NCBI GenBank assembly: GCA_027036135.1
Contig: JALVSY010000016.1
Location: forward strand, 192,001-256,000
Length of the DNA stretch: 64,000 bases
Reading direction: 5' to 3'
Origin: Pyrodictiaceae archaeon
GTDB lineage: Archaea > Thermoproteota > Thermoprotei_A > Sulfolobales > Pyrodictiaceae
Part shown: in pieces, positions 1 to 64,000 of the stretch
How the letters are laid out: each line of letters opens with the position of its first letter
Numbering within the stretch: position 1 is the first letter of the stretch
The notes under the pieces: model-generated
Told to the model about the DNA's origin: nothing
The model's database searches: none
Seen by the model: only the letters and a program-made list of their open reading frames with translations
Translations under genes and position numbers: made by a program

Positions 1-271
1 GAAACGGCATGCGCCAATTGCCAAGTACTAGGAACACGTTGCGCATAGCGAGGCTGTGGACAGGAACTTTCGTACCCTTTATGCCTAGCGCATAAGCGCT
101 ACTAGCAGAGAGAGGCTCTAGGTGAATGCTACATCCGTGAAAGGATACTGGCTTAGCCAGTTTTTCCAATGTGGCTTCCTCAAGTACCCAATTGAGTTGC
201 TCTCTTTCGATTGCATAGGATAATGCTTTTTTAACTTTTAATCCATGGCTACGTTGACCACTCACATCCAC
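1..271 (-). CDS. Hypothetical protein, 5' part (runs off the left edge), probably co-transcribed with the methyltransferase
   Basis: Manual translation: open frame from GTG at 271 (MDVSGQRSHGLKVKKALSYAIERE...) with no stop before position 1. Confidence 0.55.
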   Translation of the reverse strand, partial: MDVSGQRSHGLKVKKALSYAIEREQLNWVLEEATLEKLAKPVSFHGCSIHLEPLSASSAYALGIKGTKVPVHSLAMRNVFLVLGNWRMPF

Positions 272-326
272 CCGCACCCGTTCTGGGAGGGTTGGAGAAC
301 CGTGCTAATATCGACAGAGAATACCC

Positions 327-1730
327 CTATAGGGTTAGCTCTCGTCGTCCAATAAGCACTGTCACAGTGTTGCTGCCAGAAGTCTTGCTTCTATCACCTA
401 TTGGCTTAACGGGCATATTAATAGTTTCCTCGGCTGTAAATCTGTAGCCAGCAGACTCTATTGCGTCGATCATTAATCTAAGCTTGCGTCGTTGCTCCTC
501 GTGAAGAAAAATGGCTACTGTTGCTCCTCTACGCAGCACTAGGGCTATAGACCTAAATGCGTCATGCAGCTTACGGAGGTACTCGTTAACGCCTAGGCCT
601 CGACGGGGGTTTACGACGATCTCGTACCTATAGGCATTTAGTGCCCGTTCTCTATCCTCGCTGCGAAGAGCATCAAGCAGCCATGCCAGGTGTAAAAAGC
701 TAAGCTCATAATACTGTATCTCGTCAAAATGCGGCGGATCAGTTACGAGAGCATCGAAATACTCTCCCGGAAACATTTTGCTAACCTTACTGGCATCAGC
801 CCATAGTATAGAGGCATTATAGTCTAGCCAGCGTAGCCTAGAGGCAGATCGCTCAGTATAGACAGCCTTGGCCCCGAGGGATTCCCTGGCTACACGCATA
901 ACTCGGCTCCTAAACCTTAGAAACGGATTATACTCTGCATGGCGGCGCGGTACCCAGTAGCTATTAATAGCCCATGCGCCAGTACCGCGGCGCGCCATAC
1001 GGCTAGCATTATACGCTATAGCAGCCAAGGATAACCAAAGCAACGATCCGACAGACCCCTTTACGCTATACCCGCGCCTGCGGAGGAAACTGGCGATACC
1101 AGCCATCCCCGCTAGCATAAGGGGTGAGTAAAGCTCGTGTACATACTGGACATTCCTTCGCTTGTCGAAGTCAGCTTTATCAGAATAGCGGAGGGGCAGC
1201 CTAGGATACGGGTCTAAAACATCATCGATTAGATCGTCATAGTTAACCTCAACACTACACCCGGATATAGTGTAGACAATACACCTACGCTCGTCCTCGT
1301 CGCACTCACGGCGAAGAATAAGGCTACGAGCACCTCTACACTTAACCGAGAAGAGTTCCTTCCACCGAACCCGCTCAACCCTGCCATAACGGATCACGCG
1401 CAGCTTAACATTCTCAAAGGCCTTCCAAAAAGCACTTGTGGGCTTCCTAACTCTGCCAACAAGAACACGTGATATAAGCCAAGCGTAAAAATTAACGTCA
1501 AGCATTACAACCTTATAGCCCCAAGAGAGTAGGTGCCTACCTATGCTGCCAGCACCAGCAAAGGGATCAAGAACAAGCTCTCCACCTTTCAATAAGCCTA
1601 ATAATATGCCACGGAGACTCTCTACCGCTACACCCGCCTTGCGCCCCCAGTAGCGTATAGCAGAACGCGTTATAGCCACACCCACTAGCCCCCATGCGTG
1701 CAAGGAGCATGCTGTGGACTCTATACCCAT
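327..1730 (-). CDS. Amino (N6-adenine/N4-cytosine) DNA methyltransferase
   Basis: RYWGRK N-terminal motif, motif I LDPFAGAGS, motif IV variant TDPPHFDEIQYYELS. Confidence 0.8.
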   Translation of the reverse strand: MGIESTACSLHAWGLVGVAITRSAIRYWGRKAGVAVESLRGILLGLLKGGELVLDPFAGAGSIGRHLLSWGYKVVMLDVNFYAWLISRVLVGRVRKPTSAFWKAFENVKLRVIRYGRVERVRWKELFSVKCRGARSLILRRECDEDERRCIVYTISGCSVEVNYDDLIDDVLDPYPRLPLRYSDKADFDKRRNVQYVHELYSPLMLAGMAGIASFLRRRGYSVKGSVGSLLWLSLAAIAYNASRMARRGTGAWAINSYWVPRRHAEYNPFLRFRSRVMRVARESLGAKAVYTERSASRLRWLDYNASILWADASKVSKMFPGEYFDALVTDPPHFDEIQYYELSFLHLAWLLDALRSEDRERALNAYRYEIVVNPRRGLGVNEYLRKLHDAFRSIALVLRRGATVAIFLHEEQRRKLRLMIDAIESAGYRFTAEETINMPVKPIGDRSKTSGSNTVTVLIGRRELTL

Positions 1731-1861
1731 AGCCTAGCTACTGATAATGAACAGCTATATATGAATGCTGCATGCATGCAAAGGGTTAGATGGTAATACC
1801 GTAAAGTTGTGCCACAAAAATACGGTACATCACAGTATAATACCAGTGATACCCAGAGGGT

Positions 1862-4800
1862 ATGGCATTATCTAGGCGATATTTATTCAAACCTGGCCCG
1901 AAAAATATAGCTCAAAAAGGAGTCAACAATTTGCAACGTGTAAAAACGTTCAACAGCGATTATGACCTTGTACGTGTATACAAGGCCTTACTAAGACACG
2001 AAGTCGAACAGCTGCGGAAAAAGGCGAATTATTATCTCGACGGAAACACCGTAGACAAGATCGTATCGTCGGTCACGCAGAATGTAAAAACAATAGTCAA
2101 CCAACTCCTAGATAAAGGCCTGCTTATTCGCATAGGCGACAAGTACACAACAATGCATGCAGAACTCATCCGGAAAATAACTGACCTATCACTAAGGCCA
2201 GGAGAAATCCAAGTCTACGAGTGGCGTCTCTTGGAGCCCCGTGAAACGCCATTACCAAACTTTGCGGCATACCGATACGATGATACAGAGGGTGAAATCG
2301 CAGGCTACCTAGAGAGAAATAATGTAGATCTCGGTGTAGCTAGGAAGGCTGCAAGAGCACTTGTCAATGGACTAAAAGCTTTGGGAAGCGGGCTCTCTAG
2401 CTACCAGTATAAAATGATAAGACATGCCCTCCAGCATCAATGGCCAATAACGCTTGTACTTTCAGCGCCTACAGGCTCCGGTAAAACTCTCATATTCACC
2501 ATAATAGCGCTAGCCTATACATTAGCAAAGAAACTCACCCGTGATCCCAGAAGTAGAGAACCCTATGTCCTCCTCGTTTATCCTCGAAAAGCTCTAGCAA
2601 CAGACCAGCTATACAGACTCATAAAGTTACTATATCATGTGAATAAGGAGCTAGAAAAAGCTGGCCTAGGGGATGCTAAGATAGACGTGGGCATTCTCGA
2701 TGGAGATTCCCTACTAACAGCAACGCATGCAATAGAAGAAGGTAGAAAGTATGTCCGCGGAGTTCAGCAGATTGAGACAAGTAATGGTAATCTGGAATGT
2801 GTATACAGCACTGAAGACGACACTGTTGAATGCAAAGTTAATGGTCAGCCTCTAGGCTACAGGCTTGTAACAGACCTACGTTGCGATATGCTCAGACGAC
2901 CACCGTCAATACTAATTACAAATGTATGGATGCTAGAGGAACACATAATAAGATCTAAGTCCAACGCAAGGCTATGCAATACACAGCTAGGTATCGATGA
3001 CATATTATTCAATGCAAGGCTACTAGTACTAGACGAAGCACACGTTTATAAAGGCTTTCAGCAAGTTGCAATAGCCTCTCTAGTACATAGGTACGTAGTT
3101 GAACTTGCACGCAGAATAGTTGGTATGAGATTAGAGGAATTCAAAGCAAATAATAAGAATGCTGCAGAACTTATAGTGGGATCTCTAATTAATTCGGGAG
3201 ACTTTGCTATAATTCTAAGCTCGGCAACAATAACCACGGTAGACGAGGGTTGTCTAAGCACTAAGAATCCTGGCATTAAAGCTAAGTTTGAGAAAGACAT
3301 AGAGAATTTTGTAAGGTATACAATATCCCCCGGAGTTTACCGACTCATTGGTGACCGTAGGGCAATAGTATCTGAGAACTATGACTGCATAGAAACCAAT
3401 AGCAAAGACACAAGACTAACCATAGTATTAATTCTAGCTCCTAAGCCGGGTGTTTCAGCGTCAACACTACAGCAAGAGGTAATACTAACGACACTAGCCT
3501 GGTCAACAGCGTTTAAAGCTAAAACAAGGCGTCCAATAAAGTTCATAAGCTTCTTCGATAATAAGGATGAACTCTCGAGAGTGTACCGCTGGATAACAGA
3601 TATCATAATAAGAGAGCGCTGCGAGCACTGTGACCACCTGGCAATACCAGACTACAATAGCACACGTCCGCAGTGCGGAGTAAAACCAACGCTGCAAGCC
3701 AAGGCGGCATGGAAAAAATACATTGCATCAGTAATCGCGAAGCTAAACGTAAATATTAACAGCTTACAGCAAGTACCGAGGCTACATAATATAGCAGTAG
3801 AGGACATCATAAACGCGTTCTACAATAACCACGAATTCTGGGTAACATTTCCCCTTAACGAAAACATAAAAACAGCAGCCGACTTAGTAAGACAGATTGT
3901 CAATGTTGCTGGTGAAGTCTGCAAGGGCAGGGAGATAATAGGAGTCCACCATGGAGACCTAGATACCACAACACGGCAAGAAGTAGAACGTAAGTTCAAA
4001 AAGGGAGAGCTACTGGGCCTACTTTCAACACAAACCTTAGAGCTAGGCATAGACATAAACGACGTTGGAGTAGTAATACAGTTTAAACCACCACGTAAAG
4101 CAGAAAACTTTGTACAAAGAATTGGTAGAGCTGGCAGAAGTCGTGCAAGCTTCTATACAACACTAGGCATATTAGTCCTAAGCAGTATAGATACTGCATA
4201 CCTAATAGAAGACCATGCAAGAGAACAACTATTCCATGTCAGACCTGAGAAACCCCCCTACTCCAACTATAATATGGTGCTAGCAACTACATTACGCTAC
4301 ATACTCTACGTTCTATCAAAGTATAATGACGAAACACAACGACTATTAGCAAAGGCTATGTCACGTTATAACATAGCTATAGATAAGTTTGCTGATATAC
4401 AAAAGATACTAACAAGACGGCAAAGTCTACGTCAAGCATTAGCAGATTTACACGATATTATAGAAAGCCAAGAATTTAGGGACACCGTTGTTGATCTACT
4501 AGTGACGATGTATCAAGATAGCGACGTAACGAGAGACATGGTGCTAGGGGCCTATAACACCATACTAGCTGACATAGATAGTATATTACGAGGAGCAGAA
4601 GTAAAGGTAGAAGATGTTTACCAGATACTTGATTATCTTCGAGAAAGGGTTATAGAGCTAATTAATAAGTGCATAGAGCGAATGAAGAGTGATATAGCTA
4701 AACTTAGCAAAAAAGTCAATAAAATATATTATGTAAAAATCTTAGAGAGAGGTATTGAAGAGCAACGGCGAGCAATAAATAACCTGCTTGATGAACTCGC

Positions 4801-5032
4801 TAGAAAAATTGAGGGACTCGTTGAAAGTTGTAATAAGGCACGAATAGGCTGTGAGGATATAAACTATGTAGTTAGTAGCCTTAAGGAACTTTTAGAAACA
4901 AGTTTCGAACATCCCATACAAGTTATAGAGCACCTTGATAAGTGTAGAGAGATTAAAGTAGACGAAATAAATAAGGAGTATCCTAGTTGTAGAAAAATTT
5001 TATCGTTTGTTGAAAGTTTATGTACGTACTAA
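1862..5032 (+). CDS. SF2 DEAH-box helicase (DrmA/DpdJ/YprA-like)
   Basis: APTGSGKT, YPRKALATDQ, LDEAH, SSAT, HHGDL, STQTLELGIDI, QRIGRAGR. Confidence 0.9.
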   Translation: MALSRRYLFKPGPKNIAQKGVNNLQRVKTFNSDYDLVRVYKALLRHEVEQLRKKANYYLDGNTVDKIVSSVTQNVKTIVNQLLDKGLLIRIGDKYTTMHAELIRKITDLSLRPGEIQVYEWRLLEPRETPLPNFAAYRYDDTEGEIAGYLERNNVDLGVARKAARALVNGLKALGSGLSSYQYKMIRHALQHQWPITLVLSAPTGSGKTLIFTIIALAYTLAKKLTRDPRSREPYVLLVYPRKALATDQLYRLIKLLYHVNKELEKAGLGDAKIDVGILDGDSLLTATHAIEEGRKYVRGVQQIETSNGNLECVYSTEDDTVECKVNGQPLGYRLVTDLRCDMLRRPPSILITNVWMLEEHIIRSKSNARLCNTQLGIDDILFNARLLVLDEAHVYKGFQQVAIASLVHRYVVELARRIVGMRLEEFKANNKNAAELIVGSLINSGDFAIILSSATITTVDEGCLSTKNPGIKAKFEKDIENFVRYTISPGVYRLIGDRRAIVSENYDCIETNSKDTRLTIVLILAPKPGVSASTLQQEVILTTLAWSTAFKAKTRRPIKFISFFDNKDELSRVYRWITDIIIRERCEHCDHLAIPDYNSTRPQCGVKPTLQAKAAWKKYIASVIAKLNVNINSLQQVPRLHNIAVEDIINAFYNNHEFWVTFPLNENIKTAADLVRQIVNVAGEVCKGREIIGVHHGDLDTTTRQEVERKFKKGELLGLLSTQTLELGIDINDVGVVIQFKPPRKAENFVQRIGRAGRSRASFYTTLGILVLSSIDTAYLIEDHAREQLFHVRPEKPPYSNYNMVLATTLRYILYVLSKYNDETQRLLAKAMSRYNIAIDKFADIQKILTRRQSLRQALADLHDIIESQEFRDTVVDLLVTMYQDSDVTRDMVLGAYNTILADIDSILRGAEVKVEDVYQILDYLRERVIELINKCIERMKSDIAKLSKKVNKIYYVKILERGIEEQRRAINNLLDELARKIEGLVESCNKARIGCEDINYVVSSLKELLETSFEHPIQVIEHLDKCREIKVDEINKEYPSCRKILSFVESLCTY

Positions 5033-5048
5033 CTAAATCTAATTGTAG

Positions 5049-7451
5049 GTGAGTACGATGACTATGACAGCTCGAAGGGGAAGGAAAAAGAGACATCGTC
5101 GTGGCCAGCCTTTCCTCTATAGAGTATTGAGTGTCCTCGGTAGGCATTATAGTATTGCTGTAGACGGCAGTAAATACGTAGCTGGAAGCTATGGTTACAA
5201 CATTACGATAGAGCGTTATAAAAATCCATGGGATGGACCAAGAGAGGAGGCTGTGGTACTACTGCCAACATCGATAGTTGCACGGTATAGGCCGTTCAAC
5301 TTTATAGTAAGGGAAAATAACATTTATTTTGTACCGCCAAGGTTTTATCCGTGGCCTAACCGTGGGTTATACGTTCTAGGTGGAATTATCTCTAAAAGAG
5401 ATACAAAGATCGAAAACAACACTCTACGCATAAGGCCACGTATTGTTGTGGCTTATCTCAATAAACCTGTGCATTACATATTCTTCGGTACCCGATCGGA
5501 ACTCGAGGAATATGCGCATGAGATGCTTGTAAAGACTGCTTACGACTTAGAGCCCGTTAAGACCAGTATCGCGACGTTAAATAGGCTCTTCATGCTTAGA
5601 AGAATTAGAACATATAATGTAAACATTAACACAAATGATAATATCGCTATAATGTATATGCTCGTGAGTATAGATGAGGCTGGGCAAGCCAGACTCGCGG
5701 GTATTACAATGGTTAAGGTGGGCCCCTATCCGGGCTCTAGGCTTGTTGGCGTCATCGCTGATCGCCAAGCTCCCTATGCCACCTTAAGACTTGTAGCTGC
5801 AGGATTCACATTAGACGAACTTTCAAGCATGTTCCATGGGATCTTAGACCTTGATGACATACTGATAGATCTTTCGATATCCGGTCAAAATATAAACAGG
5901 TTGCGTAAGGAAGCATGGGCGTTAAGGATCTTAAAGGCGCTGAGGAATAGCAAGTATGTATTGAGGTTTAGCGATTTAAGAGACTATAAAGTTCAGATAG
6001 GCAGTAGTAGTGGCATGTACTTTAATGTTGAAGGAATTAGCATTAATGATCTGGGTGAGGCTTATGAAGTCGGTCATTTGCTGCGAGCAATAGATTTAGT
6101 AGCTACGCTTCACACTTTCACCGAGACTATTCGTGGTAGATCAAGTACCCTAGTTAAGGCACACTTATCGCCTAGCAATGGCAGTATCGCGGTAGACTAC
6201 GTAGATGGTGTAGATGCTATACTAAGATTCGCATCCTTTATGCTGACGTATCGAAGTAACTTCGTGGTACCACAGTTGGTTTATCCCCATGCATATATGG
6301 ATATAGCAATTAGTAGTAGCAAGGCACTAAGGTTCAGACTCGAGAATATTGACGAAAAAGTACTCACGGCAGTAGCGTTTACGGCTTCGGCAAAGAATCC
6401 AGAGTTTGCAGATATAATGGCTCTACGGCTAGCACTACAGAAACACTTTTACCCGCCAGGCTTGCAGGGCTCAGCTCCACTGCCTTGCATTAGTAAACGA
6501 AGCGAAGAACTACACGGATACGTAAACTTTCTAGACCTAGGCCTTCTGCTTGCACGGAAAATCCTATGTACACACACAACAAGCGTGAAAGACAAGAAGA
6601 GATTAGGCTGTAATCAGATTAATAACTATTATGCCCGCATTGAGAATATACTAAAGCTCGCAGAAGCGCTACGAAACGGTGATCTCGAGGAAATACGTAA
6701 TAGAATTAGCGAATGTCGTGCGAAAAGCTTCCTTAGATACAGCCTCGCCTGGAGCCTAGCCTATGCTATCCTTAAGGGTCTAGCCCAGGTTCAGGGTGGA
6801 GCATTACTAGATTCAGTAATACTTGCCTGCAGAAGAACAGGACAGGACTGTGACTCCGACTGTGAGGTACTTGTAGTTGAAGCTGGTGAGCAGGGCCTAG
6901 GCTTTATCGACGCTATTAAGGCAGACCCAAATCTACTCCTTAAAGCAGCCTCAGTAACGAAGAAAATCATAGACCAGTGTAACCCCGCAAACATGATGAA
7001 ACGAAAACAATCTACGATAAATACATTGGCTAAAACCCATAGTGAAGTACAAGAGCTTGATAAATGCTTCTATGAGTTCCTCGATGAGCTAAAGAGGATA
7101 AATATAAATAGACCGTCAATCGACATAGCTAGAGTCGCGTTCCACAAGTATCTAGAGCTTTGTAGTGATCCAAAGTACCAGCATCTATGCAGCCCAGCAT
7201 GCGTATGGACAGCTAGAAAAATAATATCACGTGAAAGTCAAGCCTCAGAATTCCTACGATCACTACTTCCCGAAATTTACGGTGCATATATACCAAGCTG
7301 TTGGGATGGCTGTCTGATCTGTATCCATGTCTCGCAAAGGGTGTTAGCCAGCGGGTTAACAAATCATGAGCAGATGATATATGTCTCGAAGACGCTAGCT
7401 CACATACTACTATCAGCGCTTTTAACTGGTAAGGGAGGCGGCAAGCAATGA
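5049..7451 (+). CDS. DUF1998/MZB zinc-domain protein (DrmB-like)
   Basis: C-terminal LAYAILKG...VVEAGEQGLG...C...SCWDGCLIC pattern; lies directly after the helicase. Confidence 0.65.
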   Translation: MSTMTMTARRGRKKRHRRGQPFLYRVLSVLGRHYSIAVDGSKYVAGSYGYNITIERYKNPWDGPREEAVVLLPTSIVARYRPFNFIVRENNIYFVPPRFYPWPNRGLYVLGGIISKRDTKIENNTLRIRPRIVVAYLNKPVHYIFFGTRSELEEYAHEMLVKTAYDLEPVKTSIATLNRLFMLRRIRTYNVNINTNDNIAIMYMLVSIDEAGQARLAGITMVKVGPYPGSRLVGVIADRQAPYATLRLVAAGFTLDELSSMFHGILDLDDILIDLSISGQNINRLRKEAWALRILKALRNSKYVLRFSDLRDYKVQIGSSSGMYFNVEGISINDLGEAYEVGHLLRAIDLVATLHTFTETIRGRSSTLVKAHLSPSNGSIAVDYVDGVDAILRFASFMLTYRSNFVVPQLVYPHAYMDIAISSSKALRFRLENIDEKVLTAVAFTASAKNPEFADIMALRLALQKHFYPPGLQGSAPLPCISKRSEELHGYVNFLDLGLLLARKILCTHTTSVKDKKRLGCNQINNYYARIENILKLAEALRNGDLEEIRNRISECRAKSFLRYSLAWSLAYAILKGLAQVQGGALLDSVILACRRTGQDCDSDCEVLVVEAGEQGLGFIDAIKADPNLLLKAASVTKKIIDQCNPANMMKRKQSTINTLAKTHSEVQELDKCFYEFLDELKRININRPSIDIARVAFHKYLELCSDPKYQHLCSPACVWTARKIISRESQASEFLRSLLPEIYGAYIPSCWDGCLICIHVSQRVLASGLTNHEQMIYVSKTLAHILLSALLTGKGGGKQ

Positions 7452-7915
7452 CAAACACCAGAATACAAAGGTACACCGGCAAAAACCTTTACACAAAACT
7501 CGTGAAAGAGCTGGAAAAAGCTAGAAAATTAATAATAGCAGTTACACCATTCATAGACCGAGATAGCGTAGACAAGCTAACAAAGTTGGCAGCAGGAGGA
7601 ACAAGAGTCTACATAGTGACCTTAAATGATCCCCGAAAAACAATGAAGACGCTACAGTACATAGCAGAAAAAGCGAGCGAAGTTCAAAACCTATGGTGCT
7701 ACGCTTTACGCAGCATACATGCAAAGATATACATAGTAGACCTCGAAAAAATGCTAACAGGCTCCGTAAACCTGGTAAAGACGGCTAATAAAAACATAGA
7801 GAACCTTGAGGTAATAGACGATCCCGATTATATAGCCATAGAAGCAGTAAAACTAATTTCAACAGTGCTACGAGAGGCAAAATCCTGCAAGGAAGCAGCC
7901 GCGGAGAAACAATAA
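7448..7915 (+). CDS. Phospholipase D-family nuclease (DrmC/DpdK-like)
   Basis: VTPFI, HAKIYIVD (HxKxxxxD), GSVNL, N-x-E. Confidence 0.85.
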   Translation: MTNTRIQRYTGKNLYTKLVKELEKARKLIIAVTPFIDRDSVDKLTKLAAGGTRVYIVTLNDPRKTMKTLQYIAEKASEVQNLWCYALRSIHAKIYIVDLEKMLTGSVNLVKTANKNIENLEVIDDPDYIAIEAVKLISTVLREAKSCKEAAAEKQ

Positions 7916-8149
7916 CGGTACCACAACTTTATATAGCATACCTTGAGAAAGCTAAATCTCGGCATGTACCGTTTTCCACTTGTCAGCTACCATATGTGGT
8001 GGGGAACAAGCAGGGTTAGTTTAACGATTATGAGACAATTCCATTATAACAGTGATAGCGTTGCATAGAGTTTATAAGGCTAATGTTCTACAATTACGTG
8101 TTTATGTCACCTAGTATAGCATAAAAACTATCTTTTCTACAACATATGT

Positions 8150-8180
8150 GATCCCGGGTTCAAATCCTGGCCGCCACCCA
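8150..8180 (+). repeat. Degenerate tRNA 3'-end fragment, probable att site closing the left island
   Basis: GATCCCGGGTTCAAATCCTGGCCGCCACCCA is a T-arm plus acceptor-like stretch with no 5' half upstream; composition appears to shift here. Confidence 0.65.
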
Positions 8181-8312
8181 GCTTCTTCCCTTACCGTCTT
8201 ACACGCTGAGATTTCTCTAGAGCTAACTTCAATTATCGGTGCCGGGGTCCTTAGCTTAGTTACTCCTACCCCTCTATATCATTATCGAGGCAATTCCTTA
8301 GCTGGGGTATCT

Positions 8313-9728
8313 GTGAAGTTAATACCACATCAGCTCCGTCGTCGAAGAGTTCTTTGCGTAAGGCAGTATTCGCGTAGCTTCTATAGCGTAGTAGATAGTT
8401 ATTACAAACTATTGGATAATCTTGGCGCTAGATATGTTTATGAATGTAGGAAGGGAGTATGCTACTCCTACATAGTTGTGAATAATAACTCCTCCGTAGC
8501 TCTTCTCGAAGCCCCAGGGCTCGTCATAGAAGAGGCGAAAAAGCCGCAGGACTGCATATCGGATAACGTGATGCCGTTACCGCTATCCGAGGCCGGGTTT
8601 CTCGATACGGGTCTAGTTGAGCCGCCGAGTGGCGAGTGTTTTGTGCTTGGCTTTGTTGGGTCGAAGAGGCTTTGCATAGAGATTGATGATGTGTGGCGAC
8701 ATATATGGGTTCTTGGATCAACTGGTTCTGGTAAGACTCATACAGCTGCTAGACTAGCTCGCTGTCTATCAGGTAAGGGATTAGGTATCCTTGTTCTCGA
8801 CTGGCATGGGGAGTATGCACGGTTGCTCAGAGAGATAGGCGTTGAGTATAAGCTGCTAAGCTATCCCTCGGCGCCGAGCCTGCCTTTAGTGAATACTGAT
8901 ATGCCCTTAGAGGTCTCGATAGATATTCTTGAGCACGTGCTTAGTCTCAGCCCGTTTCAGACATCGATACTCTCTCTTTTGCTAGCGCTAGTCTCGGGTG
9001 TACTAACGCCCGAGGAGCTTAAACGTACCGAGAACGCGCTCGGCTCAACTATGTTTAATACTATTAGTAAGGTTTTTGAGCGGAAGCCTATTAGCCGGGG
9101 AAGCAGCCTCCGCGATCTCTACACACTACTTCTCAGCGCCTACGAGGAGGTCTCGACACAGATAACGCGCTCTGAGAGGGAGATTTGGTCCGCGCTTATC
9201 CGTAGAATACAGATATTCATAACGAGTGGGTACGAGGACCTTTTCAAAGTCTATGACTCATTCCCGGACACGATAAGGGATCCGAGAGGAGTAGTAGTTG
9301 TTGACTTATCGTCGATTCGTTCCCTTAGAGCTAGGAGACTTTACGCATACTTCCTCCTCTATGGGCTCTATTTCTCAAAGCTAGGACACGCTGCTTCGCC
9401 GGGGCTTGTAGTCGTTATTGAAGAGGCCCATAACCTCCTCGACCTGGATATCGTTCCTGTAATGCTACAGGAGGCCAGGAAGTATAAACTCGGACTAATA
9501 ATAGTAACCCATACGCCATCCCTCTTACCAGTGGTTGCACAAACTAATCTAAACACGCTGATAATCCATAGGATGATGGGGGAGAAGGACAAGGAGTTCC
9601 TTAGCCACGTTATAGGTGTTAGAGAGCTAAGTGAGATAGCCTCTTCCCTAAGACCTGGCGAGGCAATAGTCTTTACTAGGCAAGGCCCCGTAATAGCCAC
9701 AATAAGGCTGGACGCCGAGTGCACATAG
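8313..9728 (+). CDS. HerA/VirB4-like (DUF87) ATPase
   Basis: HIWVLGSTGSGKT, LDWHGEY, VIEEAHN, EARKY; start moved to GTG 8313 after an SD-like GGGGT. Confidence 0.8.
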   Translation: MKLIPHQLRRRRVLCVRQYSRSFYSVVDSYYKLLDNLGARYVYECRKGVCYSYIVVNNNSSVALLEAPGLVIEEAKKPQDCISDNVMPLPLSEAGFLDTGLVEPPSGECFVLGFVGSKRLCIEIDDVWRHIWVLGSTGSGKTHTAARLARCLSGKGLGILVLDWHGEYARLLREIGVEYKLLSYPSAPSLPLVNTDMPLEVSIDILEHVLSLSPFQTSILSLLLALVSGVLTPEELKRTENALGSTMFNTISKVFERKPISRGSSLRDLYTLLLSAYEEVSTQITRSEREIWSALIRRIQIFITSGYEDLFKVYDSFPDTIRDPRGVVVVDLSSIRSLRARRLYAYFLLYGLYFSKLGHAASPGLVVVIEEAHNLLDLDIVPVMLQEARKYKLGLIIVTHTPSLLPVVAQTNLNTLIIHRMMGEKDKEFLSHVIGVRELSEIASSLRPGEAIVFTRQGPVIATIRLDAECT

Positions 9729-9808
9729 TGCCTGAGGCGTATTATCTTTAAACTAGATCTCTGCTGCTAAAGAGAGTAAGTGGAAGGAAAGAGAGTGGGT
9801 ATCCTCCC

Positions 9809-10363
9809 TTGAGCCTAGAGAACCTAACCGAGTCAAAGAAGCGGATCCTGGAACTCCTAGCCGAGAAGAAGGAGGCAGACATACAGACAATAGCAACCAC
9901 CATGGGGCTTCGCTCATCAACTGTTAGGAAGTACCTAGCAGAGCTAGAGCGCAGCGGCCTCGTAGAACGAATGGGCTCAGTTGCAAAGATAACTGAGAAA
10001 GCACTACAACTCCTTGGAGTAGAGGCAGCCAAGGCAGAGAAGCCAAGCGAGGAACAACCAGTAGAGGAGGCCGTGACGCCTAAGCCGAGCGAGCAGCTCA
10101 TAGAACCCTTCTACTTCCTAGTCAAGGGCTCAGTAGTACCACTAAAGATTAAGAGCAAGCGCCAACTAGCAGCCGCAATAGTCTATGGCCTCGTAGAGCC
10201 AGAAGAACTTAGCTACGTTCTGCGAACAGGGTACCTCACAACATGGCTCCGAACCGCTCTGAGAGAAGAGGAGCTAGCAAAGAAACTAGAGGAGCTAAAA
10301 GGCTTAGAACCACCACAACTCTACGACGAGGCCACGAAAATACTAAGAGAACACCTAGACTAG
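9809..10363 (+). CDS. Winged-helix transcriptional regulator with a DUF5752-like C-terminal domain
   Basis: N-terminal wHTH (IATTMGLRSSTVRKYLAELERSGLV); C-terminal PFYF...TWLRTALREEELAKKL. Confidence 0.7.
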   Translation: MSLENLTESKKRILELLAEKKEADIQTIATTMGLRSSTVRKYLAELERSGLVERMGSVAKITEKALQLLGVEAAKAEKPSEEQPVEEAVTPKPSEQLIEPFYFLVKGSVVPLKIKSKRQLAAAIVYGLVEPEELSYVLRTGYLTTWLRTALREEELAKKLEELKGLEPPQLYDEATKILREHLD

Positions 10364-10532
10364 GGAAGTGCACCGATAAACCGATGCCTAAAACAACATA
10401 CAGACTTTTTTAATGTGATTCATCCCAGCCTCAATGATATTCTTGTGTTAAGCAATTATCAATAAGTCTACATTCAGCGTTCTTGACGCAAGCCTCTCCA
10501 GCCCAAGGCGTGAGAACCACAGGGATCAAGGT

Positions 10533-11414
10533 ATGTGGTGCGGGGGGTGGGATTTGAACCCACGCAGGCCTACGCCAGCGGGTCCTCAGCCCGCCCCCTT
10601 TGACCAGACACGTTCAACTCCCTTGGGTAGCTATGTTTCAATCCCTAATGGGTTGCAGCAGGATGAGGGCTCTGATACTGGCGGGGTTGCTGCAACTCTG
10701 CAGGGGTTCCTCGAGTGGTGCAAGAGGCATGCTAGTGATAAGACGTGTACCCAGTACGCTAGAAGGGTTGAGGAGATACTCTCTGGCAGGGCGGGGCCCG
10801 ATAAGAGCAGGTGGCACATCACTGCCTGGAAGCGTTTCAACAAGTGGCTGTGCGAGGAGAGGGGTAGGAGCGAGGCCTGCGAGGAGTATAGGCGGTGGAA
10901 GAGCAGGAGCAGTAGGCCAGACTTCTACGTGCCCAGCCTGGGAGAGGTCAAGGCGGCGCTGGTCTCCGCGGCGGAGCCTTACCGCACCGTGTACAGGGTG
11001 CTAGTGGAGAGCGGGCTAAGACTAACAGAGGCCACTAGGCTGCTCAGAGAGATAGAGGGGCTAAGACTGGTTAGGTTAGACGGGTTCGTGCGGATAGAGC
11101 TCGCCTGGGAACGGGGCACAAAGAAGGCCTTCTGGGCCTACCTGGTCGAGAAGCCGCCCAGGGTCGACGTATCAGCGGAGCAGGTCTCAAAGTACGCTGA
11201 CAGGGAAGACCTACTGCCACCAAAGTATATGAGAAAGTTCGTGGCCACCCAGCTAGCCAACCTAGGCTGCGACATGGACACAATAGACTTCATACAGGGC
11301 AGGACACCGACAAGGATACTAACAAAGCACTACGCAGACCTAACCGCGCGAGCAGACAAGTGCTACAAGCGCTACGCGGAATGGCTACGAAACAGCCTAC
11401 TAGGCTCCCTGTAG
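10533..11414 (+). CDS. SSV1-type tyrosine integrase, C-terminal fragment Int(C)
   Basis: Begins with the att translation WCGGWDLNPRRPTPAGPQPAPFD; catalytic motifs ESGLR, KYMRK, FIQGR, KHY. Confidence 0.9.
   Translation: MWCGGWDLNPRRPTPAGPQPAPFDQTRSTPLGSYVSIPNGLQQDEGSDTGGVAATLQGFLEWCKRHASDKTCTQYARRVEEILSGRAGPDKSRWHITAWKRFNKWLCEERGRSEACEEYRRWKSRSSRPDFYVPSLGEVKAALVSAAEPYRTVYRVLVESGLRLTEATRLLREIEGLRLVRLDGFVRIELAWERGTKKAFWAYLVEKPPRVDVSAEQVSKYADREDLLPPKYMRKFVATQLANLGCDMDTIDFIQGRTPTRILTKHYADLTARADKCYKRYAEWLRNSLLGSL
10534..10605 (-). repeat. att site (partial copy of tRNA-Leu(GAG) lacking its 5' end)
   Basis: Identical to 27454-27525; diverges after TGACC. Confidence 0.95.
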
Positions 11415-11975
11415 GCCCTCTTTGAAGGCTTTTGCGCTTTGCTTTGCTGCCCTGATCGAGGCGATTATCCCGCCCAGCACTAGGAGTGCTAGACCGAGCC
11501 CTATAAGCCCGTCTGCTAGCCCAGAGACTTGTTGCTCGGTCTTAGTTATGCTCTCCTTGTAGTAGAGCGTGGCATGGATACTGGCATACTTGGTCGTCAC
11601 TAGGCTAAAGGCATTGCTTAGGCGGAGCTGGTAGTCCCCAGGGCCTGGCAACAGTATATCTCTCTCAGCGAAGCCAGCTATTCTCTCACTATATACTTTC
11701 TCACCGCCAGAGGTGAGAACAATTACATCGACGTCCTTGTTGCCGCCACTATACACCGTCACTATGACATGGAGACGTGGATCCACGGAGCCAGGCGGCA
11801 CCGTGAAGTCCCAGTAATAATAGTGGCCAGGATCGATGCTGAGCTTGGTATCCGCTATAGTATATTCATGTGGAACCACGATAGTCTTGCGAACCGTCGA
11901 GGGGTTAAGCGTAAAAAACGCGCCAGCAGCTATGAGGAGCAGGCCAAGTATCGCTATCTTAGACTCAGGGCGCAA
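11400..11975 (-). CDS. Membrane protein with a GOLD/emp24-like beta domain between two TM helices
   Basis: N- and C-terminal hydrophobic segments; DVDVIV...PGDYQLRLSNAFSLVTTK. Confidence 0.6.
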   Translation of the reverse strand: MRPESKIAILGLLLIAAGAFFTLNPSTVRKTIVVPHEYTIADTKLSIDPGHYYYWDFTVPPGSVDPRLHVIVTVYSGGNKDVDVIVLTSGGEKVYSERIAGFAERDILLPGPGDYQLRLSNAFSLVTTKYASIHATLYYKESITKTEQQVSGLADGLIGLGLALLVLGGIIASIRAAKQSAKAFKEGLQGA

Positions 11976-12319
11976 AAGAAGAGCACCGATAAGGTGTTAC
12001 TTTTTAAGCAGGTGTGTTAAGCACTGCGCCCAGCCAGGCACATAGAGCAACAAAACAAAATATATAAGACACGCACATCATAATTCACGTATCCATATCA
12101 GTCTCCATGCATCACACAAATCATAATAGGCTAGGCCATTTGGCCGTACTACAGTATATTATTAGATATGAAGATATAAACCTGTCAGGCATTTTAGTTT
12201 ATGTCTTTCCGCGCCGATATAGTAATTCCTCATACTCATGTATTACGCATGATGCTAGGTAGCAATATTATCGCTCTTTAGCCTTAAGTGGTGTTAGCAA
12301 TCACCACGACATACTATGG

Positions 12320-13114
12320 GTGGCTAAGCTGGCGGTACTCATTTTCATAGATGAAAGCGGCAAGCCAGGGCTAAGGGAAGAGGATCCCTTTGTTCTAGCA
12401 GCATTAATAGTACATGAAAGCGTCTTCTTCGACCTCGAGAACGAGGTTTCAGCTATTGTGCAAAGTACTCTAGGTTCTTACGGGCTACCAGGCGTAGAGC
12501 TACACGCCAAGGATTTGATCCAGGGCAAGGGCGACTTTAGAAGCGTACCTGTAACAGCGAGAGTCAATGTCTATAGATCGGTGATCGAAGCCGTCGCCAG
12601 ATACGCCGACGAAGGCTTCGTAAAGGGCATAATCATCGAGACCTATAAGGATTTCGTGACCAGACCATCAGAGGAACAAGCAAGGAAATGCATAGCTAGA
12701 GAAGCTTATCACCTCATGTTAGAGCGTGTTGCCTGGGCACTCTATGACCACCATACAGAGGGCATCGCGCTCTTAGTCATAGATGAGAGCGAGCTAGATA
12801 ATCATATAAGGGACGTGGTTGAGGAAGAAATCCTCAAAGGCAAGTATACATCTAGAGTACCCACATCAAAGAGAATATTGCTCGATCCCGTATTCGCTAG
12901 ATCGCAGCATTATCGTAGCCTACAGGTTACAGACCTCATAGCATACACTGCTCGGAGAGCCGCAACCATGAGAAGAAGAGCACCAACCAATACCGACACA
13001 TATTTCTCAATAAGAGATACCCTAGAGACTATAAAGAAGAGAATCCTGCGAAAGAGTCCCCAAGGCACACTCTATGGATACGGCTACAAGACATGGAATA
13101 TTGTGAGTTGCTAG
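12320..13114 (+). CDS. DUF3800 family protein (RNase H-like acidic motifs)
   Basis: IFIDESG, ELHAKDL, VIDE, S...LQVTDLIAY. Confidence 0.8.
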   Translation: MAKLAVLIFIDESGKPGLREEDPFVLAALIVHESVFFDLENEVSAIVQSTLGSYGLPGVELHAKDLIQGKGDFRSVPVTARVNVYRSVIEAVARYADEGFVKGIIIETYKDFVTRPSEEQARKCIAREAYHLMLERVAWALYDHHTEGIALLVIDESELDNHIRDVVEEEILKGKYTSRVPTSKRILLDPVFARSQHYRSLQVTDLIAYTARRAATMRRRAPTNTDTYFSIRDTLETIKKRILRKSPQGTLYGYGYKTWNIVSC

Positions 13115-13235
13115 AGACCCGCGGGACGGCCGCGGGGGACCGTCCCGCGGGCGGCGGCCGACAGGGACCGCCTGATGGCAGATCTTGCTAGACTTCTCTA
13201 GAACGCTGCTAGGTTTCCCGTAGAAGGGCCTACTA
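13115..13235 (+). ncRNA. Candidate structured RNA immediately 3' of the DUF3800 gene
   Basis: Perfect 12-bp stem 13118-13129/13140-13151 and a second hairpin 13153-13172, both containing CGGCC-GNNN-GG-GA-CCG. Confidence 0.55.
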
Positions 13236-13411
13236 TTACTATCCTCTTTTATTCTCTACCCCTAATCATTATAAAGGGTAATACTGAAAAAGTAATATCA
13301 AAACGCTTCCTCATAAAAATACCCTCGCCCAGCTCTCCTTCTATATGTAACCTGTGTCCACGTCTCCTTAACTATACTCTAGAGTCGATCAGAGCAGAGT
13401 GGAGAGGAGCC

Positions 13412-13582
13412 GTGGGATGCACACAGGCAGAAATCCTAAGACTCTTGACTCTAATAGAGAAGCGGGTAATCCTGGCAGCTAAGGATATGCAGGACTTGAA
13501 GAGGAGATGGCAGGTACTAAAGGCCTCGATTGAGGAGAAATCGCTCGAGGAGCTAGAGAGCCAGCTAGGAGTATTTGTCTAG
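13412..13582 (+). CDS. Small helical hypothetical protein (56 aa)
   Basis: Manual ORF MGCTQAEILRLLTLIEKRV...; SD-like GGAG before GTG. Confidence 0.55.
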   Translation: MGCTQAEILRLLTLIEKRVILAAKDMQDLKRRWQVLKASIEEKSLEELESQLGVFV

Positions 13583-13791
13583 CCGAAGCTTGTTTTTATG
13601 ATTCTTTCCAAGTAATCATAGTTTTCCTTTATTCTTTTTCTAAGATCACGTGCTACGAAGATGAATGATACCATTTCTTCTTCATAAGCGGCTTCTTCTA
13701 GTTCGTCCACCATCTTTAGTGCATTGCCTAGTAGGTTTAAGAGACCTACAGCTACGTTATATGTTCTCGGTGCCTGCGCTATAGCTGACAT
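13579..13791 (-). CDS. Small hypothetical protein
   Basis: ORF with GGTGA SD, coupled to the upstream wHTH gene. Confidence 0.55.
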   Translation of the reverse strand: MSAIAQAPRTYNVAVGLLNLLGNALKMVDELEEAAYEEEMVSFIFVARDLRKRIKENYDYLERIIKTSFG

Positions 13792-13795
13792 GATT

Positions 13796-14062
13796 TCACC
13801 TGTCGCCCTCTACTACTTGGTACATTTGCATTAGGAGCTCTGCTACTTTGCGCCCTTTCTCTGTGAGCCTGTATTTTGGGCTACCGTTGATAATTACTGG
13901 CTCTACGAGGCCTAGTTCTTTGAGGCGCTTCATTATACGGGACGCTGTCGACCCGCCTACTATGCCTCTTGTTTGTAGGTCGTTTGTGTTCATGGGCTCC
14001 TTGTAGAGGGCTAGGATTACGTCCTCTATCTTCTCGCGGGTGCAGAGGCGGAACAAGAGCAT
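13796..14062 (-). CDS. Winged-helix DNA-binding protein
   Basis: STASRIMKRLKELGLV...YRLTEKG. Confidence 0.8.
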   Translation of the reverse strand: MLLFRLCTREKIEDVILALYKEPMNTNDLQTRGIVGGSTASRIMKRLKELGLVEPVIINGSPKYRLTEKGRKVAELLMQMYQVVEGDR

Positions 14063-14071
14063 CCCCGCTTA

Positions 14072-14271
14072 CTATTAGCGGTTAATAGCAATCTATTAAC
14101 TGTAACCCGTTAGCCTTGAGCCTCTCTGCGCGAACACTTAGAAGAGCTGGGTCTATTAAATAACTAATAGCTGTTAATAGGAAATACCGCGATGTTGCTC
14201 TCTAATATATTTAGTATGTATTTCTCTGGGAGAGAGTCTTTCGCTTTCTGTTAGCGGTTTGCGGCTAATAG
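14072..14271. promoter_or_regulatory. Cluster of TAATAG/CTATTA repeats and palindromes (candidate operators or origin)
   Basis: Seven copies between 14072 and 14271, two more at 14738-14750. Confidence 0.45.
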
Positions 14272-14724
14272 CTATTTATTAGAGCTGTACGCGTCTAGAA
14301 AAGCCTCGAGGACTCGGGCCACGAGCTCTGAGCGGTTAAGCCCATGCTTCTTCGCTATCTCGTCTATCTTTTGGATAACCTCGTCAGCCAAGTAGACCGA
14401 GATTACTCTCCTGTAGCCCCTGCGCCTAGGGCTTGTCTGGAATAAGCGACTCAAGTCCCACTCGATCTTGATATGGACTATTTTCTGCTGGGGCTGTTGC
14501 TTCTCTTGTTTCAGCGAGACCTTGCTCTTATTCATAAGCCTGAGTGCTAGTGGCGCTAGCTTTTCGCGCTTAGAGGGCTCTAGCTCTGAGATGTCGACCA
14601 CGTAGTAGTCTCCCCATTCACGGGCCTCGAGCTCTATGCCTAGCTTCCTCATACAATCGATGAAGTCCCTCTTTACTATGAGTGTCTGAGGGTCTAGTGC
14701 GTCTATCACGTATTCTTCGCACAT
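14272..14724 (-). CDS. Protein with a C-terminal ribbon-helix-helix domain
   Basis: RVISVYLADEVIQKIDEIAKKHGLNRSELV. Confidence 0.8.
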   Translation of the reverse strand: MCEEYVIDALDPQTLIVKRDFIDCMRKLGIELEAREWGDYYVVDISELEPSKREKLAPLALRLMNKSKVSLKQEKQQPQQKIVHIKIEWDLSRLFQTSPRRRGYRRVISVYLADEVIQKIDEIAKKHGLNRSELVARVLEAFLDAYSSNK

Positions 14725-14844
14725 TGCGGTTTCCCGCTAATAGATAATAGTGGTATCAGCTTTTTTTAGGTTTGCGGTTAGCGGTAAAGTGCAATATATT
14801 TAAATATTGCCGTTTGCGGTTTACAGTAAACGGAAACCCGCGAG

Positions 14845-15102
14845 GTGAGAAATGTGGAACGCCTACTCCCCGCAAAAATCCAGATCCTAGCTTTTTTGGA
14901 GAAAAATGGCCCAGCCCGCGGAACAAAAATATCAAGAGAACTAGGCATCAGCGTATCAGCAACCTATGCGGCTCTTAGAGAGCTACGTGCTGCAGGCCTA
15001 ATAAAATACGATGAAGTAACAAAGCAGTATGAGATTACCGACAAGGGCAAGGCGGAGCTTGAGAGGATTAGGCGGGAGCTTGCTGTGGGGGTGGTGGCCT
15101 AG
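14845..15102 (+). CDS. Winged-helix DNA-binding protein
   Basis: ISRELGISVSATYAALRELRAAGLI...YEITDKG. Confidence 0.85.
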   Translation: MRNVERLLPAKIQILAFLEKNGPARGTKISRELGISVSATYAALRELRAAGLIKYDEVTKQYEITDKGKAELERIRRELAVGVVA

Positions 15103-15104
15103 CC

Positions 15105-15896
15105 ATGGCTGAGCACGGGGTAAGGTTCTACGCTAGCGCTGCCCCTGGCTGGTGGCCTTACCAGCTGGTATCGCTGGGGAATAGGCGGCTCCCGCCCCGC
15201 AGGATAGGCTACTACAGCGTGCTGGTCGACAACGGGATGTTCGCCTACACCAAGACATCAAAGCAGCCACCCAGCCTCGATAACTGGTATCATCGCTTAC
15301 TGCTCTTCCTGCAGGAGATAGAGCGCCTAAGGAGACCCAAGGAGATCCTAGTCATCCTGCCAGACTGGCTCTACGAGCCCAGCTTCGTCTTGGACGCATT
15401 GGAGCACCCATTGGCTGCGAGGATATGTGCGCGCTACAGGTGCCTAGCCGTGGTGCATAGCGACAACAAGTGGGGCGGTTACCGCGAGGCAGCAGAAGAC
15501 CTTGCCAGCTACCACGACATGCTCTACGGCCTAGCAGCCCCGCTGAAGCTGACATGCTCAAGGTTCAGCATCAAGGCAATGAGGCGGATAATACGCAGAG
15601 AATGCCAGCTAACCATCACGGAGCAGGTCTGCAGCGTGGCTAAGAGATACAAGCTAGCATGTCATGGCCTAGGAGCATTACTGAATCCACAGCACATAGC
15701 GAGGCTAGCGGAGCTAGGGCTTAGCAGCTTCGATAGCAGCTCGTGGACGCGTCCGAACAACTCCGTGATCGCGAAGACCGCTAACTGGTCGGCGAAGACT
15801 AGCACGGAGAAGGAGCGCTTCTTCCAGGCAGTCCTGCAGCGCCTAGGCGCTCACGTAGAACTCACAGGCATAAAGACCGTCGAGGTGATGGCCTAG
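15105..15896 (+). CDS. TGT-fold (queuine tRNA-ribosyltransferase/DpdA-like) protein
   Basis: VLVDNGMF, LPD, VVH, HGLG and SFDSSSW motifs in TGT/DpdA order. Confidence 0.65.
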   Translation: MAEHGVRFYASAAPGWWPYQLVSLGNRRLPPRRIGYYSVLVDNGMFAYTKTSKQPPSLDNWYHRLLLFLQEIERLRRPKEILVILPDWLYEPSFVLDALEHPLAARICARYRCLAVVHSDNKWGGYREAAEDLASYHDMLYGLAAPLKLTCSRFSIKAMRRIIRRECQLTITEQVCSVAKRYKLACHGLGALLNPQHIARLAELGLSSFDSSSWTRPNNSVIAKTANWSAKTSTEKERFFQAVLQRLGAHVELTGIKTVEVMA

Positions 15897-16450
15897 TGTT
15901 CACGAGCATCTACAGGGTCTATGGCGAGAAGGGTAGGCTGGAGATAGAGGCTGTGGGGGACAAGCTGCGGGTAACAGTCATCGATGCTGGCAGGGCCCTT
16001 GACGCCGATGTCAGCGCTGCCAGCTTCTTCGAGGCCCTCTTCAACCTAGTAGTCGACGAGAGCGAGGCCGAGGATACGCGGCTATTGATGCAGAGGCGCT
16101 CGACGTGCTACTATGATGAGAGGTGCAGCGAGCTCTGGGTACCAGACACTAGCCTAGTAGCCCACACGCTCTACGCTCTACGCAGCATCCTAGCCAAGGC
16201 GCCTGCGAGGCCAATCAAGCGCCTCGAGGAAGAATGCAGCGGCGGAGAGGACTGCTACCTGTGGAGCCCCGAGGAAGCAAGGGCAGCAGCCAAGGCAGCG
16301 ATACTCCTAGACCTAGCCGCCATGCTGCTAAGGAGCCCAGAGACCGTAGACAAGCTGCCAAGAGACGTAGACATGCTGGTCAAGGAGCACCAAGGCCCAC
16401 TCATGAAGCTCCTAAAGCAACAAGCAGAAGCCAAGGCCGCCGAGGGATGA
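15896..16450 (+). CDS. Hypothetical protein
   Basis: ORF translationally coupled within the operon. Confidence 0.6.
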   Translation: MFTSIYRVYGEKGRLEIEAVGDKLRVTVIDAGRALDADVSAASFFEALFNLVVDESEAEDTRLLMQRRSTCYYDERCSELWVPDTSLVAHTLYALRSILAKAPARPIKRLEEECSGGEDCYLWSPEEARAAAKAAILLDLAAMLLRSPETVDKLPRDVDMLVKEHQGPLMKLLKQQAEAKAAEG

Positions 16451-16453
16451 GTG

Positions 16454-16627
16454 ATGAGGGTCGTGACGTTCAAGATTGATGAGGATGAGTTGGAGAGGCT
16501 TGACAGCTTTGCACGATTGAAGGGCTGGACAAGGAGCGAGGTAATCAGGAAGGCACTGGATCTCTACCTGAGACTCGAGGAGTACAAGGTGCAGCCACGC
16601 TACAAGATAGTGAGGCTGCTATCATGA
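16454..16627 (+). CDS. Ribbon-helix-helix (CopG-like) protein, 57 aa
   Basis: Manual ORF MRVVTFKIDEDELERLDSFARLKGWTRSEVIRKAL. Confidence 0.85.
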   Translation: MRVVTFKIDEDELERLDSFARLKGWTRSEVIRKALDLYLRLEEYKVQPRYKIVRLLS

Positions 16628-16857
16628 CTGATGTCCTTGTTGCGGCTGCGAGGGACAAGGTGGTCATAACTATTGGCAGGGTCTCTGTGCGGCTCAGCAT
16701 GGCTGAGGCGAGGCTGCTCCACTACAAGCTATCAGCACTACTAGCGACCACGAACAAGGACTACGACAACTACATTGAGGACTGCGAGGTAGCCGACGAG
16801 GACACCGAGGACATTGATGGAAGCATCATAGAAGCAGGAGAATGCATAGAGAGGTGA
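16624..16857 (+). CDS. Small hypothetical protein with acidic C-terminus
   Basis: ATGA overlap with the RHH gene. Confidence 0.55.
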   Translation: MTDVLVAAARDKVVITIGRVSVRLSMAEARLLHYKLSALLATTNKDYDNYIEDCEVADEDTEDIDGSIIEAGECIER

Positions 16858-16864
16858 CGGGGTA

Positions 16865-17224
16865 GTGGTGGCGCAGCTGGATGCCAGTATTAGGGCTGTG
16901 TACGAGCTAGCGGCTTTCAGCGAGACGGAGAAAAAGACATTGAAGCTGATAGCGGAGTATCTGCGCTATCGCAGGGAGAACAGCGAGCCAGACAAGCCAC
17001 CACCCAAGTGCTTCACGTACAAGGGGCTGCGCTGGTACTATAACAAGCAGCGATGGTACAAGACTCTGGAGTGGCACACCGTGGAGCGCAACATTAGGAG
17101 ATTTGCTGAGCTAGGCTGGCTCTCTAGGAGAATATTCGGTACACCCAGGGGCGGCAAGACCGCGCTATTCTGCCTAACAAGCAACCTGGAATACATCTTA
17201 GAGAAGCTGGGGTGGCTGCAGTGA
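16865..17224 (+). CDS. Winged-helix-like DNA-binding protein
   Basis: WHTVERNIRRFAELGWL...FCLT. Confidence 0.6.
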   Translation: MVAQLDASIRAVYELAAFSETEKKTLKLIAEYLRYRRENSEPDKPPPKCFTYKGLRWYYNKQRWYKTLEWHTVERNIRRFAELGWLSRRIFGTPRGGKTALFCLTSNLEYILEKLGWLQ

Positions 17225-17412
17225 CCAGCACCCTTGAGCGCATCTCTCGCGAGAAATGGGTAGAGACCGTGGAGAGGAACCTACGAGACCTAGCAGACCA
17301 GATAAAGGAGCTAGAAGCACTACTGGCACGAATAACAGAGACCTATGGCCGCCTAGCCCTACTAGTAGAGCTAGAGAAGAAGAGAGGTGACCACAGATAC
17401 CCTGGTACATAG
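17212..17412 (+). CDS. Small coiled-coil protein
   Basis: Heptad-like LRDLADQIKELEALLARI. Confidence 0.55.
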   Translation: MAAVTSTLERISREKWVETVERNLRDLADQIKELEALLARITETYGRLALLVELEKKRGDHRYPGT

Positions 17413-17588
17413 TAGTAGTCTACGACGTAGACCAAGTACGCGATGTCCTGAAGTTCCTCAGCAAGCACGGCAGCGTAAAAGCAATAGCTATACTCGCATC
17501 CCTCGAGGACGCCAGGGTCATAGGCGGGCTAAGGGCGAAGACCAGGGCAAAAATAATCAAGGGCTATATGCCTTTGCCCGCTCCATAG
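17397..17588 (+). CDS. Hidden 63-aa ORF with an ATA start (non-canonical or mutated)
   Basis: GAGGTGA SD at 17384-17390, ATA at 17397, then PWYIVVVYDVDQVRDVLKFLSKHG... to TAG 17588. Confidence 0.45.
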   Translation: MPWYIVVVYDVDQVRDVLKFLSKHGSVKAIAILASLEDARVIGGLRAKTRAKIIKGYMPLPAP

Positions 17589-17622
17589 GTTTTGTGTTAG
17601 AAAAGCCTGGGGATAGGTATAA

Positions 17623-18468
17623 TTACTGCTCATCGTCTATGCCTAGTCTCTTCCTAAGCATCTTCACGAGTAGCTGGTCTCCCTCTTCCTCTACTAGGTC
17701 TACTATGTTTCTGAGCTTGCGCCTAGCGTAGCGGCTGTAGGCGTTCCTTATGATGCTGTAGTACTCGTACACAGGGTCTGGGAGATACACGGTGAAGTAG
17801 TCCCTGAACAGTTCTTGGCGCAGAAGCCTATCATCGTATATGCCCTCTATGTTCCTAGCAGCCATTATCACGGCTGTCTTGAGCCTCTTACCCTCATAGG
17901 TCTTTACACCGTGTTTATTCACCCTAGCTATGACCGCGTCCGCGTCCTCACGTATCCTGGGCGGCAGCTTCTTCTTACTAGGCGTTGTCATTATCAACAC
18001 GCTTACATCGGTCCTGGCCACGTCGTACCAGTCCAGTAGTGCCTCTAGGTACCGCCTCATCACTGGGTCGAACCACATATACGTGGAGCCCCAGAGCCCA
18101 GCATCGTCCCAGATGATTATCTCTGCGCCGTGCTCCATCTTCTCCAAGAGGTCGCGTGGAGAGAACACTAGCGCCATGAGGGCTCTCTGGTAGGCCTCGC
18201 CGCACTCCATGTCCTCGGCGCGCATATAGTAGGTGGCCACGGACTTTATGCTATAGGTGCTCTTCCCGCCACCCTTCTTCCCGTAGATTATTACGCCGAG
18301 GAACTCCTTGTCTACGAGGGCCTCGTGCATGAACCTGTGAAAAGCGTAGGGGGTGGCTCTGCACCCTAGCTCGTTCCTCAAGCCCCCTATCTCTTCCCAG
18401 AGGTCTGCGAGCCTCTCCTTCTGCTCCTCGCTTAGCTGGCTAAATATCTCCAGGGCTTGCATCTCCAC
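17623..18468 (-). CDS. P-loop ATPase, fusellovirus B251-like
   Basis: IYGKKGGGKSTY (Walker A), IIIWDDAGLWGSTYMW (Walker B), MTTP. Confidence 0.75.
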   Translation of the reverse strand: MEMQALEIFSQLSEEQKERLADLWEEIGGLRNELGCRATPYAFHRFMHEALVDKEFLGVIIYGKKGGGKSTYSIKSVATYYMRAEDMECGEAYQRALMALVFSPRDLLEKMEHGAEIIIWDDAGLWGSTYMWFDPVMRRYLEALLDWYDVARTDVSVLIMTTPSKKKLPPRIREDADAVIARVNKHGVKTYEGKRLKTAVIMAARNIEGIYDDRLLRQELFRDYFTVYLPDPVYEYYSIIRNAYSRYARRKLRNIVDLVEEEGDQLLVKMLRKRLGIDDEQ

Positions 18469-18778
18469 CCACCAGTGTCTCCCTCTTCCTTATCAATAGT
18501 CCCAGCTTGTCGAGGACGCCTATGGCCTCAGCAACCCAGTTATCGAGGTCTCTTAGACTATAGCCCTTGGGGTCTGGCAGCCTCTGCCTAGCCCTAGGCG
18601 GTAACAACATGTATAGAGTATATACTGTCGACCTATACTCCGCGAGCCTGCGCTCATACTCAGCCCTCATCACTTTGCCATGTAGCTTACTCCTAGCCTC
18701 GGCTATCCTGTCAAGCTGGCGCGCAAGAGCCCAAGTATAATCAATTGTCTCCCTGTAGCGCTCCTGTACGTAGCTCAT
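18440..18778 (-). CDS. Hypothetical protein
   Basis: ORF coupled to the ATPase. Confidence 0.6.
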   Translation of the reverse strand: MSYVQERYRETIDYTWALARQLDRIAEARSKLHGKVMRAEYERRLAEYRSTVYTLYMLLPPRARQRLPDPKGYSLRDLDNWVAEAIGVLDKLGLLIRKRETLVGGDASPGDI

Positions 18779-19080
18779 CTCTTCCTCTCCCTCATCCTCT
18801 TAAGCCTCTTCTTAGCCTGCTCTATCTCCCTGTAGGCCTTGCGCTTCCCACGGAACTTCTTATCCTTCTTCACTACGAGCTTCAATAGGTTAAGCCTGCT
18901 CATCGCTGTGCGATAGCTTATCCTACCGCTCTTGTAGTCCTCTATGACGGCGTTAGTGATTCCCTTGACCTCTTTCGGGTTGTCTAGGCCTGGCTTACCC
19001 GTGTCCTTGACGCGGTGCCCTAGGTAGACTGTCCTGCGCCCCGTCCTCGGGTCGCGGAGCCGTATCCTCTTCCTCGCCAC
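18775..19080 (-). CDS. Highly basic small protein (candidate nucleic-acid-binding/nucleocapsid protein)
   Basis: Very K/R-rich 101 aa; in an operon with the ATPase. Confidence 0.6.
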   Translation of the reverse strand: MARKRIRLRDPRTGRRTVYLGHRVKDTGKPGLDNPKEVKGITNAVIEDYKSGRISYRTAMSRLNLLKLVVKKDKKFRGKRKAYREIEQAKKRLKRMRERKR

Positions 19081-19117
19081 GGCTCATCGCCTGTGCCTCT
19101 TGTGATGCCTACGGTGC

Positions 19118-19489
19118 CTACTCCTGTGACTCCTCTTCCTTCTCACCCGTATCCACCTCTGCTATCTGTGAGTCAGAGACCACGAGCTTACGGCTCGAGG
19201 AAACATAGGCTCGTAGGAGCTCGGGCCTCATGGTTGGTGGCATGGGCTCGCTGCCTGGGTTCTTGCCCTTAAGGCTCGCCAGCAGCATTCGGCGCTTCCA
19301 CCTAGCGATCTCCCTTGCTAGGAGAGGATCTAGCTTGTCAAGGTAGACTGCTATGTCCGCGCCCTTCGCTATGCTCTCCTGCAATACCTCTCTTGCTTCC
19401 ACGAGGCTTCCTCTGCCCAGGAGATAGGTATATTCATGTAGTTTCACACACCGCTCACCCCAGGGTCTTTCAGTTCTGGTTAGGAGCAT
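19118..19489 (-). CDS. Hypothetical protein
   Basis: ORF heading the minus-strand operon. Confidence 0.5.
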   Translation of the reverse strand: MLLTRTERPWGERCVKLHEYTYLLGRGSLVEAREVLQESIAKGADIAVYLDKLDPLLAREIARWKRRMLLASLKGKNPGSEPMPPTMRPELLRAYVSSSRKLVVSDSQIAEVDTGEKEEESQE

Positions 19490-19509
19490 GTGGCTCTGGA
19501 TGTACTTCT

Positions 19510-19562
19510 ACCCCTTCATTGAAGGGTCTCATTAACTGCATGAACCCCTATCGTGAAGGGGT
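19510..19562. promoter_or_regulatory. Paired palindromic operator-like sites CCCCTTC-N3-GAAGGGG
   Basis: ACCCCTTCATTGAAGGGT (19510-19527) and ACCCCTATCGTGAAGGGGT (19544-19562); perfect copy at 25081-25097. Confidence 0.55.
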
Positions 19563-19622
19563 CTAAGAAGACCCGCTGCTAGCTCTCTACACGATATAGA
19601 AATGAATAGGTGAGGCGCAGAA

Positions 19623-20756
19623 ATGAATAAGCGGATCCTATACACCCTGCCCCTAGTCCTAGCCCTACTAGCCCTAGCAGCCCCCCTGCTAACAGGAGTA
19701 CACATAGCAAGAGCAGACGACGAGACAACGAAGATAACGGTTCTTAACACGTATAATTTCACGGCGCTGAGTAGCTACATGTACAACGCCACAGCGGGCA
19801 AACTGGAAGCCGTGAATAGCTCCTATGTACAAGTATTGAGCGACGAGATAAAGGATCTGAGCGCGGGCGATAATATCCAGCCAGCAGTGGTGCTTGACCT
19901 CTCAGCGCCGACACAGGACCTGAACACGAATGAGTCGATAACGTATGCGTATCTCCTCAGCGGCACCTATGGAGATCTAGTGGTCGGCGTGGCCGATGTC
20001 AACACCACCGACAACAGTGTCTCGAACCTACAGCTGGTCAAGGTCTCCCCCGTGAGCGGCGACGTAGCAATAGTTAGGACTAGCAGCGATATAACAATAT
20101 ATGCGAACGGCGTCAAGCTCTCGATACCGTTAGCGAACTACACGAATCCACGCGTACTAGTCATGACACCTGATGACGCGAGCTACCTGGCTGCTAGCAC
20201 GGTGCAGGAAGTAGAGCTCCGCGCGGTCAGGAACCCGCCGACAGGCTTCGCTCTGATAAGGAGCGGCTCTGGGCCAGCAGAGTTCACCATAAGCGCTAGC
20301 GGGCCTATGAGAGTCTGGTTCGACGAGGCACACGACAGCGGAGACGCAGACCTCTTCATATTCGATAGCAGTAATCCAAGCTTCTCAAGCGCTAGCACTA
20401 GTCAGTCATGGACATGGCTATGGACTCATGCCACAGCTCACATCTACAGCGACTTCGCGCCAGAGACAAGGACAATAACAGCCCATGGCCAAGTCAAGTT
20501 CGTCGTACAGATGTTCCGCGGCAATAGTGTAAGCCAGTGGCGGGTAGCCGTACGCCTACTAAGCAGCAACAACCCGCAGCCAGAGCCCACCCAGACCCCT
20601 AGCCAGCCAAGCACAACCCCGACCACCACAACCAATCAGCAGATCAACGAGGGAGCACTAGCATCGCTAAGAAACGCGTACGAGCAGAACCCAGGCCTCT
20701 TCATCATAGCAGTCCTACTGTTCCTAGCATTCATAGTGCTCCTGCTACGCCGCTAA
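19623..20756 (+). CDS. Secreted, C-terminally membrane-anchored surface protein (PPC-like beta domain)
   Basis: Signal peptide ending ARA-DD, many N-x-S/T sequons, SGDADLFI, P/T-rich linker, TM followed by RR. Confidence 0.8.
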   Translation: MNKRILYTLPLVLALLALAAPLLTGVHIARADDETTKITVLNTYNFTALSSYMYNATAGKLEAVNSSYVQVLSDEIKDLSAGDNIQPAVVLDLSAPTQDLNTNESITYAYLLSGTYGDLVVGVADVNTTDNSVSNLQLVKVSPVSGDVAIVRTSSDITIYANGVKLSIPLANYTNPRVLVMTPDDASYLAASTVQEVELRAVRNPPTGFALIRSGSGPAEFTISASGPMRVWFDEAHDSGDADLFIFDSSNPSFSSASTSQSWTWLWTHATAHIYSDFAPETRTITAHGQVKFVVQMFRGNSVSQWRVAVRLLSSNNPQPEPTQTPSQPSTTPTTTTNQQINEGALASLRNAYEQNPGLFIIAVLLFLAFIVLLLRR

Positions 20757-20824
20757 CACTAGCATCTACAAGCAATGCCTCGCCAATGTTTTTGAAAGAA
20801 TAAATGCAGTATGGGGTGGATAAG

Positions 20825-23800
20825 ATGGCGCGGAGAAGCGGTGCAGGAATATACCTGCTGGCAGGAGTAGGCATAGCGTTCATACTGATACTAGTGCTAC
20901 TGCTGGCCAGCGTCCACGAGCTACCCTTGAGCCCAGCACACCTAAACATCCTAGGCCACGAGCTCACAGAAGAAGTGCAGTCACCACAAGTACTCTACTC
21001 AACGACTCTGAGCATGCAGCCAGGCCAAGTCTATCAAATAACATATGATAGCAACGGCATACACATAGAGCAGAGGAGCAGCCAGCTAATAGAGAGACTG
21101 AACTTGTCAAATGTAGACTTGAGCGTGAACGATGTCATATCAGCGCATCTATATGACTTATACGTTCCTCAGTGTGGGAACGGCTGTGCTCATGTAAAAT
21201 ACTACGATGTGTTTACCTCTACACCGCAGAGTGGCTGGGTGTATTTCTACGCGAAGCTGCTGAACTATTGGGAGTCATTGATAGTGCCTATGGTGTTTCC
21301 TGGTATCCGTGCACCGATGAAATATGGTGGGTTACTTAGGTTTGGTGTAAGCTACGGCAACTCTACTGTTCATAGCTGGGTCGTGAGTCCGACAAACTTG
21401 AACGGGAAGTTTGGGGACTGGCACCTCTACGCGATAAACTATAACGCTAATGGATATACAACATACGTCGATGACCTGTCTACAGCGATAGATACTGTCT
21501 CTAGGCCGAGCACGTTGGCTGCATCGGTCTACTCTGGGAACGAGAACGTCATGCTAGGGGGAGACGATGCGAGTCCCAACGGCTATGGCTGGATAGCGTT
21601 CATGGCATACAGCACGTCTTCAGCAGACATCCAGAGACATATACTACCGAGTGCAAGTAGGCTCTTCGATCCAACGTTCTACAACGGCAGCGCGTACTTC
21701 GAGCTGGTAAAGGGCACTGTCGGTATTCCTACGGGAGTCGTTAGAGTCCCAGCCTCGCAGACGTGGCTCTGGCTAGTAAAGGGGGTAACAAGCGATAACT
21801 ATCTCCACGTTAGGTATGTGCCGCCTGGCAGCATTCTACGCATAAAGTACAATGGCATGGTCTACGAGTTCCGCATCAATGGGGAGCCAAACCCAGCGGG
21901 GCTCATAGAGGACTACAAGATAGACCTAGCGGGCATCTTCGGCAGCACTGTGCTGCCGAACGCCACGGTGGAGCTGGTCTATCCGTCGCAGAAAGTGCGG
22001 TTCTACGTGCCGAGCGGCTTCCAGGTAGTCATCGAAGGGAGTGGCTGGTCTGAGACCCACGAGGTGCCACTATCAAGCAGCTACGTGGACTTCGGCTTGC
22101 CGAGCTCTGGTAGCTACACGGTCGAGGTGCTGGGCTATCGGGAACAGCCTAGGGTGCACATAGAGACTAGTGCGGATGGCAAGGTGAGGATCACGGTTAC
22201 TGATGAGGCTGGTTATGCGCTTGCTGGTGCGAAGGTCTACGTCTTCGATGGCAGCAACTTGGCGGCTACAGGGTACACCAATGACCTGGGCATCTACGAG
22301 TTCAACAAGACCTTGCTGAGCGGTGACCAGGCAAGGATAGTGGTAACGGCGCTGAAGAACGGGACATACTATCACCTAGATAAGGTAGTGAGCCTGAGCA
22401 GCAACGTGGATATCGAGCCGCAGCCAAGGCAGCCAGTACAAGAAGTCGCAAGTGCTACTGAGAATAGTCATAGCGGCACAGGGCTAGCGATAATCATAGT
22501 AGTCTTGCTGGCGGGCATAGCACTACTATTGCTGGGCAGGGGCAAGAGGAGAGCATACATCATACCGCTACTCCTACTACTGCTTTTTCCACTAGTTGCC
22601 AGCTATGCTCATGCTGAGCAGATATACTTGCAATGGCGCGATACTGGCTATGATTTGGCCCCTGGCTATAGGCATACTATCTCGCTTCACGTGAGCTACA
22701 CGAATTACCCGTTCTATCACAGCGCTGGTAAGGCGATGGTGCAGGCTGGGCCTCTGAAGATAGTCTTGGAGCCGCATAGTAACTGGTTCTGGGGCTTCAC
22801 CTATAGCTTCGACATATACATCAACGGTGAGCGAGAGTACCACGAGAGCATAGGGGCTGGGGGCACGGGTAGCAACAGCATTGACCGTGTAGTACAGGTA
22901 GAGGTAGACTGCAACGGCAACGCGCTAGTCTATTATGATGGCCAGCAAGTCGGCAGCTTCACCATCAACGGGAACACGGATATACTGAGGAACACCGAGA
23001 ACGGGGGCCGAGTAACAGTTACAGCCACGAGGCTCTACAACTGCAACAGCGACAATAGCGGCGGAAGCGACGGGGAAGCGACGCCGACCCCGCCCCCAGG
23101 CCCAAACAATCCAAGCCACTACCTAGACAGCATAAGCCATGCGCTCGGAACAGCAGCTACCGCTGGGCTACTATTTCTAGTACTAGGCGGCGTAGGACTA
23201 GCTTTACTCATAGGCTACAAGCAAGCGAAGAAGCACAAACTATTAGCTCTCCTACCACTACTGCTATTGTTTTTTCTACCTGTAGCCGCTCACGCCGAGA
23301 CTATTCACATTAAGTGGAGCGATCCCTGGCACGTACAAGAGATAAGCATTGTTAGCCACCAGCCTGGCAGCGATAACCCACATGGCAGGTACATGGCTAG
23401 ATACTACTTCTCGCCCACGAGTAGGCAGGAGATGAGGTTCAGCAACGAGGCATGGGTGCCAGCAGGCGCGTACATCATACAATTCCTTGATGAGGGGAGT
23501 TATCTTTGGTTGTTGCAGGGTAGGGCTTGGGGGCATACAAATGGTTATTGCTGGTGGATGAAGATACGTCTGAGAACAATACCGCCCAGCACGCTATCAA
23601 TAACAATAGAGAATGCTACGAGGATAGGAACAAGCAATATGTATGCAGCATTCGCGGTTCTAAGCTATTATCGTGAGCCCCAGCCGCTATCTTGCATTGG
23701 GAGCTCAGAGCTGACTGTCTTAACAAGCAACGGGGAAGCCACACTGATAAGCATGAGTAGCGGGGGCATAGATCAAGCCTCTCTCATCGTATGCGGCCCG

Positions 23801-24187
23801 CCTAGAGGGCACTTACACTTTACATATAATGTAGATGTCTGGGGCAGGCACTACAATACTTATGAGTATGAGGGAGACCTAGTACTGCCAGACGCGCCAG
23901 CACCAAGCAGCAATCCAAATGGCAGCAACAATAGCGGCGGCTCAACCACTACGACTACTCCGAGCAACAACAATAACAGCAGCAATAGTAGCTCAAACAA
24001 TAACAACAATGGCGGCTCAGGTAGTGCATCTACTCAGCCAAGCATTGATTGGAGTAGCTTCCAGGAGAAGCTGAGTAACGCGCTAGGCTCTCTGCGCGGA
24101 GCCATCGAGAGCCCTAGCCACGCTATGCTGTTCCTAGTAATCGTTCTCCTAGCAATCATAGCGATAATACTGTTGCTGAGGGGGTGA
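20825..24187 (+). CDS. Large surface protein, apparent polyprotein of three ectodomain-TM units joined by internal signal peptides
   Basis: LamG-like GDWHLYAINY; transthyretin-like VTDEAGYALAGAKV; two internal TM-basic-hydrophobic-AHA/E junctions; likely start ATG 20825 after GGGGTGG. Confidence 0.8.
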   Translation: MARRSGAGIYLLAGVGIAFILILVLLLASVHELPLSPAHLNILGHELTEEVQSPQVLYSTTLSMQPGQVYQITYDSNGIHIEQRSSQLIERLNLSNVDLSVNDVISAHLYDLYVPQCGNGCAHVKYYDVFTSTPQSGWVYFYAKLLNYWESLIVPMVFPGIRAPMKYGGLLRFGVSYGNSTVHSWVVSPTNLNGKFGDWHLYAINYNANGYTTYVDDLSTAIDTVSRPSTLAASVYSGNENVMLGGDDASPNGYGWIAFMAYSTSSADIQRHILPSASRLFDPTFYNGSAYFELVKGTVGIPTGVVRVPASQTWLWLVKGVTSDNYLHVRYVPPGSILRIKYNGMVYEFRINGEPNPAGLIEDYKIDLAGIFGSTVLPNATVELVYPSQKVRFYVPSGFQVVIEGSGWSETHEVPLSSSYVDFGLPSSGSYTVEVLGYREQPRVHIETSADGKVRITVTDEAGYALAGAKVYVFDGSNLAATGYTNDLGIYEFNKTLLSGDQARIVVTALKNGTYYHLDKVVSLSSNVDIEPQPRQPVQEVASATENSHSGTGLAIIIVVLLAGIALLLLGRGKRRAYIIPLLLLLLFPLVASYAHAEQIYLQWRDTGYDLAPGYRHTISLHVSYTNYPFYHSAGKAMVQAGPLKIVLEPHSNWFWGFTYSFDIYINGEREYHESIGAGGTGSNSIDRVVQVEVDCNGNALVYYDGQQVGSFTINGNTDILRNTENGGRVTVTATRLYNCNSDNSGGSDGEATPTPPPGPNNPSHYLDSISHALGTAATAGLLFLVLGGVGLALLIGYKQAKKHKLLALLPLLLLFFLPVAAHAETIHIKWSDPWHVQEISIVSHQPGSDNPHGRYMARYYFSPTSRQEMRFSNEAWVPAGAYIIQFLDEGSYLWLLQGRAWGHTNGYCWWMKIRLRTIPPSTLSITIENATRIGTSNMYAAFAVLSYYREPQPLSCIGSSELTVLTSNGEATLISMSSGGIDQASLIVCGPPRGHLHFTYNVDVWGRHYNTYEYEGDLVLPDAPAPSSNPNGSNNSGGSTTTTTPSNNNNSSNSSSNNNNNGGSGSASTQPSIDWSSFQEKLSNALGSLRGAIESPSHAMLFLVIVLLAIIAIILLLRG

Positions 24188-24189
24188 GC

Positions 24190-25032
24190 ATGAAGCGCCT
24201 AGCCCTTCTCCTACTACTTGTTTTTACTATATCGTTGCTACCTGTAGCGAGCGCAACCCCTACTAACACTACCAAGCAGCCTCTATCCTTCAGCGAGGAC
24301 TGGCTAAAGGGCACGGTCATAGTAGTGTACAATAATCAGTACGGCACAGGCTGGTGGATGAACCCATCATACGTGGCTACCGCCGCGCATGTGGTAGGAT
24401 GGAACCCGCGTGCAACAGTCACAATAATCCGAGGCAACGTAGAGAGTAGTGGCCATGTAGTGGCATTGGATAGGAACGGCGATGTCTGTATCATAAGAGT
24501 TGATCATCCCGAGCGCTTCGGAGACAAACATGTATTCCCATTGGCTCACTACATGCCGCCGCCCACGAGCACTATCTATGTCATCGGGTACCCAAGTGAG
24601 CTCCTACAAGTGCTAAACAATGACTTGCATGCTCTCAGCGAGCACCCCCGCGTCCTCGAGAGCCACCTGACGTGGACGGCCTCGGGCTTGATAGAGCTCG
24701 GCGGCATCACGGATGCAGGCAACTCTGGCGGCCCAGTCGTCGATAGTGCTGGGAATGTCATTGGACTGGTATCGTTCGCTCTCCGTGGCCCCGCAGGCAC
24801 ATTGTACTTCGCCACAAGTGTTAGGAACTTGAAGGAGCTGGCGCAGCAGCATGGAATCAGTTATGAGGAAGGCTCAGCGGGGATAATCGCGAGCATACAG
24901 GACAACCCAGCAGCAGTAGCAGCAGCCACAGCAGCTGGGGTAAACATTGTGATGGACTTAGCGATACTCGGGCTAGGCATAGCGATAGGCTCGGGCGCGC
25001 TAGCGGCTCATAGGCGTAGGTCTAGGCGTTAG
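24190..25032 (+). CDS. Membrane-anchored trypsin-like (S1) serine protease
   Basis: Signal peptide, TAAHVV, DVCII, GNSGGPV, C-terminal TM and basic tail. Confidence 0.9.
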   Translation: MKRLALLLLLVFTISLLPVASATPTNTTKQPLSFSEDWLKGTVIVVYNNQYGTGWWMNPSYVATAAHVVGWNPRATVTIIRGNVESSGHVVALDRNGDVCIIRVDHPERFGDKHVFPLAHYMPPPTSTIYVIGYPSELLQVLNNDLHALSEHPRVLESHLTWTASGLIELGGITDAGNSGGPVVDSAGNVIGLVSFALRGPAGTLYFATSVRNLKELAQQHGISYEEGSAGIIASIQDNPAAVAAATAAGVNIVMDLAILGLGIAIGSGALAAHRRRSRR

Positions 25033-25136
25033 CCTTTTTCCTTGAACCCCTTTTCATCAAAGCTTCATCAGTTTTATGACCCCCTTCCAAGAAGGGGTTT
25101 ATTATTTCATCGATTTCTCCATCACATGGTGATTGT

Positions 25137-25310
25137 ATGAGGGTGTGCATCTACCTGCGTAATAGCCTCGTGAACGAGATAATGAAGAACACTGGGATGC
25201 ATAGCCCAGCCACAGCTGTGAGGCGGATACTGCTCGACCTGCTAGCGAGGCATGGGGACGAGCCTCTGCGGACTCTTGCCAGGGCAGAGTTGCTAGAGGA
25301 AGAGGGCTGA
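25137..25310 (+). CDS. Small RHH-like protein (57 aa)
   Basis: Manual ORF MRVCIYLRNSLVNEIMKNTG...; GGTGAT SD. Confidence 0.55.
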   Translation: MRVCIYLRNSLVNEIMKNTGMHSPATAVRRILLDLLARHGDEPLRTLARAELLEEEG

Positions 25311-25315
25311 GAGCA

Positions 25316-25681
25316 GTGGCTGACCCGCTTGCACAAGCAGTGCTGTATCTGGTCTACTCTGCTATCTTCTTCATACTCGCTGCTATCGCTAGCATGCTGT
25401 GGCCCAGGAAGACCGAGAAGCGCTTGAAAGAGGTAATTGAGAGGAAGGAGAGGGAGATAGGGGAGCTCAAGAAGCGGATAGCCAGGCTAGAGGAACGGCT
25501 CGCGGAGAAGGACACCGAGTGCTACCAGAAGATGCAGAGACTATGCGGACTGGAGCGGGATGCGGCTGCTCTCCTCGATGCTTTGGAGAATGGCGAGGCA
25601 GTAGTCATGTGCAGGGATGGTAGGCCAGCGGCTGTGATAGGGGGGAAGCTTGTATGCCTGGAGAGGCCAGCCCAGAGCTAA
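25316..25681 (+). CDS. Membrane-anchored coiled-coil protein
   Basis: N-terminal TM followed by heptad repeats. Confidence 0.7.
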   Translation: MADPLAQAVLYLVYSAIFFILAAIASMLWPRKTEKRLKEVIERKEREIGELKKRIARLEERLAEKDTECYQKMQRLCGLERDAAALLDALENGEAVVMCRDGRPAAVIGGKLVCLERPAQS

Positions 25682-26841
25682 TCCAGCAGGCAAGGGAGCT
25701 CCTGCAGTGGCTCATACAGCACCATATCCAGAGCGAGCAACAATACATATGGTATATACTGTTATCCGTGCCTATCGGTATACTGTTCTTCCTAGCACTG
25801 ACGCGCAGAGAGCAGGCGGCGCATCTTAGCAGTATCTGGGATAAGCTGAGATTCTTCTTCTCGCCGTTTGCACCAGACATGTTCGTGATAGTGCTTGACA
25901 GCTATGGGTGGCATGTGGGATACGATGTAGAGGTGATTCCTGGCAAGAAGTATAACGTGATACGGTTTGCTGGGAAGGAGTATCGCATGCTTGATGATCC
26001 TAGGCGCTGGGCGGAGCCCCTCAGCCTGCTCGATATGAAGGCGCCGCCTGGGATACCGTCTCCCTTTGGGCTTGTTGCGCGCCTAGTGGTCTCGTGGATG
26101 CTGGCGCTGATATTCGCTACGTACGCGTTTAGCCAGACAGCATACATCAGCTACTTTGCCTACCACATTAACCCTACATGGATTGATGTGCTAAGTGTAG
26201 TGTGGTTCGGCGTGATGCTTGCATGGTTCATACGCAACGTGCTAGAGCTCCATAGGAGCACGGGTATGGGTATAGAGCTCTGGGTAATACCACCAACCAA
26301 TATAGTAATACCAGCCACGCCTGGCCCACAGACCATGAAAGAGTGGAAGGACTTGCTGCTCCGCAGCCTAGACTCGACAGAGGCCGAAAAATGCGAAGCC
26401 ATAGAGAAGCTAGCCAAGAAGCTAGAAGGAGTAAAGGACGAGGAAGCAGCCGCCCAGATAATCGCCATGGCACGGGATGCCATTATCTGGAGACAGCGCT
26501 ACGCCGAGCTAGAAGAACAATTAGATAAACATGTTGAGGCTGCCGAGGCTGCTGCTCTGAGGGCTGGCCAGCCTGCCCCAGTAGGCGGGCCGAGGCTGTG
26601 GAGATGGATGCCCTGGATAGTGGTAGGTGCAATACTCTTAGCGCTAGTAGCCGTGTTCATAGCGCTGCAGCCATCAGTTCACTCAGTAGCCCATAACGCG
26701 ACGACGACCACAACATATACACATGCCGTCGGCCCAGCGACCCCGCCGCCACCGCCAAGCCATGCTACTAGCACGCCTACAGCTACTCCTGCCCAGCCGC
26801 CACCGCCGCCTACGAACACCACGGTGGTGAGGCATGGCTGA
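25654..26841 (+). CDS. Multi-pass membrane protein with coiled coil and Pro/Thr-rich tail
   Basis: About four hydrophobic segments; PPPPP tracts. Confidence 0.7.
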   Translation: MPGEASPELIQQARELLQWLIQHHIQSEQQYIWYILLSVPIGILFFLALTRREQAAHLSSIWDKLRFFFSPFAPDMFVIVLDSYGWHVGYDVEVIPGKKYNVIRFAGKEYRMLDDPRRWAEPLSLLDMKAPPGIPSPFGLVARLVVSWMLALIFATYAFSQTAYISYFAYHINPTWIDVLSVVWFGVMLAWFIRNVLELHRSTGMGIELWVIPPTNIVIPATPGPQTMKEWKDLLLRSLDSTEAEKCEAIEKLAKKLEGVKDEEAAAQIIAMARDAIIWRQRYAELEEQLDKHVEAAEAAALRAGQPAPVGGPRLWRWMPWIVVGAILLALVAVFIALQPSVHSVAHNATTTTTYTHAVGPATPPPPPSHATSTPTATPAQPPPPPTNTTVVRHG

Positions 26842-27124
26842 TCTCGGGGCCTATGTGCTTGCTGGGATAGCTATTGCTACCCTGGGCTACATGTATGTGA
26901 GGATATTCGAGAGGGCTGGCCTGCTCCCAGCGCTCTTCGGCACCTCGCTAATGGTGGATCTCTTCACGTTGATGCTGATACTCCTAGGCATAGACCGTCC
27001 ATGGCTGCTGCTCTGCACTAAGCTAGGATGTGTAACAATAACCTACGCTACTGCTTTCCTCTCAGTAAAGCTGCCACTGACACTGTACACAGGCTACAAG
27101 CTAGTAACCCATGGCAGGAGATAG
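26834..27124 (+). CDS. Small membrane protein
   Basis: About three hydrophobic segments; GGTGAGG SD. Confidence 0.65.
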   Translation: MADLGAYVLAGIAIATLGYMYVRIFERAGLLPALFGTSLMVDLFTLMLILLGIDRPWLLLCTKLGCVTITYATAFLSVKLPLTLYTGYKLVTHGRR

Positions 27125-27227
27125 CCTGCTGCAACCTCTTGCATGGTTGCAGTCGTTTTCTTCGCTGAAGTTGCAGCAAAGCACAAATCCACAATGCCTG
27201 ACAGGTCTGGGATAAGGGGATTGAATA

Positions 27228-27525
27228 ATGCCTGAAGGGAAACCACTCGCCTATCAAGGGCGACTGCAACCCTTGTACATCTACATACGCAGCTTCAGGA
27301 AGAACGGCAAACAGTACAAGTACTTGATAGTAGAGGAGTACCAGGGCAGCGGCAGGCGCAGAGTAATCGCCAGATACAACGCCGAGGAAGCAGCCAAGCT
27401 CCTAGCATACCTAGCAAGAAACGGGATAAACAACCTAGAGGAGCTAATGAGGGTGTGGTGCGGGGGGTGGGATTTGAACCCACGCAGGCCTACGCCAGCG
27501 GGTCCTCAGCCCGCCCCCTTTGACC
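27228..27525 (+). CDS. Integrase N-terminal fragment Int(N)
   Basis: Reads in frame into the att peptide VWCGGWDLNPRRPTPAGPQPAPFD; excision would rebuild a 368-aa integrase. Confidence 0.9.
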
Positions 27526-27543
27526 TGGCTCGGGCACCCCCGC
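27456..27543 (-). tRNA. tRNA-Leu(GAG), CCA encoded; integration target
   Basis: GCGGGGGTGCCCGAGCCAGGTCAAAGGGGGCGGGCT-GAG-GACCCGC...GGTTCAAATCCCACCCCCCGCACCA. Confidence 0.97.
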
Positions 27544-27604
27544 ACCCGTGCCCATGTATTGTCTTTAGACTAGGATAGGGGAGGAGTTTTTGTAGCTTAA
27601 GGTG

Positions 27605-27731
27605 TGGCGCCGGGGGCGGGATTTGAACCCGCGCGCCCCTTGCGGGGCAGTGGGTCTCCCGCTACCAACTGGGGAGCCGGAAAATACTCTGGTCTCGAGC
27701 CCACCGCCTTGGACCGCTCGGCCACCCCGGC
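27605..27731 (-). tRNA. tRNA-Ser(CGA) with a 38-nt intron (27656-27693) at position 37/38
   Basis: Cloverleaf with long variable arm; GTGGGCT-CGA-G[intron]ACCCAC; relaxed bulge-helix-loop splice motif. Confidence 0.92.
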
Positions 27732-27836
27732 GCCCAGAGGGTACTTTCGCCATTATAGTAACGTGTTGTACTGTTTTACTCACTTATTTTTTACTCGGCA
27801 AAGGGGGGATGGTGGTTATTCGTGTTTACAGGTAGG

Positions 27837-28757
27837 CTAGACGGGGACGTATACGGGGTTTTTGTCTGTAGCGTAATCCTTTATCGTTTCTAGTAACTCC
27901 CTTATTGGTTTTGGCAGGCTGAACATCCATGTATGTGTTTCCTCGTCGTAGAAGCGTAGACTAGTTCCTATTCTCTCTCTTAGCCGCTTGGCAACCTCCT
28001 CCCTGCTAAGCTCCTTAGGGCTTAGCTTATCCGAGCCAGTAACGAACCCCCAGAGCCCATTATAGCTCCTAACATATGTTACATACGGCGTGGTTATCCT
28101 GAATACCCTGGCTATACTATTTTTTACAACAGCGTATACGCGGGGCGTTAGTGTAGGCGAGGTTGCCTGAGTAACCATGATACCCTCTCCTCTTAGCACC
28201 TCTCTTACTTTCTCATAGAACTCAACTGTGTAGAGTTTAGTAGCAGGGCCACCCTCAGTGGGATCCACTAGATCCAGGATTACCACGTCGAAGTACTCGC
28301 CGCGCCTAGCAGCATTAGTTATGTACTCCCGGCCATCACCTATTACGAGCCTAACCCGCTTATCATTAAAGGAGCCCTGATGCCATTCTCCTAGATGCTT
28401 CTTAGCGAACTCGATAACATCCCTATCTATATCAACCATGACTACTTCTTCAACACTCCTATGTCTTAGTACCTCGCGTATTGTAGCCCCCTCACCGCCC
28501 CCCAGTACAAGTACTCTCCGTGGCCTCGGATGAGTTATCATAACTGGGTGAACAAGGGCCTCATGATACCAGTGCTCGTCGAGGAGACTACTCTGAACCT
28601 TGCCATCAATTACAAGTGACTTACCAAGCCCGCTAAGCTCAGCCACCATAACCTCTTGGAACCTAGTACGCTTCTCTGCCAAAACACTCACTATTTCGCG
28701 GAAACAGCCCTCTCCCTCACTAATCCACTCAACTACAAGCTTCCAAGGCAGCTTCAT
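27837..28757 (-). CDS. speE: Spermidine synthase / polyamine aminopropyltransferase
   Basis: YHEALVHP, VLVLGGGEGA, VDID, DVVILDLVDP; likely start MKLPW at 28757. Confidence 0.93.
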   Translation of the reverse strand: MKLPWKLVVEWISEGEGCFREIVSVLAEKRTRFQEVMVAELSGLGKSLVIDGKVQSSLLDEHWYHEALVHPVMITHPRPRRVLVLGGGEGATIREVLRHRSVEEVVMVDIDRDVIEFAKKHLGEWHQGSFNDKRVRLVIGDGREYITNAARRGEYFDVVILDLVDPTEGGPATKLYTVEFYEKVREVLRGEGIMVTQATSPTLTPRVYAVVKNSIARVFRITTPYVTYVRSYNGLWGFVTGSDKLSPKELSREEVAKRLRERIGTSLRFYDEETHTWMFSLPKPIRELLETIKDYATDKNPVYVPV

Positions 28758-28971
28758 TGCCAATAACGACCTCTCCACAAAATCTACGAAAACCAAAAGA
28801 AGGGGGTTAAAATGAGCCAAGCCCCGTCACTGATAACGAGAGTGGCTCGGACGCGCGGGTTCTCCTCATCCCCCTATCAGGCGGTGGATCACTCCACACA
28901 GCCCACATACTCCATATAATGGTCTTAAGACAGCAACATGAAGGGGTATTTTAAGGAAGCGAGAAGAGGAT

Positions 28972-29265
28972 ATGCCAGAGGGCATTTACTACAAGGAAAA
29001 GAGGGTATGTGTTAGGGTAGAGAATGCAGGAACTGAGCTAAGGATGGGTAGCACTTGCTTTAGGGCAGTGACACTTGAGAGAGCAATAGCTCAAGCTCAG
29101 CACAGTCCCGATGTAGCCAAAATGGATTGCAAGGGTTGTGAATACTCGATACTGACGACGCCATGTGGCATGTTGAGAGGAGTAAGCAACTGGCTAATAG
29201 AAATACATGGAGCTGAGACTCTAGTAGTAGACCGTATGCTGAGTGCGGCTTTGCACACAGGGTAA
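28972..29265 (+). pseudogene. FkbM-family methyltransferase C-terminal fragment
   Basis: AKMDCKGCEYSIL...LIEIHG without the N-terminal SAM-binding motif. Confidence 0.6.
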
Positions 29266-29357
29266 TGAAACGGTTCAACAGCCTCGTGTCATTGATTCTC
29301 TTTCACCTAGCCTAGCCCCAGGGCTCTCCGCATTGTTACTGCCCCTGGGGCGCTTCT

Positions 29358-29843
29358 GTGCCTCACAGGAAGAGGAGCAACCCACGGCTAAGATGGAGAA
29401 AGAAGTACGAGGCGCTCCTAGGCATAGAGAATGCCGCCCAGGAGCTGGGAGAGTACCTTATCCACTACATTGACCGAGCGCTTGGTCTCCTCGCTAGCGG
29501 CGAGCATAAGAGGGCTAAGAGGCTCGCTAAGAGGGCTCTGCGCAGAGGCCACGCAAGCCTAGTCGGGGTCAGAAGGGATAAGAAGGGATTGGCGCAGCTC
29601 GTAGACCACCTCGTAGTCAATGGCAGGGGCGGGATAAGACACTACGGCATCCACGGCGCACGGGGCTGGAGCCCCGAACATCCCGATGAAGTCCAATTTA
29701 AGAACAAGCGGGGAGAAGACCTAGAATGGGAAGAAATAGGCGAGGTAGAGAAAGAGGGCAGGCTCTGGCCAGAGAGAACGAGGCGCTGGAAACGGGCAGG
29801 CAGGAAGAGCAACCCTAATAAGAAGAGACGTAGCTACTCCTAG
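29358..29843 (+). CDS. Highly basic hypothetical protein
   Basis: 161-aa ORF, R/K-rich, RKRSNP and RKSNP at the two ends. Confidence 0.6.
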   Translation: MPHRKRSNPRLRWRKKYEALLGIENAAQELGEYLIHYIDRALGLLASGEHKRAKRLAKRALRRGHASLVGVRRDKKGLAQLVDHLVVNGRGGIRHYGIHGARGWSPEHPDEVQFKNKRGEDLEWEEIGEVEKEGRLWPERTRRWKRAGRKSNPNKKRRSYS

Positions 29844-30031
29844 CTCGGTGGAGAGCCCCGCGGGCGAATGACGCCGCCGGGTGGCGGGGAGCCACTGCGG
29901 GGCGAATGATCCGAGGCCTTGTTCTCCCATAAGCACTTATTACTAGTGTTCTCCGGGATTATCCCCCTCGGAGAGCCCGGGGGGATGTGCGCCGAGGAGC
30001 GGCTGAACCCCGCCGACGGCGAATGACCCGC
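29844..30031 (+). ncRNA. Two tandem GC-rich hairpins, each with two K-turn-like motifs
   Basis: Three copies of GGCGAATGA facing G(A/G)GAGCC (Kt-7-like), plus a GATGTG/CTGA pair. Confidence 0.55.
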
Positions 30032-30141
30032 ATGCTTTCTTCTCCTTGCTTGGTTCTAGTCTTGCCTGTTTCTCCGCACATTGCTTACTTGGTCTTTCTT
30101 GGATGCTTCTATTCCGTGTCTAGCAGGCATAGGGGATTTGT

Positions 30142-30481
30142 ATGAGTACAAGTATAGCGATCAGCCATGGTTATACAGAGTGGCTGAGAGACGTGGACAA
30201 GGAGACAGCTAGGCTGATAGTGCTTTGGGCAATCCAGCTCTACGGGCCCAAGAAGCTAGGCATAACGCGCTCATACGCGCACCAGCTCCGCCGAGGAGAA
30301 CGACAACCCAGCCAAGAGCTCCTAAACCGAGCACTAGAAACAATGACAGCAAAAGACTTATTGCAACTCGTAAGAATACTCGGAGACTACCATGGAGAGT
30401 GCTGGGCCCGTCGTCTAGCCTGGTTAGGACGCCGCCCTCACACGGCGGAGGTCCGGGGTTCAAATCCCCGCGGGCCCACCA
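30142..30481 (+). pseudogene. Orphan integrase N-terminal fragment (HTH) reading through tRNA-Val
   Basis: HTH-like KLGITRSYAHQLRRGERQPS, then the in-frame tRNA translation WARRLAWLGRRPHTAEVRGSNPRGPT. Confidence 0.65.
30404..30481 (+). tRNA. tRNA-Val(CAC)
   Basis: GGGCCCGTCGTCTAGCCTGGTTAGGACGCCGCCCT-CAC-ACGGCGG...GGTTCAAATCCCCGCGGGCCCACCA. Confidence 0.97.
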
Positions 30482-30623
30482 TTCCTCTAAGTAATTCCTA
30501 CATGCCTCGTCCTTGGAGGAAATGTTCCGGGCACAAAGCATATATAGGGTCTTCGTGGCAAAAGCGCCTCTGGCCGAATCCTTGCCTAGAAGGAGGCCGA
30601 GAAGAGAACTCGGGGGAACAGCG

Positions 30624-30920
30624 TTGAAGTTCTGCCCGCGATGCGGCGGCTTAATGATACCAGTAGGCAAGCAAGGAGACAAAATTATACTCAAGTGTAC
30701 AAGATGCGGCTACGTAGAGGTCGTTGATAGTAAGCAGCTCAAGGATTATACGCTAAAGGAGGAGACACCTGCTGAGGAGCGAACGATAACAACGCTGAAA
30801 GTCAGTGAAGCTAAGAAGAAGCCGCCTAAATCGCTTGAGGAGTGGGAGCAGGAGCGAGAGGAGTACCGAGAAGTATTGCAGGAACTGCTGCAAGAAGAGC
30901 TTGAAGGCGGTGAAGAATAG
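30624..30920 (+). CDS. TFS/RpoM-like zinc-ribbon protein lacking the C-terminal ribbon
   Basis: KFCPRCGGLM...KCTRCGY; TTG start at 30624; acidic tail. Confidence 0.8.
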   Translation: MKFCPRCGGLMIPVGKQGDKIILKCTRCGYVEVVDSKQLKDYTLKEETPAEERTITTLKVSEAKKKPPKSLEEWEQEREEYREVLQELLQEELEGGEE

Positions 30921-31046
30921 CATACAACGATAGTAGGTGTATGCATTCAATTGCATGTTACTAGCCGAATAATACCTGGCTTCCTGCCTATTTTGATAAA
31001 GACTTTAGACCCGTATTCTTGGCAGTAAATAGTTAATGGTGTTGGT

Positions 31047-31134
31047 GCGGGGGTGCCCGAGCCAGGTCGAAGGGGGCGGGCTTAAGACCCGCTGGCGTAG
31101 GCCGGCGTGGGTTCAAATCCCACCCCCCGCACCA
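31047..31134 (+). tRNA. tRNA-Leu(TAA)
   Basis: GCGGGCT-TAA-GACCCGC anticodon arm, long variable arm, CCA. Confidence 0.97.
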
Positions 31135-31262
31135 ATAACTTAACCATCAAATACGTTTGCTCATTTATCTAACCTCTCGATACATATCTATTCCTGGCTG
31201 CTATTCATAATGCTTAAATAGTGTGCTGTACTGCTAGCCTTTCCCATAGATTTCTTCTATAG

Positions 31263-32915
31263 TTGCAGTCTCTTGAGGGAGCCGTGGTGCAGGTTGAGAG
31301 AAGGATAGGGTTTCGTGAAGCCTTTAGCATTGGAGTCGGGGGCATGATTGGTGGCGGGATATTCGCGGTCCTGGGTCTCAGTCTAGAGCTTGCTGGGGCG
31401 GCAGCCCCGGTAGCCTTTCTCTTGGCAGGCATCATAGCTCTAGTGACCGCATATTCCTATGCTAAGCTTTCCTTGCGTTTTCCTAGTCGCGGTGGTACTG
31501 TTGAGTTCCTTGTACAGGGTTTCGGCACGGGGGTTCTCTCGGGCGGGTTAAACGTGCTCTTACTTGCCAGCTATGTTGTAATGATATCGCTGTATGCCTA
31601 TGCTTTTGGAAGCTATGGCGCGAGCACCGTTCATGGCGGCTGGCTTGTATCACATATTCTTGCGAGCCTAGCAATACTCGCATTTACTATTGTTAATGCC
31701 TTTGGTGCCTACGTGAGTGGGAGTGTTGAGGACGCTCTTGTCTTCTTCAAGCTAAGCGTACTAGTACTAGTAGCGGCGATAGGGCTGCCGCTTGTGGAGT
31801 GGGCAAAGTTCTCGCCGAGCCACTGGCCCTCGTCGCTGAACATACTAGTTGGTGGCTTGATAATATTCCTGGCATACGAGGGCTTCGAGCTAATAGCGAA
31901 CGCGGCAGCCGATGTTGAGTCGCCCAGGGTCCTGCCAAGGGCGTTCTATGCATCAGTGATCGTCGTTATCACCGTGTATGTGGTCATAGCTTTGGTTTCA
32001 GCGGGGGTGCTAAGCCCCGAGGAAGTGATACGTGTAAGAGATTATGCGTTAGCAGAGGTCGCTGCAAAGGGCCTTGGCTCTGCCGGGTTTCTCCTAGTAG
32101 TTGCTGCTGCTCTTGCCTCGACGGCATCGGCCATCAACGCCACGCTGTACGGCACCGCAGGCATTAGCTACATTGTCGCAAAGTATGGCCAGCTACCGAG
32201 GGAACTTGGTAAGAAAATATGGCGTAATGCCCCGGAAGGTCTTGTGGCCATATCTCTACTATCCCTTGTCCTTGTTAACACAGAGGGTCTCGAGGCAATC
32301 TCTTTCACCGGTAGCGGAGGCTTCCTCCTAGTCTTTGGCTTCGTAAACCTAACCGCGTACAAGTTAAGGAAGAAGATAAGGGCTAATCCACTATTGACGC
32401 TCCTAGGTGCTGCTCTAGCATTTACTGCCTTGGCGATAATGACCTATAAAACAATCATAACTAGCCCCTTTCAAGTAGCCCTATTCGCAGCAATAGTAGC
32501 TATGTCATTCATAATAGAATATACCTATAGGGCTATTACGCATAGAGAACTCGAAAGATACATTGATGAAAACCTGAGGGCACGAGAAGAGGCAATAGCT
32601 AACTGGGATAAATGGCTTCCAAGTGTTATCAAACACATAGTCAGTAGGCTAAAAGCAATAGAAGTCTACCTAGTTGGTAGTGTTGCTCGAGGAGAACTCC
32701 ACGTCGCCCACGACGTTGACATACTCGTTGTAACTGAGGCCAAGATAGCCGAGGACGAAGTGAAAAAACTGGTACACGAGCTCCGAGAAAGAGGTATTCT
32801 AAAACACCACCACCCACTGGATATCCATGTATCAACACTGGAAGAAAGGGAGAAATGGCTACAACATAGCAAGAAGTATAAGACTTTATACCAGGGCAAG
32901 AAGAGTAATGAGTGA
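31263..32915 (+). CDS. APC-family amino acid permease fused to a C-terminal minimal nucleotidyltransferase domain
   Basis: GGMIGGGIF, FLAYEGFE, about 12 TMs; tail VYLVGSVARG...DVDILVV...DIHV. Confidence 0.85.
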   Translation: MQSLEGAVVQVERRIGFREAFSIGVGGMIGGGIFAVLGLSLELAGAAAPVAFLLAGIIALVTAYSYAKLSLRFPSRGGTVEFLVQGFGTGVLSGGLNVLLLASYVVMISLYAYAFGSYGASTVHGGWLVSHILASLAILAFTIVNAFGAYVSGSVEDALVFFKLSVLVLVAAIGLPLVEWAKFSPSHWPSSLNILVGGLIIFLAYEGFELIANAAADVESPRVLPRAFYASVIVVITVYVVIALVSAGVLSPEEVIRVRDYALAEVAAKGLGSAGFLLVVAAALASTASAINATLYGTAGISYIVAKYGQLPRELGKKIWRNAPEGLVAISLLSLVLVNTEGLEAISFTGSGGFLLVFGFVNLTAYKLRKKIRANPLLTLLGAALAFTALAIMTYKTIITSPFQVALFAAIVAMSFIIEYTYRAITHRELERYIDENLRAREEAIANWDKWLPSVIKHIVSRLKAIEVYLVGSVARGELHVAHDVDILVVTEAKIAEDEVKKLVHELRERGILKHHHPLDIHVSTLEEREKWLQHSKKYKTLYQGKKSNE

Positions 32916-32978
32916 TGATGTTCGCTAGGGCAGACCTCGTCACCCTAATGGGATGAAGACTTATGGCGGAGGCTGATA
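32910..32978 (+). ncRNA. C/D box sRNA overlapping the permease stop codon
   Basis: C GTGATGA 32912, D' CAGA 32931, C' ATGAAGA 32953, D CTGA 32973; 12-13 nt guides. Confidence 0.75.
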
Positions 32979-33043
32979 TTATCCCATGCGCAAGACATTT
33001 TTTACTAAAGAACTCCTAGGCTAGAGCCTATGGGTGAACCACT

Positions 33044-35101
33044 ATGAAGCTGAGAACCCTTACTGTACTGATCATACCCTTGCTATTATTAATACCAATA
33101 ATCGGCGTGGCTCATAGCGAGCAAGGATACATCTGGATAAGAACCGTGACGATGCTAGTACCAGCTGTCGCTGAGACGCCTCAGGGCTATGTTGGCGTTG
33201 CATCAAGGCTCGTGGTCTCCGTTGCATATCCGGGTCATGGCATAGTATACTTCGCAGCAGAACCGTTAACACAGCTTGATACACAAGCCGCTGCAAGGAT
33301 AGCAGCAATAGTCGCATCTATCCTTGCAGGAACTGATTTCTATTCATACGATTACTTCATACACTTAAAAGCAAACTCAACAATAGTTGGGGGCCCGAGC
33401 GCCAGCGGAGCAATGGCTGTAGCCATTCTAGCCGCGCTGAGAGGAAAGACGATACCAAGCAATTTCTCCATGACGGGGATGGTTGACCCAGACACAACTC
33501 TTGGCCCAGTGGGCGGAATTCCCGAAAAGCTAGAAGCTATGGCTAGGAACGGCGTCAAGGTATTCGTTATACCGGCAGGGCAATCAATAGCCCTTGACCT
33601 AAACACTGGGCGCTACGTGAATGTCACCGCTCTCGGAAAAACACTGGGGGTAAGGGTAATAGAAGCTGATACGATCCTTGATGCCTATATTGTTGCCACA
33701 CATGACAAGGAGCTACTTATGCACATAGAAAGGCTATTAAATAAGAAGATGAATATATATGAGAAGTTTCCTTTGCTCAAGGAAAACCTCCTAGGCGTAA
33801 TAAAGACATTTATGAAACAAGGTAACACAAACCTAACATGCGCACAGAAGCTCGTAGACCAATTAGACCCAGCTATAAGGGGGTTTGTAGAGAAACTCAT
33901 TAAGGAAGCAAAAGAATACCTTGTAGAAGAGAATCGACTTGAACAGCAGGGATTATTCTACTCAGCTGCATCAAGGGCCTTTGCGGCCGCCATAGACTCC
34001 TCGATTGCTTGTAGTGTAGCTAGCTCGTTTAGCTCAAAAAATGTTCTAGACTCCTTGAGAAATCAAGCACAAAGATACATAAACGCGAGCAGCTCAATAA
34101 TTATGGAGGCAAAGAACTCTCTGAAGAAAATGCTTAGTAGGAGTCTGAACGTGGTTGAGCTACAAGTCGCTATAGCTGCAGAGAACAGGATAGATTCTGC
34201 TAACTCAGCTATAAGCGAAGCAAAGTACTATGTAAGAGTAGCAAACCAGACCACGGGTTTCGGCAAAGTAGAGGCTCTCCTCAACGCCGTACAAAGCGCG
34301 GTATATGCATACTATAGGGCAATAACTGTTAAGCAGTGGCTAGATCTTCTAAGCTTAGCCAAGCACGTGCACTCTATTAGGATAGACAAGAAGAGAATAG
34401 CAGGACTAGCAGAGAACTATTACTATATAGCCTCATCGGCTGCGACATACCTACAAGCCTTAGCGAGCAGCGCAGGACTAGTAGTCTCTCCGCCTAGCCA
34501 GTTAGCAGAAGCAAGCAAGATACTAGCAAGAGGAACGCTACAACACAACGTGACTGCTGCACTCCGTGTCCTAGCAATAAGCATAACATCGCTCTCCAAT
34601 ATAGCTACAACAATACATAAGGTATTCAACACAAATACTGAGAAGACCCTGAAAGCTAGCAGGAAGGCATTAACAATTCTAATTGGGCTCGACGAGGCAA
34701 ATAATGCGACACCAATACTCCCAGCCCTCTACGCAGAATATGCATCAATACAACAAGACATTGAAACACAGCTATCACTCTATATGCAAGCAGCTAGCTA
34801 CGCAATTCTACTCAGCGCACTCACGCAACATCGCCAGGGACAAGTCACGGTGGCAAAAACCACTTCCCCAGCCACCAAAACCGTGACAAAGACAGTTACG
34901 AGAACAGTGACAAGCACAGCTACACAAACAAAGACCCTTGTAAAGACAATTACGAAGAGCATACCCACAACGATAACAATGACGAAGACAGAGACATTTA
35001 CAAAGACACGGTCACTAACCAGCTATATATCAAGCCTGCTTATAGCCGCTATAATAGGGATAGCAATAGGCTATATAATAGGTCGCTCAAGGCCCCTATA
35101 G
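33044..35101 (+). CDS. Secreted membrane-anchored S16 (Lon-like) serine protease
   Basis: GGPSASGAMA, GPVGGIPEK, signal peptide, Thr-rich linker, C-terminal TM. Confidence 0.88.
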   Translation: MKLRTLTVLIIPLLLLIPIIGVAHSEQGYIWIRTVTMLVPAVAETPQGYVGVASRLVVSVAYPGHGIVYFAAEPLTQLDTQAAARIAAIVASILAGTDFYSYDYFIHLKANSTIVGGPSASGAMAVAILAALRGKTIPSNFSMTGMVDPDTTLGPVGGIPEKLEAMARNGVKVFVIPAGQSIALDLNTGRYVNVTALGKTLGVRVIEADTILDAYIVATHDKELLMHIERLLNKKMNIYEKFPLLKENLLGVIKTFMKQGNTNLTCAQKLVDQLDPAIRGFVEKLIKEAKEYLVEENRLEQQGLFYSAASRAFAAAIDSSIACSVASSFSSKNVLDSLRNQAQRYINASSSIIMEAKNSLKKMLSRSLNVVELQVAIAAENRIDSANSAISEAKYYVRVANQTTGFGKVEALLNAVQSAVYAYYRAITVKQWLDLLSLAKHVHSIRIDKKRIAGLAENYYYIASSAATYLQALASSAGLVVSPPSQLAEASKILARGTLQHNVTAALRVLAISITSLSNIATTIHKVFNTNTEKTLKASRKALTILIGLDEANNATPILPALYAEYASIQQDIETQLSLYMQAASYAILLSALTQHRQGQVTVAKTTSPATKTVTKTVTRTVTSTATQTKTLVKTITKSIPTTITMTKTETFTKTRSLTSYISSLLIAAIIGIAIGYIIGRSRPL

Positions 35102-35965
35102 CCATGGAACATCTTCTGGATCCCTTGGCTCAATACTCACGTTGATCTCTTTTCCCGTTATCTTCTTGAGCATTGATTGTAACTCCTCGGAGAGTTCATC
35201 GTACCGCTCGCCACTCTTCCTAGCATTGGATGGATGCGCCCTACGTGGTATCCAAACCTGAATAACCAATGCCTCCGAGCGCAGCGTTATCCTCGAGACC
35301 TTGTAGTCTAGACTATTAGCAAGCTTCTCTGCTACAAGCCAAAGCCCGCTCCTTTGAGAAAAAGCCCTCCTGGCCTCCCCGACGGGGTCGCTTCCCGCTA
35401 TTGACGAAATGTTTCTAGCAAGCAACAATACGTACTCAGGCACGGGATCGTCAACATCAAATTCCTCGAAAAGTCCCTCCAAGAGGCTAGCCCGTCTCGC
35501 AGTATCAAATGCCTCTAAGACGCTTAGCTGAGGAGCGGTCTCTAGGCCACAGCATGTTCGTGTACTTATCTCGGCAAGTGTCTCCGGCAACGACCTCTCC
35601 TCCACAAACATGAGCCAAGCAGCTGCTATTACTGAGCTTCGACCACAGCCGCGAAAGCAATGAACTAGTACTGGCTCTTTGAACTTCTTAAGCATCTTCA
35701 CGATATCTACTAGTGTTGGCGCGTTATACTCGCCTATCGGGCGCCAAATAATCCTTATCCCCGGCTTAAGCCTAGGCAAGGCTCTAGGATCGTAGCCAGC
35801 ACTAAGTACGTGCTCGCTAGGCGGTGAGAGAGAAACCACTGTGTTAAACATACTAGCTATTTTCTCTTCCTCGCCTAGCCTAGGCATGGGGGATACCGCT
35901 AATCTGTTTTCACGGATCCAGCGAAGCTTGAGGCCAGGAGCCCATGTAGTACTCAATGCATTCAC
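35096..35965 (-). CDS. Dual-specificity/tyrosine protein phosphatase
   Basis: VHCFRGCGRS (CX5R). Confidence 0.85.
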   Translation of the reverse strand: MNALSTTWAPGLKLRWIRENRLAVSPMPRLGEEEKIASMFNTVVSLSPPSEHVLSAGYDPRALPRLKPGIRIIWRPIGEYNAPTLVDIVKMLKKFKEPVLVHCFRGCGRSSVIAAAWLMFVEERSLPETLAEISTRTCCGLETAPQLSVLEAFDTARRASLLEGLFEEFDVDDPVPEYVLLLARNISSIAGSDPVGEARRAFSQRSGLWLVAEKLANSLDYKVSRITLRSEALVIQVWIPRRAHPSNARKSGERYDELSEELQSMLKKITGKEINVSIEPRDPEDVPWL

Positions 35966-36351
35966 CCTGTTTGCTCCATTATAGGTACATACCTAACTAT
36001 ACAATCCTTGATACTCGTTAAAGCTGAGTGAAGCTCAGCTATCTTCTTAGAAGAGCCCTTGACGACCAGAATATCCACGCAGAGATCCCCTATGTGGTGA
36101 TGCATATTGCTGAGCACTATGTCCCGGTACTTCTCTATTATTTTGGCCGTATCCCCGCTTCCATTCCGTTTCACAGCTATCATTACTCCCTTACATTCAT
36201 GCTCATACAAGTAATGAGCATACTCGTGGAGAAACGACTCCAGCGCCCTCTCGACGAGCCTAGACCTATCAACACCGAGTCTCTTAGCAAGCTTATCAAG
36301 CCACTCAGCAATGCTAGATGAGACTGAGATACCAAACCTCCTCCTACTCAT
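35962..36351 (-). CDS. NikR-like RHH metal-responsive regulator
   Basis: N-terminal RHH; MHHHIGDLC. Confidence 0.8.
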   Translation of the reverse strand: MSRRRFGISVSSSIAEWLDKLAKRLGVDRSRLVERALESFLHEYAHYLYEHECKGVMIAVKRNGSGDTAKIIEKYRDIVLSNMHHHIGDLCVDILVVKGSSKKIAELHSALTSIKDCIVRYVPIMEQTG

Positions 36352-36368
36352 TACTCCTCGTCCCCGCG

Positions 36369-37244
36369 CTACTGTCTTCCATAGAGGCTAGCTACTGCAT
36401 AAATAAGGAGCATAGATACACCAACAGCCCCAGAAGGTGATACAGGAACCACCATACTAATAAGCATACCCAAGGAGCCAGCCGTCATGGAGGCAACTAG
36501 CGAGACAAACAGGGCCTCTCTAGAACTCTTACCATAACTAGCTCCCAGGGCACCAGGTAAGAGAATCAATATATGCTCAAGAACAAAACCAACAACCTTA
36601 ATGAGAGAGACAACAACGGCTCCGAGAAGAGTAAAGAACACCAAGTCATAGAGCCAAATAGGCGCGCCAGTAAGAAGCGCTGAGTCACGGTCAACACCGA
36701 GGTATATCTGTGCATCAAATGTCAGTACTACACCAACAATAGTGATAATAGCCACTATGGAGGCTATAACGAGTTCGCGAAACGTTACTAGGAGGGGGTC
36801 TCCAAATACCACAGACATTATGTCGAAAGACACCGGTAAGCTAGTCTTAATATAGTATGCTGCGAGCACGCTAAAAGAGCTGGCAAACGCGACCAGGATC
36901 GAGGTAGCTAGATCCGGGTCCACCCCCTTAAATATGAGATAACCAGCAAAATAGATAACGATCACACCCATAAGGATAGATAATGCATAGATGGCATAGA
37001 TTGATGACAAGCCTATGCCAAGCCAATACGCGGTTATCACTGCGCTAAGAGCCGCGAATAGGGCTGAGTGAGGACTTGCACCTGCTAGGAAGTACAAGCG
37101 CCTAGCCGCTATGATTGAGCCAACTAAGCCAAAGAGAATGCTAGCAATAAGTAGTGCAAGAGCTGCGGCTAGCTCAACTCGGATAGCAAAGGAGTAAACC
37201 ATGAGCAAGTCAAATATTATCAGAGAGATAGCGAGCTTTCTCAA
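36369..37244 (-). CDS. Metal (Zn/Mn) ABC transporter permease
   Basis: Multi-TM protein; HSAL, FGDPLLV. Confidence 0.85.
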   Translation of the reverse strand: MRKLAISLIIFDLLMVYSFAIRVELAAALALLIASILFGLVGSIIAARRLYFLAGASPHSALFAALSAVITAYWLGIGLSSIYAIYALSILMGVIVIYFAGYLIFKGVDPDLATSILVAFASSFSVLAAYYIKTSLPVSFDIMSVVFGDPLLVTFRELVIASIVAIITIVGVVLTFDAQIYLGVDRDSALLTGAPIWLYDLVFFTLLGAVVVSLIKVVGFVLEHILILLPGALGASYGKSSREALFVSLVASMTAGSLGMLISMVVPVSPSGAVGVSMLLIYAVASLYGRQ

Positions 37245-37251
37245 AGGTATC

Positions 37252-38169
37252 TCACCTCGTTGAGAATATCGAGTAAAGAGCCTTGACTTGTACTATAATG
37301 GTTCCCAGCTTATCTGGTATAGGCTCCTGTAATAGGGGAGATGGAACGCAAAGAACCGGTACCTTATACTGCTTGGCTAGAGCTAAGGTCTTTTCATCAG
37401 CCTTACCCATAGGAGTACATTTACCCAGACTAGAGCTAACTATTACTGCTATCTCCGCTCTACGACTAGCCAGGAGCTCCTTTACTTTCTCGAATTGCTG
37501 GCTAGTTATCCCTGCCTCAGGGCTAGTCATCATTAATGCCTTGAGCCTTATACCTAGCCAACTAACCGCGTATTGTACTAGAGGAGTTGAGCCGACTCCT
37601 TGTACGTCTAGCCTAGGACTGGACTCGGTTATTTCGGCTACTCTGTCGGAGATTTTTCTCGCCATTGCCAAGTAGTGCGAGCTACACGCTGGACGTAGCT
37701 CCGCTAATCTCTTCGCAACATAGTTCACAAATACTATGTAGTTATGTGGATCATATATGGGCATATGCAAGTTAGGAGAAGAAGTGCCAATAATGTTCTC
37801 TATCTTAATGCCAGGTATTCTTGGTATCTCTACTAGCTTTTTGCTGTCAATGTAGTCTCTTAACTTTATCTCGAAGGGTGCATGCCCTGTAGATATCACT
37901 AGGTCCGCTCTTTTTGCCTCCTCTATATCCTCTAGGCTTAGAGTATAGGTATGCGGATCAACACCGGGCGGTACAAGACTAATAACCCTATCTTGTGGGC
38001 AAAGTAGTTGTTTAACATCACTAGCTAATGAAGGAAAGGTTACTACTACTAAGAGGCCCTTACCCTTGCTCTGTGTACTGTATTGGTTAGGCGAGGTAAC
38101 TGTAACGTATCCAGCTATCAATACTCCCGCGATAATTATCGCTAATGAGGCCATCAGTTCGCGGTCCAT
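37252..38169 (-). CDS. Metal ABC transporter substrate-binding protein (ZnuA-like)
   Basis: LVPPGVDPHTY, NLH...DP. Confidence 0.88.
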   Translation of the reverse strand: MDRELMASLAIIIAGVLIAGYVTVTSPNQYSTQSKGKGLLVVVTFPSLASDVKQLLCPQDRVISLVPPGVDPHTYTLSLEDIEEAKRADLVISTGHAPFEIKLRDYIDSKKLVEIPRIPGIKIENIIGTSSPNLHMPIYDPHNYIVFVNYVAKRLAELRPACSSHYLAMARKISDRVAEITESSPRLDVQGVGSTPLVQYAVSWLGIRLKALMMTSPEAGITSQQFEKVKELLASRRAEIAVIVSSSLGKCTPMGKADEKTLALAKQYKVPVLCVPSPLLQEPIPDKLGTIIVQVKALYSIFSTR

Positions 38170-38216
38170 CGTTAGTCGCCCTTGGCTAGCTAGGATGGCT
38201 TAGAGCCCCGGATGTA

Positions 38217-38259
38217 TTGTGCACAGATATTTATAGAAGTTAATATTAGTTGTGCACAG
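38217..38259. promoter_or_regulatory. Candidate operator: two TTGTGCACAG copies in the divergent metal-ABC promoter
   Basis: Copies at 38217-38226 and 38250-38259 flank an AT-rich TATA region. Confidence 0.5.
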
Positions 38260-38275
38260 TAGGGGGTTGTAAGGT

Positions 38276-39067
38276 ATGCAAGAGTACTTGCTGAAACAAC
38301 GCACCAACATTCATGGCCTGATAGTGGAGGTAAGGGATCTCGAGGTAAGGTACAGAGACATAGTAGCTGTTAGAGTTGATAAGCTACGGCTGGAGGGCCC
38401 AGCCCTTGTACAAGTACTTGGGCCAAACGGAGCTGGTAAAACATCATTGCTTAGAACTATGCTTGGCCTCATAAAGCCGAGCAGGGGCAGGGTAATTATC
38501 TGTGGTAGAGACGTTACTGCTAATCCCAGGGAGGCTGGTAAGTGTACAGGCTATGTCCCTCAAGTCATTACGCAGAGTACCCATTATCCCGTTACCCCCC
38601 TTGAGCTTGTAAACTATGAGCTGCGGCTACGTGGGCTAAGAAAAACCCGCACAGAGATCGAAGACCTGCTAAGAGCTGTAGGCTTATCACCGGAGGCCTG
38701 GAATAAACCACTAAGAGAGCTTAGTGGCGGACAGAGACAAAGAGCATTCATAGCAAGAGCACTTATCCATAACCCCGAGGTATTATTAATGGATGAGCCC
38801 TTCTCAGCGGTTGATCCGAGAGGCAGGGCAGCACTAGCAAGGTTTATAGGTTCTCTTAGCAAGGAGAAGCTCGTAATAGTAACTAGTCATGATCCAATGC
38901 TTCTACTGCCCTATACATCCACTATAGTCTTGATTAACCGTAGCATAGTGGCGATTGGACGCCCAGAAGAAGTTCTTAACATGGAGCTACTTGAGCGTGT
39001 TTACGGCGAGGCAGTAATGTGGGTTGAAAGACACATCCATATAAGTGATAGCCATATCGCTACTTAG
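38276..39067 (+). CDS. Metal ABC transporter ATP-binding protein
   Basis: GPNGAGKT, LSGGQRQR, LLMDEP. Confidence 0.92.
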   Translation: MQEYLLKQRTNIHGLIVEVRDLEVRYRDIVAVRVDKLRLEGPALVQVLGPNGAGKTSLLRTMLGLIKPSRGRVIICGRDVTANPREAGKCTGYVPQVITQSTHYPVTPLELVNYELRLRGLRKTRTEIEDLLRAVGLSPEAWNKPLRELSGGQRQRAFIARALIHNPEVLLMDEPFSAVDPRGRAALARFIGSLSKEKLVIVTSHDPMLLLPYTSTIVLINRSIVAIGRPEEVLNMELLERVYGEAVMWVERHIHISDSHIAT

Positions 39068-39752
39068 CCCTAGTAATCTCGAATATTATCTTTTCAACCT
39101 CGCCTCTCTCAATAACATTTCTAGGAGGCCTTTTTCCAAGACATTTTTCATCGTTTATGGGCTCGCTACAGTACATTGCCTCACTAATCTCTCCGCGCAG
39201 CTCAACAGGTGGTAGTATTGCTGCCGCTCTTATCTCGCCCTTCTTTATTGACTCTATATTCGTTATAATAGTGTATGTTAATACACCTTGAGCCCTAGTC
39301 ACGTATAGTTTCCCCGCTCCGTAATGCTTAGCCACACTAAGAACTCTCACACACTCGATATCAATAGCATAAAGGGGGTCATTTTCATCGCCGAGAATGA
39401 GTCGGTACGGCAAACCATATAGTATCCTTATAGCGTACTTAGCTTTCGCGATGCTCATCCGCGCCTTCTTATCAAGACTCATAGTCCTGATCTTATCCCA
39501 GGGTAGTAGGCGCCTCGCTATCTCTTTGCTAATCTCTTGGAGCCGCTTAACGGATTCATGCTCAGCAAGCATGCGTGGAGGGAGAAAGCTATACTTTATG
39601 CTCATTAGCTGCTTCCTAGCCTCCTCTACTAAGGCCTCTAGGCTTCTCCACTCAACAACCCCAGGTATGCTACGTGCCCGGACAATATTCTCTAACAAGC
39701 CTAGGGCATGCTCAGCTACGAGTACTCGGTAATCGTTACGTGTATCACTCAT
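39060..39752 (-). CDS. tRNA-binding OB-fold (EMAP/Trbp-like) protein
   Basis: SVAKH...KLYVT...IITN...LPPVELRGEISEAM. Confidence 0.75.
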   Translation of the reverse strand: MSDTRNDYRVLVAEHALGLLENIVRARSIPGVVEWRSLEALVEEARKQLMSIKYSFLPPRMLAEHESVKRLQEISKEIARRLLPWDKIRTMSLDKKARMSIAKAKYAIRILYGLPYRLILGDENDPLYAIDIECVRVLSVAKHYGAGKLYVTRAQGVLTYTIITNIESIKKGEIRAAAILPPVELRGEISEAMYCSEPINDEKCLGKRPPRNVIERGEVEKIIFEITRAK

Positions 39753-39801
39753 CCCGAAACCATTCCCCTATCTCGGAGAACCTGGTAAGGGGCAAAACAA
39801 G

Positions 39802-40149
39802 TTACTCCTCTATATCCGCAAGGCGCTCGAGAGCTAAGCGTAGCTGACCAAGCACAAGCCTCTTCTTACTAACTAGCTTAGAAACAAGCTCGTCAACACC
39901 TCTAGCAAACGCGTAAACACCGTAGGGAGTATAGAGAAGCTCGTCGCAATGCCACATATACGGCTTAACACTACCCTCAGCAACCATCTTCACGTAAACC
40001 CAGCCATCATGCTCGGACACAGCTATAAGGACACCATCACCACCATCACAGTACAAGAGCGTGCATCCAGGCTTCTCCTCGACAACGCCTATCTTCGAGC
40101 ACATGCCGCGCTCCTTTAGAAGCTTCCTCACCGCTTCAGCCAACGTCAT
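39802..40149 (-). CDS. Hypothetical protein
   Basis: ORF with GAGG SD. Confidence 0.6.
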   Translation of the reverse strand: MTLAEAVRKLLKERGMCSKIGVVEEKPGCTLLYCDGGDGVLIAVSEHDGWVYVKMVAEGSVKPYMWHCDELLYTPYGVYAFARGVDELVSKLVSKKRLVLGQLRLALERLADIEE

Positions 40150-40257
40150 ACCGTGTTACCTCGCCTCTTCCTCTATGCAGCAACATCGCTAGCAGAGATA
40201 ATTAAACCCCAACGCCGAGCCAGAATACGACACAGGAACAACCCACTATCGCAATCT

Positions 40258-40323
40258 ACATGATGACCCCGCGCCTCCAGAGCGAAACAGCCTACGCGAT
40301 GAAGAAGGTCTTGAGTGCTGACC
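40258..40323 (+). ncRNA. C/D box sRNA
   Basis: C ATGATGA 40260, D' CAGA 40278, C' ATGAAGA 40299, D CTGA 40318. Confidence 0.8.
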
Positions 40324-40466
40324 TAGGTTTGTGTAGTCAAGTACAATTCTTGGTATAATTAATGAGTCCTATTAAAGTGAGGAATCTTATTTATTAAAGT
40401 CTTTTTTATATTAGTTAAAAATTATAAAAGATTAGAGAGAATTTTAGTATTAGCGATTACATGTTC

Positions 40467-40841
40467 TTACTCTACTGTTATGTCCTTTCTTTCTTCCCAT
40501 ATTCCGTGGAGGTTGCAGTAGGCTAGGGCATATATTGTGCCGCTTTTCTCTAGCTTGACCTTTATCGTTATCTCTGGCTCTGAGTAGACTGGTTCGAGCT
40601 CAATACTGGCTATTCTTATTGGGTTGAATACTCTGCCTTCCTCGTAGAACCATAGCTCTATTCTCCTAATGGAGTGCTGGGGTTCATTAGGGTGTGGGCC
40701 TACTTTGACTTTTACCTCAAAGGGCTCGCCTTTCTTTACCTTGTCTGGTGCTTCTAGCTTCGGTGTGTGGCTTTCGGCCTTGGTTGCTACTGGTCCTCCG
40801 GCTTCCTTTGTGTATATGAGTTCTCCGAATTTCTTAGCCAT
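40467..40841 (-). CDS. sor: Superoxide reductase (neelaredoxin-type)
   Basis: ESH, HPNEPQHSI, YCNLHGIWE. Confidence 0.88.
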   Translation of the reverse strand: MAKKFGELIYTKEAGGPVATKAESHTPKLEAPDKVKKGEPFEVKVKVGPHPNEPQHSIRRIELWFYEEGRVFNPIRIASIELEPVYSEPEITIKVKLEKSGTIYALAYCNLHGIWEERKDITVE

Positions 40842-41035
40842 GGGTTGTTCACCGTGTTAGTGTTTATAGTTATTTGTGAGTAGAAATAGTTTTTGTTTTG
40901 TGGTTGCTTTAAAGGGATTTACTAACCCAATTTGTTTAACTCACGTTTACATAGTGTAGGTATAGAAGCACCTCTTATCACCGATTCGAATATTATAAGC
41001 TAGGCTCCCTTTAGGTAAGGCGAGGAGACTATGCA

Positions 41036-42454
41036 ATGCACGTAAAGATTATTGCCTCCCTTGGTCCCTCAACGCGCGAGGAGAGCATTATTGAGAGATT
41101 AATTCTATTGGGCGCGACTGGTTTCCGAATAAACTTTGCCCACGGTGACCCTAGTTTCTGGGAAGAGCTTATCAAGGCTGTTAGAGGAGCCGAGGAGAAG
41201 CTGGGACGACCCGTAGCTATTATGGGCGACCTTGTCGGCCCAAGTATCCGTCTAGGCATCCTAGAAGAGCCGGTTACGTTGAACCCAGGCGATAAGGCTA
41301 GTATTGTCCTAGCTGAGCACGCGAAGGGCAGGAAGGAAGCTGTTATTCCTCTTCCTCTCGAGAGGTTCTTTGCAGAGATAGAAGAAGGTGACATTATTAT
41401 TATGGACGATGGTCGTGTTCGTCTCCGTGTCATAGAGGTTGCAGGCGACCAGGTAATTGTTGAGGCACTTACTCCTGCACGGATAACTTCTCGTAAAGCG
41501 ATAGTTGTCCAGGGCAAGGAGTTCAGCTTGCCAGCTATAACGGAGAGGGATCTTGAAGCAATAGACTTCGCGGTACGAAATGACTTCGACTACATATCGC
41601 TAAGCTATGTGCGCGATGCCGAGGATCTCCGCGTTCTCCGGAAAATCGTGCACGATAAGGGCGGTGAACAAGCAATAGCTGCTAAGATCGAGACCCGGAG
41701 CGCTGTCGAGAACCTTGAGCAAATAGTTGAGGAAGCCGACCTAGTTGTTGTCGCGCGGGGCGACCTGGGCATGAACTATGGCTTAGAGGAGGTCCCGCTG
41801 CTACAAGAAAGGATAATAGATGAGGCAAGGAGGCGGGGAAGGCCCGTTGTTGTTGCTACCCAGGTCCTGGAAAGCATGGTTAATTCCCCTACCCCTACGA
41901 GGGCAGAGGTAACTGATGTCTATGTCGCGGTAAGCCAGGGTGTTGATGCAATAATGCTTACAGGTGAGACCGCTATTGGGCGTTACCCTGTTGAGACCAT
42001 TAAGTGGCTGAGGAAGATACTGAGACGCGCTGAGGAGAACATTGCTGTAAACCGGTACCCGCCTCAGGAGACCAGGTGGGCATATGCCAATAGCATTGTT
42101 GAGACAGCTGAGGCTATTGGCGCTGATGCCATATTAGTGTTCTCCATGGGCGGCTCTCTCCCACCAAAGATAGCGGCGTCGAGGCCATATGTACGCACCG
42201 TTATAGGTACTCCCAGTAAGCGTATAGCTAGGAAACTGTCTATACTATGGCGCCTAGACGTGCTCCTAGTCAATGCCGGGAGCTACGAGGAGGGACTTGC
42301 TAGGCTCGAGGAGGAGCTGTGCAGGAAAGGCGAATTATCTATAGGCGACACGGTTATCGAGGCTTATCGCTCCAATAACGAGAACAGAGTAATAATAAAA
42401 CAAATACTTAGCTGCCAGAGCGGAGTCAAGTCATCCCCCAGCACTCCTAGCTAA
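41036..42454 (+). CDS. pyk: Pyruvate kinase
   Basis: KIIASLGPS, RINFAHG, AKIE, VARGDLG, ATQVLESM. Confidence 0.96.
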   Translation: MHVKIIASLGPSTREESIIERLILLGATGFRINFAHGDPSFWEELIKAVRGAEEKLGRPVAIMGDLVGPSIRLGILEEPVTLNPGDKASIVLAEHAKGRKEAVIPLPLERFFAEIEEGDIIIMDDGRVRLRVIEVAGDQVIVEALTPARITSRKAIVVQGKEFSLPAITERDLEAIDFAVRNDFDYISLSYVRDAEDLRVLRKIVHDKGGEQAIAAKIETRSAVENLEQIVEEADLVVVARGDLGMNYGLEEVPLLQERIIDEARRRGRPVVVATQVLESMVNSPTPTRAEVTDVYVAVSQGVDAIMLTGETAIGRYPVETIKWLRKILRRAEENIAVNRYPPQETRWAYANSIVETAEAIGADAILVFSMGGSLPPKIAASRPYVRTVIGTPSKRIARKLSILWRLDVLLVNAGSYEEGLARLEEELCRKGELSIGDTVIEAYRSNNENRVIIKQILSCQSGVKSSPSTPS

Positions 42455-42455
42455 C

Positions 42456-43277
42456 CTAGACACAACCCGTCATAGCGCCGTCGAGTACTAGTGTCGAGCC
42501 GTTCATGTACTCGCTTAGTGGAGACAAGAGGTAGGCTAGGAGAGCGCCTAACTCCTCTGGCTTAGCTACTCTTCTTAGAGGAGTCATTTCTATGACGAAT
42601 CTCCTCCATGCCTCCTCAAAGCTAATTCCATGCCTTTCTGCGATCCTGGCTATGCTCCTCCTGGCACCAGGGGTATCAAAGCTGCCCAGCAGCACCGTGT
42701 AGGCTCTTATACCATTACCTGCGTACCGTAGAGCTATGCTCTTGGATAACTGTACTAATCCTGCCCGAGCGGTATCAGCTAAAGCGAAGACAGGCATAGG
42801 GTGCTTCACGGAGACCGATGAAAGGAAGACCATTACACCGCTACGCTTCTCCGCCAAGAGCTTCCTTATGTAGAGTGATGCTATGTAGCCAGGTGCTACT
42901 AGGTGGTGTTTAGCCGCCTCAACCCAGTCATCGTAACTTGCCTCGTGTATGTAACACGGCTCGCACGAGATGTTGCCTATGTTGAATATTATTGCGTCTA
43001 GCCCGCCTAGTCTGCGCCATGCCTCGCTAAGCACATTCTCTATTCCATCCCTTAGCGTTATATCAGCTCTGATGGTAATAGGGCTTTGACCCGTGGAGCT
43101 GCGTATCTCGTTCGCTGCCCTAGCTAGATTCTCTTGGCTCCTAGACACGATTGCTACTCTTGCACCAAGCCTTGCTAGTTCACGTGCAGTGAAGAAACCT
43201 ATCCCCTTCGTGGAGGCTGTCACCAGCACCCTCTTACCGCTAACCAGCTTGCTGAGAGCAGTGTACTGCTCGCTCAA
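42456..43277 (-). CDS. SDR family oxidoreductase
   Basis: VLVTASTKGIG, SEYMNGSTLVLDG. Confidence 0.88.
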   Translation of the reverse strand: MSEQYTALSKLVSGKRVLVTASTKGIGFFTARELARLGARVAIVSRSQENLARAANEIRSSTGQSPITIRADITLRDGIENVLSEAWRRLGGLDAIIFNIGNISCEPCYIHEASYDDWVEAAKHHLVAPGYIASLYIRKLLAEKRSGVMVFLSSVSVKHPMPVFALADTARAGLVQLSKSIALRYAGNGIRAYTVLLGSFDTPGARRSIARIAERHGISFEEAWRRFVIEMTPLRRVAKPEELGALLAYLLSPLSEYMNGSTLVLDGAMTGCV

Positions 43278-43301
43278 GGCCTTATAGCCTTGGAGTAATT
43301 A

Positions 43302-43973
43302 CTATGTTAAAGCCCCTTCTAGTATCTTTATGCAATCCGGAGGCACATACTCTACGAGATAGACTGATTTACCAGCCTTAGAGACCCGGTAACCCTTGCG
43401 ATAAAGACACCTAGTATCAATAAGGAGAACCACAATATTCCTGCCATGCCTCTTCGCAGTATCTATTGCGTCCTCAATGCTGTTGGTTAGGTGAACCGCT
43501 ATCCTCTTCATGGGCCTAAGTCCTTCTCTCAGTATACTCGGAACTCGCTGAGCAATAGTCCCGTGGTATAATACTGGAGGTACCTCGTCTAAGGATAATT
43601 CCCGGTGCCCAAGCCTAATAGACACGCTATGACCATAGCTAGCTCTTATGAAGCGACCATTGTCTCGGAGCTGGAAACGCCCCTTGGGATCAAGAAGTGC
43701 AACAGCCACTATGTGCTCGGGGGTAACCCATTGGTATTGCTCACGGTTACGCCATCTCTCCCTAATAGCCCTTGCTAGCTCATGGACACTAACCCAGCCC
43801 TCCTCGTCCAGTTGCAGTCCCGCCTCCCAGGGTATATGCCTTAGCAGTGCGCTCATTAGCTTGCTTAAGCGGAGCCTTTGCTGAGGCGTAAGCAAGAGCT
43901 GGGCTGGTTTCCCGCAGTGAATAGGCTCCTCCGTGTAGGCGCCGCATACCCTGCACTTGTAGATCGGCCTCAA
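43302..43973 (-). CDS. kptA: RNA 2'-phosphotransferase (Tpt1/KptA)
   Basis: LLRH, KGRF, IRASYGHS, LYHGT. Confidence 0.93.
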   Translation of the reverse strand: MRPIYKCRVCGAYTEEPIHCGKPAQLLLTPQQRLRLSKLMSALLRHIPWEAGLQLDEEGWVSVHELARAIRERWRNREQYQWVTPEHIVAVALLDPKGRFQLRDNGRFIRASYGHSVSIRLGHRELSLDEVPPVLYHGTIAQRVPSILREGLRPMKRIAVHLTNSIEDAIDTAKRHGRNIVVLLIDTRCLYRKGYRVSKAGKSVYLVEYVPPDCIKILEGALT

Positions 43974-43978
43974 GCTCT

Positions 43979-45238
43979 CTAGGCCTCTCTCCTTTCTCCT
44001 TCATTCTTCTCGTCCCTAACTATCCTAGTCGCCTCCTCAGCAAGCGCTACAGCCCTCTCATACGCCTCTAGAACAGTCTTGGCTATGACACTAACGGCCT
44101 CCTCCGGCGAGACACTTGGCACCTCTGGTAAATCCTCTACCCATAAGCTCCGATACATCTCCTCAACGCTTTTACCACTAAGCTCCTCTAGTCGCTGACG
44201 CTCAAGCATCGTCTTTGCTAGGTACATTTTCTTGGCTAGGATGGGATGGAACCGCCATAAGTGCTGCTCTCTGTAGTCCTCCCACGGTATTCCCTCCTGC
44301 TCATAGCGCCTCTTATAGCTAACACGTATAGCATCCTCTATTAGACCCGGATCCTCCACGAGGCTAAAGACGTGCTCCCCTAGCTCATGTAGCGACTTGT
44401 ACGGGCAGAACGTGCAAGCTACACGCGGCAAACCATCTAGGTAATCAGGATGAACAACCGCGTTCTCACGCACGACCTTTACAACGTCAAGGAGTGTCCA
44501 CACGTATATCGGTCTAAACCTACCACCACTATAGAGGCGCGGCATACGTGGCGACATGTGATAAAGCCTGTAGAATCTCTTAAATGCCTCCGTCATGCGA
44601 TCGCCGTCAGCTACTACATGGGGTCTTCTACGCTTCTTTAGCCGCTTTATTGGGCGAAGCTTCATGTACGTGCACCATCGCCTCCCGCGGAACGGCAATC
44701 CTTCCTCAAGCAGCCTCTTGCGCATAAGGCTTCTATCAGCCTCCACGACCTCTAGCTCCGCGCCTATACGCTCAGCTGCTTTTACCGCGAAGTCTATGTT
44801 TCGTTCAGCCTCGAGAAAAGATACATGACTATAAACAGCATAGACATTCATATCCTTAATAATCTTTGAGAGTTCCACAACTGTTTTCAGCACTGATGCG
44901 CTATCCTTTCCCCCGCTAAAATTAACCATAATAGTTTTGCCTTGGAGCTCCTCGCCGTAACTACGTGCTACCCACTCCACGTAGCTACTCAGATCACGGA
45001 CAACGTAGACAAGGGGCCATGGAATATCCTCCACGAGGCGTGCATACTCTATCCTAATACTACCTATCTCCAAGACGCCGCCTCTAACGAAGCCGCTAAC
45101 GAGTAGGGCGCGATCAGGGCTAATCCACATGTAGGAGCCAAGCAGTCTACCATCGTTGCTAAATACTAGTGTAAAGTCAGCCGAAGATAACACGTATCCC
45201 GTTACATCACCGGAGCGAAGCACCGGGTACCGCTCCAT
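43979..45238 (-). CDS. PAPS reductase family protein
   Basis: FSGGKDS, RWCTYMK, RVACTFCP. Confidence 0.85.
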   Translation of the reverse strand: MERYPVLRSGDVTGYVLSSADFTLVFSNDGRLLGSYMWISPDRALLVSGFVRGGVLEIGSIRIEYARLVEDIPWPLVYVVRDLSSYVEWVARSYGEELQGKTIMVNFSGGKDSASVLKTVVELSKIIKDMNVYAVYSHVSFLEAERNIDFAVKAAERIGAELEVVEADRSLMRKRLLEEGLPFRGRRWCTYMKLRPIKRLKKRRRPHVVADGDRMTEAFKRFYRLYHMSPRMPRLYSGGRFRPIYVWTLLDVVKVVRENAVVHPDYLDGLPRVACTFCPYKSLHELGEHVFSLVEDPGLIEDAIRVSYKRRYEQEGIPWEDYREQHLWRFHPILAKKMYLAKTMLERQRLEELSGKSVEEMYRSLWVEDLPEVPSVSPEEAVSVIAKTVLEAYERAVALAEEATRIVRDEKNEGERREA

Positions 45239-45331
45239 TCAGCCACCCATGGGAAAACTAGGAAGAAGCATATCCCCCTTTAGAAGGCTCCCATTGTTAA
45301 AAATACTGTTCGGCAGGAATGCTTCAATGAT

Positions 45332-46348
45332 CTAGAATGGTGAGTAGCCTTCGCGGAGCCATTTAGCCACATCGAGAGCATGATAGGTTATTATTATGTC
45401 TGCTCCGGCTCTTTTTATAGCGGTCAGTATCTCGAACGTGACCAGTTTCTCGTCTATCCAGCCCTTCTCTGCAGCTGCTTTGACCATTGAGTATTCGCCG
45501 CTAACGTTGTATGCTGCTAGCGGGTAGTGCGGATAATTCTCTTTCACAAGCCTGATCACGTCCAGGTAGGCTAGTGCTGGCTTAACCATCAGTATGTCAG
45601 CACCCTCTTCTATGTCGAGGAAGGCCTCCTTAATGGCCTCGTAGGCATTGCGTGGATCCATTTGATAGCTACGCCTATCCCCGAAACGCGGCGCTGAGTC
45701 AGCAGCCTCTCGGAAGGGGCCATAGAATCCACTAGCGTATTTCACAGCATAGCTCATAATGCCTACCTCCGTGTAGCCCTCGTCGTCGAGTGCCTCCCTT
45801 ATTGCGCCAACCATTCCATCCATCATCCCGGAGGGGGCGACGAAGTCCGCACCAGCCTCCGCGTGAACTACAGCCATCCGGGAGATAACGTCGAGTGTCG
45901 AGTCATTGTCTATTAGGCTGCGCCCATGCTTCTCAACGGGTATACCACAGTGCCCATGGCTTGTATATCCACATATGCATACATCCGTGAAGATTACGGG
46001 TTCTTCGCCAAACTCTTTCCTTATAAGCCGAATCGCTTGGGGAACTGGACCGTTGGGGTCATAGGCTGCTGAGCCTAGGTGATCCTTTTTCTCGGGCAGC
46101 GGTATACCGAATAGTAGGAATACTTTAACACCATTCTCGAGAGCCTCTCCCACGACTTTGACAACGTCGCTTACTGGGTAGCGGTAGTAACCAGGCATGG
46201 CCTCTATGGGCTCCGGTTTATCCAAGCCCTCTTTGACGAATATGGGCATAATTAGGTCATCGATGCTTAGCTTCGTCTCGGCCACTAGGTCGCGTATTCC
46301 CTTTGTTAGGCGGAGCCTACGTGGCCTTGTTTGAGGAAAAAGAGGCAT
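45332..46348 (-). CDS. hemB: Porphobilinogen synthase
   Basis: DVCICGYTSHGHCG, APSGMMDG, MVKP, YNVSGEY. Confidence 0.97.
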   Translation of the reverse strand: MPLFPQTRPRRLRLTKGIRDLVAETKLSIDDLIMPIFVKEGLDKPEPIEAMPGYYRYPVSDVVKVVGEALENGVKVFLLFGIPLPEKKDHLGSAAYDPNGPVPQAIRLIRKEFGEEPVIFTDVCICGYTSHGHCGIPVEKHGRSLIDNDSTLDVISRMAVVHAEAGADFVAPSGMMDGMVGAIREALDDEGYTEVGIMSYAVKYASGFYGPFREAADSAPRFGDRRSYQMDPRNAYEAIKEAFLDIEEGADILMVKPALAYLDVIRLVKENYPHYPLAAYNVSGEYSMVKAAAEKGWIDEKLVTFEILTAIKRAGADIIITYHALDVAKWLREGYSPF

Positions 46349-46454
46349 GCCTTATCCCACCCTCTCCTGCCAATAAGAGATGCTAAGCTTCCTGCAAATT
46401 AATTCGCTACCCTCTGTGCTCCTAAGGATCTGGTGACACACCATACCTCGGCAC

Positions 46455-47051
46455 GTGCTAGTGGTATTCCATAGACCTGGTAACCCCTCTGAGGCATCAA
46501 AGCTGCTAGCAGAGCTAAGAAGGCTTGTAGAGAGCCATTGCGAGTGCTCATTAATTTTGAAGCAATTAGACGAGGTTACTGTGGATGATTGCAGGGATAC
46601 GCACGAACACATACTCTTGTTACCTACAAGAGGCGGACACTGGCTAGAACTTATAGAGAGAGACTGCAAGCCAGAAATACTGCCCCCGTACCTACTCGCG
46701 CTTAGCATCACAAGGCAACTAGCAAGAATCAATGCTAAGAAGCCCCTACTAGTAGCGCTAAGAGCCAGGAGAGCAAAACAGCTCCAGGACAGGGATCTGC
46801 AAGTACTGACTAGGATAATGAGGCTGCACGGATACAACCCCGAAATAACAATGCTACAAAAAACAACAGATACTATACCTACTATACCAGATGCAGAAGC
46901 TGACTCCGTAGTTCCCCTCGCAATCCTTCCCGGCAAACTAGTAGATAACGCGGCCAACTACGCAAAGCAGAAAACAATACCAAGCCTAGGCCCAATACTG
47001 AGCTACGCCACCATAGACATAGCCTCGTGGATAACTAGTATAGCAGAGTAG
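46455..47051 (+). CDS. Hypothetical protein, possibly a divergent CbiX/sirohydrochlorin chelatase
   Basis: Weak VVFH, GGH, VVPLAILPG; divergent from hemB. Confidence 0.4.
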   Translation: MLVVFHRPGNPSEASKLLAELRRLVESHCECSLILKQLDEVTVDDCRDTHEHILLLPTRGGHWLELIERDCKPEILPPYLLALSITRQLARINAKKPLLVALRARRAKQLQDRDLQVLTRIMRLHGYNPEITMLQKTTDTIPTIPDAEADSVVPLAILPGKLVDNAANYAKQKTIPSLGPILSYATIDIASWITSIAE

Positions 47052-47127
47052 CCAAAACCATAAACCCCCTTACACACTTAAGAGAAACCACAAGGAGGAA
47101 CCTAGGAGGCACCAAGGCGCCGCCGAA

Positions 47128-47459
47128 GAGGGCTCCGCGCGGGTAGGGCCGGGGGCTCGCCCTCCCCCACGCCCGAAGCTGGGCGCAACGCGGGGGCCAG
47201 TAACCCGTGTTGGCGGTGTTGGCTCCCACAGCGGCCCTGGCTGACCAATGACCCCCGTCCCGCGGGGCCGGCGGCGGCGGAGCCCCCTCCGGAGGGAGGG
47301 AGGCTACCGCCCTTACCGGGGGAACCAGGCCAGGCCCGGAAGGGAGCAACCTAACCCCGGACGCCCGGCGTTCGCGGGGAAGCGGGGTGAGGCAACAGCC
47401 AGGATAACCGCTGTGGGAGCCAACACCGCCAACACGGGGGCCGCGCGGGCCCTCGGTAT
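47128..47459 (+). ncRNA. ffs: SRP (7S) RNA, flanked by a bulge-helix-bulge motif
   Basis: Helix 8 GCCAGGCCCGGAAGGGAGCAAC, helix 6 GGAG tetraloop, Alu-like GGGTAG, helix 1 AGGGC/GCCCT. Confidence 0.93.
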
Positions 47460-47505
47460 AGGCGCGGTTCTCCTAATTACCCCCTTGCTGCTAGTTATCC
47501 GTAAG

Positions 47506-47593
47506 TGGCCCGGGTATCGCCCGGTGACGGCGCCGCGTAACGGCGCTGGGATGATGCCGGGTATCCGTTCCAGGCCCCTCTTAGCGGGGCACA
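47506..47593 (+). ncRNA. Candidate K-turn-containing (H/ACA-like) sRNA
   Basis: CCCGG-TGA-CGGCGCC...GGCGCTG-GGATGA-TG-CCGGG hairpin, terminal ACA, then a T-rich tract. Confidence 0.45.
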
Positions 47594-47666
47594 TTTCTTT
47601 CTCGTAGTTGTCTTGTTTTGGCGAGAAGAGGGTAGTGGCGGAGATAATCTGTTCCCTATGCACGTG

Positions 47667-48146
47667 TTAATCTGTTATCGCTATGTATTCTGGTAGCCAG
47701 GTTAGGAGCTCCTCTATTACCTGGTCTGGGTCTGTTATTTCCTCTACCTCTCCTTCTTCGGCCGATATTATTCCTTGGAGTGCATGAACTATTGCTGATA
47801 GTATGGGTGTATAGGACTCTCTTGTTAGCCTGGAGAGCTTGTCTGCCACACTGGCTATTTTGTCCCAGGCATTCTCGCCCTCAATTGCTATGCAGAAGTC
47901 GTCTGGCTCCTCGAGGCCAAAGTGACATACAAGGTATAGTTTATCGCTGATCCTTACTGCTACTATCCGTGAGCCCCGGTACTCCTCGGCTGCGACCACC
48001 TTGTCACTCATCCCTTTCTCTATTATCTCGCGTAAGGGAAGTCGCTGAGTTGGTGGACCGTTTATGCTTCCCCTTAGCCTTAGTCCCCTGAGGGGCTCAA
48101 GCGCCTCGTAGACGTCGTTGTACTTGACTGTTACCTGCATGCTCAC
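47667..48146 (-). CDS. Hypothetical protein
   Basis: Clean ORF with GAGGAG SD. Confidence 0.65.
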   Translation of the reverse strand: MSMQVTVKYNDVYEALEPLRGLRLRGSINGPPTQRLPLREIIEKGMSDKVVAAEEYRGSRIVAVRISDKLYLVCHFGLEEPDDFCIAIEGENAWDKIASVADKLSRLTRESYTPILSAIVHALQGIISAEEGEVEEITDPDQVIEELLTWLPEYIAITD

Positions 48147-48222
48147 GGCTTCTTCTCCTCAACTCCGTTGTCTCCGGGTATCCTAGGCCTGGGTAGCGGA
48201 GTATTTAAGCAGGGCCTTGGCC

Positions 48223-49521
48223 TCATAGCTTTACTAGCTTGGCTATGAAGAAGCCCTGGGTGCGGTGAACATGGGGTAGCATTCTCTGGGTCTTCGGCAG
48301 GGCCTTTGGCCTCTCCCCTATTACTGGCTCGGGCTCTGAGAGCTCAGCCTCCATGAGTTCTCGGATTACTCGCCTTATTACCCAGATAGTCTCACTATAC
48401 GTGAGAGTACAGACGCTATAGACTATGGTTGCTCCTCTCGGAGCTGCCTCGAGGATTGACCGGAGCATCCGGTACTGGAGTCTTCGGAAGAACTTGATAT
48501 CTCCGCGGCTTAGCCACATCTTTACCTCGGGCTCATACTGTAGCCTACCGATGTCGCTGCAAGGGGGATCAATTATCGCTGTACCGATGCGCGAGATGTA
48601 AGGGCTACGTGCATCCCCCACGACAAGGTCTACGAGGTGTCCTAGTCTTAGCCTCCTGAGGGTATGTCTTGCCTCATTGAGTCTCTTAGCCTTTACATCG
48701 CCTGCTACCACATATCTAGCCCCTAGCCATGCTAGGTGGGTGGCCTTTATCGCTGCACCCGCCGTAGGGTCAATACCTACTCGGCCCTGGGGCTTTGCTA
48801 CATACCCTACAAGGGCTGATGCCTTGTCCTGTAAGACGAAGAGACCCTCTTGGTACTCTCGCGTATGTGGGGCCTTAGAGGCACCCTTAACTATCATCGC
48901 GACATCATACAAGTCTTTGTCGGGCTCAATTACTACGCCGTATCTTGCTAGTCTCGTAGCTAGACTAGCTACACTTATCCATGGGCTTACTCGGAGCCAT
49001 CGCGTCGGATCCCTATTAAGGCTCTGGAGGAGCTGGGCAACGTTCTCTATGCCAGCGCTTAGTAGCTCCTCTATTATCCACCGAGGAAAACTGTAGAGTA
49101 CACTAAGCCTGTCAACGCCCCCTAGCCCCTTCACGAATTCTCTCGGATTAGCGCCACGAAGCTCTAGTAATTTATCAGTATCGATGCCTATCTTTGGTGC
49201 AAGTTTCCGAGCCCTACTAGGCTTTAGTTTCCCGCTCAGCGCCTCAAAGACCAGTACTCTCGCGGTCATCCACTTAACTGAGTGGCTTGGCGGCCCATAG
49301 CCCAGGCTTGTAAGCACGTGATCGAGCAATATGTAGTTACGGGCAACTCCCAGGCTTAGTACACGAACTATAGGCTTCATGTATCCTAGCTCGGGGTTTC
49401 TCGAGAAGAATCGTATCGCTACATCGCGTAATGATGTGCGTAGCCGTACCGAGTCCGCTAATATTATTGCTGCTACTTCCTCCGGCAGCATGCTGCGTGA
49501 CCCTCTTCCCTCTTGTTTCAT
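48223..49521 (-). CDS. RsmB/NOP2-family RNA m5C methyltransferase
   Basis: QDKAS, IDPPCS, VYSVCT. Confidence 0.88.
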   Translation of the reverse strand: MKQEGRGSRSMLPEEVAAIILADSVRLRTSLRDVAIRFFSRNPELGYMKPIVRVLSLGVARNYILLDHVLTSLGYGPPSHSVKWMTARVLVFEALSGKLKPSRARKLAPKIGIDTDKLLELRGANPREFVKGLGGVDRLSVLYSFPRWIIEELLSAGIENVAQLLQSLNRDPTRWLRVSPWISVASLATRLARYGVVIEPDKDLYDVAMIVKGASKAPHTREYQEGLFVLQDKASALVGYVAKPQGRVGIDPTAGAAIKATHLAWLGARYVVAGDVKAKRLNEARHTLRRLRLGHLVDLVVGDARSPYISRIGTAIIDPPCSDIGRLQYEPEVKMWLSRGDIKFFRRLQYRMLRSILEAAPRGATIVYSVCTLTYSETIWVIRRVIRELMEAELSEPEPVIGERPKALPKTQRMLPHVHRTQGFFIAKLVKL

Positions 49522-49600
49522 GGAGGGCTATCTACATGGCTAGCAATATAGTTTTACAAGAGAGGTTGCACCAGTACTTAGCTGAGCACTAGCTGGGGGA

Positions 49601-51046
49601 ATGTCTAAGGCCTTGTCCTCCGTGGATGAATCCGTACTAGAAAAGGCAATTAACAAGATGCTTAGCGAGGGTGCTAGCTACGCTGAGGCTAGGTATCACG
49701 AGATAAGAAGAACAAGCATACTGCTAATCAACGGGGCCGTCATGGGTGTAGAGCAGAGTGTTCGCTCCGGCATTGCTCTGAGAGCCATAGTTAGTGGCGG
49801 CCTAGGCTTCGCCTCTACAACCAGCACGAGCACCGAGGCCGTAGAGAAGGCTGCACTGAGAGCTGTTGCGGCGGCAAAGACCTCCGCAACGGGCGTGAAG
49901 AACCCGGTTAGAATGTCTCCTGCAAGACTCGGTAGGGCCAAGTACAGTGTCGCCGAGAAGGAGCCTTTAGAGGACATCGCTATAGGTGATAAGATAGCCT
50001 CACTACTCGAGGAGTATAAGGTCCTCGTACTCGAGAGAAACGGGTTCAAAGTCCCAAACACAACAATGATTTATACTGATAGTGTAGAGTACAAGGTGCT
50101 CATCACCAGCGACGGTGCTTATGTTGAGAGCCGTGTTCCGCGCGTAGCCGCTATGTATAATCTAGCAGCTGTATATGGTGAGAAAAGAGCTAATCGCTTC
50201 GGAGAGCTGGGGGCAAGTGGTGGCTATGAGCGCCTAAAAGAGTTCAGGCTAGGCGAGAAGATACAGGACGACATTAATAGCCTATATATTAGCCTCGTGG
50301 AGGCAAAATCTCCTCCTAGGGGCAAATTAGACGTAGTCCTTTCCCCGGAGATAGTGGGGCTAATGGTCCACGAATCCGCTGGTCATCCAAGCGAGGCTGA
50401 TCGTGTACTTGGCAGGGAGGCTGCACAAGCTGGTATGAGTTTCCGAGCAACCTACAAGGAGGAGACAATAGGGAGCCCTACCGTAACTGTTGTTGATGAC
50501 CCGACTATACCTGGGAGTTTCGGCTTCTACCTATATGATGACGAGGGTGTTGCCGCCCGTGAACGAGTCCTCTACGATAAGGGCAAACTAGCTGAGCTGC
50601 TTCATAACCGCGAGACAGCCGCTATCTATGGGACCGAGAGTAATGGAGCAGCTAGGGCAATGGATTATTTGAGCGAGCCGATAGTACGCATGGCCAACAC
50701 TTACATGAAGCCCGGCGACTACAGCTTCAATGAGCTAATCGAGGACATAAAGCATGGTATCTATATAAAGAAGTACATGGAGTGGAACATAGACGATATA
50801 CGTTGGGGGCAGAGATACGTAGGTCTCGAGGCTTACGTTATAGAGAATGGTGAGCTCGGAGAACCAGTAACCAATGTAGCTCTCGAGGTAACCACGAAGG
50901 AACTCTATAGCTCCATAGACGCTGTTGGAAAGGACCTAGTTTTCTACGCTGGTCTTTGCGGTAAGGGGGAGCCTCCACAAGGCGTGCCCGTCTGGATGGG
51001 TGGTCCTCACGTAAGGCTTAGAGGGGTGACCATAAGGTGGGCATAG
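49601..51046 (+). CDS. tldD: TldD family metalloprotease
   Basis: HESAGHPSEAD, YDDEG, CGKG. Confidence 0.9.
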   Translation: MSKALSSVDESVLEKAINKMLSEGASYAEARYHEIRRTSILLINGAVMGVEQSVRSGIALRAIVSGGLGFASTTSTSTEAVEKAALRAVAAAKTSATGVKNPVRMSPARLGRAKYSVAEKEPLEDIAIGDKIASLLEEYKVLVLERNGFKVPNTTMIYTDSVEYKVLITSDGAYVESRVPRVAAMYNLAAVYGEKRANRFGELGASGGYERLKEFRLGEKIQDDINSLYISLVEAKSPPRGKLDVVLSPEIVGLMVHESAGHPSEADRVLGREAAQAGMSFRATYKEETIGSPTVTVVDDPTIPGSFGFYLYDDEGVAARERVLYDKGKLAELLHNRETAAIYGTESNGAARAMDYLSEPIVRMANTYMKPGDYSFNELIEDIKHGIYIKKYMEWNIDDIRWGQRYVGLEAYVIENGELGEPVTNVALEVTTKELYSSIDAVGKDLVFYAGLCGKGEPPQGVPVWMGGPHVRLRGVTIRWA

Positions 51047-52353
51047 ATCTCCACACGGTTGCCGAGAGCATTGCTAATAAAGTGAAGAACCGCGTTGATG
51101 AGTATATTGTCAAGCTTGGGGCAGAGAACAAGTTAATGGTCAAGTATGCGCGCGGCGAACCCAGCGTTACTCAGTCGTGGCAAACACTGCGCCTAAGCCT
51201 CTACTTAGCCAAGGCAGGAAGAATAAGTGTTAGTAGCTTTAGCGCCGAGAGACCCGATGAGATACTGAGGAGAGTCCTGGATAGCCTTGAGCTGCTCAAG
51301 CCCTCGCCCTTCTATGCCCCGTTACCAGAGCCGAGTGGCGAAAACACGGAATACGTTGATGAGACAATAAAGACCATCGTTGAGGAAGGAGATGCAACGA
51401 GGCAGGTAGAGGAGATAGGCTTCAGTGAGCCAGGCGACGTGGCTGGCAAGATAGAGTTCTGGTATCTAAAAGAAGTATTGCTGGGAAGCAATGGCGCTGA
51501 CCTAAGACATGAGGCCACTAGCTTCAACGGCTACATCAGAGTATTCAAGGGAGAAAGTAGTGGCCAGTGGAGCTGGACTAGCACCTTCTACAACCCTCTT
51601 ATCGCGCGCAAGGCGATAGAAAGAGCAGGGGAGCTCGCGAAGCAGTGCGCAAAGCTCCCGAAGCGGCGGATAGAGCCCGGTAAGTACAGAGTGCTCTTAT
51701 CACCCATGGTCGCTGGTAATCTCGTAGAGCACATAGCTATGGCAGCAAGCGCTGGCAGCATGATATTCGGGACAAGCTTCTTTCAGGGAAGAAAGCCCGG
51801 CGAGAAAGTGCTTAGCGAGAAACTAACACTACTAGACAAGCCACGGGACAATACACTACCGGGCTTCCGGGGCTTCGACGACGAAGGAGTAGCCACGACT
51901 AATAAGGCAATAATTAAGGAGGGTGTACTCGAGACGATTCTTCACAACACGAAGACAGCAAAACTCATGAATGCAAAGACTACTGGCAATGCTGGCTGGA
52001 TTATGCCAGCACCATTTAATCTCGAAGTTGAGCCCGGCGATGCCACACTAGATGAGCTGATATCAGAGCTCCGAAACGGTATATACATAACCAATAACTG
52101 GTACACAAGGTTCCAGAACCACGTAGAAGGAGTATTCTCAACAGTCTCGAGAGACGCTGTAATAGTATACGAGAACCGCGAGCCCAAGTACTGCACAGAG
52201 CGCATAAGGATAGCCGATACAATGCCACGCCTCTTCTCATCGATAGAACTCATAGAGAAGGAACAATGGCCTATACAGTGGTGGGAAGTAGAAATACCTA
52301 CCAGGATATCACACATATTGATCGCCGAAGCAAATATCTCGCTACCTCAATAA
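51037..52353 (+). CDS. pmbA: PmbA/TldE family protein
   Basis: FDDEG, TTGNA, no HExxH; follows tldD. Confidence 0.85.
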   Translation: MGIDLHTVAESIANKVKNRVDEYIVKLGAENKLMVKYARGEPSVTQSWQTLRLSLYLAKAGRISVSSFSAERPDEILRRVLDSLELLKPSPFYAPLPEPSGENTEYVDETIKTIVEEGDATRQVEEIGFSEPGDVAGKIEFWYLKEVLLGSNGADLRHEATSFNGYIRVFKGESSGQWSWTSTFYNPLIARKAIERAGELAKQCAKLPKRRIEPGKYRVLLSPMVAGNLVEHIAMAASAGSMIFGTSFFQGRKPGEKVLSEKLTLLDKPRDNTLPGFRGFDDEGVATTNKAIIKEGVLETILHNTKTAKLMNAKTTGNAGWIMPAPFNLEVEPGDATLDELISELRNGIYITNNWYTRFQNHVEGVFSTVSRDAVIVYENREPKYCTERIRIADTMPRLFSSIELIEKEQWPIQWWEVEIPTRISHILIAEANISLPQ

Positions 52354-52545
52354 CCCTATCCACTATTTTACCCTTTTATTCCAAGCCTAGGCATTATTAG
52401 CGAACTACTAAACAAACACTATACTAATACCTAGCTTAACCTGAGTAAATTTTCTATATAACAGCGACTCGTACACTAAATCTATCTAGGATAAAGGCAT
52501 TATCAGTGACAATTACAGGGGGACACATCCGGAGGAGCAATTTGC

Positions 52546-52920
52546 ATGACCACCAGCAGAGCTAAAGAGCTAAGAATGTTATCTCTAACTAGTCCTCGAA
52601 GGCTTATAGGACTAATACTAGCAGCTATAGGTTATACACTAAGCCCTCTATCATGGTGGAATGATGGTTTCGTCAATATACCTTTAAGCATTGCCACCGC
52701 CTATGTACTGAATCGCTTCTTCGGCGTTGACCGATTGCTCGGTTTCTATATAGGTTATTTAACAACGAATACTATGGGCATGTTTCTCCTTATTTATGGA
52801 GGCAGATTAGTGGCTGCAAGGAGGCAAAGCTCTAGGAAGGAAATGGTTACTAGTACTATTATCAGCCTAGTATACACCGTTATAGCCTCCATCGTGCTAC
52901 GCATTATCGGCTTACTATAG
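52546..52920 (+). CDS. Small membrane protein
   Basis: LSPLSWWND motif and TM segments. Confidence 0.65.
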   Translation: MTTSRAKELRMLSLTSPRRLIGLILAAIGYTLSPLSWWNDGFVNIPLSIATAYVLNRFFGVDRLLGFYIGYLTTNTMGMFLLIYGGRLVAARRQSSRKEMVTSTIISLVYTVIASIVLRIIGLL

Positions 52921-54009
52921 GGTATCGATCAGCGGCTTCTTGCCAAGATACTCCGCAGCCGTCACTACGCGGACACCTCGCTGCCTCGCATAGTTCAGCA
53001 CGGGGCTTACTCCCTCACGCCATCTCTTCTCCCTTAGGAGATGATGATCATAAATAATGAGGTATGGATGTGAGCCAATAATTGTTATTGCGTTCTTTAT
53101 GGCTCTTTCCAAGTTTATGCGGTTAAACATGTACGGATATAGGTAGGTGGGAGGCCCATCAAGCACAACTATGTCCGGTCTCTTCTCGGCTATAAACGCG
53201 GCGTAATCCTCTATTATTGGGCCCATCACGTCACTAGTGTAGAATACGTTTGTATTACCTATTTTCGCGTTAAAGCCTACTACCCAGCCAGTCCTATCAT
53301 ACTCCACGCCGTGGAACCACGGCTCCGTGAACTCTATTTCCACTCCGCAAAGAGTTATCCTTCTCCCATCAGCCCACACGATAACGGCATCGTTACTGAC
53401 CTCGCTTAGCCACGGACCCTTGCTCCAGAGGCTTGTTAGTTTCCTGAACCACTTTTTGCCTCTTGCCAGGAGTTCTTTTCTTCTCTCCTCATAGCCCGGG
53501 AATCTCCTCGAAGAAGCTACTGGGAGAGACTCGATAGGATCGACATATTCCCTACTAATTGGTTCTGAATAGATATTATTCTTGTCTATGCCCAAGATAT
53601 TGGTGAGTTTCTCGTAGAACTCTCTAGCACGATGCCACTGGCTCTCATTTATGTACTCGTTGGGGTTCTTAGCGATTATCGTTTTACCCTTGAAGAGCTC
53701 TAGGGGTAGAAGCGGGTCGCCTGGACGAGGGTGATGATCATAGTGGTAATGAGTTATGATCACGCCTTTTACACGTGTGCTTGACAAATGTGTAGCTATT
53801 CTTAGTAGTGCTTGTTCTCGTAGCCTTCTCTTCTCTTCATCAGGTAGGGGGTAACTGGGCTGCATAGCGGCAGCTCCTGGATCAACCAATATATCACAGT
53901 CATCACCGTGTAGCAGTATTGATGCTGACTTTGCTCCTAGGCTATCGAACCATATTACCTCGAATAAGTTGTCCAGGTTCATGCCTAGGCTCCTAGCCCT
54001 CCTGGTCAC
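52915..54009 (-). CDS. Metallo-beta-lactamase fold hydrolase (UPF0282-like)
   Basis: DSLGAKS, THYHYDHH, DGPPTY, DHHLLR. Confidence 0.85.
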   Translation of the reverse strand: MTRRARSLGMNLDNLFEVIWFDSLGAKSASILLHGDDCDILVDPGAAAMQPSYPLPDEEKRRLREQALLRIATHLSSTRVKGVIITHYHYDHHPRPGDPLLPLELFKGKTIIAKNPNEYINESQWHRAREFYEKLTNILGIDKNNIYSEPISREYVDPIESLPVASSRRFPGYEERRKELLARGKKWFRKLTSLWSKGPWLSEVSNDAVIVWADGRRITLCGVEIEFTEPWFHGVEYDRTGWVVGFNAKIGNTNVFYTSDVMGPIIEDYAAFIAEKRPDIVVLDGPPTYLYPYMFNRINLERAIKNAITIIGSHPYLIIYDHHLLREKRWREGVSPVLNYARQRGVRVVTAAEYLGKKPLIDTL

Positions 54010-54943
54010 TAATTATCTCAGCTATCAGGTCTCGGTACACGGGAAGACTCCAGACCCACTTCTCTTTGCTATATCCCCCGCCCAGTATGGGGGTATCCGC
54101 CCTAAGCACAATATCATGAGCTTGTAACAATTCTAGCAATTCCTTGAAGGCATTATCTAGCCCTTGAACCGCTTTTGAAAGCTCTCCTAGTAACCCCTTT
54201 TCCCTTACCAGTCTAATGACTCTACGAAGCCTAGCTGCTAGGGCTCTCTTCCAGAAATCTATATCTCCCTTATACCTTGTTGCAAGTATTATAGTCTCTC
54301 CAGGGTTACCACCAGTTAGGCGCCACAATGTCTCCGGGTCGACCTCTATGCCGAGACGACTTACAAGCACTTTGTAGGCGCTGAGAGGTAGGCCATTAAC
54401 TCTCAGTATCTCTATTCCTTTATTAGGGCTAGAGAGTAGTGCCTTTAGCCCCAGCTGTGTACCAGCTCCAATTATTGTAACACTTAGAGCTCTCCAGAAG
54501 ATTAGCTTCCTAGCAGTACCCATTAATGAATCTAGGTAGTCAAGTGTTTTCCCAGGCCCTATACCCCTATCGAGATGATCAACTATCACCAAGACATGCC
54601 TACCCATAACGCTTGGAAGACCCAGCCTTACAAGCACTATGGGCAAGGCGTAGAGAAGCGCGGATCCCGGTGGCATCTCGGAGCTAGAGGCTAGCTCGCG
54701 TAGAATAGGCTCCGCAGTCTCAGAGGCTATTAATGCGCTGTCTACGCGGTCACCCTCAATAGCGTCAACATATACTACGAGATAGTTACGGAACCCCTTC
54801 ATACTCGCGGCAAAGCGCCTCAATAAAGTACTAATCCCTACTCCCCGAGGACCGTAAAGATAAACAGCATGAACACCTTGCTTAACAAGCCCTATCAGTG
54901 CAGATAACTCCGCTTCTCTATCAACGAGGTTTTTGTACCTCAT
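53993..54943 (-). CDS. Archaeal AAA-type ATPase, degenerate Walker A
   Basis: VDREAE, YGPRGVGISTL, LTGGNP. Confidence 0.7.
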   Translation of the reverse strand: MRYKNLVDREAELSALIGLVKQGVHAVYLYGPRGVGISTLLRRFAASMKGFRNYLVVYVDAIEGDRVDSALIASETAEPILRELASSSEMPPGSALLYALPIVLVRLGLPSVMGRHVLVIVDHLDRGIGPGKTLDYLDSLMGTARKLIFWRALSVTIIGAGTQLGLKALLSSPNKGIEILRVNGLPLSAYKVLVSRLGIEVDPETLWRLTGGNPGETIILATRYKGDIDFWKRALAARLRRVIRLVREKGLLGELSKAVQGLDNAFKELLELLQAHDIVLRADTPILGGGYSKEKWVWSLPVYRDLIAEIISDQEG

Positions 54944-55084
54944 CTACTTCCTCTCCACGTGGCTACCCTATCTATACCCGCTCTTAACAAGGCCTCGCCT
55001 CCCAACATCAATTCTGAAAATCCCTGCTAGGAATCATGGGGGGAAGTAGGGCTGAGAAAGAGGCTTGGACTGACCTCAACGATA

Positions 55085-56497
55085 ATGGTAAGGATTGTAG
55101 GAAACCTCATAGCATTGCTAATAAATATTGCCGCTGCCTTTGTACTCGTTCGCAGATTATCTCCAAGTGATTACGCGTTTTACCAAACACTCACGAAGAG
55201 AGGGACATGGATAGGATCACTAATAGTACTGCTACTAGGTGGCTGGATTTATCGATACAATGCACAGAGAATACCGGGCTCGTGGGAGGCTAGCATAGTA
55301 ATAAGCCTGCTATCTATCCTCTACGCATTCTCGTCAGGCCTACTTATAGCCTACTATCTTCACGTGAGCATGTATATCGCTCTCTTATCGGGACTCGCTG
55401 TCTCAGCGTTTATAGCCTATGTCATGATAAGGCAAGTCCTTAACGCCCTAAGACCGGTGCGCTATGCTTTTTTAGCGATAATTTATCGTCTTTTATATAC
55501 CAGTCTCATAGTTCTACTAGTCTACTTCATCGGCTATGGAGTAGCTGGAGCACTTTGGAGCATTGTTGCCGCGGGGGCCGTAGCTAGCTTTCTAGGCTAC
55601 ACGTGGGGGAAAAGAGCGAAGCCTCCTGCTAGTCGTTGGACAGGTATAGTAAGGGAATGGATTCGGCATAGCTTTGTATTTCTACCCTCAACTATCGCTC
55701 AAATATTAGCGAGCCTGGACGCCCTAATAGCCTACCATTTCTGGGGCAGCAGGATCGTTGCAGCTTTTTTTGCCACACTTATGATTTTTTCGCTAATAAG
55801 AGAATCTATTAGTGCCGGAGCAAGCTACGTTGCCACGTACTTACTCCAGGGAGGCGAAGAAGAGAAAAGTCTACAGGGTCTAGTAGCCTTACTAGCGCTT
55901 ACCATTCCTTTGCTAGTCTTTGTTGCATCTTATCCAACCCATATACTGTACCTGATAAATCCCCATTACGCATGGGCTAAGCCAGTCATCGCGTTTCATG
56001 CTATCTACACACTTATAGCGATGTTCGAGACGTATATAGCTTCAATCGCCAGCGGCTCTATTAAGGGGAGAGCAAGAGAGTCAGCTGGCAAGCTCCTAAG
56101 GCTTACATCTCTCGCCTTGATTACCCGCGTAACCTATTTCGTATTAATCACAGTGCTAGCTGCAACCATCACTGCTGGCTCCTCCGCGCTTATTGCATGG
56201 TCTGTCTCGCTAGCTACGATGTCCCTGCTATCCATAATAGGTTATATTGAGCTAACGCCTAGTCTAAGCTACACCACGTTCAAGAGACATATTATCCTCT
56301 TAACTATTTATACTATTTTGAGCTGTCTAGTAGCACGCCTAGTAAGGCTACCGCCGCCTGCTCAGCACTTCTTTGCAGAGGCAAAGATACTAGCCCTTCC
56401 TTTTATAGAGTATGTAGTAATAACATATATAATCATAGTTTTGGTAACACCTGAGCTCAGACAAATGCTAAAACACGTATTAAAAAATATAGCGTAA
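55085..56497 (+). CDS. Polysaccharide flippase/MOP-like membrane protein
   Basis: Many TMs; RRLSPSDYA. Confidence 0.65.
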   Translation: MVRIVGNLIALLINIAAAFVLVRRLSPSDYAFYQTLTKRGTWIGSLIVLLLGGWIYRYNAQRIPGSWEASIVISLLSILYAFSSGLLIAYYLHVSMYIALLSGLAVSAFIAYVMIRQVLNALRPVRYAFLAIIYRLLYTSLIVLLVYFIGYGVAGALWSIVAAGAVASFLGYTWGKRAKPPASRWTGIVREWIRHSFVFLPSTIAQILASLDALIAYHFWGSRIVAAFFATLMIFSLIRESISAGASYVATYLLQGGEEEKSLQGLVALLALTIPLLVFVASYPTHILYLINPHYAWAKPVIAFHAIYTLIAMFETYIASIASGSIKGRARESAGKLLRLTSLALITRVTYFVLITVLAATITAGSSALIAWSVSLATMSLLSIIGYIELTPSLSYTTFKRHIILLTIYTILSCLVARLVRLPPPAQHFFAEAKILALPFIEYVVITYIIIVLVTPELRQMLKHVLKNIA

Positions 56498-56710
56498 AAC
56501 AATCTGCCGACAAAGCAATTGAAGACCGAGGGAATGGACTACGTCATAGTTGTTGACATAAGAATCTTCAGCTATAATGTAATATTGTACTATGATATTG
56601 TAGTGGCAACAATAGCGCTATATCTGCATGGCATAAAGGAAAAGAAACAAGCAGCTACCAGTAAGAAGTGGCCATTAAAGCCTCTGCTAGCTAGTAAGCT
56701 ATTACTAGTG

Positions 56711-57427
56711 CTAATCGTTATAGCGTGTAAAGAGCAATGGATCATCAGTTATGATATAATCTAGTTTATCTCGTAGCTTATTAACTATTTCAACATCATT
56801 GACAGTCCAAAGAACCGTCTTGAGACCTAATCGCTTAACTTCAGATAAGTAGTTTTTAAGACCCTGGAGCCCCACGATCCCTATAGCTTCAACCGGTGGA
56901 TTAATGGTCTCAAGGCCTAGCTCCCTTGCTAGCGCTAGTGCCCGCTTGGCCTTCTCAATGCTATCAATGTTAATACCTAGTCGCGCATCTTTATCAAGTG
57001 TTCTTATGCGCCTTAGTGCTTCCTCGTTAAAGCTTATGAATATGACGTTTCTTAGCCATCCCTTTTCCGCGACAATATTGTAGGAGGGAGCCGCTGCGCC
57101 TAGCTCCTTAATCTCTACGAATACTTCATAGGTCTTGGGGATAGCACCTAGAACCTCTTCGAGCGTGGGGATTGTCTGCGCCATGCCTAGGTGTATACGT
57201 TTTAGCTCATGTAATGTTGCCTCGTTGACACGCATACTTAGGCCAGCTACTCTCTCAAGATCCTCGTCATGAATAACTACCGGGTAGTCATCCTTGCTCA
57301 TCCTAACATCCAGCTCAACTCCATGAGCGCCATGCAACAGTGCACCGAGGAATGACGCAATAGTGTTCTCAGGATAGCGCCTAGGAAACCCTCGGTGCCC
57401 GATCACTTTAGGCATCAATGCTAGCAT
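56711..57427 (-). CDS. glpQ: Glycerophosphodiester phosphodiesterase
   Basis: IGHRG, PENT, VELDV, HD, WTVN, IITD. Confidence 0.92.
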   Translation of the reverse strand: MLALMPKVIGHRGFPRRYPENTIASFLGALLHGAHGVELDVRMSKDDYPVVIHDEDLERVAGLSMRVNEATLHELKRIHLGMAQTIPTLEEVLGAIPKTYEVFVEIKELGAAAPSYNIVAEKGWLRNVIFISFNEEALRRIRTLDKDARLGINIDSIEKAKRALALARELGLETINPPVEAIGIVGLQGLKNYLSEVKRLGLKTVLWTVNDVEIVNKLRDKLDYIITDDPLLFTRYND

Positions 57428-57521
57428 CCCCCTTGGAACTATTTTGGCCCGATTAGTGCTTGTTGCGAGGAAAGAGCTTAATATCTTAAGGTCCTACAAG
57501 GGTATAAAGGGGCCTATTAAG

Positions 57522-58421
57522 ATGGGGCCCTGGGTTTTAATAGCTTCCTTAATAGTCATAATCGTCGCTATACTTGTTCTATTAGCGTTTGCGGCTGCGA
57601 AGAGGCTGCTAAGTCCTCCGCGCAAGAAGGGAGCATGGACGCCTCAAGACTTTGGACTAGGATACCAGGACGTAGAGATTGTCGCGGATGATGGTGTAAA
57701 GCTGAGAGGCTGGTTCATAGATGTAGGGAGCATGAATACCGTTATCGCTATACATGGATATACGTCGAGCCGCTGGGACGAGACTTATATGAAGCCAGTT
57801 GTCCACATGCTTGCTCGCAATGGCTTCAATGTACTAGCCTTTGACTTCCGCGCACACGGTGAGAGCGAGGGCAAATACACTACTCTCGGCGTAAGGGAGC
57901 TGAGGGACTATAGGAGAATAATATCGTGGCTCAAAAACAATTACCCCGACAAAGCCAAGAAGGTAGGTGTCATCGGCTACTCTATGGGCGGAGCAGTGGC
58001 CATAATGCTAGCCGCCACAGAGGATAGAATCGACGCAGTAGTGGCGGACAGCCCCTACATGGATATAATTGCGTCAGGCAAGCGATGGATAAAACGAATG
58101 AAACAACCCATGCGCGGCCTCCTACTGGTAGTTTACCCCCTCATAGTCTCATTTGCCTCGCACATTGCAGGGATAAATACCGATGAGTTAAAAATAATTA
58201 ATTACGCTGACAAGGTAAAGAAACCCCTGCTAATCATAGCTGGGCGTCGCGATGACCTAGTATCCATTAACGAGGTCAACTCGTTTTTCCAAAGAGCCAA
58301 GGCGCACAGGAAACCAGTTGAGCTATGGATAACCGATTCCCCTCATGTGAGATCAATACTTGACGAACCCGAGGAATATGAAAAGAGAGTCGTCTCATTC
58401 TTTCGGAGGTGGCTAAGCTAA
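57522..58421 (+). CDS. Membrane-anchored alpha/beta hydrolase (lipase/esterase)
   Basis: HGY, DFRAHGES, GYSMG; likely start MGPW. Confidence 0.88.
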   Translation: MGPWVLIASLIVIIVAILVLLAFAAAKRLLSPPRKKGAWTPQDFGLGYQDVEIVADDGVKLRGWFIDVGSMNTVIAIHGYTSSRWDETYMKPVVHMLARNGFNVLAFDFRAHGESEGKYTTLGVRELRDYRRIISWLKNNYPDKAKKVGVIGYSMGGAVAIMLAATEDRIDAVVADSPYMDIIASGKRWIKRMKQPMRGLLLVVYPLIVSFASHIAGINTDELKIINYADKVKKPLLIIAGRRDDLVSINEVNSFFQRAKAHRKPVELWITDSPHVRSILDEPEEYEKRVVSFFRRWLS

Positions 58422-59707
58422 TGAGCCAGGGCATGGGAAGAACAAATGCAATATTGGTTGCACTCGCTATTCTAGTTCTTCTCTACTTTGCTGGATACTA
58501 TATGCCGGCTGCTGTGCTTACTCCAATGAGGAAAGAAGGCTTGATACCTGGAACCAAGCAGACCTGGAGGTTCTATGCTAGTCTGCTAAGAAGCATACCT
58601 GGCTATGTAGGCCTTGCACTGACTTTTGTATGGGGAGTGCTTGCCGACAAAATTGGTAGGCCGCGCCTCTTATTCGTATTAGGGCTTGTCATGGGCTCCT
58701 CACTCGTTCTCGTAGGTCTTGCTCATAGCTACTTGTACCTATTACTCGTGCTAACGATATTTGGTATTGCCCAGGCAGGCACTAGCCCAGTTATATACGC
58801 GTTTATTCCCGATATAACTCCTCCTGAACGAAGAGGAGTCGGCTATGCCGCCTACTATGCTGCTAGTGTTCTTGGCTTTGCTTCTGGCATGGTTATAGGA
58901 GGAATACTTCTATACTGGAGGACCGCTTTTATCGGAGTAGGCTTAGCCTTAATCCTTGTCGCGATACCTCTATACATGTTGTCTAGGGGCATAAGAATAG
59001 GTTATGCAGAGCAAGCAACTCCTACTACATACAGTCTCCGCGGGGCACTACGTGCAATACGTAATAGAACAGTTCTGCTTATGATGGGCCAGATAGTTCC
59101 TTGGGCAATACCATGGGGGTTCATAACTTACTATGCTGTAACATACTTGCAGACAAGGTGGGGCATACCAAGGGGTTTAGCGAGCGGTATTCTCGCGCTT
59201 GCAGCACTCTCTATAGCGCTTGGCCATGTTATTGGTGGGAAGCTAGCCGATAACTTGGTAAGGAAGGGTGATGTTAATGGTAGGGTAAAGGTATCGGTAA
59301 TAGGAATATCAATAGGGTTCCTAGCGATGCTTGGTATGTTAGCGTATCCCTACCCATATGGCTCAACAAGTATCCATGCCCTCCTACCGCCCGTTATTCT
59401 CGCCCTTACAGGCCTCATATTCACCACATTCCCCTACCCTAACATAAACTCGGTTATTAGTGACTGTGTGAGACCAGAGTATCGTGGAACAGTATTCTCG
59501 CTCTACAACATACTGAACGGAACAGGATGGGCAACAGGGCCATTACTCTATGGCATATTGTCAGAGTATTTCATGAGAAGCTATCCCGAGAGAACAGCGG
59601 TAATGTACGCAGCCGTGAGTATTGAGAGCTTGTGGATAATTAGCCTAGTCATATGGTTGTTGGTAGCAAAGACCTATCCGAGAGACCGGATAAGTGCTGA
59701 AAAGTAG
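58409..59707 (+). CDS. MFS transporter
   Basis: WGVLADKIGR motif A; about 12 TMs. Confidence 0.88.
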   Translation: MAKLMSQGMGRTNAILVALAILVLLYFAGYYMPAAVLTPMRKEGLIPGTKQTWRFYASLLRSIPGYVGLALTFVWGVLADKIGRPRLLFVLGLVMGSSLVLVGLAHSYLYLLLVLTIFGIAQAGTSPVIYAFIPDITPPERRGVGYAAYYAASVLGFASGMVIGGILLYWRTAFIGVGLALILVAIPLYMLSRGIRIGYAEQATPTTYSLRGALRAIRNRTVLLMMGQIVPWAIPWGFITYYAVTYLQTRWGIPRGLASGILALAALSIALGHVIGGKLADNLVRKGDVNGRVKVSVIGISIGFLAMLGMLAYPYPYGSTSIHALLPPVILALTGLIFTTFPYPNINSVISDCVRPEYRGTVFSLYNILNGTGWATGPLLYGILSEYFMRSYPERTAVMYAAVSIESLWIISLVIWLLVAKTYPRDRISAEK

Positions 59708-59720
59708 CGGTGCTGCGGCT

Positions 59721-61307
59721 CTAGTCTTTATCGAGTCCGTATGCCCAGCTTACCTCCCTGGCCCACCCAAGTGCTCTTTTAACAGCTGCCTTCCACCCCT
59801 TGTAGAGTTTTTCACGAATCTCTTGCGGCATTCTTGGCTTGTAAGTTTTCTCGACTCTCCAGAGCTTCTCGACCTCACTTATATTCTTCCACAGTCCTGC
59901 TGCTATTCCGGCTAGGAAGGCTGCACCGAGGCTAGTGGTCTCCCTGATTACTGGTCGCTGTACTTCCATCCCCAAGATATCAGCTAGGAATTGCATTAGA
60001 AACTCGCTTTTAGTCACACCACCATCTACTCGTAGCCTACTTAGCTCTAGCCCCGACTCAAACTTCATAATCTCTAGTACATCCCTTGTTGTATAGGCTA
60101 TGGATTCTAGTACTGCTCTCACTATGTGGCGACGCTCAGTAGCCCTCGTGATCCCGATTACGAGGCCCCGTGCATAGGGGTCCCAATAGGGGGCACCCAG
60201 CCCAGTTAGTGCCGGTACGAAGTACACACCACCAGTATCCTTAGCCGCCTCTGCTAACGGATCAACCTCGCCAGGAACCTCTATTATCTTCAATCCATCA
60301 CGTAGCCACTGTATAGCCGCGCCCGTCGCAAAAACACTGCCCTCGATAGCATATTGTGCCTCACCCCTCCTCACAGAATAAAAGACTGTGGTAAGGAGCC
60401 CCTCCTTGGAGTAAACAATATCATCCCCGGTATTCATTAGTATAAAGGTGCCAGTGCCGTAAGTGGCTTTCACGGCGCCAGCTCTGAACCCAGCTTGCCC
60501 AAAGAGCGCTGCTTGTTGATCACCTGCATCACCACAAACGGGTACTTCTGCACCAATTATTCTTGCAGCCTCTGGGCCGACATATCCATAGCATCCCTTG
60601 TCGCTTGAGGGCCTGGGCTCCGGGAGAGAGACGCGTGGAATCCTATCCATTATCTCTAATAGCTCCTCATCCCAATCAAGAGTTCTTATATTGAAGAGCA
60701 TTGTTCGCGACGCGTTACTATAGTCTGTTACATGAGAGCCGTCTTTCTCTGGAGTTGCTATGCTTCTTCCTCCACGCGTAAGGCGCCAAATAATCCACGA
60801 GTCAATCGTGCCAAGTAGTGCTTCTCCTCGCTCTAGGCGCTCACGAAGCCCAGGCTTGTTGCGTAGAAGCCACATTATCTTAGTCGCGGAGAAATAGGGA
60901 TCAGGTATGAGCCCTGTCCGTTCATGAATAACGCTGCCATACTCCTTCTTGAGTTCGTCGCTTATCGGCGCTGTTCTCCTATCCTGCCACACAATAGCAT
61001 TATACAACGGCTCCCCGGTTCTGGGGTCCCATACAACTATTGTTTCCCGCTGATTAGTTACACCAATAGCCACAATATCTCTCGGGTTAACCCTGCTCTT
61101 CTCAATCGCCTCCTTTATTACTGCTTTGACGTTCTCCCATATCTCTAATGGGTCGTGCTCAACCCACCCAGGTCGAGGGTAGAGTTGTTTGTGTTCCCTA
61201 TAGCTCCATCCATGCTTCACAATATAGGCTTCTTCATCAAATAATATGGCCCTAGTACCAGTTGTTCCTTGATCAATAGCAAGCACATACCCCACTAAGA
61301 CCACCAC
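59721..61307 (-). CDS. glpK: Glycerol kinase
   Basis: [31 protein letters not shown]. Confidence 0.96.
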
Positions 61308-61358
61308 ACTACAAACATAATGAGCGAAGTGAGAGATAGTAGGAGCTAGGTATCCAAT

Positions 61359-61661
61359 TCATGGCTTTGAGCTTATGAGAGCTAGGTTCTCAGTCATCTT
61401 TATTCTCACTTCTATTCCTAAAGATTTGGATAGAGCCTTAGCTAAGTCCCGGACTGCTTTAAGCAACTGAACCGCTTTGGAAGGGTTAGCTAGCAAACGT
61501 AGAGGGAATTTTTCAATAATTATTTCGAGAACATTACCTTGTAGGCGCATCTTTCCCTCATACTCATCTACTTTCCAGTTAAACTCAATCATAGAGCTTG
61601 AGAGATCTATCTCACTAACTTTGCCATCGATCTCTATGCTTATATGCAGGCCTAGCACCAT
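61359..61661 (-). CDS. Hypothetical protein
   Basis: ORF only. Confidence 0.5.
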   Translation of the reverse strand: MVLGLHISIEIDGKVSEIDLSSSMIEFNWKVDEYEGKMRLQGNVLEIIIEKFPLRLLANPSKAVQLLKAVRDLAKALSKSLGIEVRIKMTENLALISSKP

Positions 61662-61755
61662 TCCACATCTTCCATCGACGCCGTGATATAGACTTGATTG
61701 ATTTCATATGCCTAAAAATATATTAATGAGACTTGATAGGACTAGAAGGAGCCGT

Positions 61756-61950
61756 TTATTGCTTTGTCTCTCCTTCCTTGTAAACGGTTCTTATAGTTAT
61801 TGTGCCAGATATATTTGATAGACTTATGTCTATTCTCTCTGGAGGCTTGTCAGCCTTGCTTAACATCTCAACAAACTTAGCTATTACCTGGTCGTCTAGG
61901 TTTGCCTCCATATTTATCTTTATAGTTGCCATGTGTTTTGCACCCCACAA
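61756..61950 (-). CDS. Small hypothetical protein
   Basis: ORF; likely start MATIK after GGGGTG. Confidence 0.5.
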   Translation of the reverse strand: MWGAKHMATIKINMEANLDDQVIAKFVEMLSKADKPPERIDISLSNISGTITIRTVYKEGETKQ

Positions 61951-62024
61951 ACTAGGCTCGCTTACACCCTCCGCGTTTCTTAGAGAGTATGATTAGTGGC
62001 CCCTTGTAAGTTTTGACTCGCTCT

Positions 62025-63341
62025 TCACTTAGCTACTTGTAGGAGAGGAGCCCATAGAGGAAGTGTTATCAAGTATTGAATGACGAGCGATAATATGGTG
62101 AATGGGATAGAGTATTTGAAGAAGGTCCGAGGCTTTACCCGATAGCCTGCTTTCTCCGCCATAGATATCGCGACATAAAGTGCTGGTGCGGCTGCTACTG
62201 TCATATTGCTTGCCAAGGTGGCTGACCACGCCATGCCCCAGTAGAGGGGCCACGCGTTTATTCCTGTCATTTTTGCTGCATCCCTTACCATATAGAGAAA
62301 TGTTAGGAGAAGCGCGTCATGCTCAACGATGGTTGCTAAGCCGGCCACAACCCAGTAGAACACAGTATAGGCTACAAAAGGCCCCGCTAATAAGAACCCC
62401 ATGATATGCCTTGCAGCACTCTCAAGGACGCCATTTGCTTCTAAGCCTCCTACTAGCCCGAACAGAGATGCATAGAAGAGGAGAGCACGCCACTCAACAT
62501 GGTTAAGTGCCTCCTCTATTGATACACCTCTGCCGCTTATTTTATTATGGAACTCGGCTATGAGAGCTGTAAACGCTGCCCCACTCATGGTGATGAAGCC
62601 CAATGGCACACCTAGAAGAGGCCTTACCGCCATACCTATCACTGTCGCCGTGAAACCAGCAATGCTTATCAACAAGACTGGCTTGTTTATCTTCTCTTCT
62701 AGCTCCCTGGACTCGATACTAACAATATTCATAGGCTCCTTCGATATAAACAACCAATACATAATAGCAACCACTAATAGGAATGTTATCGTTAATAGCG
62801 GGAAACTGCTTGGCCTCCCATGACTCCATATAAAGTCTAGGAACTCAGCACCGGCAACGCTGTGCAGTAATTGTGGCGGTAAATCTCCCATAAGGAGTGC
62901 TGTCCCCATGAAGTTTGCCGCAAAACCAACAAGGAGTATGGCTAGTACAGGGTCTGCCCTGGTCTTTCTAGCGGCTTCTATTACTATAGTGCCGAAGAGA
63001 AGTATAACCAAGACGTTATCGACGAGTATTGATACAAAGCCAGCTAGTATCACCATTGCCAATAGGAATAGGCGATAGCTACGTATGCGCCTCGCAACAG
63101 CGTCAACCACTAGTTCGGCAAAGCCTCCCTCTATCATGTAGCCAGTTATTATCCACATACCCAGCAAAGTAGCTATTACATTCCAATCAATCTTGTGAAA
63201 AGCCTCCAGCGGAGTATACTTAGTCAACACTATCATTAGTACAAGGCCTACAAGACCCATCACACTTTCATCAATTATCCTTAATACTATACCTGCGACG
63301 ACAAGTACGAAAAGAGCAGCGGCAAGGGCTTCTACGCTCAC
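62025..63341 (-). CDS. ArsB/NhaD/SLC13-type ion transporter
   Basis: IDWNVI, VDNV, ANFMGTALLMGDLP. Confidence 0.85.
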   Translation of the reverse strand: MSVEALAAALFVLVVAGIVLRIIDESVMGLVGLVLMIVLTKYTPLEAFHKIDWNVIATLLGMWIITGYMIEGGFAELVVDAVARRIRSYRLFLLAMVILAGFVSILVDNVLVILLFGTIVIEAARKTRADPVLAILLVGFAANFMGTALLMGDLPPQLLHSVAGAEFLDFIWSHGRPSSFPLLTITFLLVVAIMYWLFISKEPMNIVSIESRELEEKINKPVLLISIAGFTATVIGMAVRPLLGVPLGFITMSGAAFTALIAEFHNKISGRGVSIEEALNHVEWRALLFYASLFGLVGGLEANGVLESAARHIMGFLLAGPFVAYTVFYWVVAGLATIVEHDALLLTFLYMVRDAAKMTGINAWPLYWGMAWSATLASNMTVAAAPALYVAISMAEKAGYRVKPRTFFKYSIPFTILSLVIQYLITLPLWAPLLQVAK

Positions 63342-63528
63342 CTTTACCGCACCGCATAGCCTCTATTTAGTGGCTCCCAGCGTTCATGTGTAGCTTAGAT
63401 TTCTAATACTATTCGCCAGCCCATATTACAGTATTTCACTGCGCGTTAACAAGCTTAGAGAAATAGAAGAACGTCTTATATTGATGAGATGCTGGAGGAA
63501 TAAAAGAACAGAAGAACCAGTATTATGA

Positions 63529-64000
63529 TTAGTGACCCAGTAGGGCTAGTTCTAGTATCTTCTTTACCTCGATCTGTACATCTATTGGTAGCTTGTTTAT
63601 CACTGGCTCGAAGAACCCGTTCACTATTAGCCATGTAGCCTCGTCTTCATCGAAACCCATTAGTGCCAGGTAGTAGAGCTTCTCATAGCTTATTCTACCA
63701 ACGCTTGCCTCGTGGCTTAGCTCGGCGTCCTTCTCCTCTGTGCCTATTGCTGGTACTGTTATGCTCTTTGCCTTATCTCCTATTACTAATGTGTTACAGC
63801 TCATGAAGCCCGTGGCTCCCTTGGCCCCCCGCGCTGCATAGAGCATTCCGTTGAACTCCTCTACTGCCTCGTCCTTGACGACTGTTCTGTTGAGTATCTG
63901 TGCCGAGGTCTCTGGTGCCTCGTATCTTATGAGGGGGGCGCTGTGTACCCGCTGCTTATCACGGTATAGCGCTATGTTCTGTATTACGCCTCTGCTCTTT
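63529..64000 (-). CDS. SufB/SufD family Fe-S assembly protein, 3' part (truncated by window)
   Basis: Open frame to the window edge; SCNTL, SHEASVGRI, LYYL...G...A...IVNGF. Confidence 0.88.
   Translation of the reverse strand, partial: KSRGVIQNIALYRDKQRVHSAPLIRYEAPETSAQILNRTVVKDEAVEEFNGMLYAARGAKGATGFMSCNTLVIGDKAKSITVPAIGTEEKDAELSHEASVGRISYEKLYYLALMGFDEDEATWLIVNGFFEPVINKLPIDVQIEVKKILELALLGH

Follow-up and report, generated by a model that had tools for sequence, protein, structure and literature searches.

Within the window, as the whole stretch of 64,000 nucleotides analysed here is called, a provirus carries an open reading frame (ORF) of 1120 codons with membrane-spanning segments in its interior as well as at its ends. 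The question that this locus raises is whether the ORF encodes one giant surface protein or several surface proteins that are made as a single chain and then separated. A first-pass annotation had favoured the latter and expected three anchored products of about 600, 227 and 296 aa, sizes that the coordinates bear out (u1, 597 aa counted from M8; u2, 227 aa; u3, 296 aa). The features discussed below are compiled in Table 1.

Table 1. Features of the provirus and of the fused ORF (window positions; aa numbers are those of the frame opening at 20804)
Feature	Position	Strand	Remarks
attL	10534..10605	.	72-nt exact copy of tRNA-Leu 3' part
Integrase, C-terminal part (split SSV-type)	10533..11414	+	PF16795 4.4e-39; phrog_5127 1.3e-68
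DnaA-like AAA ATPase, fusellovirus B251-like	17623..18468	-	phrog_5484 3.4e-35; tblastn matches SSV1-7, APSV1
uA, upstream single-unit gene	19623..20756	+	377 aa; signal peptide, ectodomain, S/T/P linker, TM, RR
Fused ORF u1-u2-u3	20825..24187	+	stop included; 1120 aa from ATG 20825
u1 N-terminus	20825..20929	+	MARRSG, then hydrophobic stretch of ~25-30 residues (aa 13-42)
u1 ectodomain	20930..22465	+	aa 43-554; all-beta, multi-domain (model)
u1 stop-transfer TM anchor	22466..22537	+	aa ~554-578, uncharged
Basic loop RGKRR, predicted cytoplasmic	22538..22552	+	aa 579-583; doubles as n-region of internal signal 1
Predicted internal signal peptide 1, AYIIPLLLLLLFPLVASYAHA	22553..22615	+	aa 584-604; predicted SPase I cut 22615/22616
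u2 ectodomain and G/S/P-rich linker	22616..23140	+	aa 605-779; single beta-sandwich, AF2 pLDDT 87
u2 stop-transfer TM anchor	23141..23218	+	aa ~776-805, uncharged
Basic loop KQAKKHK, predicted cytoplasmic	23219..23239	+	aa 806-812
Predicted internal signal peptide 2, LLALLPLLLLFFLPVAAHA	23240..23296	+	aa 813-831; predicted cut 23296/23297
u3 ectodomain and N/S/T-rich linker	23297..24109	+	aa 832-1102
u3 C-terminal TM anchor and RG tail	24110..24184	+	aa 1103-1127
Secreted TM-anchored trypsin-like serine protease	24184..25032	+	Pfam Trypsin_2 (PF13365) 5e-17
d395, 4-TM membrane protein	25654..26841	+	conserved member of module; homologue in Sulfolobus super-elliptical virus
Integrase, N-terminal part	27228..27578	+	reads into att/tRNA; segment WCGGWDLNPRRPTPAGPQPAPFD in common with ORF 10533
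attR	27454..27525	.	inside tRNA-Leu(GAG) 27456-27543 (-)

The element that harbours the ORF is, as judged from sequence, a provirus related to Aeropyrum globular virus 1 (AGV1). It is a 16.9-kb insert in tRNA-Leu, has 72-nt att repeats and encodes an SSV-type integrase, split in two, as well as a DnaA-like ATPase. Pfam and phrog profile searches of the element found no recognisable capsid protein, those of the VP1/VP3 type included. The group of AGV1-related proviruses is almost unannotated. The gene directly upstream of the fused ORF, uA, has the plan that the first-pass annotation had described, with a signal, an ectodomain, an S,T,P-rich linker, a transmembrane (TM) segment and RR; its homologues, 39-63% identical, occupy the same position in three related loci (G004, G190, G253). 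Downstream, the GTG start of a protease gene overlaps the stop codon of the fused ORF. The protease scores 63.4 bits against PF13365 (cut-off 27.6), and its triad of H69, D100 and S181 is invariant in 7 sequences. The frame of the fused ORF itself is open from an ATG at 20804 (20804..24187 on the + strand, 1127 aa), while the database copy of the fused protein has 1120 aa; since the ATG at 20825 (MARRSG...) agrees with both this copy and the N-termini of homologues, we favour it as the start.

The homologues of the ORF (122 representatives at E<=1e-3) support the polyprotein reading indirectly. Both arrangements that the first-pass annotation had thought worth looking for, separate genes and shuffled units, are found. 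Most unit matches are single-unit proteins with an N-terminal Met and hydrophobic signal and a C-terminal TM segment, and u1, u2 and u3 each exist elsewhere mostly as separate genes whose products start with a Met and signal peptide of their own and close with a TM anchor and a basic tail. Among 16 informative loci, all units are separate in 10, and the remaining six hold fusions that differ in make-up and order: u1-u2-u3 in the window, u1-u2-protease in G004 (where u3 is separate), u2-Y-protease in G246, protease-u2 in G019, u2-X in G039 and u2'-u1 in G180. P0003, P0113, P0091 and P0127 are fused proteins as well. By sequence comparison, the ORF at 20825-24187 is thus an in-frame fusion of three formerly separate genes, u1, u2 and u3, of a putative virus envelope/surface module, each for a predicted type-I membrane protein.

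The three ectodomains were characterised from structure models and profile searches. The N-terminus of u1 looks like a signal anchor without a clear A-x-A site, and u1 homologues have in common a long hydrophobic N-terminus followed by P-x-x-PLPTG...LTEE. In the AF2 model of the u1 ectodomain (pLDDT 81), one part resembles a LamG/ConA jelly roll and another a CarboxypepD_reg Ig domain. Its match to Pfam PF13620 (6.5e-5) is under the cut-off, and its best match in a viral structure library is a protein of an uncultured archaeal virus (TM-score 0.70). Foldseek against the PDB returned lectin, LNS and glucanase jelly rolls for u1 at E about 1e-5, with a whole-model TM-score of just 0.14-0.37. For u2, Foldseek returned galectin/ConA-like sandwiches at E 3e-5, but with a TM-score of only 0.34-0.42. 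No LamG Pfam match to the window's u1 was obtained; a relative, P0126, carries a precomputed PF13385. For u3, there was neither a Pfam family nor a usable Atlas match. Since a search for N-glycosylation sequons found no enrichment in the ectodomains, the label 'glycoprotein' is unsupported.

The two internal junctions have one layout, as the first-pass annotation had reported: a TM anchor, a basic loop of 5-7 residues, a hydrophobic stretch of 19-21 residues and AHA|E. The E codons lie where it had placed them (E605 at nt 22616, E832 at nt 23297), the pattern E-x-I-x-[LI]-x-W-x-D recurs at both predicted new N-termini (EQIYLQ... and ETIHIK...), and its description of the internal signals as Met-less holds, with zero ATG or GTG codons between each anchor and AHA. 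The sole start-like codons near the junctions are TTG (Leu) at aa 568 and 576, inside the first TM anchor, and at aa 822, inside the second hydrophobic stretch. Directly upstream of the stretches, RGKRR and KQAKKHK provide the positive n-region typical of class 1 signal peptides. The distance from loop to site is 21 residues for signal 1 and 19 for signal 2, with Pro at -9 and -6, respectively, and A-H-A|E satisfies the rule of small uncharged residues at -3 and -1 at both junctions. The adjoining stop-transfer anchors, with 25-30 uncharged residues, are longer than the signals. The charges agree with the positive-inside rule: the N-terminus has RR, either loop contains 4 basic residues, and the C-terminal tail has R. 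Cleavage sites were called from the -3/-1 rule, the alignment and crude scans.

The alignments indicate where these stretches come from. When 21 stand-alone u2 homologues are aligned with the window's protein, internal signal 1 matches their N-terminal signal peptides column by column, and the mature u2 motif ..L.WRDTGYDLAPGYR begins at one common column in the window and the stand-alone u2 proteins. The KQAKKHK-type motif also forms the C-terminal tail of stand-alone u2 proteins, and stand-alone u3 homologues have a Met and a signal peptide at the position of internal signal 2, followed by [IV]H[IV]KW.DPWHV. Since the units are mostly separate genes with Met and signal peptide elsewhere, we regard the internal stretches as retained N-terminal signal peptides. 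Their canonical n/h/c layout, helix breaker and -3/-1 A-x-A have been kept while the h-regions diverged.

This retention extends to the relatives. [AV]-x-A before a polar residue closes 9 of 10 independent signal-type junction events (AHA|E, AHA|E, AYA|E, VHA|E, AHA|S, AHA|D, AGA|E, ARA|D and AHA|Q), each of the nine with P or G 4-9 residues upstream of the site; the tenth, in G039, is ambiguous and possibly AAA|T. At the u1-u2 junction, common to the window, G004 and P0003, whose proteins are ~50% identical, the h-regions have strongly diverged and the site is kept (AHA|E, AHA|E and VHA|D, respectively). Because several junctions share ancestry and the u1-u2 junction is present in three lineages only, A-x-A retention could in part be inherited rather than selected. 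Taken together, the comparisons of homologues demonstrate the cassette origin of the units, their recurrent fusion and shuffling, and the conservation of the -3/-1 site.

The host genome served as a control. A scan of all ORFs >=100 aa for a TM segment, a basic loop of <=12 residues and a hydrophobic stretch detected 44 internal hairpins. Small-x-small before D/E ends 4 of these 44, two of the four being the window junctions, and an A-x-A|[DE] ending is found at the two window junctions only (2/44). By a crude scan, xHA| endings also occur on host N-terminal signal-like sequences of predicted secreted proteins, and the host genome gives 3 above-cut-off matches to archaeal signal peptidase I (TIGR02228).

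Since every unit keeps its own export signal, the fused cassettes are probably cut by host signal peptidase I into three anchored proteins. Each unit would begin with an export signal, continue with a beta-rich ectodomain and a low-complexity linker, and end in a TM anchor and a basic tail. The gene fusions would have deleted the stop and start codons yet left the downstream signal peptides in place, so that each junction now reads as stop-transfer TM, basic loop, signal-type stretch and A-H-A|E. The stop-transfer segments would run from N-out to C-in and the signal-type stretches from in to out. During Sec-dependent co-translational insertion, each anchor would halt translocation and the next signal would restart it, making its c-region accessible, at the outer face, to the host type I signal peptidase. 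We infer that cuts after A604 and A831 would yield a u1 product of ~597 aa that begins with a signal anchor and ends in a helical hairpin, a u2 product of 227 aa with a C-terminal hairpin and a u3 product of 296 aa with a single anchor, made at equal rates and incorporated into the virion.

The main rival to such processing is the same three-cassette fusion left uncleaved, with permanent helical hairpins at the junctions and one 1120-aa protein displaying three outer ectodomains. The hairpin alone would give the correct topology. Moreover, fusions into u1 lack an A-x-A site (G180, P0019, P0028), which shows that units can be joined in frame where no cleavage site exists and makes unprocessed linkage appear viable in the family, and the fused protein of G019 has additional C-terminal TM segments without sites. 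However, the second stretches are signal-like and not anchor-like: they measure 18-24 residues between loop and site, their h-core is short, and P or G acts as a breaker. They also share ancestry with N-terminal signals upstream of which there is nothing to anchor, and the site is maintained despite h-region divergence, with A-x-A before a polar residue in 9/10 events. Such endings are also rare in the other 42 host hairpins, of which two pass the lax rule and none has AxA|[DE]. We hold the uncleaved protein to be rather unlikely. It is improbable that the element's own trypsin-like protease, instead of the host signal peptidase, cuts at or near the junctions, even though the module always includes it, its H/D/S triad is intact, it lies within the fused ORF in four relatives (G004, G246, G019, P0127) and its catalytic domain is predicted on the outer side, where the sites are predicted as well. 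A-x-A ends also occur on host proteins and on the N-terminal signals of stand-alone units, among them that of the protease itself (VASA|T); and since the 10 of 16 loci with all units separate retain the protease, its conserved role cannot be junction cleavage.

Two further explanations were weighed. Separate units could arise from internal translation initiation, for instance at the TTG of aa 576 (nt 22529), which would give M-LGRGKRR plus signal 1, a signal peptide of normal appearance, and a second TTG, at aa 568, also lies upstream of junction 1. Upstream of signal 2, however, neither ATG nor GTG occurs, nor a TTG that could serve, the TTG at aa 822 being inside the h-region, and since no stop closes u1 or u2, ribosomes on u1 would read through regardless; we judge this explanation very improbable. 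Hardly credible is an artefact or a decaying gene, that is, an assembly or sequencing error or an accidental, functionless fusion in a dead provirus, although the window derives from a metagenome-derived assembly and the genes are separate in most relatives. Contigs from 4 public runs, which belong to 3 studies and two of which may themselves be the source of the window, span both junctions and agree base for base, with zero substitutions, indels or joints and none of the stops or starts that the first-pass annotation had named as evidence against a polyprotein. In addition, 1127 codons are open, the u1-u2 fusion is common to three lineages at ~50% identity, and in the provirus the att sites are intact, the two integrase halves and the ATPase are present, and the module is complete.

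Processing of the fused cassettes by signal peptidase would resemble known systems outside the archaea. Internal-signal polyproteins are a textbook trait of enveloped animal and plant RNA viruses, and the envelope polyproteins of flaviviruses (prM-E-NS1) and alphaviruses (E3-E2-6K-E1) are processed by signal peptidase. The bunyavirus Gn-Gc precursor is another case (PMC7926653, PMC4974537). As in the window ORF, one ORF of these eukaryotic viruses strings together several ectodomains, with a stop-transfer TM segment, a short cytoplasmic loop and an internal signal after each, the signal restarting translocation and bearing a -3/-1 site; once cut, the upstream product retains two helices as a hairpin at its C-terminus, as the window products would. 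In contrast, the window element is a putative dsDNA temperate archaeal virus without sequence or fold relation to the RNA viruses, its membrane is the archaeal cytoplasmic membrane and not the ER, and the fused state is optional and evolutionarily labile, with separate genes kept in 10/16 related loci. A literature search found no archaeal-virus case of an internal-signal surface polyprotein, in line with the first-pass annotation, which had known of none.

Among prokaryotes, a single gene gives rise to two membrane proteins via an internal signal peptide in the case of FbcH of Bradyrhizobium japonicum, a precursor of cytochrome b/c1 that signal peptidase cuts at this internal sequence. Unlike the fused ORF, it is a cellular protein of a bacterial respiratory complex with two products, and not a viral surface module. 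The Fuselloviridae and further crenarchaeal viruses, spindle-shaped or related (SSV1-7, APSV1, Sulfolobus super-elliptical virus), share the tRNA-split SSV-type integrase and the DnaA-like ATPase with the element, but similarity is confined to the ATPase (27-33%); Sulfolobus super-elliptical virus additionally shares the protease and the 4-TM protein. To our knowledge, none of these genomes contains a fused surface polyprotein. ORF1767 of Hyperthermophilic Archaeal Virus 2 (NC_014321) matches u1 over a segment of ~90 residues (u1 aa 287-375; 40% identity, E 1e-8) and is likewise a giant surface-type ORF with C-terminal TM segments, but it has no internal TM/loop/signal junctions, and its genome is otherwise unrelated (primase-polymerase, Cdc48-type ATPase).

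AGV1 (NC_036595; circular, ~18 kb) resembles the element in being temperate and in having an SSV-type integrase, att in a tRNA and an AAA ATPase. Its block of signal-plus-TM proteins includes homologues of u2 (gp03, HMM E 1.3e-12) and of the trypsin-like protease (gp04, 34% identity, E 4e-21). In contrast to the window, all units are separate genes in AGV1; an HMM search found no u1 or u3 homologue there, and uA has no detectable homology to the AGV1 major virion protein. The latter is encoded in this block together with gp03 and gp04 and is itself predicted to have a signal and a TM segment. According to the AGV1 preprint, its N-terminus by Edman sequencing falls inside the ORF, which shows that it is N-terminally processed; the preprint contains no discussion of signal peptides or polyproteins and the word 'signal' 0 times (bioRxiv 10.1101/2021.04.21.440749).

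With modest confidence, we propose that the fused ORF represents the first prokaryotic-virus structural polyprotein matured by host signal peptidase at internal signals. Its cassettes would belong to a set of interchangeable surface-protein units that have repeatedly been joined, separated and rearranged at the boundary of the signal peptide in AGV1-like temperate viruses of hyperthermophilic Thermoprotei, some of which would carry their own exported protease inside the polyprotein, and a eukaryotic-type strategy would have arisen independently on archaeal Sec/Sec11. The closest prokaryotic relatives of the Sec61 and signal peptidase system are archaeal, and the eukaryotic ER machinery descends from archaeal Sec/Sec11. 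If the proposal is true, the internal-signal polyprotein mechanism is independent of the ER, and to create a polyprotein it is enough that tandem genes for type-I membrane proteins lose the stop and start codons that separate them. If the product stays uncleaved, the ORF would be a neat gene fusion that preserves topology, of moderate interest. As the family provides natural controls, with the same units fused, separate and reordered, the question of cleavage is directly testable by proteomics. The finding would also offer a first functional handle on AGV1-related proviruses, together with an annotation rule that long 'LamG-like' ORFs in such elements represent several proteins.

A single open frame of 1127 residues contains two internal junctions with the layout that the first-pass annotation had claimed, and its coordinates were confirmed: a transmembrane (TM) anchor, a short basic loop, a second hydrophobic stretch and AHA↓E (arrow, predicted cleavage position). 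Junction 1 reads ...GLAIIIVVLLAGIALLLLG / RGKRR / AYIIPLLLLLLFPLVASYAHA / E605 and junction 2 reads ...LLFLVLGGVGLALLIGY / KQAKKHK / LLALLPLLLLFFLPVAAHA / E832, dividing the frame into three units, u1, u2 and u3. A hydropathy scan gave six hydrophobic segments (residues 13-42, 555-580, 583-603, 780-805, 811-831 and 1103-1127). An ATG inside the frame (MARRSG...) is the likelier start, since homologues open with M[AGKV]RR.. at the corresponding position and the database copy has 1120 residues. The upstream gene uA also has the plan ascribed to it, which is common to the units of the long ORF, with a signal, an ectodomain, a linker, a TM segment and RR. As a control for chance, host-genome ORFs of at least 100 residues were scanned for an internal TM segment, a basic loop no longer than 12 residues and a hydrophobic stretch. 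This yielded 44 internal hairpins, in four of which the second stretch is 14-30 residues long with a small-x-small end before D/E. Two of these four are the junctions studied here, and an A-x-A ending followed by D or E was found only at these two.

Features of the long ORF, the provirus and related loci (window coordinates unless a locus is named)
Feature	Location	Remarks
Large ORF in GC-dip region	1862-5032	1056 aa
Large ORF in GC-dip region	5049-7451	800 aa
GC dip	2001-8000	0.40-0.43 vs about 0.52 elsewhere
Direct repeat, left	10534-10605	72 nt, exact
Integrase, C-terminal part	10533-11414	PF16795 4.4e-39; phrog_5127 1.3e-68
DUF3800 protein	12320-13114	PF12686 1e-12; beside wHTH and RHH regulators
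wHTH and RHH regulators	13796-14062, 14272-14724, 14845-15102
DnaA-like AAA ATPase	17623-18468	phrog_5484 3.4e-35
uA	19623-20756	single unit
Long ORF	20804..24187 (+)	likelier ATG at 20825
N-terminus of u1	20825-20960
Junction 1, E605 codon	22616
u2 mature N-terminal motif	22616-22645
Loop and signal after u2	23219-23296
Junction 2, E832 codon	23297
u3 mature N-terminal motif	23297-23326
Trypsin-like serine protease	24184-25032	Trypsin_2 5e-17; signal peptide and C-terminal anchor; overlaps stop of long ORF
4-TM protein	25654..26841 (+)
96-aa protein	26834-27124	right end of provirus
Integrase, N-terminal part	27228-27578
Direct repeat, right	27454-27525	72 nt, exact
tRNA-Leu(GAG)	27456-27543 (-)	3' part is the right repeat copy
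Protease-fused ORF, locus L023 (G004)	7641-10904
Protease-fused ORF, locus L027	3902-6010
Protease-fused ORF, locus L029	7549-9324
HAV2 ORF1767, locus L001	9759-15062

The long ORF is built from cassettes that are genes of their own in other genomes. When the whole ORF was the query, 1.84 billion representative proteins yielded 122 matches at E<=1e-3, and most unit matches among them cover one unit only, with u1-only homologues of about 540-600 aa (query 8-582), u2-only homologues of about 215-255 aa (query about 584-814) and u3-only homologues of 258-324 aa (query 813-1127). Nearly all of these single-unit homologues have a hydrophobic segment at the N-terminus and, at the C-terminus, a TM segment with basic residues after it. 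In alignment A1, the internal stretch RRAYIIPLLLLLLFPLVASYAHA of the window shares its columns with the Met-initiated signals of 21 stand-alone u2 proteins, and the conserved mature start of u2 (..PL.WRDTGYDLAPGYR..) follows the signal at the identical column. Where u3 stands alone, the protein opens with Met and a signal ending in AHA, ASA or similar, followed by [IV]H[IV]KW.DPWHV. Since several stand-alone u2 proteins end in a tail (...SQAKKRKLLAR, ...SQARRHKLV, ...KQARKRKWL) whose motif is that of the second loop (YKQAKKHKLL...), the second junction seems to stem from loss of a stop codon, the frame running on into the signal of the next gene.

Other matches were large proteins, including ORF1767 of Hyperthermophilic Archaeal Virus 2 (HAV2), which have only a roughly 90-residue region of u1 (residues 287-375) in common. 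The same segment alone links u1 with many large database proteins, for example P0018 (2057 aa) and P0022 (1796 aa), and seems to be a domain of wide mobility among the surface proteins of hyperthermophile viruses. At its N-terminus the u1 family shows a long hydrophobic stretch and then a conserved P-x-x-PLPTG...LTEE; because a clear A-x-A site is absent, this N-terminus is probably a signal anchor.

The module turned up in 5 of 61 relatives when whole genomes were searched with the full ORF; with the u2 profile, 13 of the 351 class genomes searched contained it. A u2-alignment pattern search of viral contigs gave three pattern matches, none of which was confirmed. After loci from a protease search were added, 16 loci were informative. 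All units are separate in ten of these (G190, G253, G141, G035, G215, G122, G168, L034, L037 and L038), the gene order in G190 being uA, u2, u1, protease and 4-TM protein, and in-frame fusions whose composition differs between loci are present in six. The check proposed in the first-pass annotation, whether homologues occur separately or shuffled, thus had a positive outcome, with stand-alone units in many relatives and fusions of varied order in others. The loop and signal after u2 are alike in the window and at the second junction of G004 (KQAKK[HR]KLL..PLL..F.., a low-complexity segment), whereas the mature domain beyond is u3 in one and the protease in the other. Like loops and signals before unlike mature domains, together with the KQAKK-type tails of stand-alone u2 proteins, suggest that units are swapped at, or close to, the border between signal and mature part.

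Arrangements in the window, related genomes (G) and database proteins (P); ~, in-frame fusion; X, Y, Z and u2', other units; sites are given for junctions followed by a unit whose signal is of the cleavable type
Source	Arrangement	Remarks	Junction sites
Window	u1~u2~u3	protease separate	AHA↓E, AHA↓E
G004	u1~u2~protease, one 1087-aa ORF	same genus; u3 next, separate, own Met and signal	AHA↓E, AYA↓E
G246	u2~Y~protease		VHA↓E, AHA↓S
G019	protease~u2 and extra TM segments		AHA↓D
G039	u2~X		AAA↓T?, ambiguous
G180	u2'~u1
P0003	u1~u2		VHA↓D
P0113	X~u2		AGA↓E
P0091	u2~short unit		ARA↓D
P0127	Z~protease		AHA↓Q
P0019 and P0028	u2'~u1
P0126	u1~u2~protease	NCBI name: Pyrofollis japonicus protein; cultured carrier

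The signal-peptidase site is conserved at these junctions. The -3/-1 rule holds in nine of ten junction events, the shared u1~u2 junction being counted once, and Pro or Gly lies 4-9 residues upstream of the site in each junction that fits the rule. At the u1~u2 junction of the window, G004 and P0003, whose proteins are about 50% identical, the h-regions have diverged almost fully and the ends are AHA↓E, AHA↓E and VHA↓D. Retention of the site while the h-regions diverged argues for selection acting on the site and not on mere hydrophobicity. Three matches above the TIGR02228 cut-off (archaeal signal peptidase I) were found in the host genome, and a crude scan of host N-termini revealed signal-like sequences also ending in xHA before a polar residue; the motif is therefore not confined to the element. 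At the predicted mature N-terminus, u2 and u3 have in common only a short motif, [IV]-x-[LIV]-x-W-[RKS]-D. Their profiles align over about 19 columns at a probability of 37.5%, comprising just the c-region of the signal and some 10 mature residues, which is too little to establish homology of u2 and u3; the shared motif could reflect a docking strand, distant homology or a constraint beside the cleavage site.

The long ORF lies in a 16.9-kb insert flanked by an exact direct repeat, with an SSV-type integrase split through integration and an ATPase whose nearest viral matches are in SSV1-7 and APSV1. Downstream of the protease follow a TM and coiled-coil protein and then the 4-TM protein. The protease, invariably part of the module, is fused into a multi-unit ORF in four relatives (G004, G246, G019 and P0127) through a TM/loop/signal/AxA junction; its substrate could be the S-layer, virion proteins or host receptors. 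No family was found for the 96-aa protein, which has two to three hydrophobic segments. Since the capsid proteins of spindle-shaped viruses are small and hydrophobic, it is by analogy a candidate structural protein. Just left of the provirus, the GC-dip region with its two large ORFs may be another acquired island. In one public sequencing run (X3), contigs over 20700-25100 are short with adapter-like ends, and word depth is much higher, about 1000-2000 vs 9-118 in X1, X2 and X4; no conclusion on episomal replication is drawn from it.

The predicted structure of u2 is one beta-sandwich (pLDDT 87) with a loose likeness to galectin/ConA-type sandwiches (E 3e-5, TM-score 0.34-0.42). That of u1 is a chain of beta domains (pLDDT 81); its top match in a viral structure library is a 586-aa uncultured archaeal virus protein (E 3.6e-39, TM-score 0.70), and its PDB matches, at low TM-scores, are lectin or LNS jelly rolls (lectin and sialidase-lectin domains). 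Because the TM-scores are low, the galectin-like and lectin-type matches are taken to indicate a general fold class only. A relative carries Pfam Laminin_G_3, and a CarboxypepD_reg-like domain in u1 scored below the cut-off. Searches with u3 matched neither a Pfam nor a PHROG family, and the ESM Atlas gave no usable hit. N-glycosylation sequons were not enriched over shuffled sequences in any ectodomain (u1, 6 vs 4.2; u2, 0 vs 2.2; u3, 6 vs 4.6), and the label glycoprotein was dropped for this reason. These features of the units would suit adhesin or receptor-binding surface proteins.

In the mechanism that we propose as the most economical, the growing chain would be targeted to the Sec translocon by the N-terminal anchor of u1, the u1 ectodomain would be exported, and transfer would be halted by the TM segment at residues 555-578. 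RGKRR would remain cytoplasmic, consistent with the positive-inside rule, while residues 584-604 would reinsert and offer A-H-A to signal peptidase I at the outer face; residues 780-831 would then go through the same steps again. The predicted products, which would arise in equal stoichiometry, are u1 of about 597 aa with an N-terminal signal anchor and a C-terminal hairpin, u2 of 227 aa with a C-terminal hairpin, and u3 of 296 aa with one C-terminal anchor.

We consider it fairly likely that the long ORF is cleaved by the host signal peptidase. The polyprotein reading is partly supported. Its comparative prediction, that units would be separate or shuffled elsewhere, was borne out. The analysis establishes the anatomy, the origin of the fusion and the conservation of the site; topology, cleavage, the responsible enzyme and equal stoichiometry are inferred. 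A single uncleaved protein with hairpin-linked units is the unlikely but weightier alternative: fusions into u1 (G180, P0019 and P0028) retain its long hydrophobic N-terminus and show no A-x-A-type site, so that fusion as such is tolerated without cleavage, and the conserved site at the other junctions points to cleavage there. Processing by the viral protease, whose His, Asp and Ser are invariant in seven sequences, is very improbable. We give equally little weight to separate translation of the units by internal initiation. As had been claimed, no Met precedes the internal signals: neither ATG nor GTG occurs between either anchor and the next AHA, and the only start-like codons near the junctions are TTG Leu codons at residues 568, 576 and 822. 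An artefact that hides stops or starts at the junctions has a similarly slight probability; contigs of four public runs from three studies, with two of the runs as possible sources of the window itself, span both junctions with no differences, indels or joints.

Relatives of the module are present in known viruses. Aeropyrum globular virus 1 (AGV1) encodes homologues of the protease (gp04; 34% identity, E 4e-21) and of u2 (gp03; HMM 1.3e-12), and Sulfolobus super-elliptical virus has homologues of the protease and the 4-TM protein. The AGV1 preprint describes spherical virions of 60 nm, a circular genome of 18.2 kb, an SSV-type integrase gene that harbours a tRNA, induction with 20 mM tris-acetate, and only one major virion protein (28.5 kDa), for which Edman sequencing gave an N-terminus internal to ORF1_309 (bioRxiv 10.1101/2021.04.21.440749). 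Our translation of ORF1_309 shows a signal-like N-terminus and a C-terminal TM segment; thus, in a cultured relative, one product of this gene block is processed and forms part of the virion. The preprint makes no mention of signal peptides or polyproteins (bioRxiv 10.1101/2021.04.21.440749). In AGV1 all units are separate genes, in contrast to the fused units of the window. As a homologue of the AGV1 major virion protein, uA was rejected (hhalign probability 1.6%).

Full-text literature searches for internal signal peptides, polyproteins and signal peptidase in archaea or archaeal viruses brought up eukaryotic viruses and no archaeal case. Internal-signal polyproteins are classical in flavi-, alpha- and bunyaviruses, and FbcH is a bacterial cellular precedent for an internal-signal precursor. 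The long ORF would be the first such case for a virus of prokaryotes, in a family with the added features that fused and unfused states exist side by side among close relatives and that the module's own protease can belong to the polyprotein.
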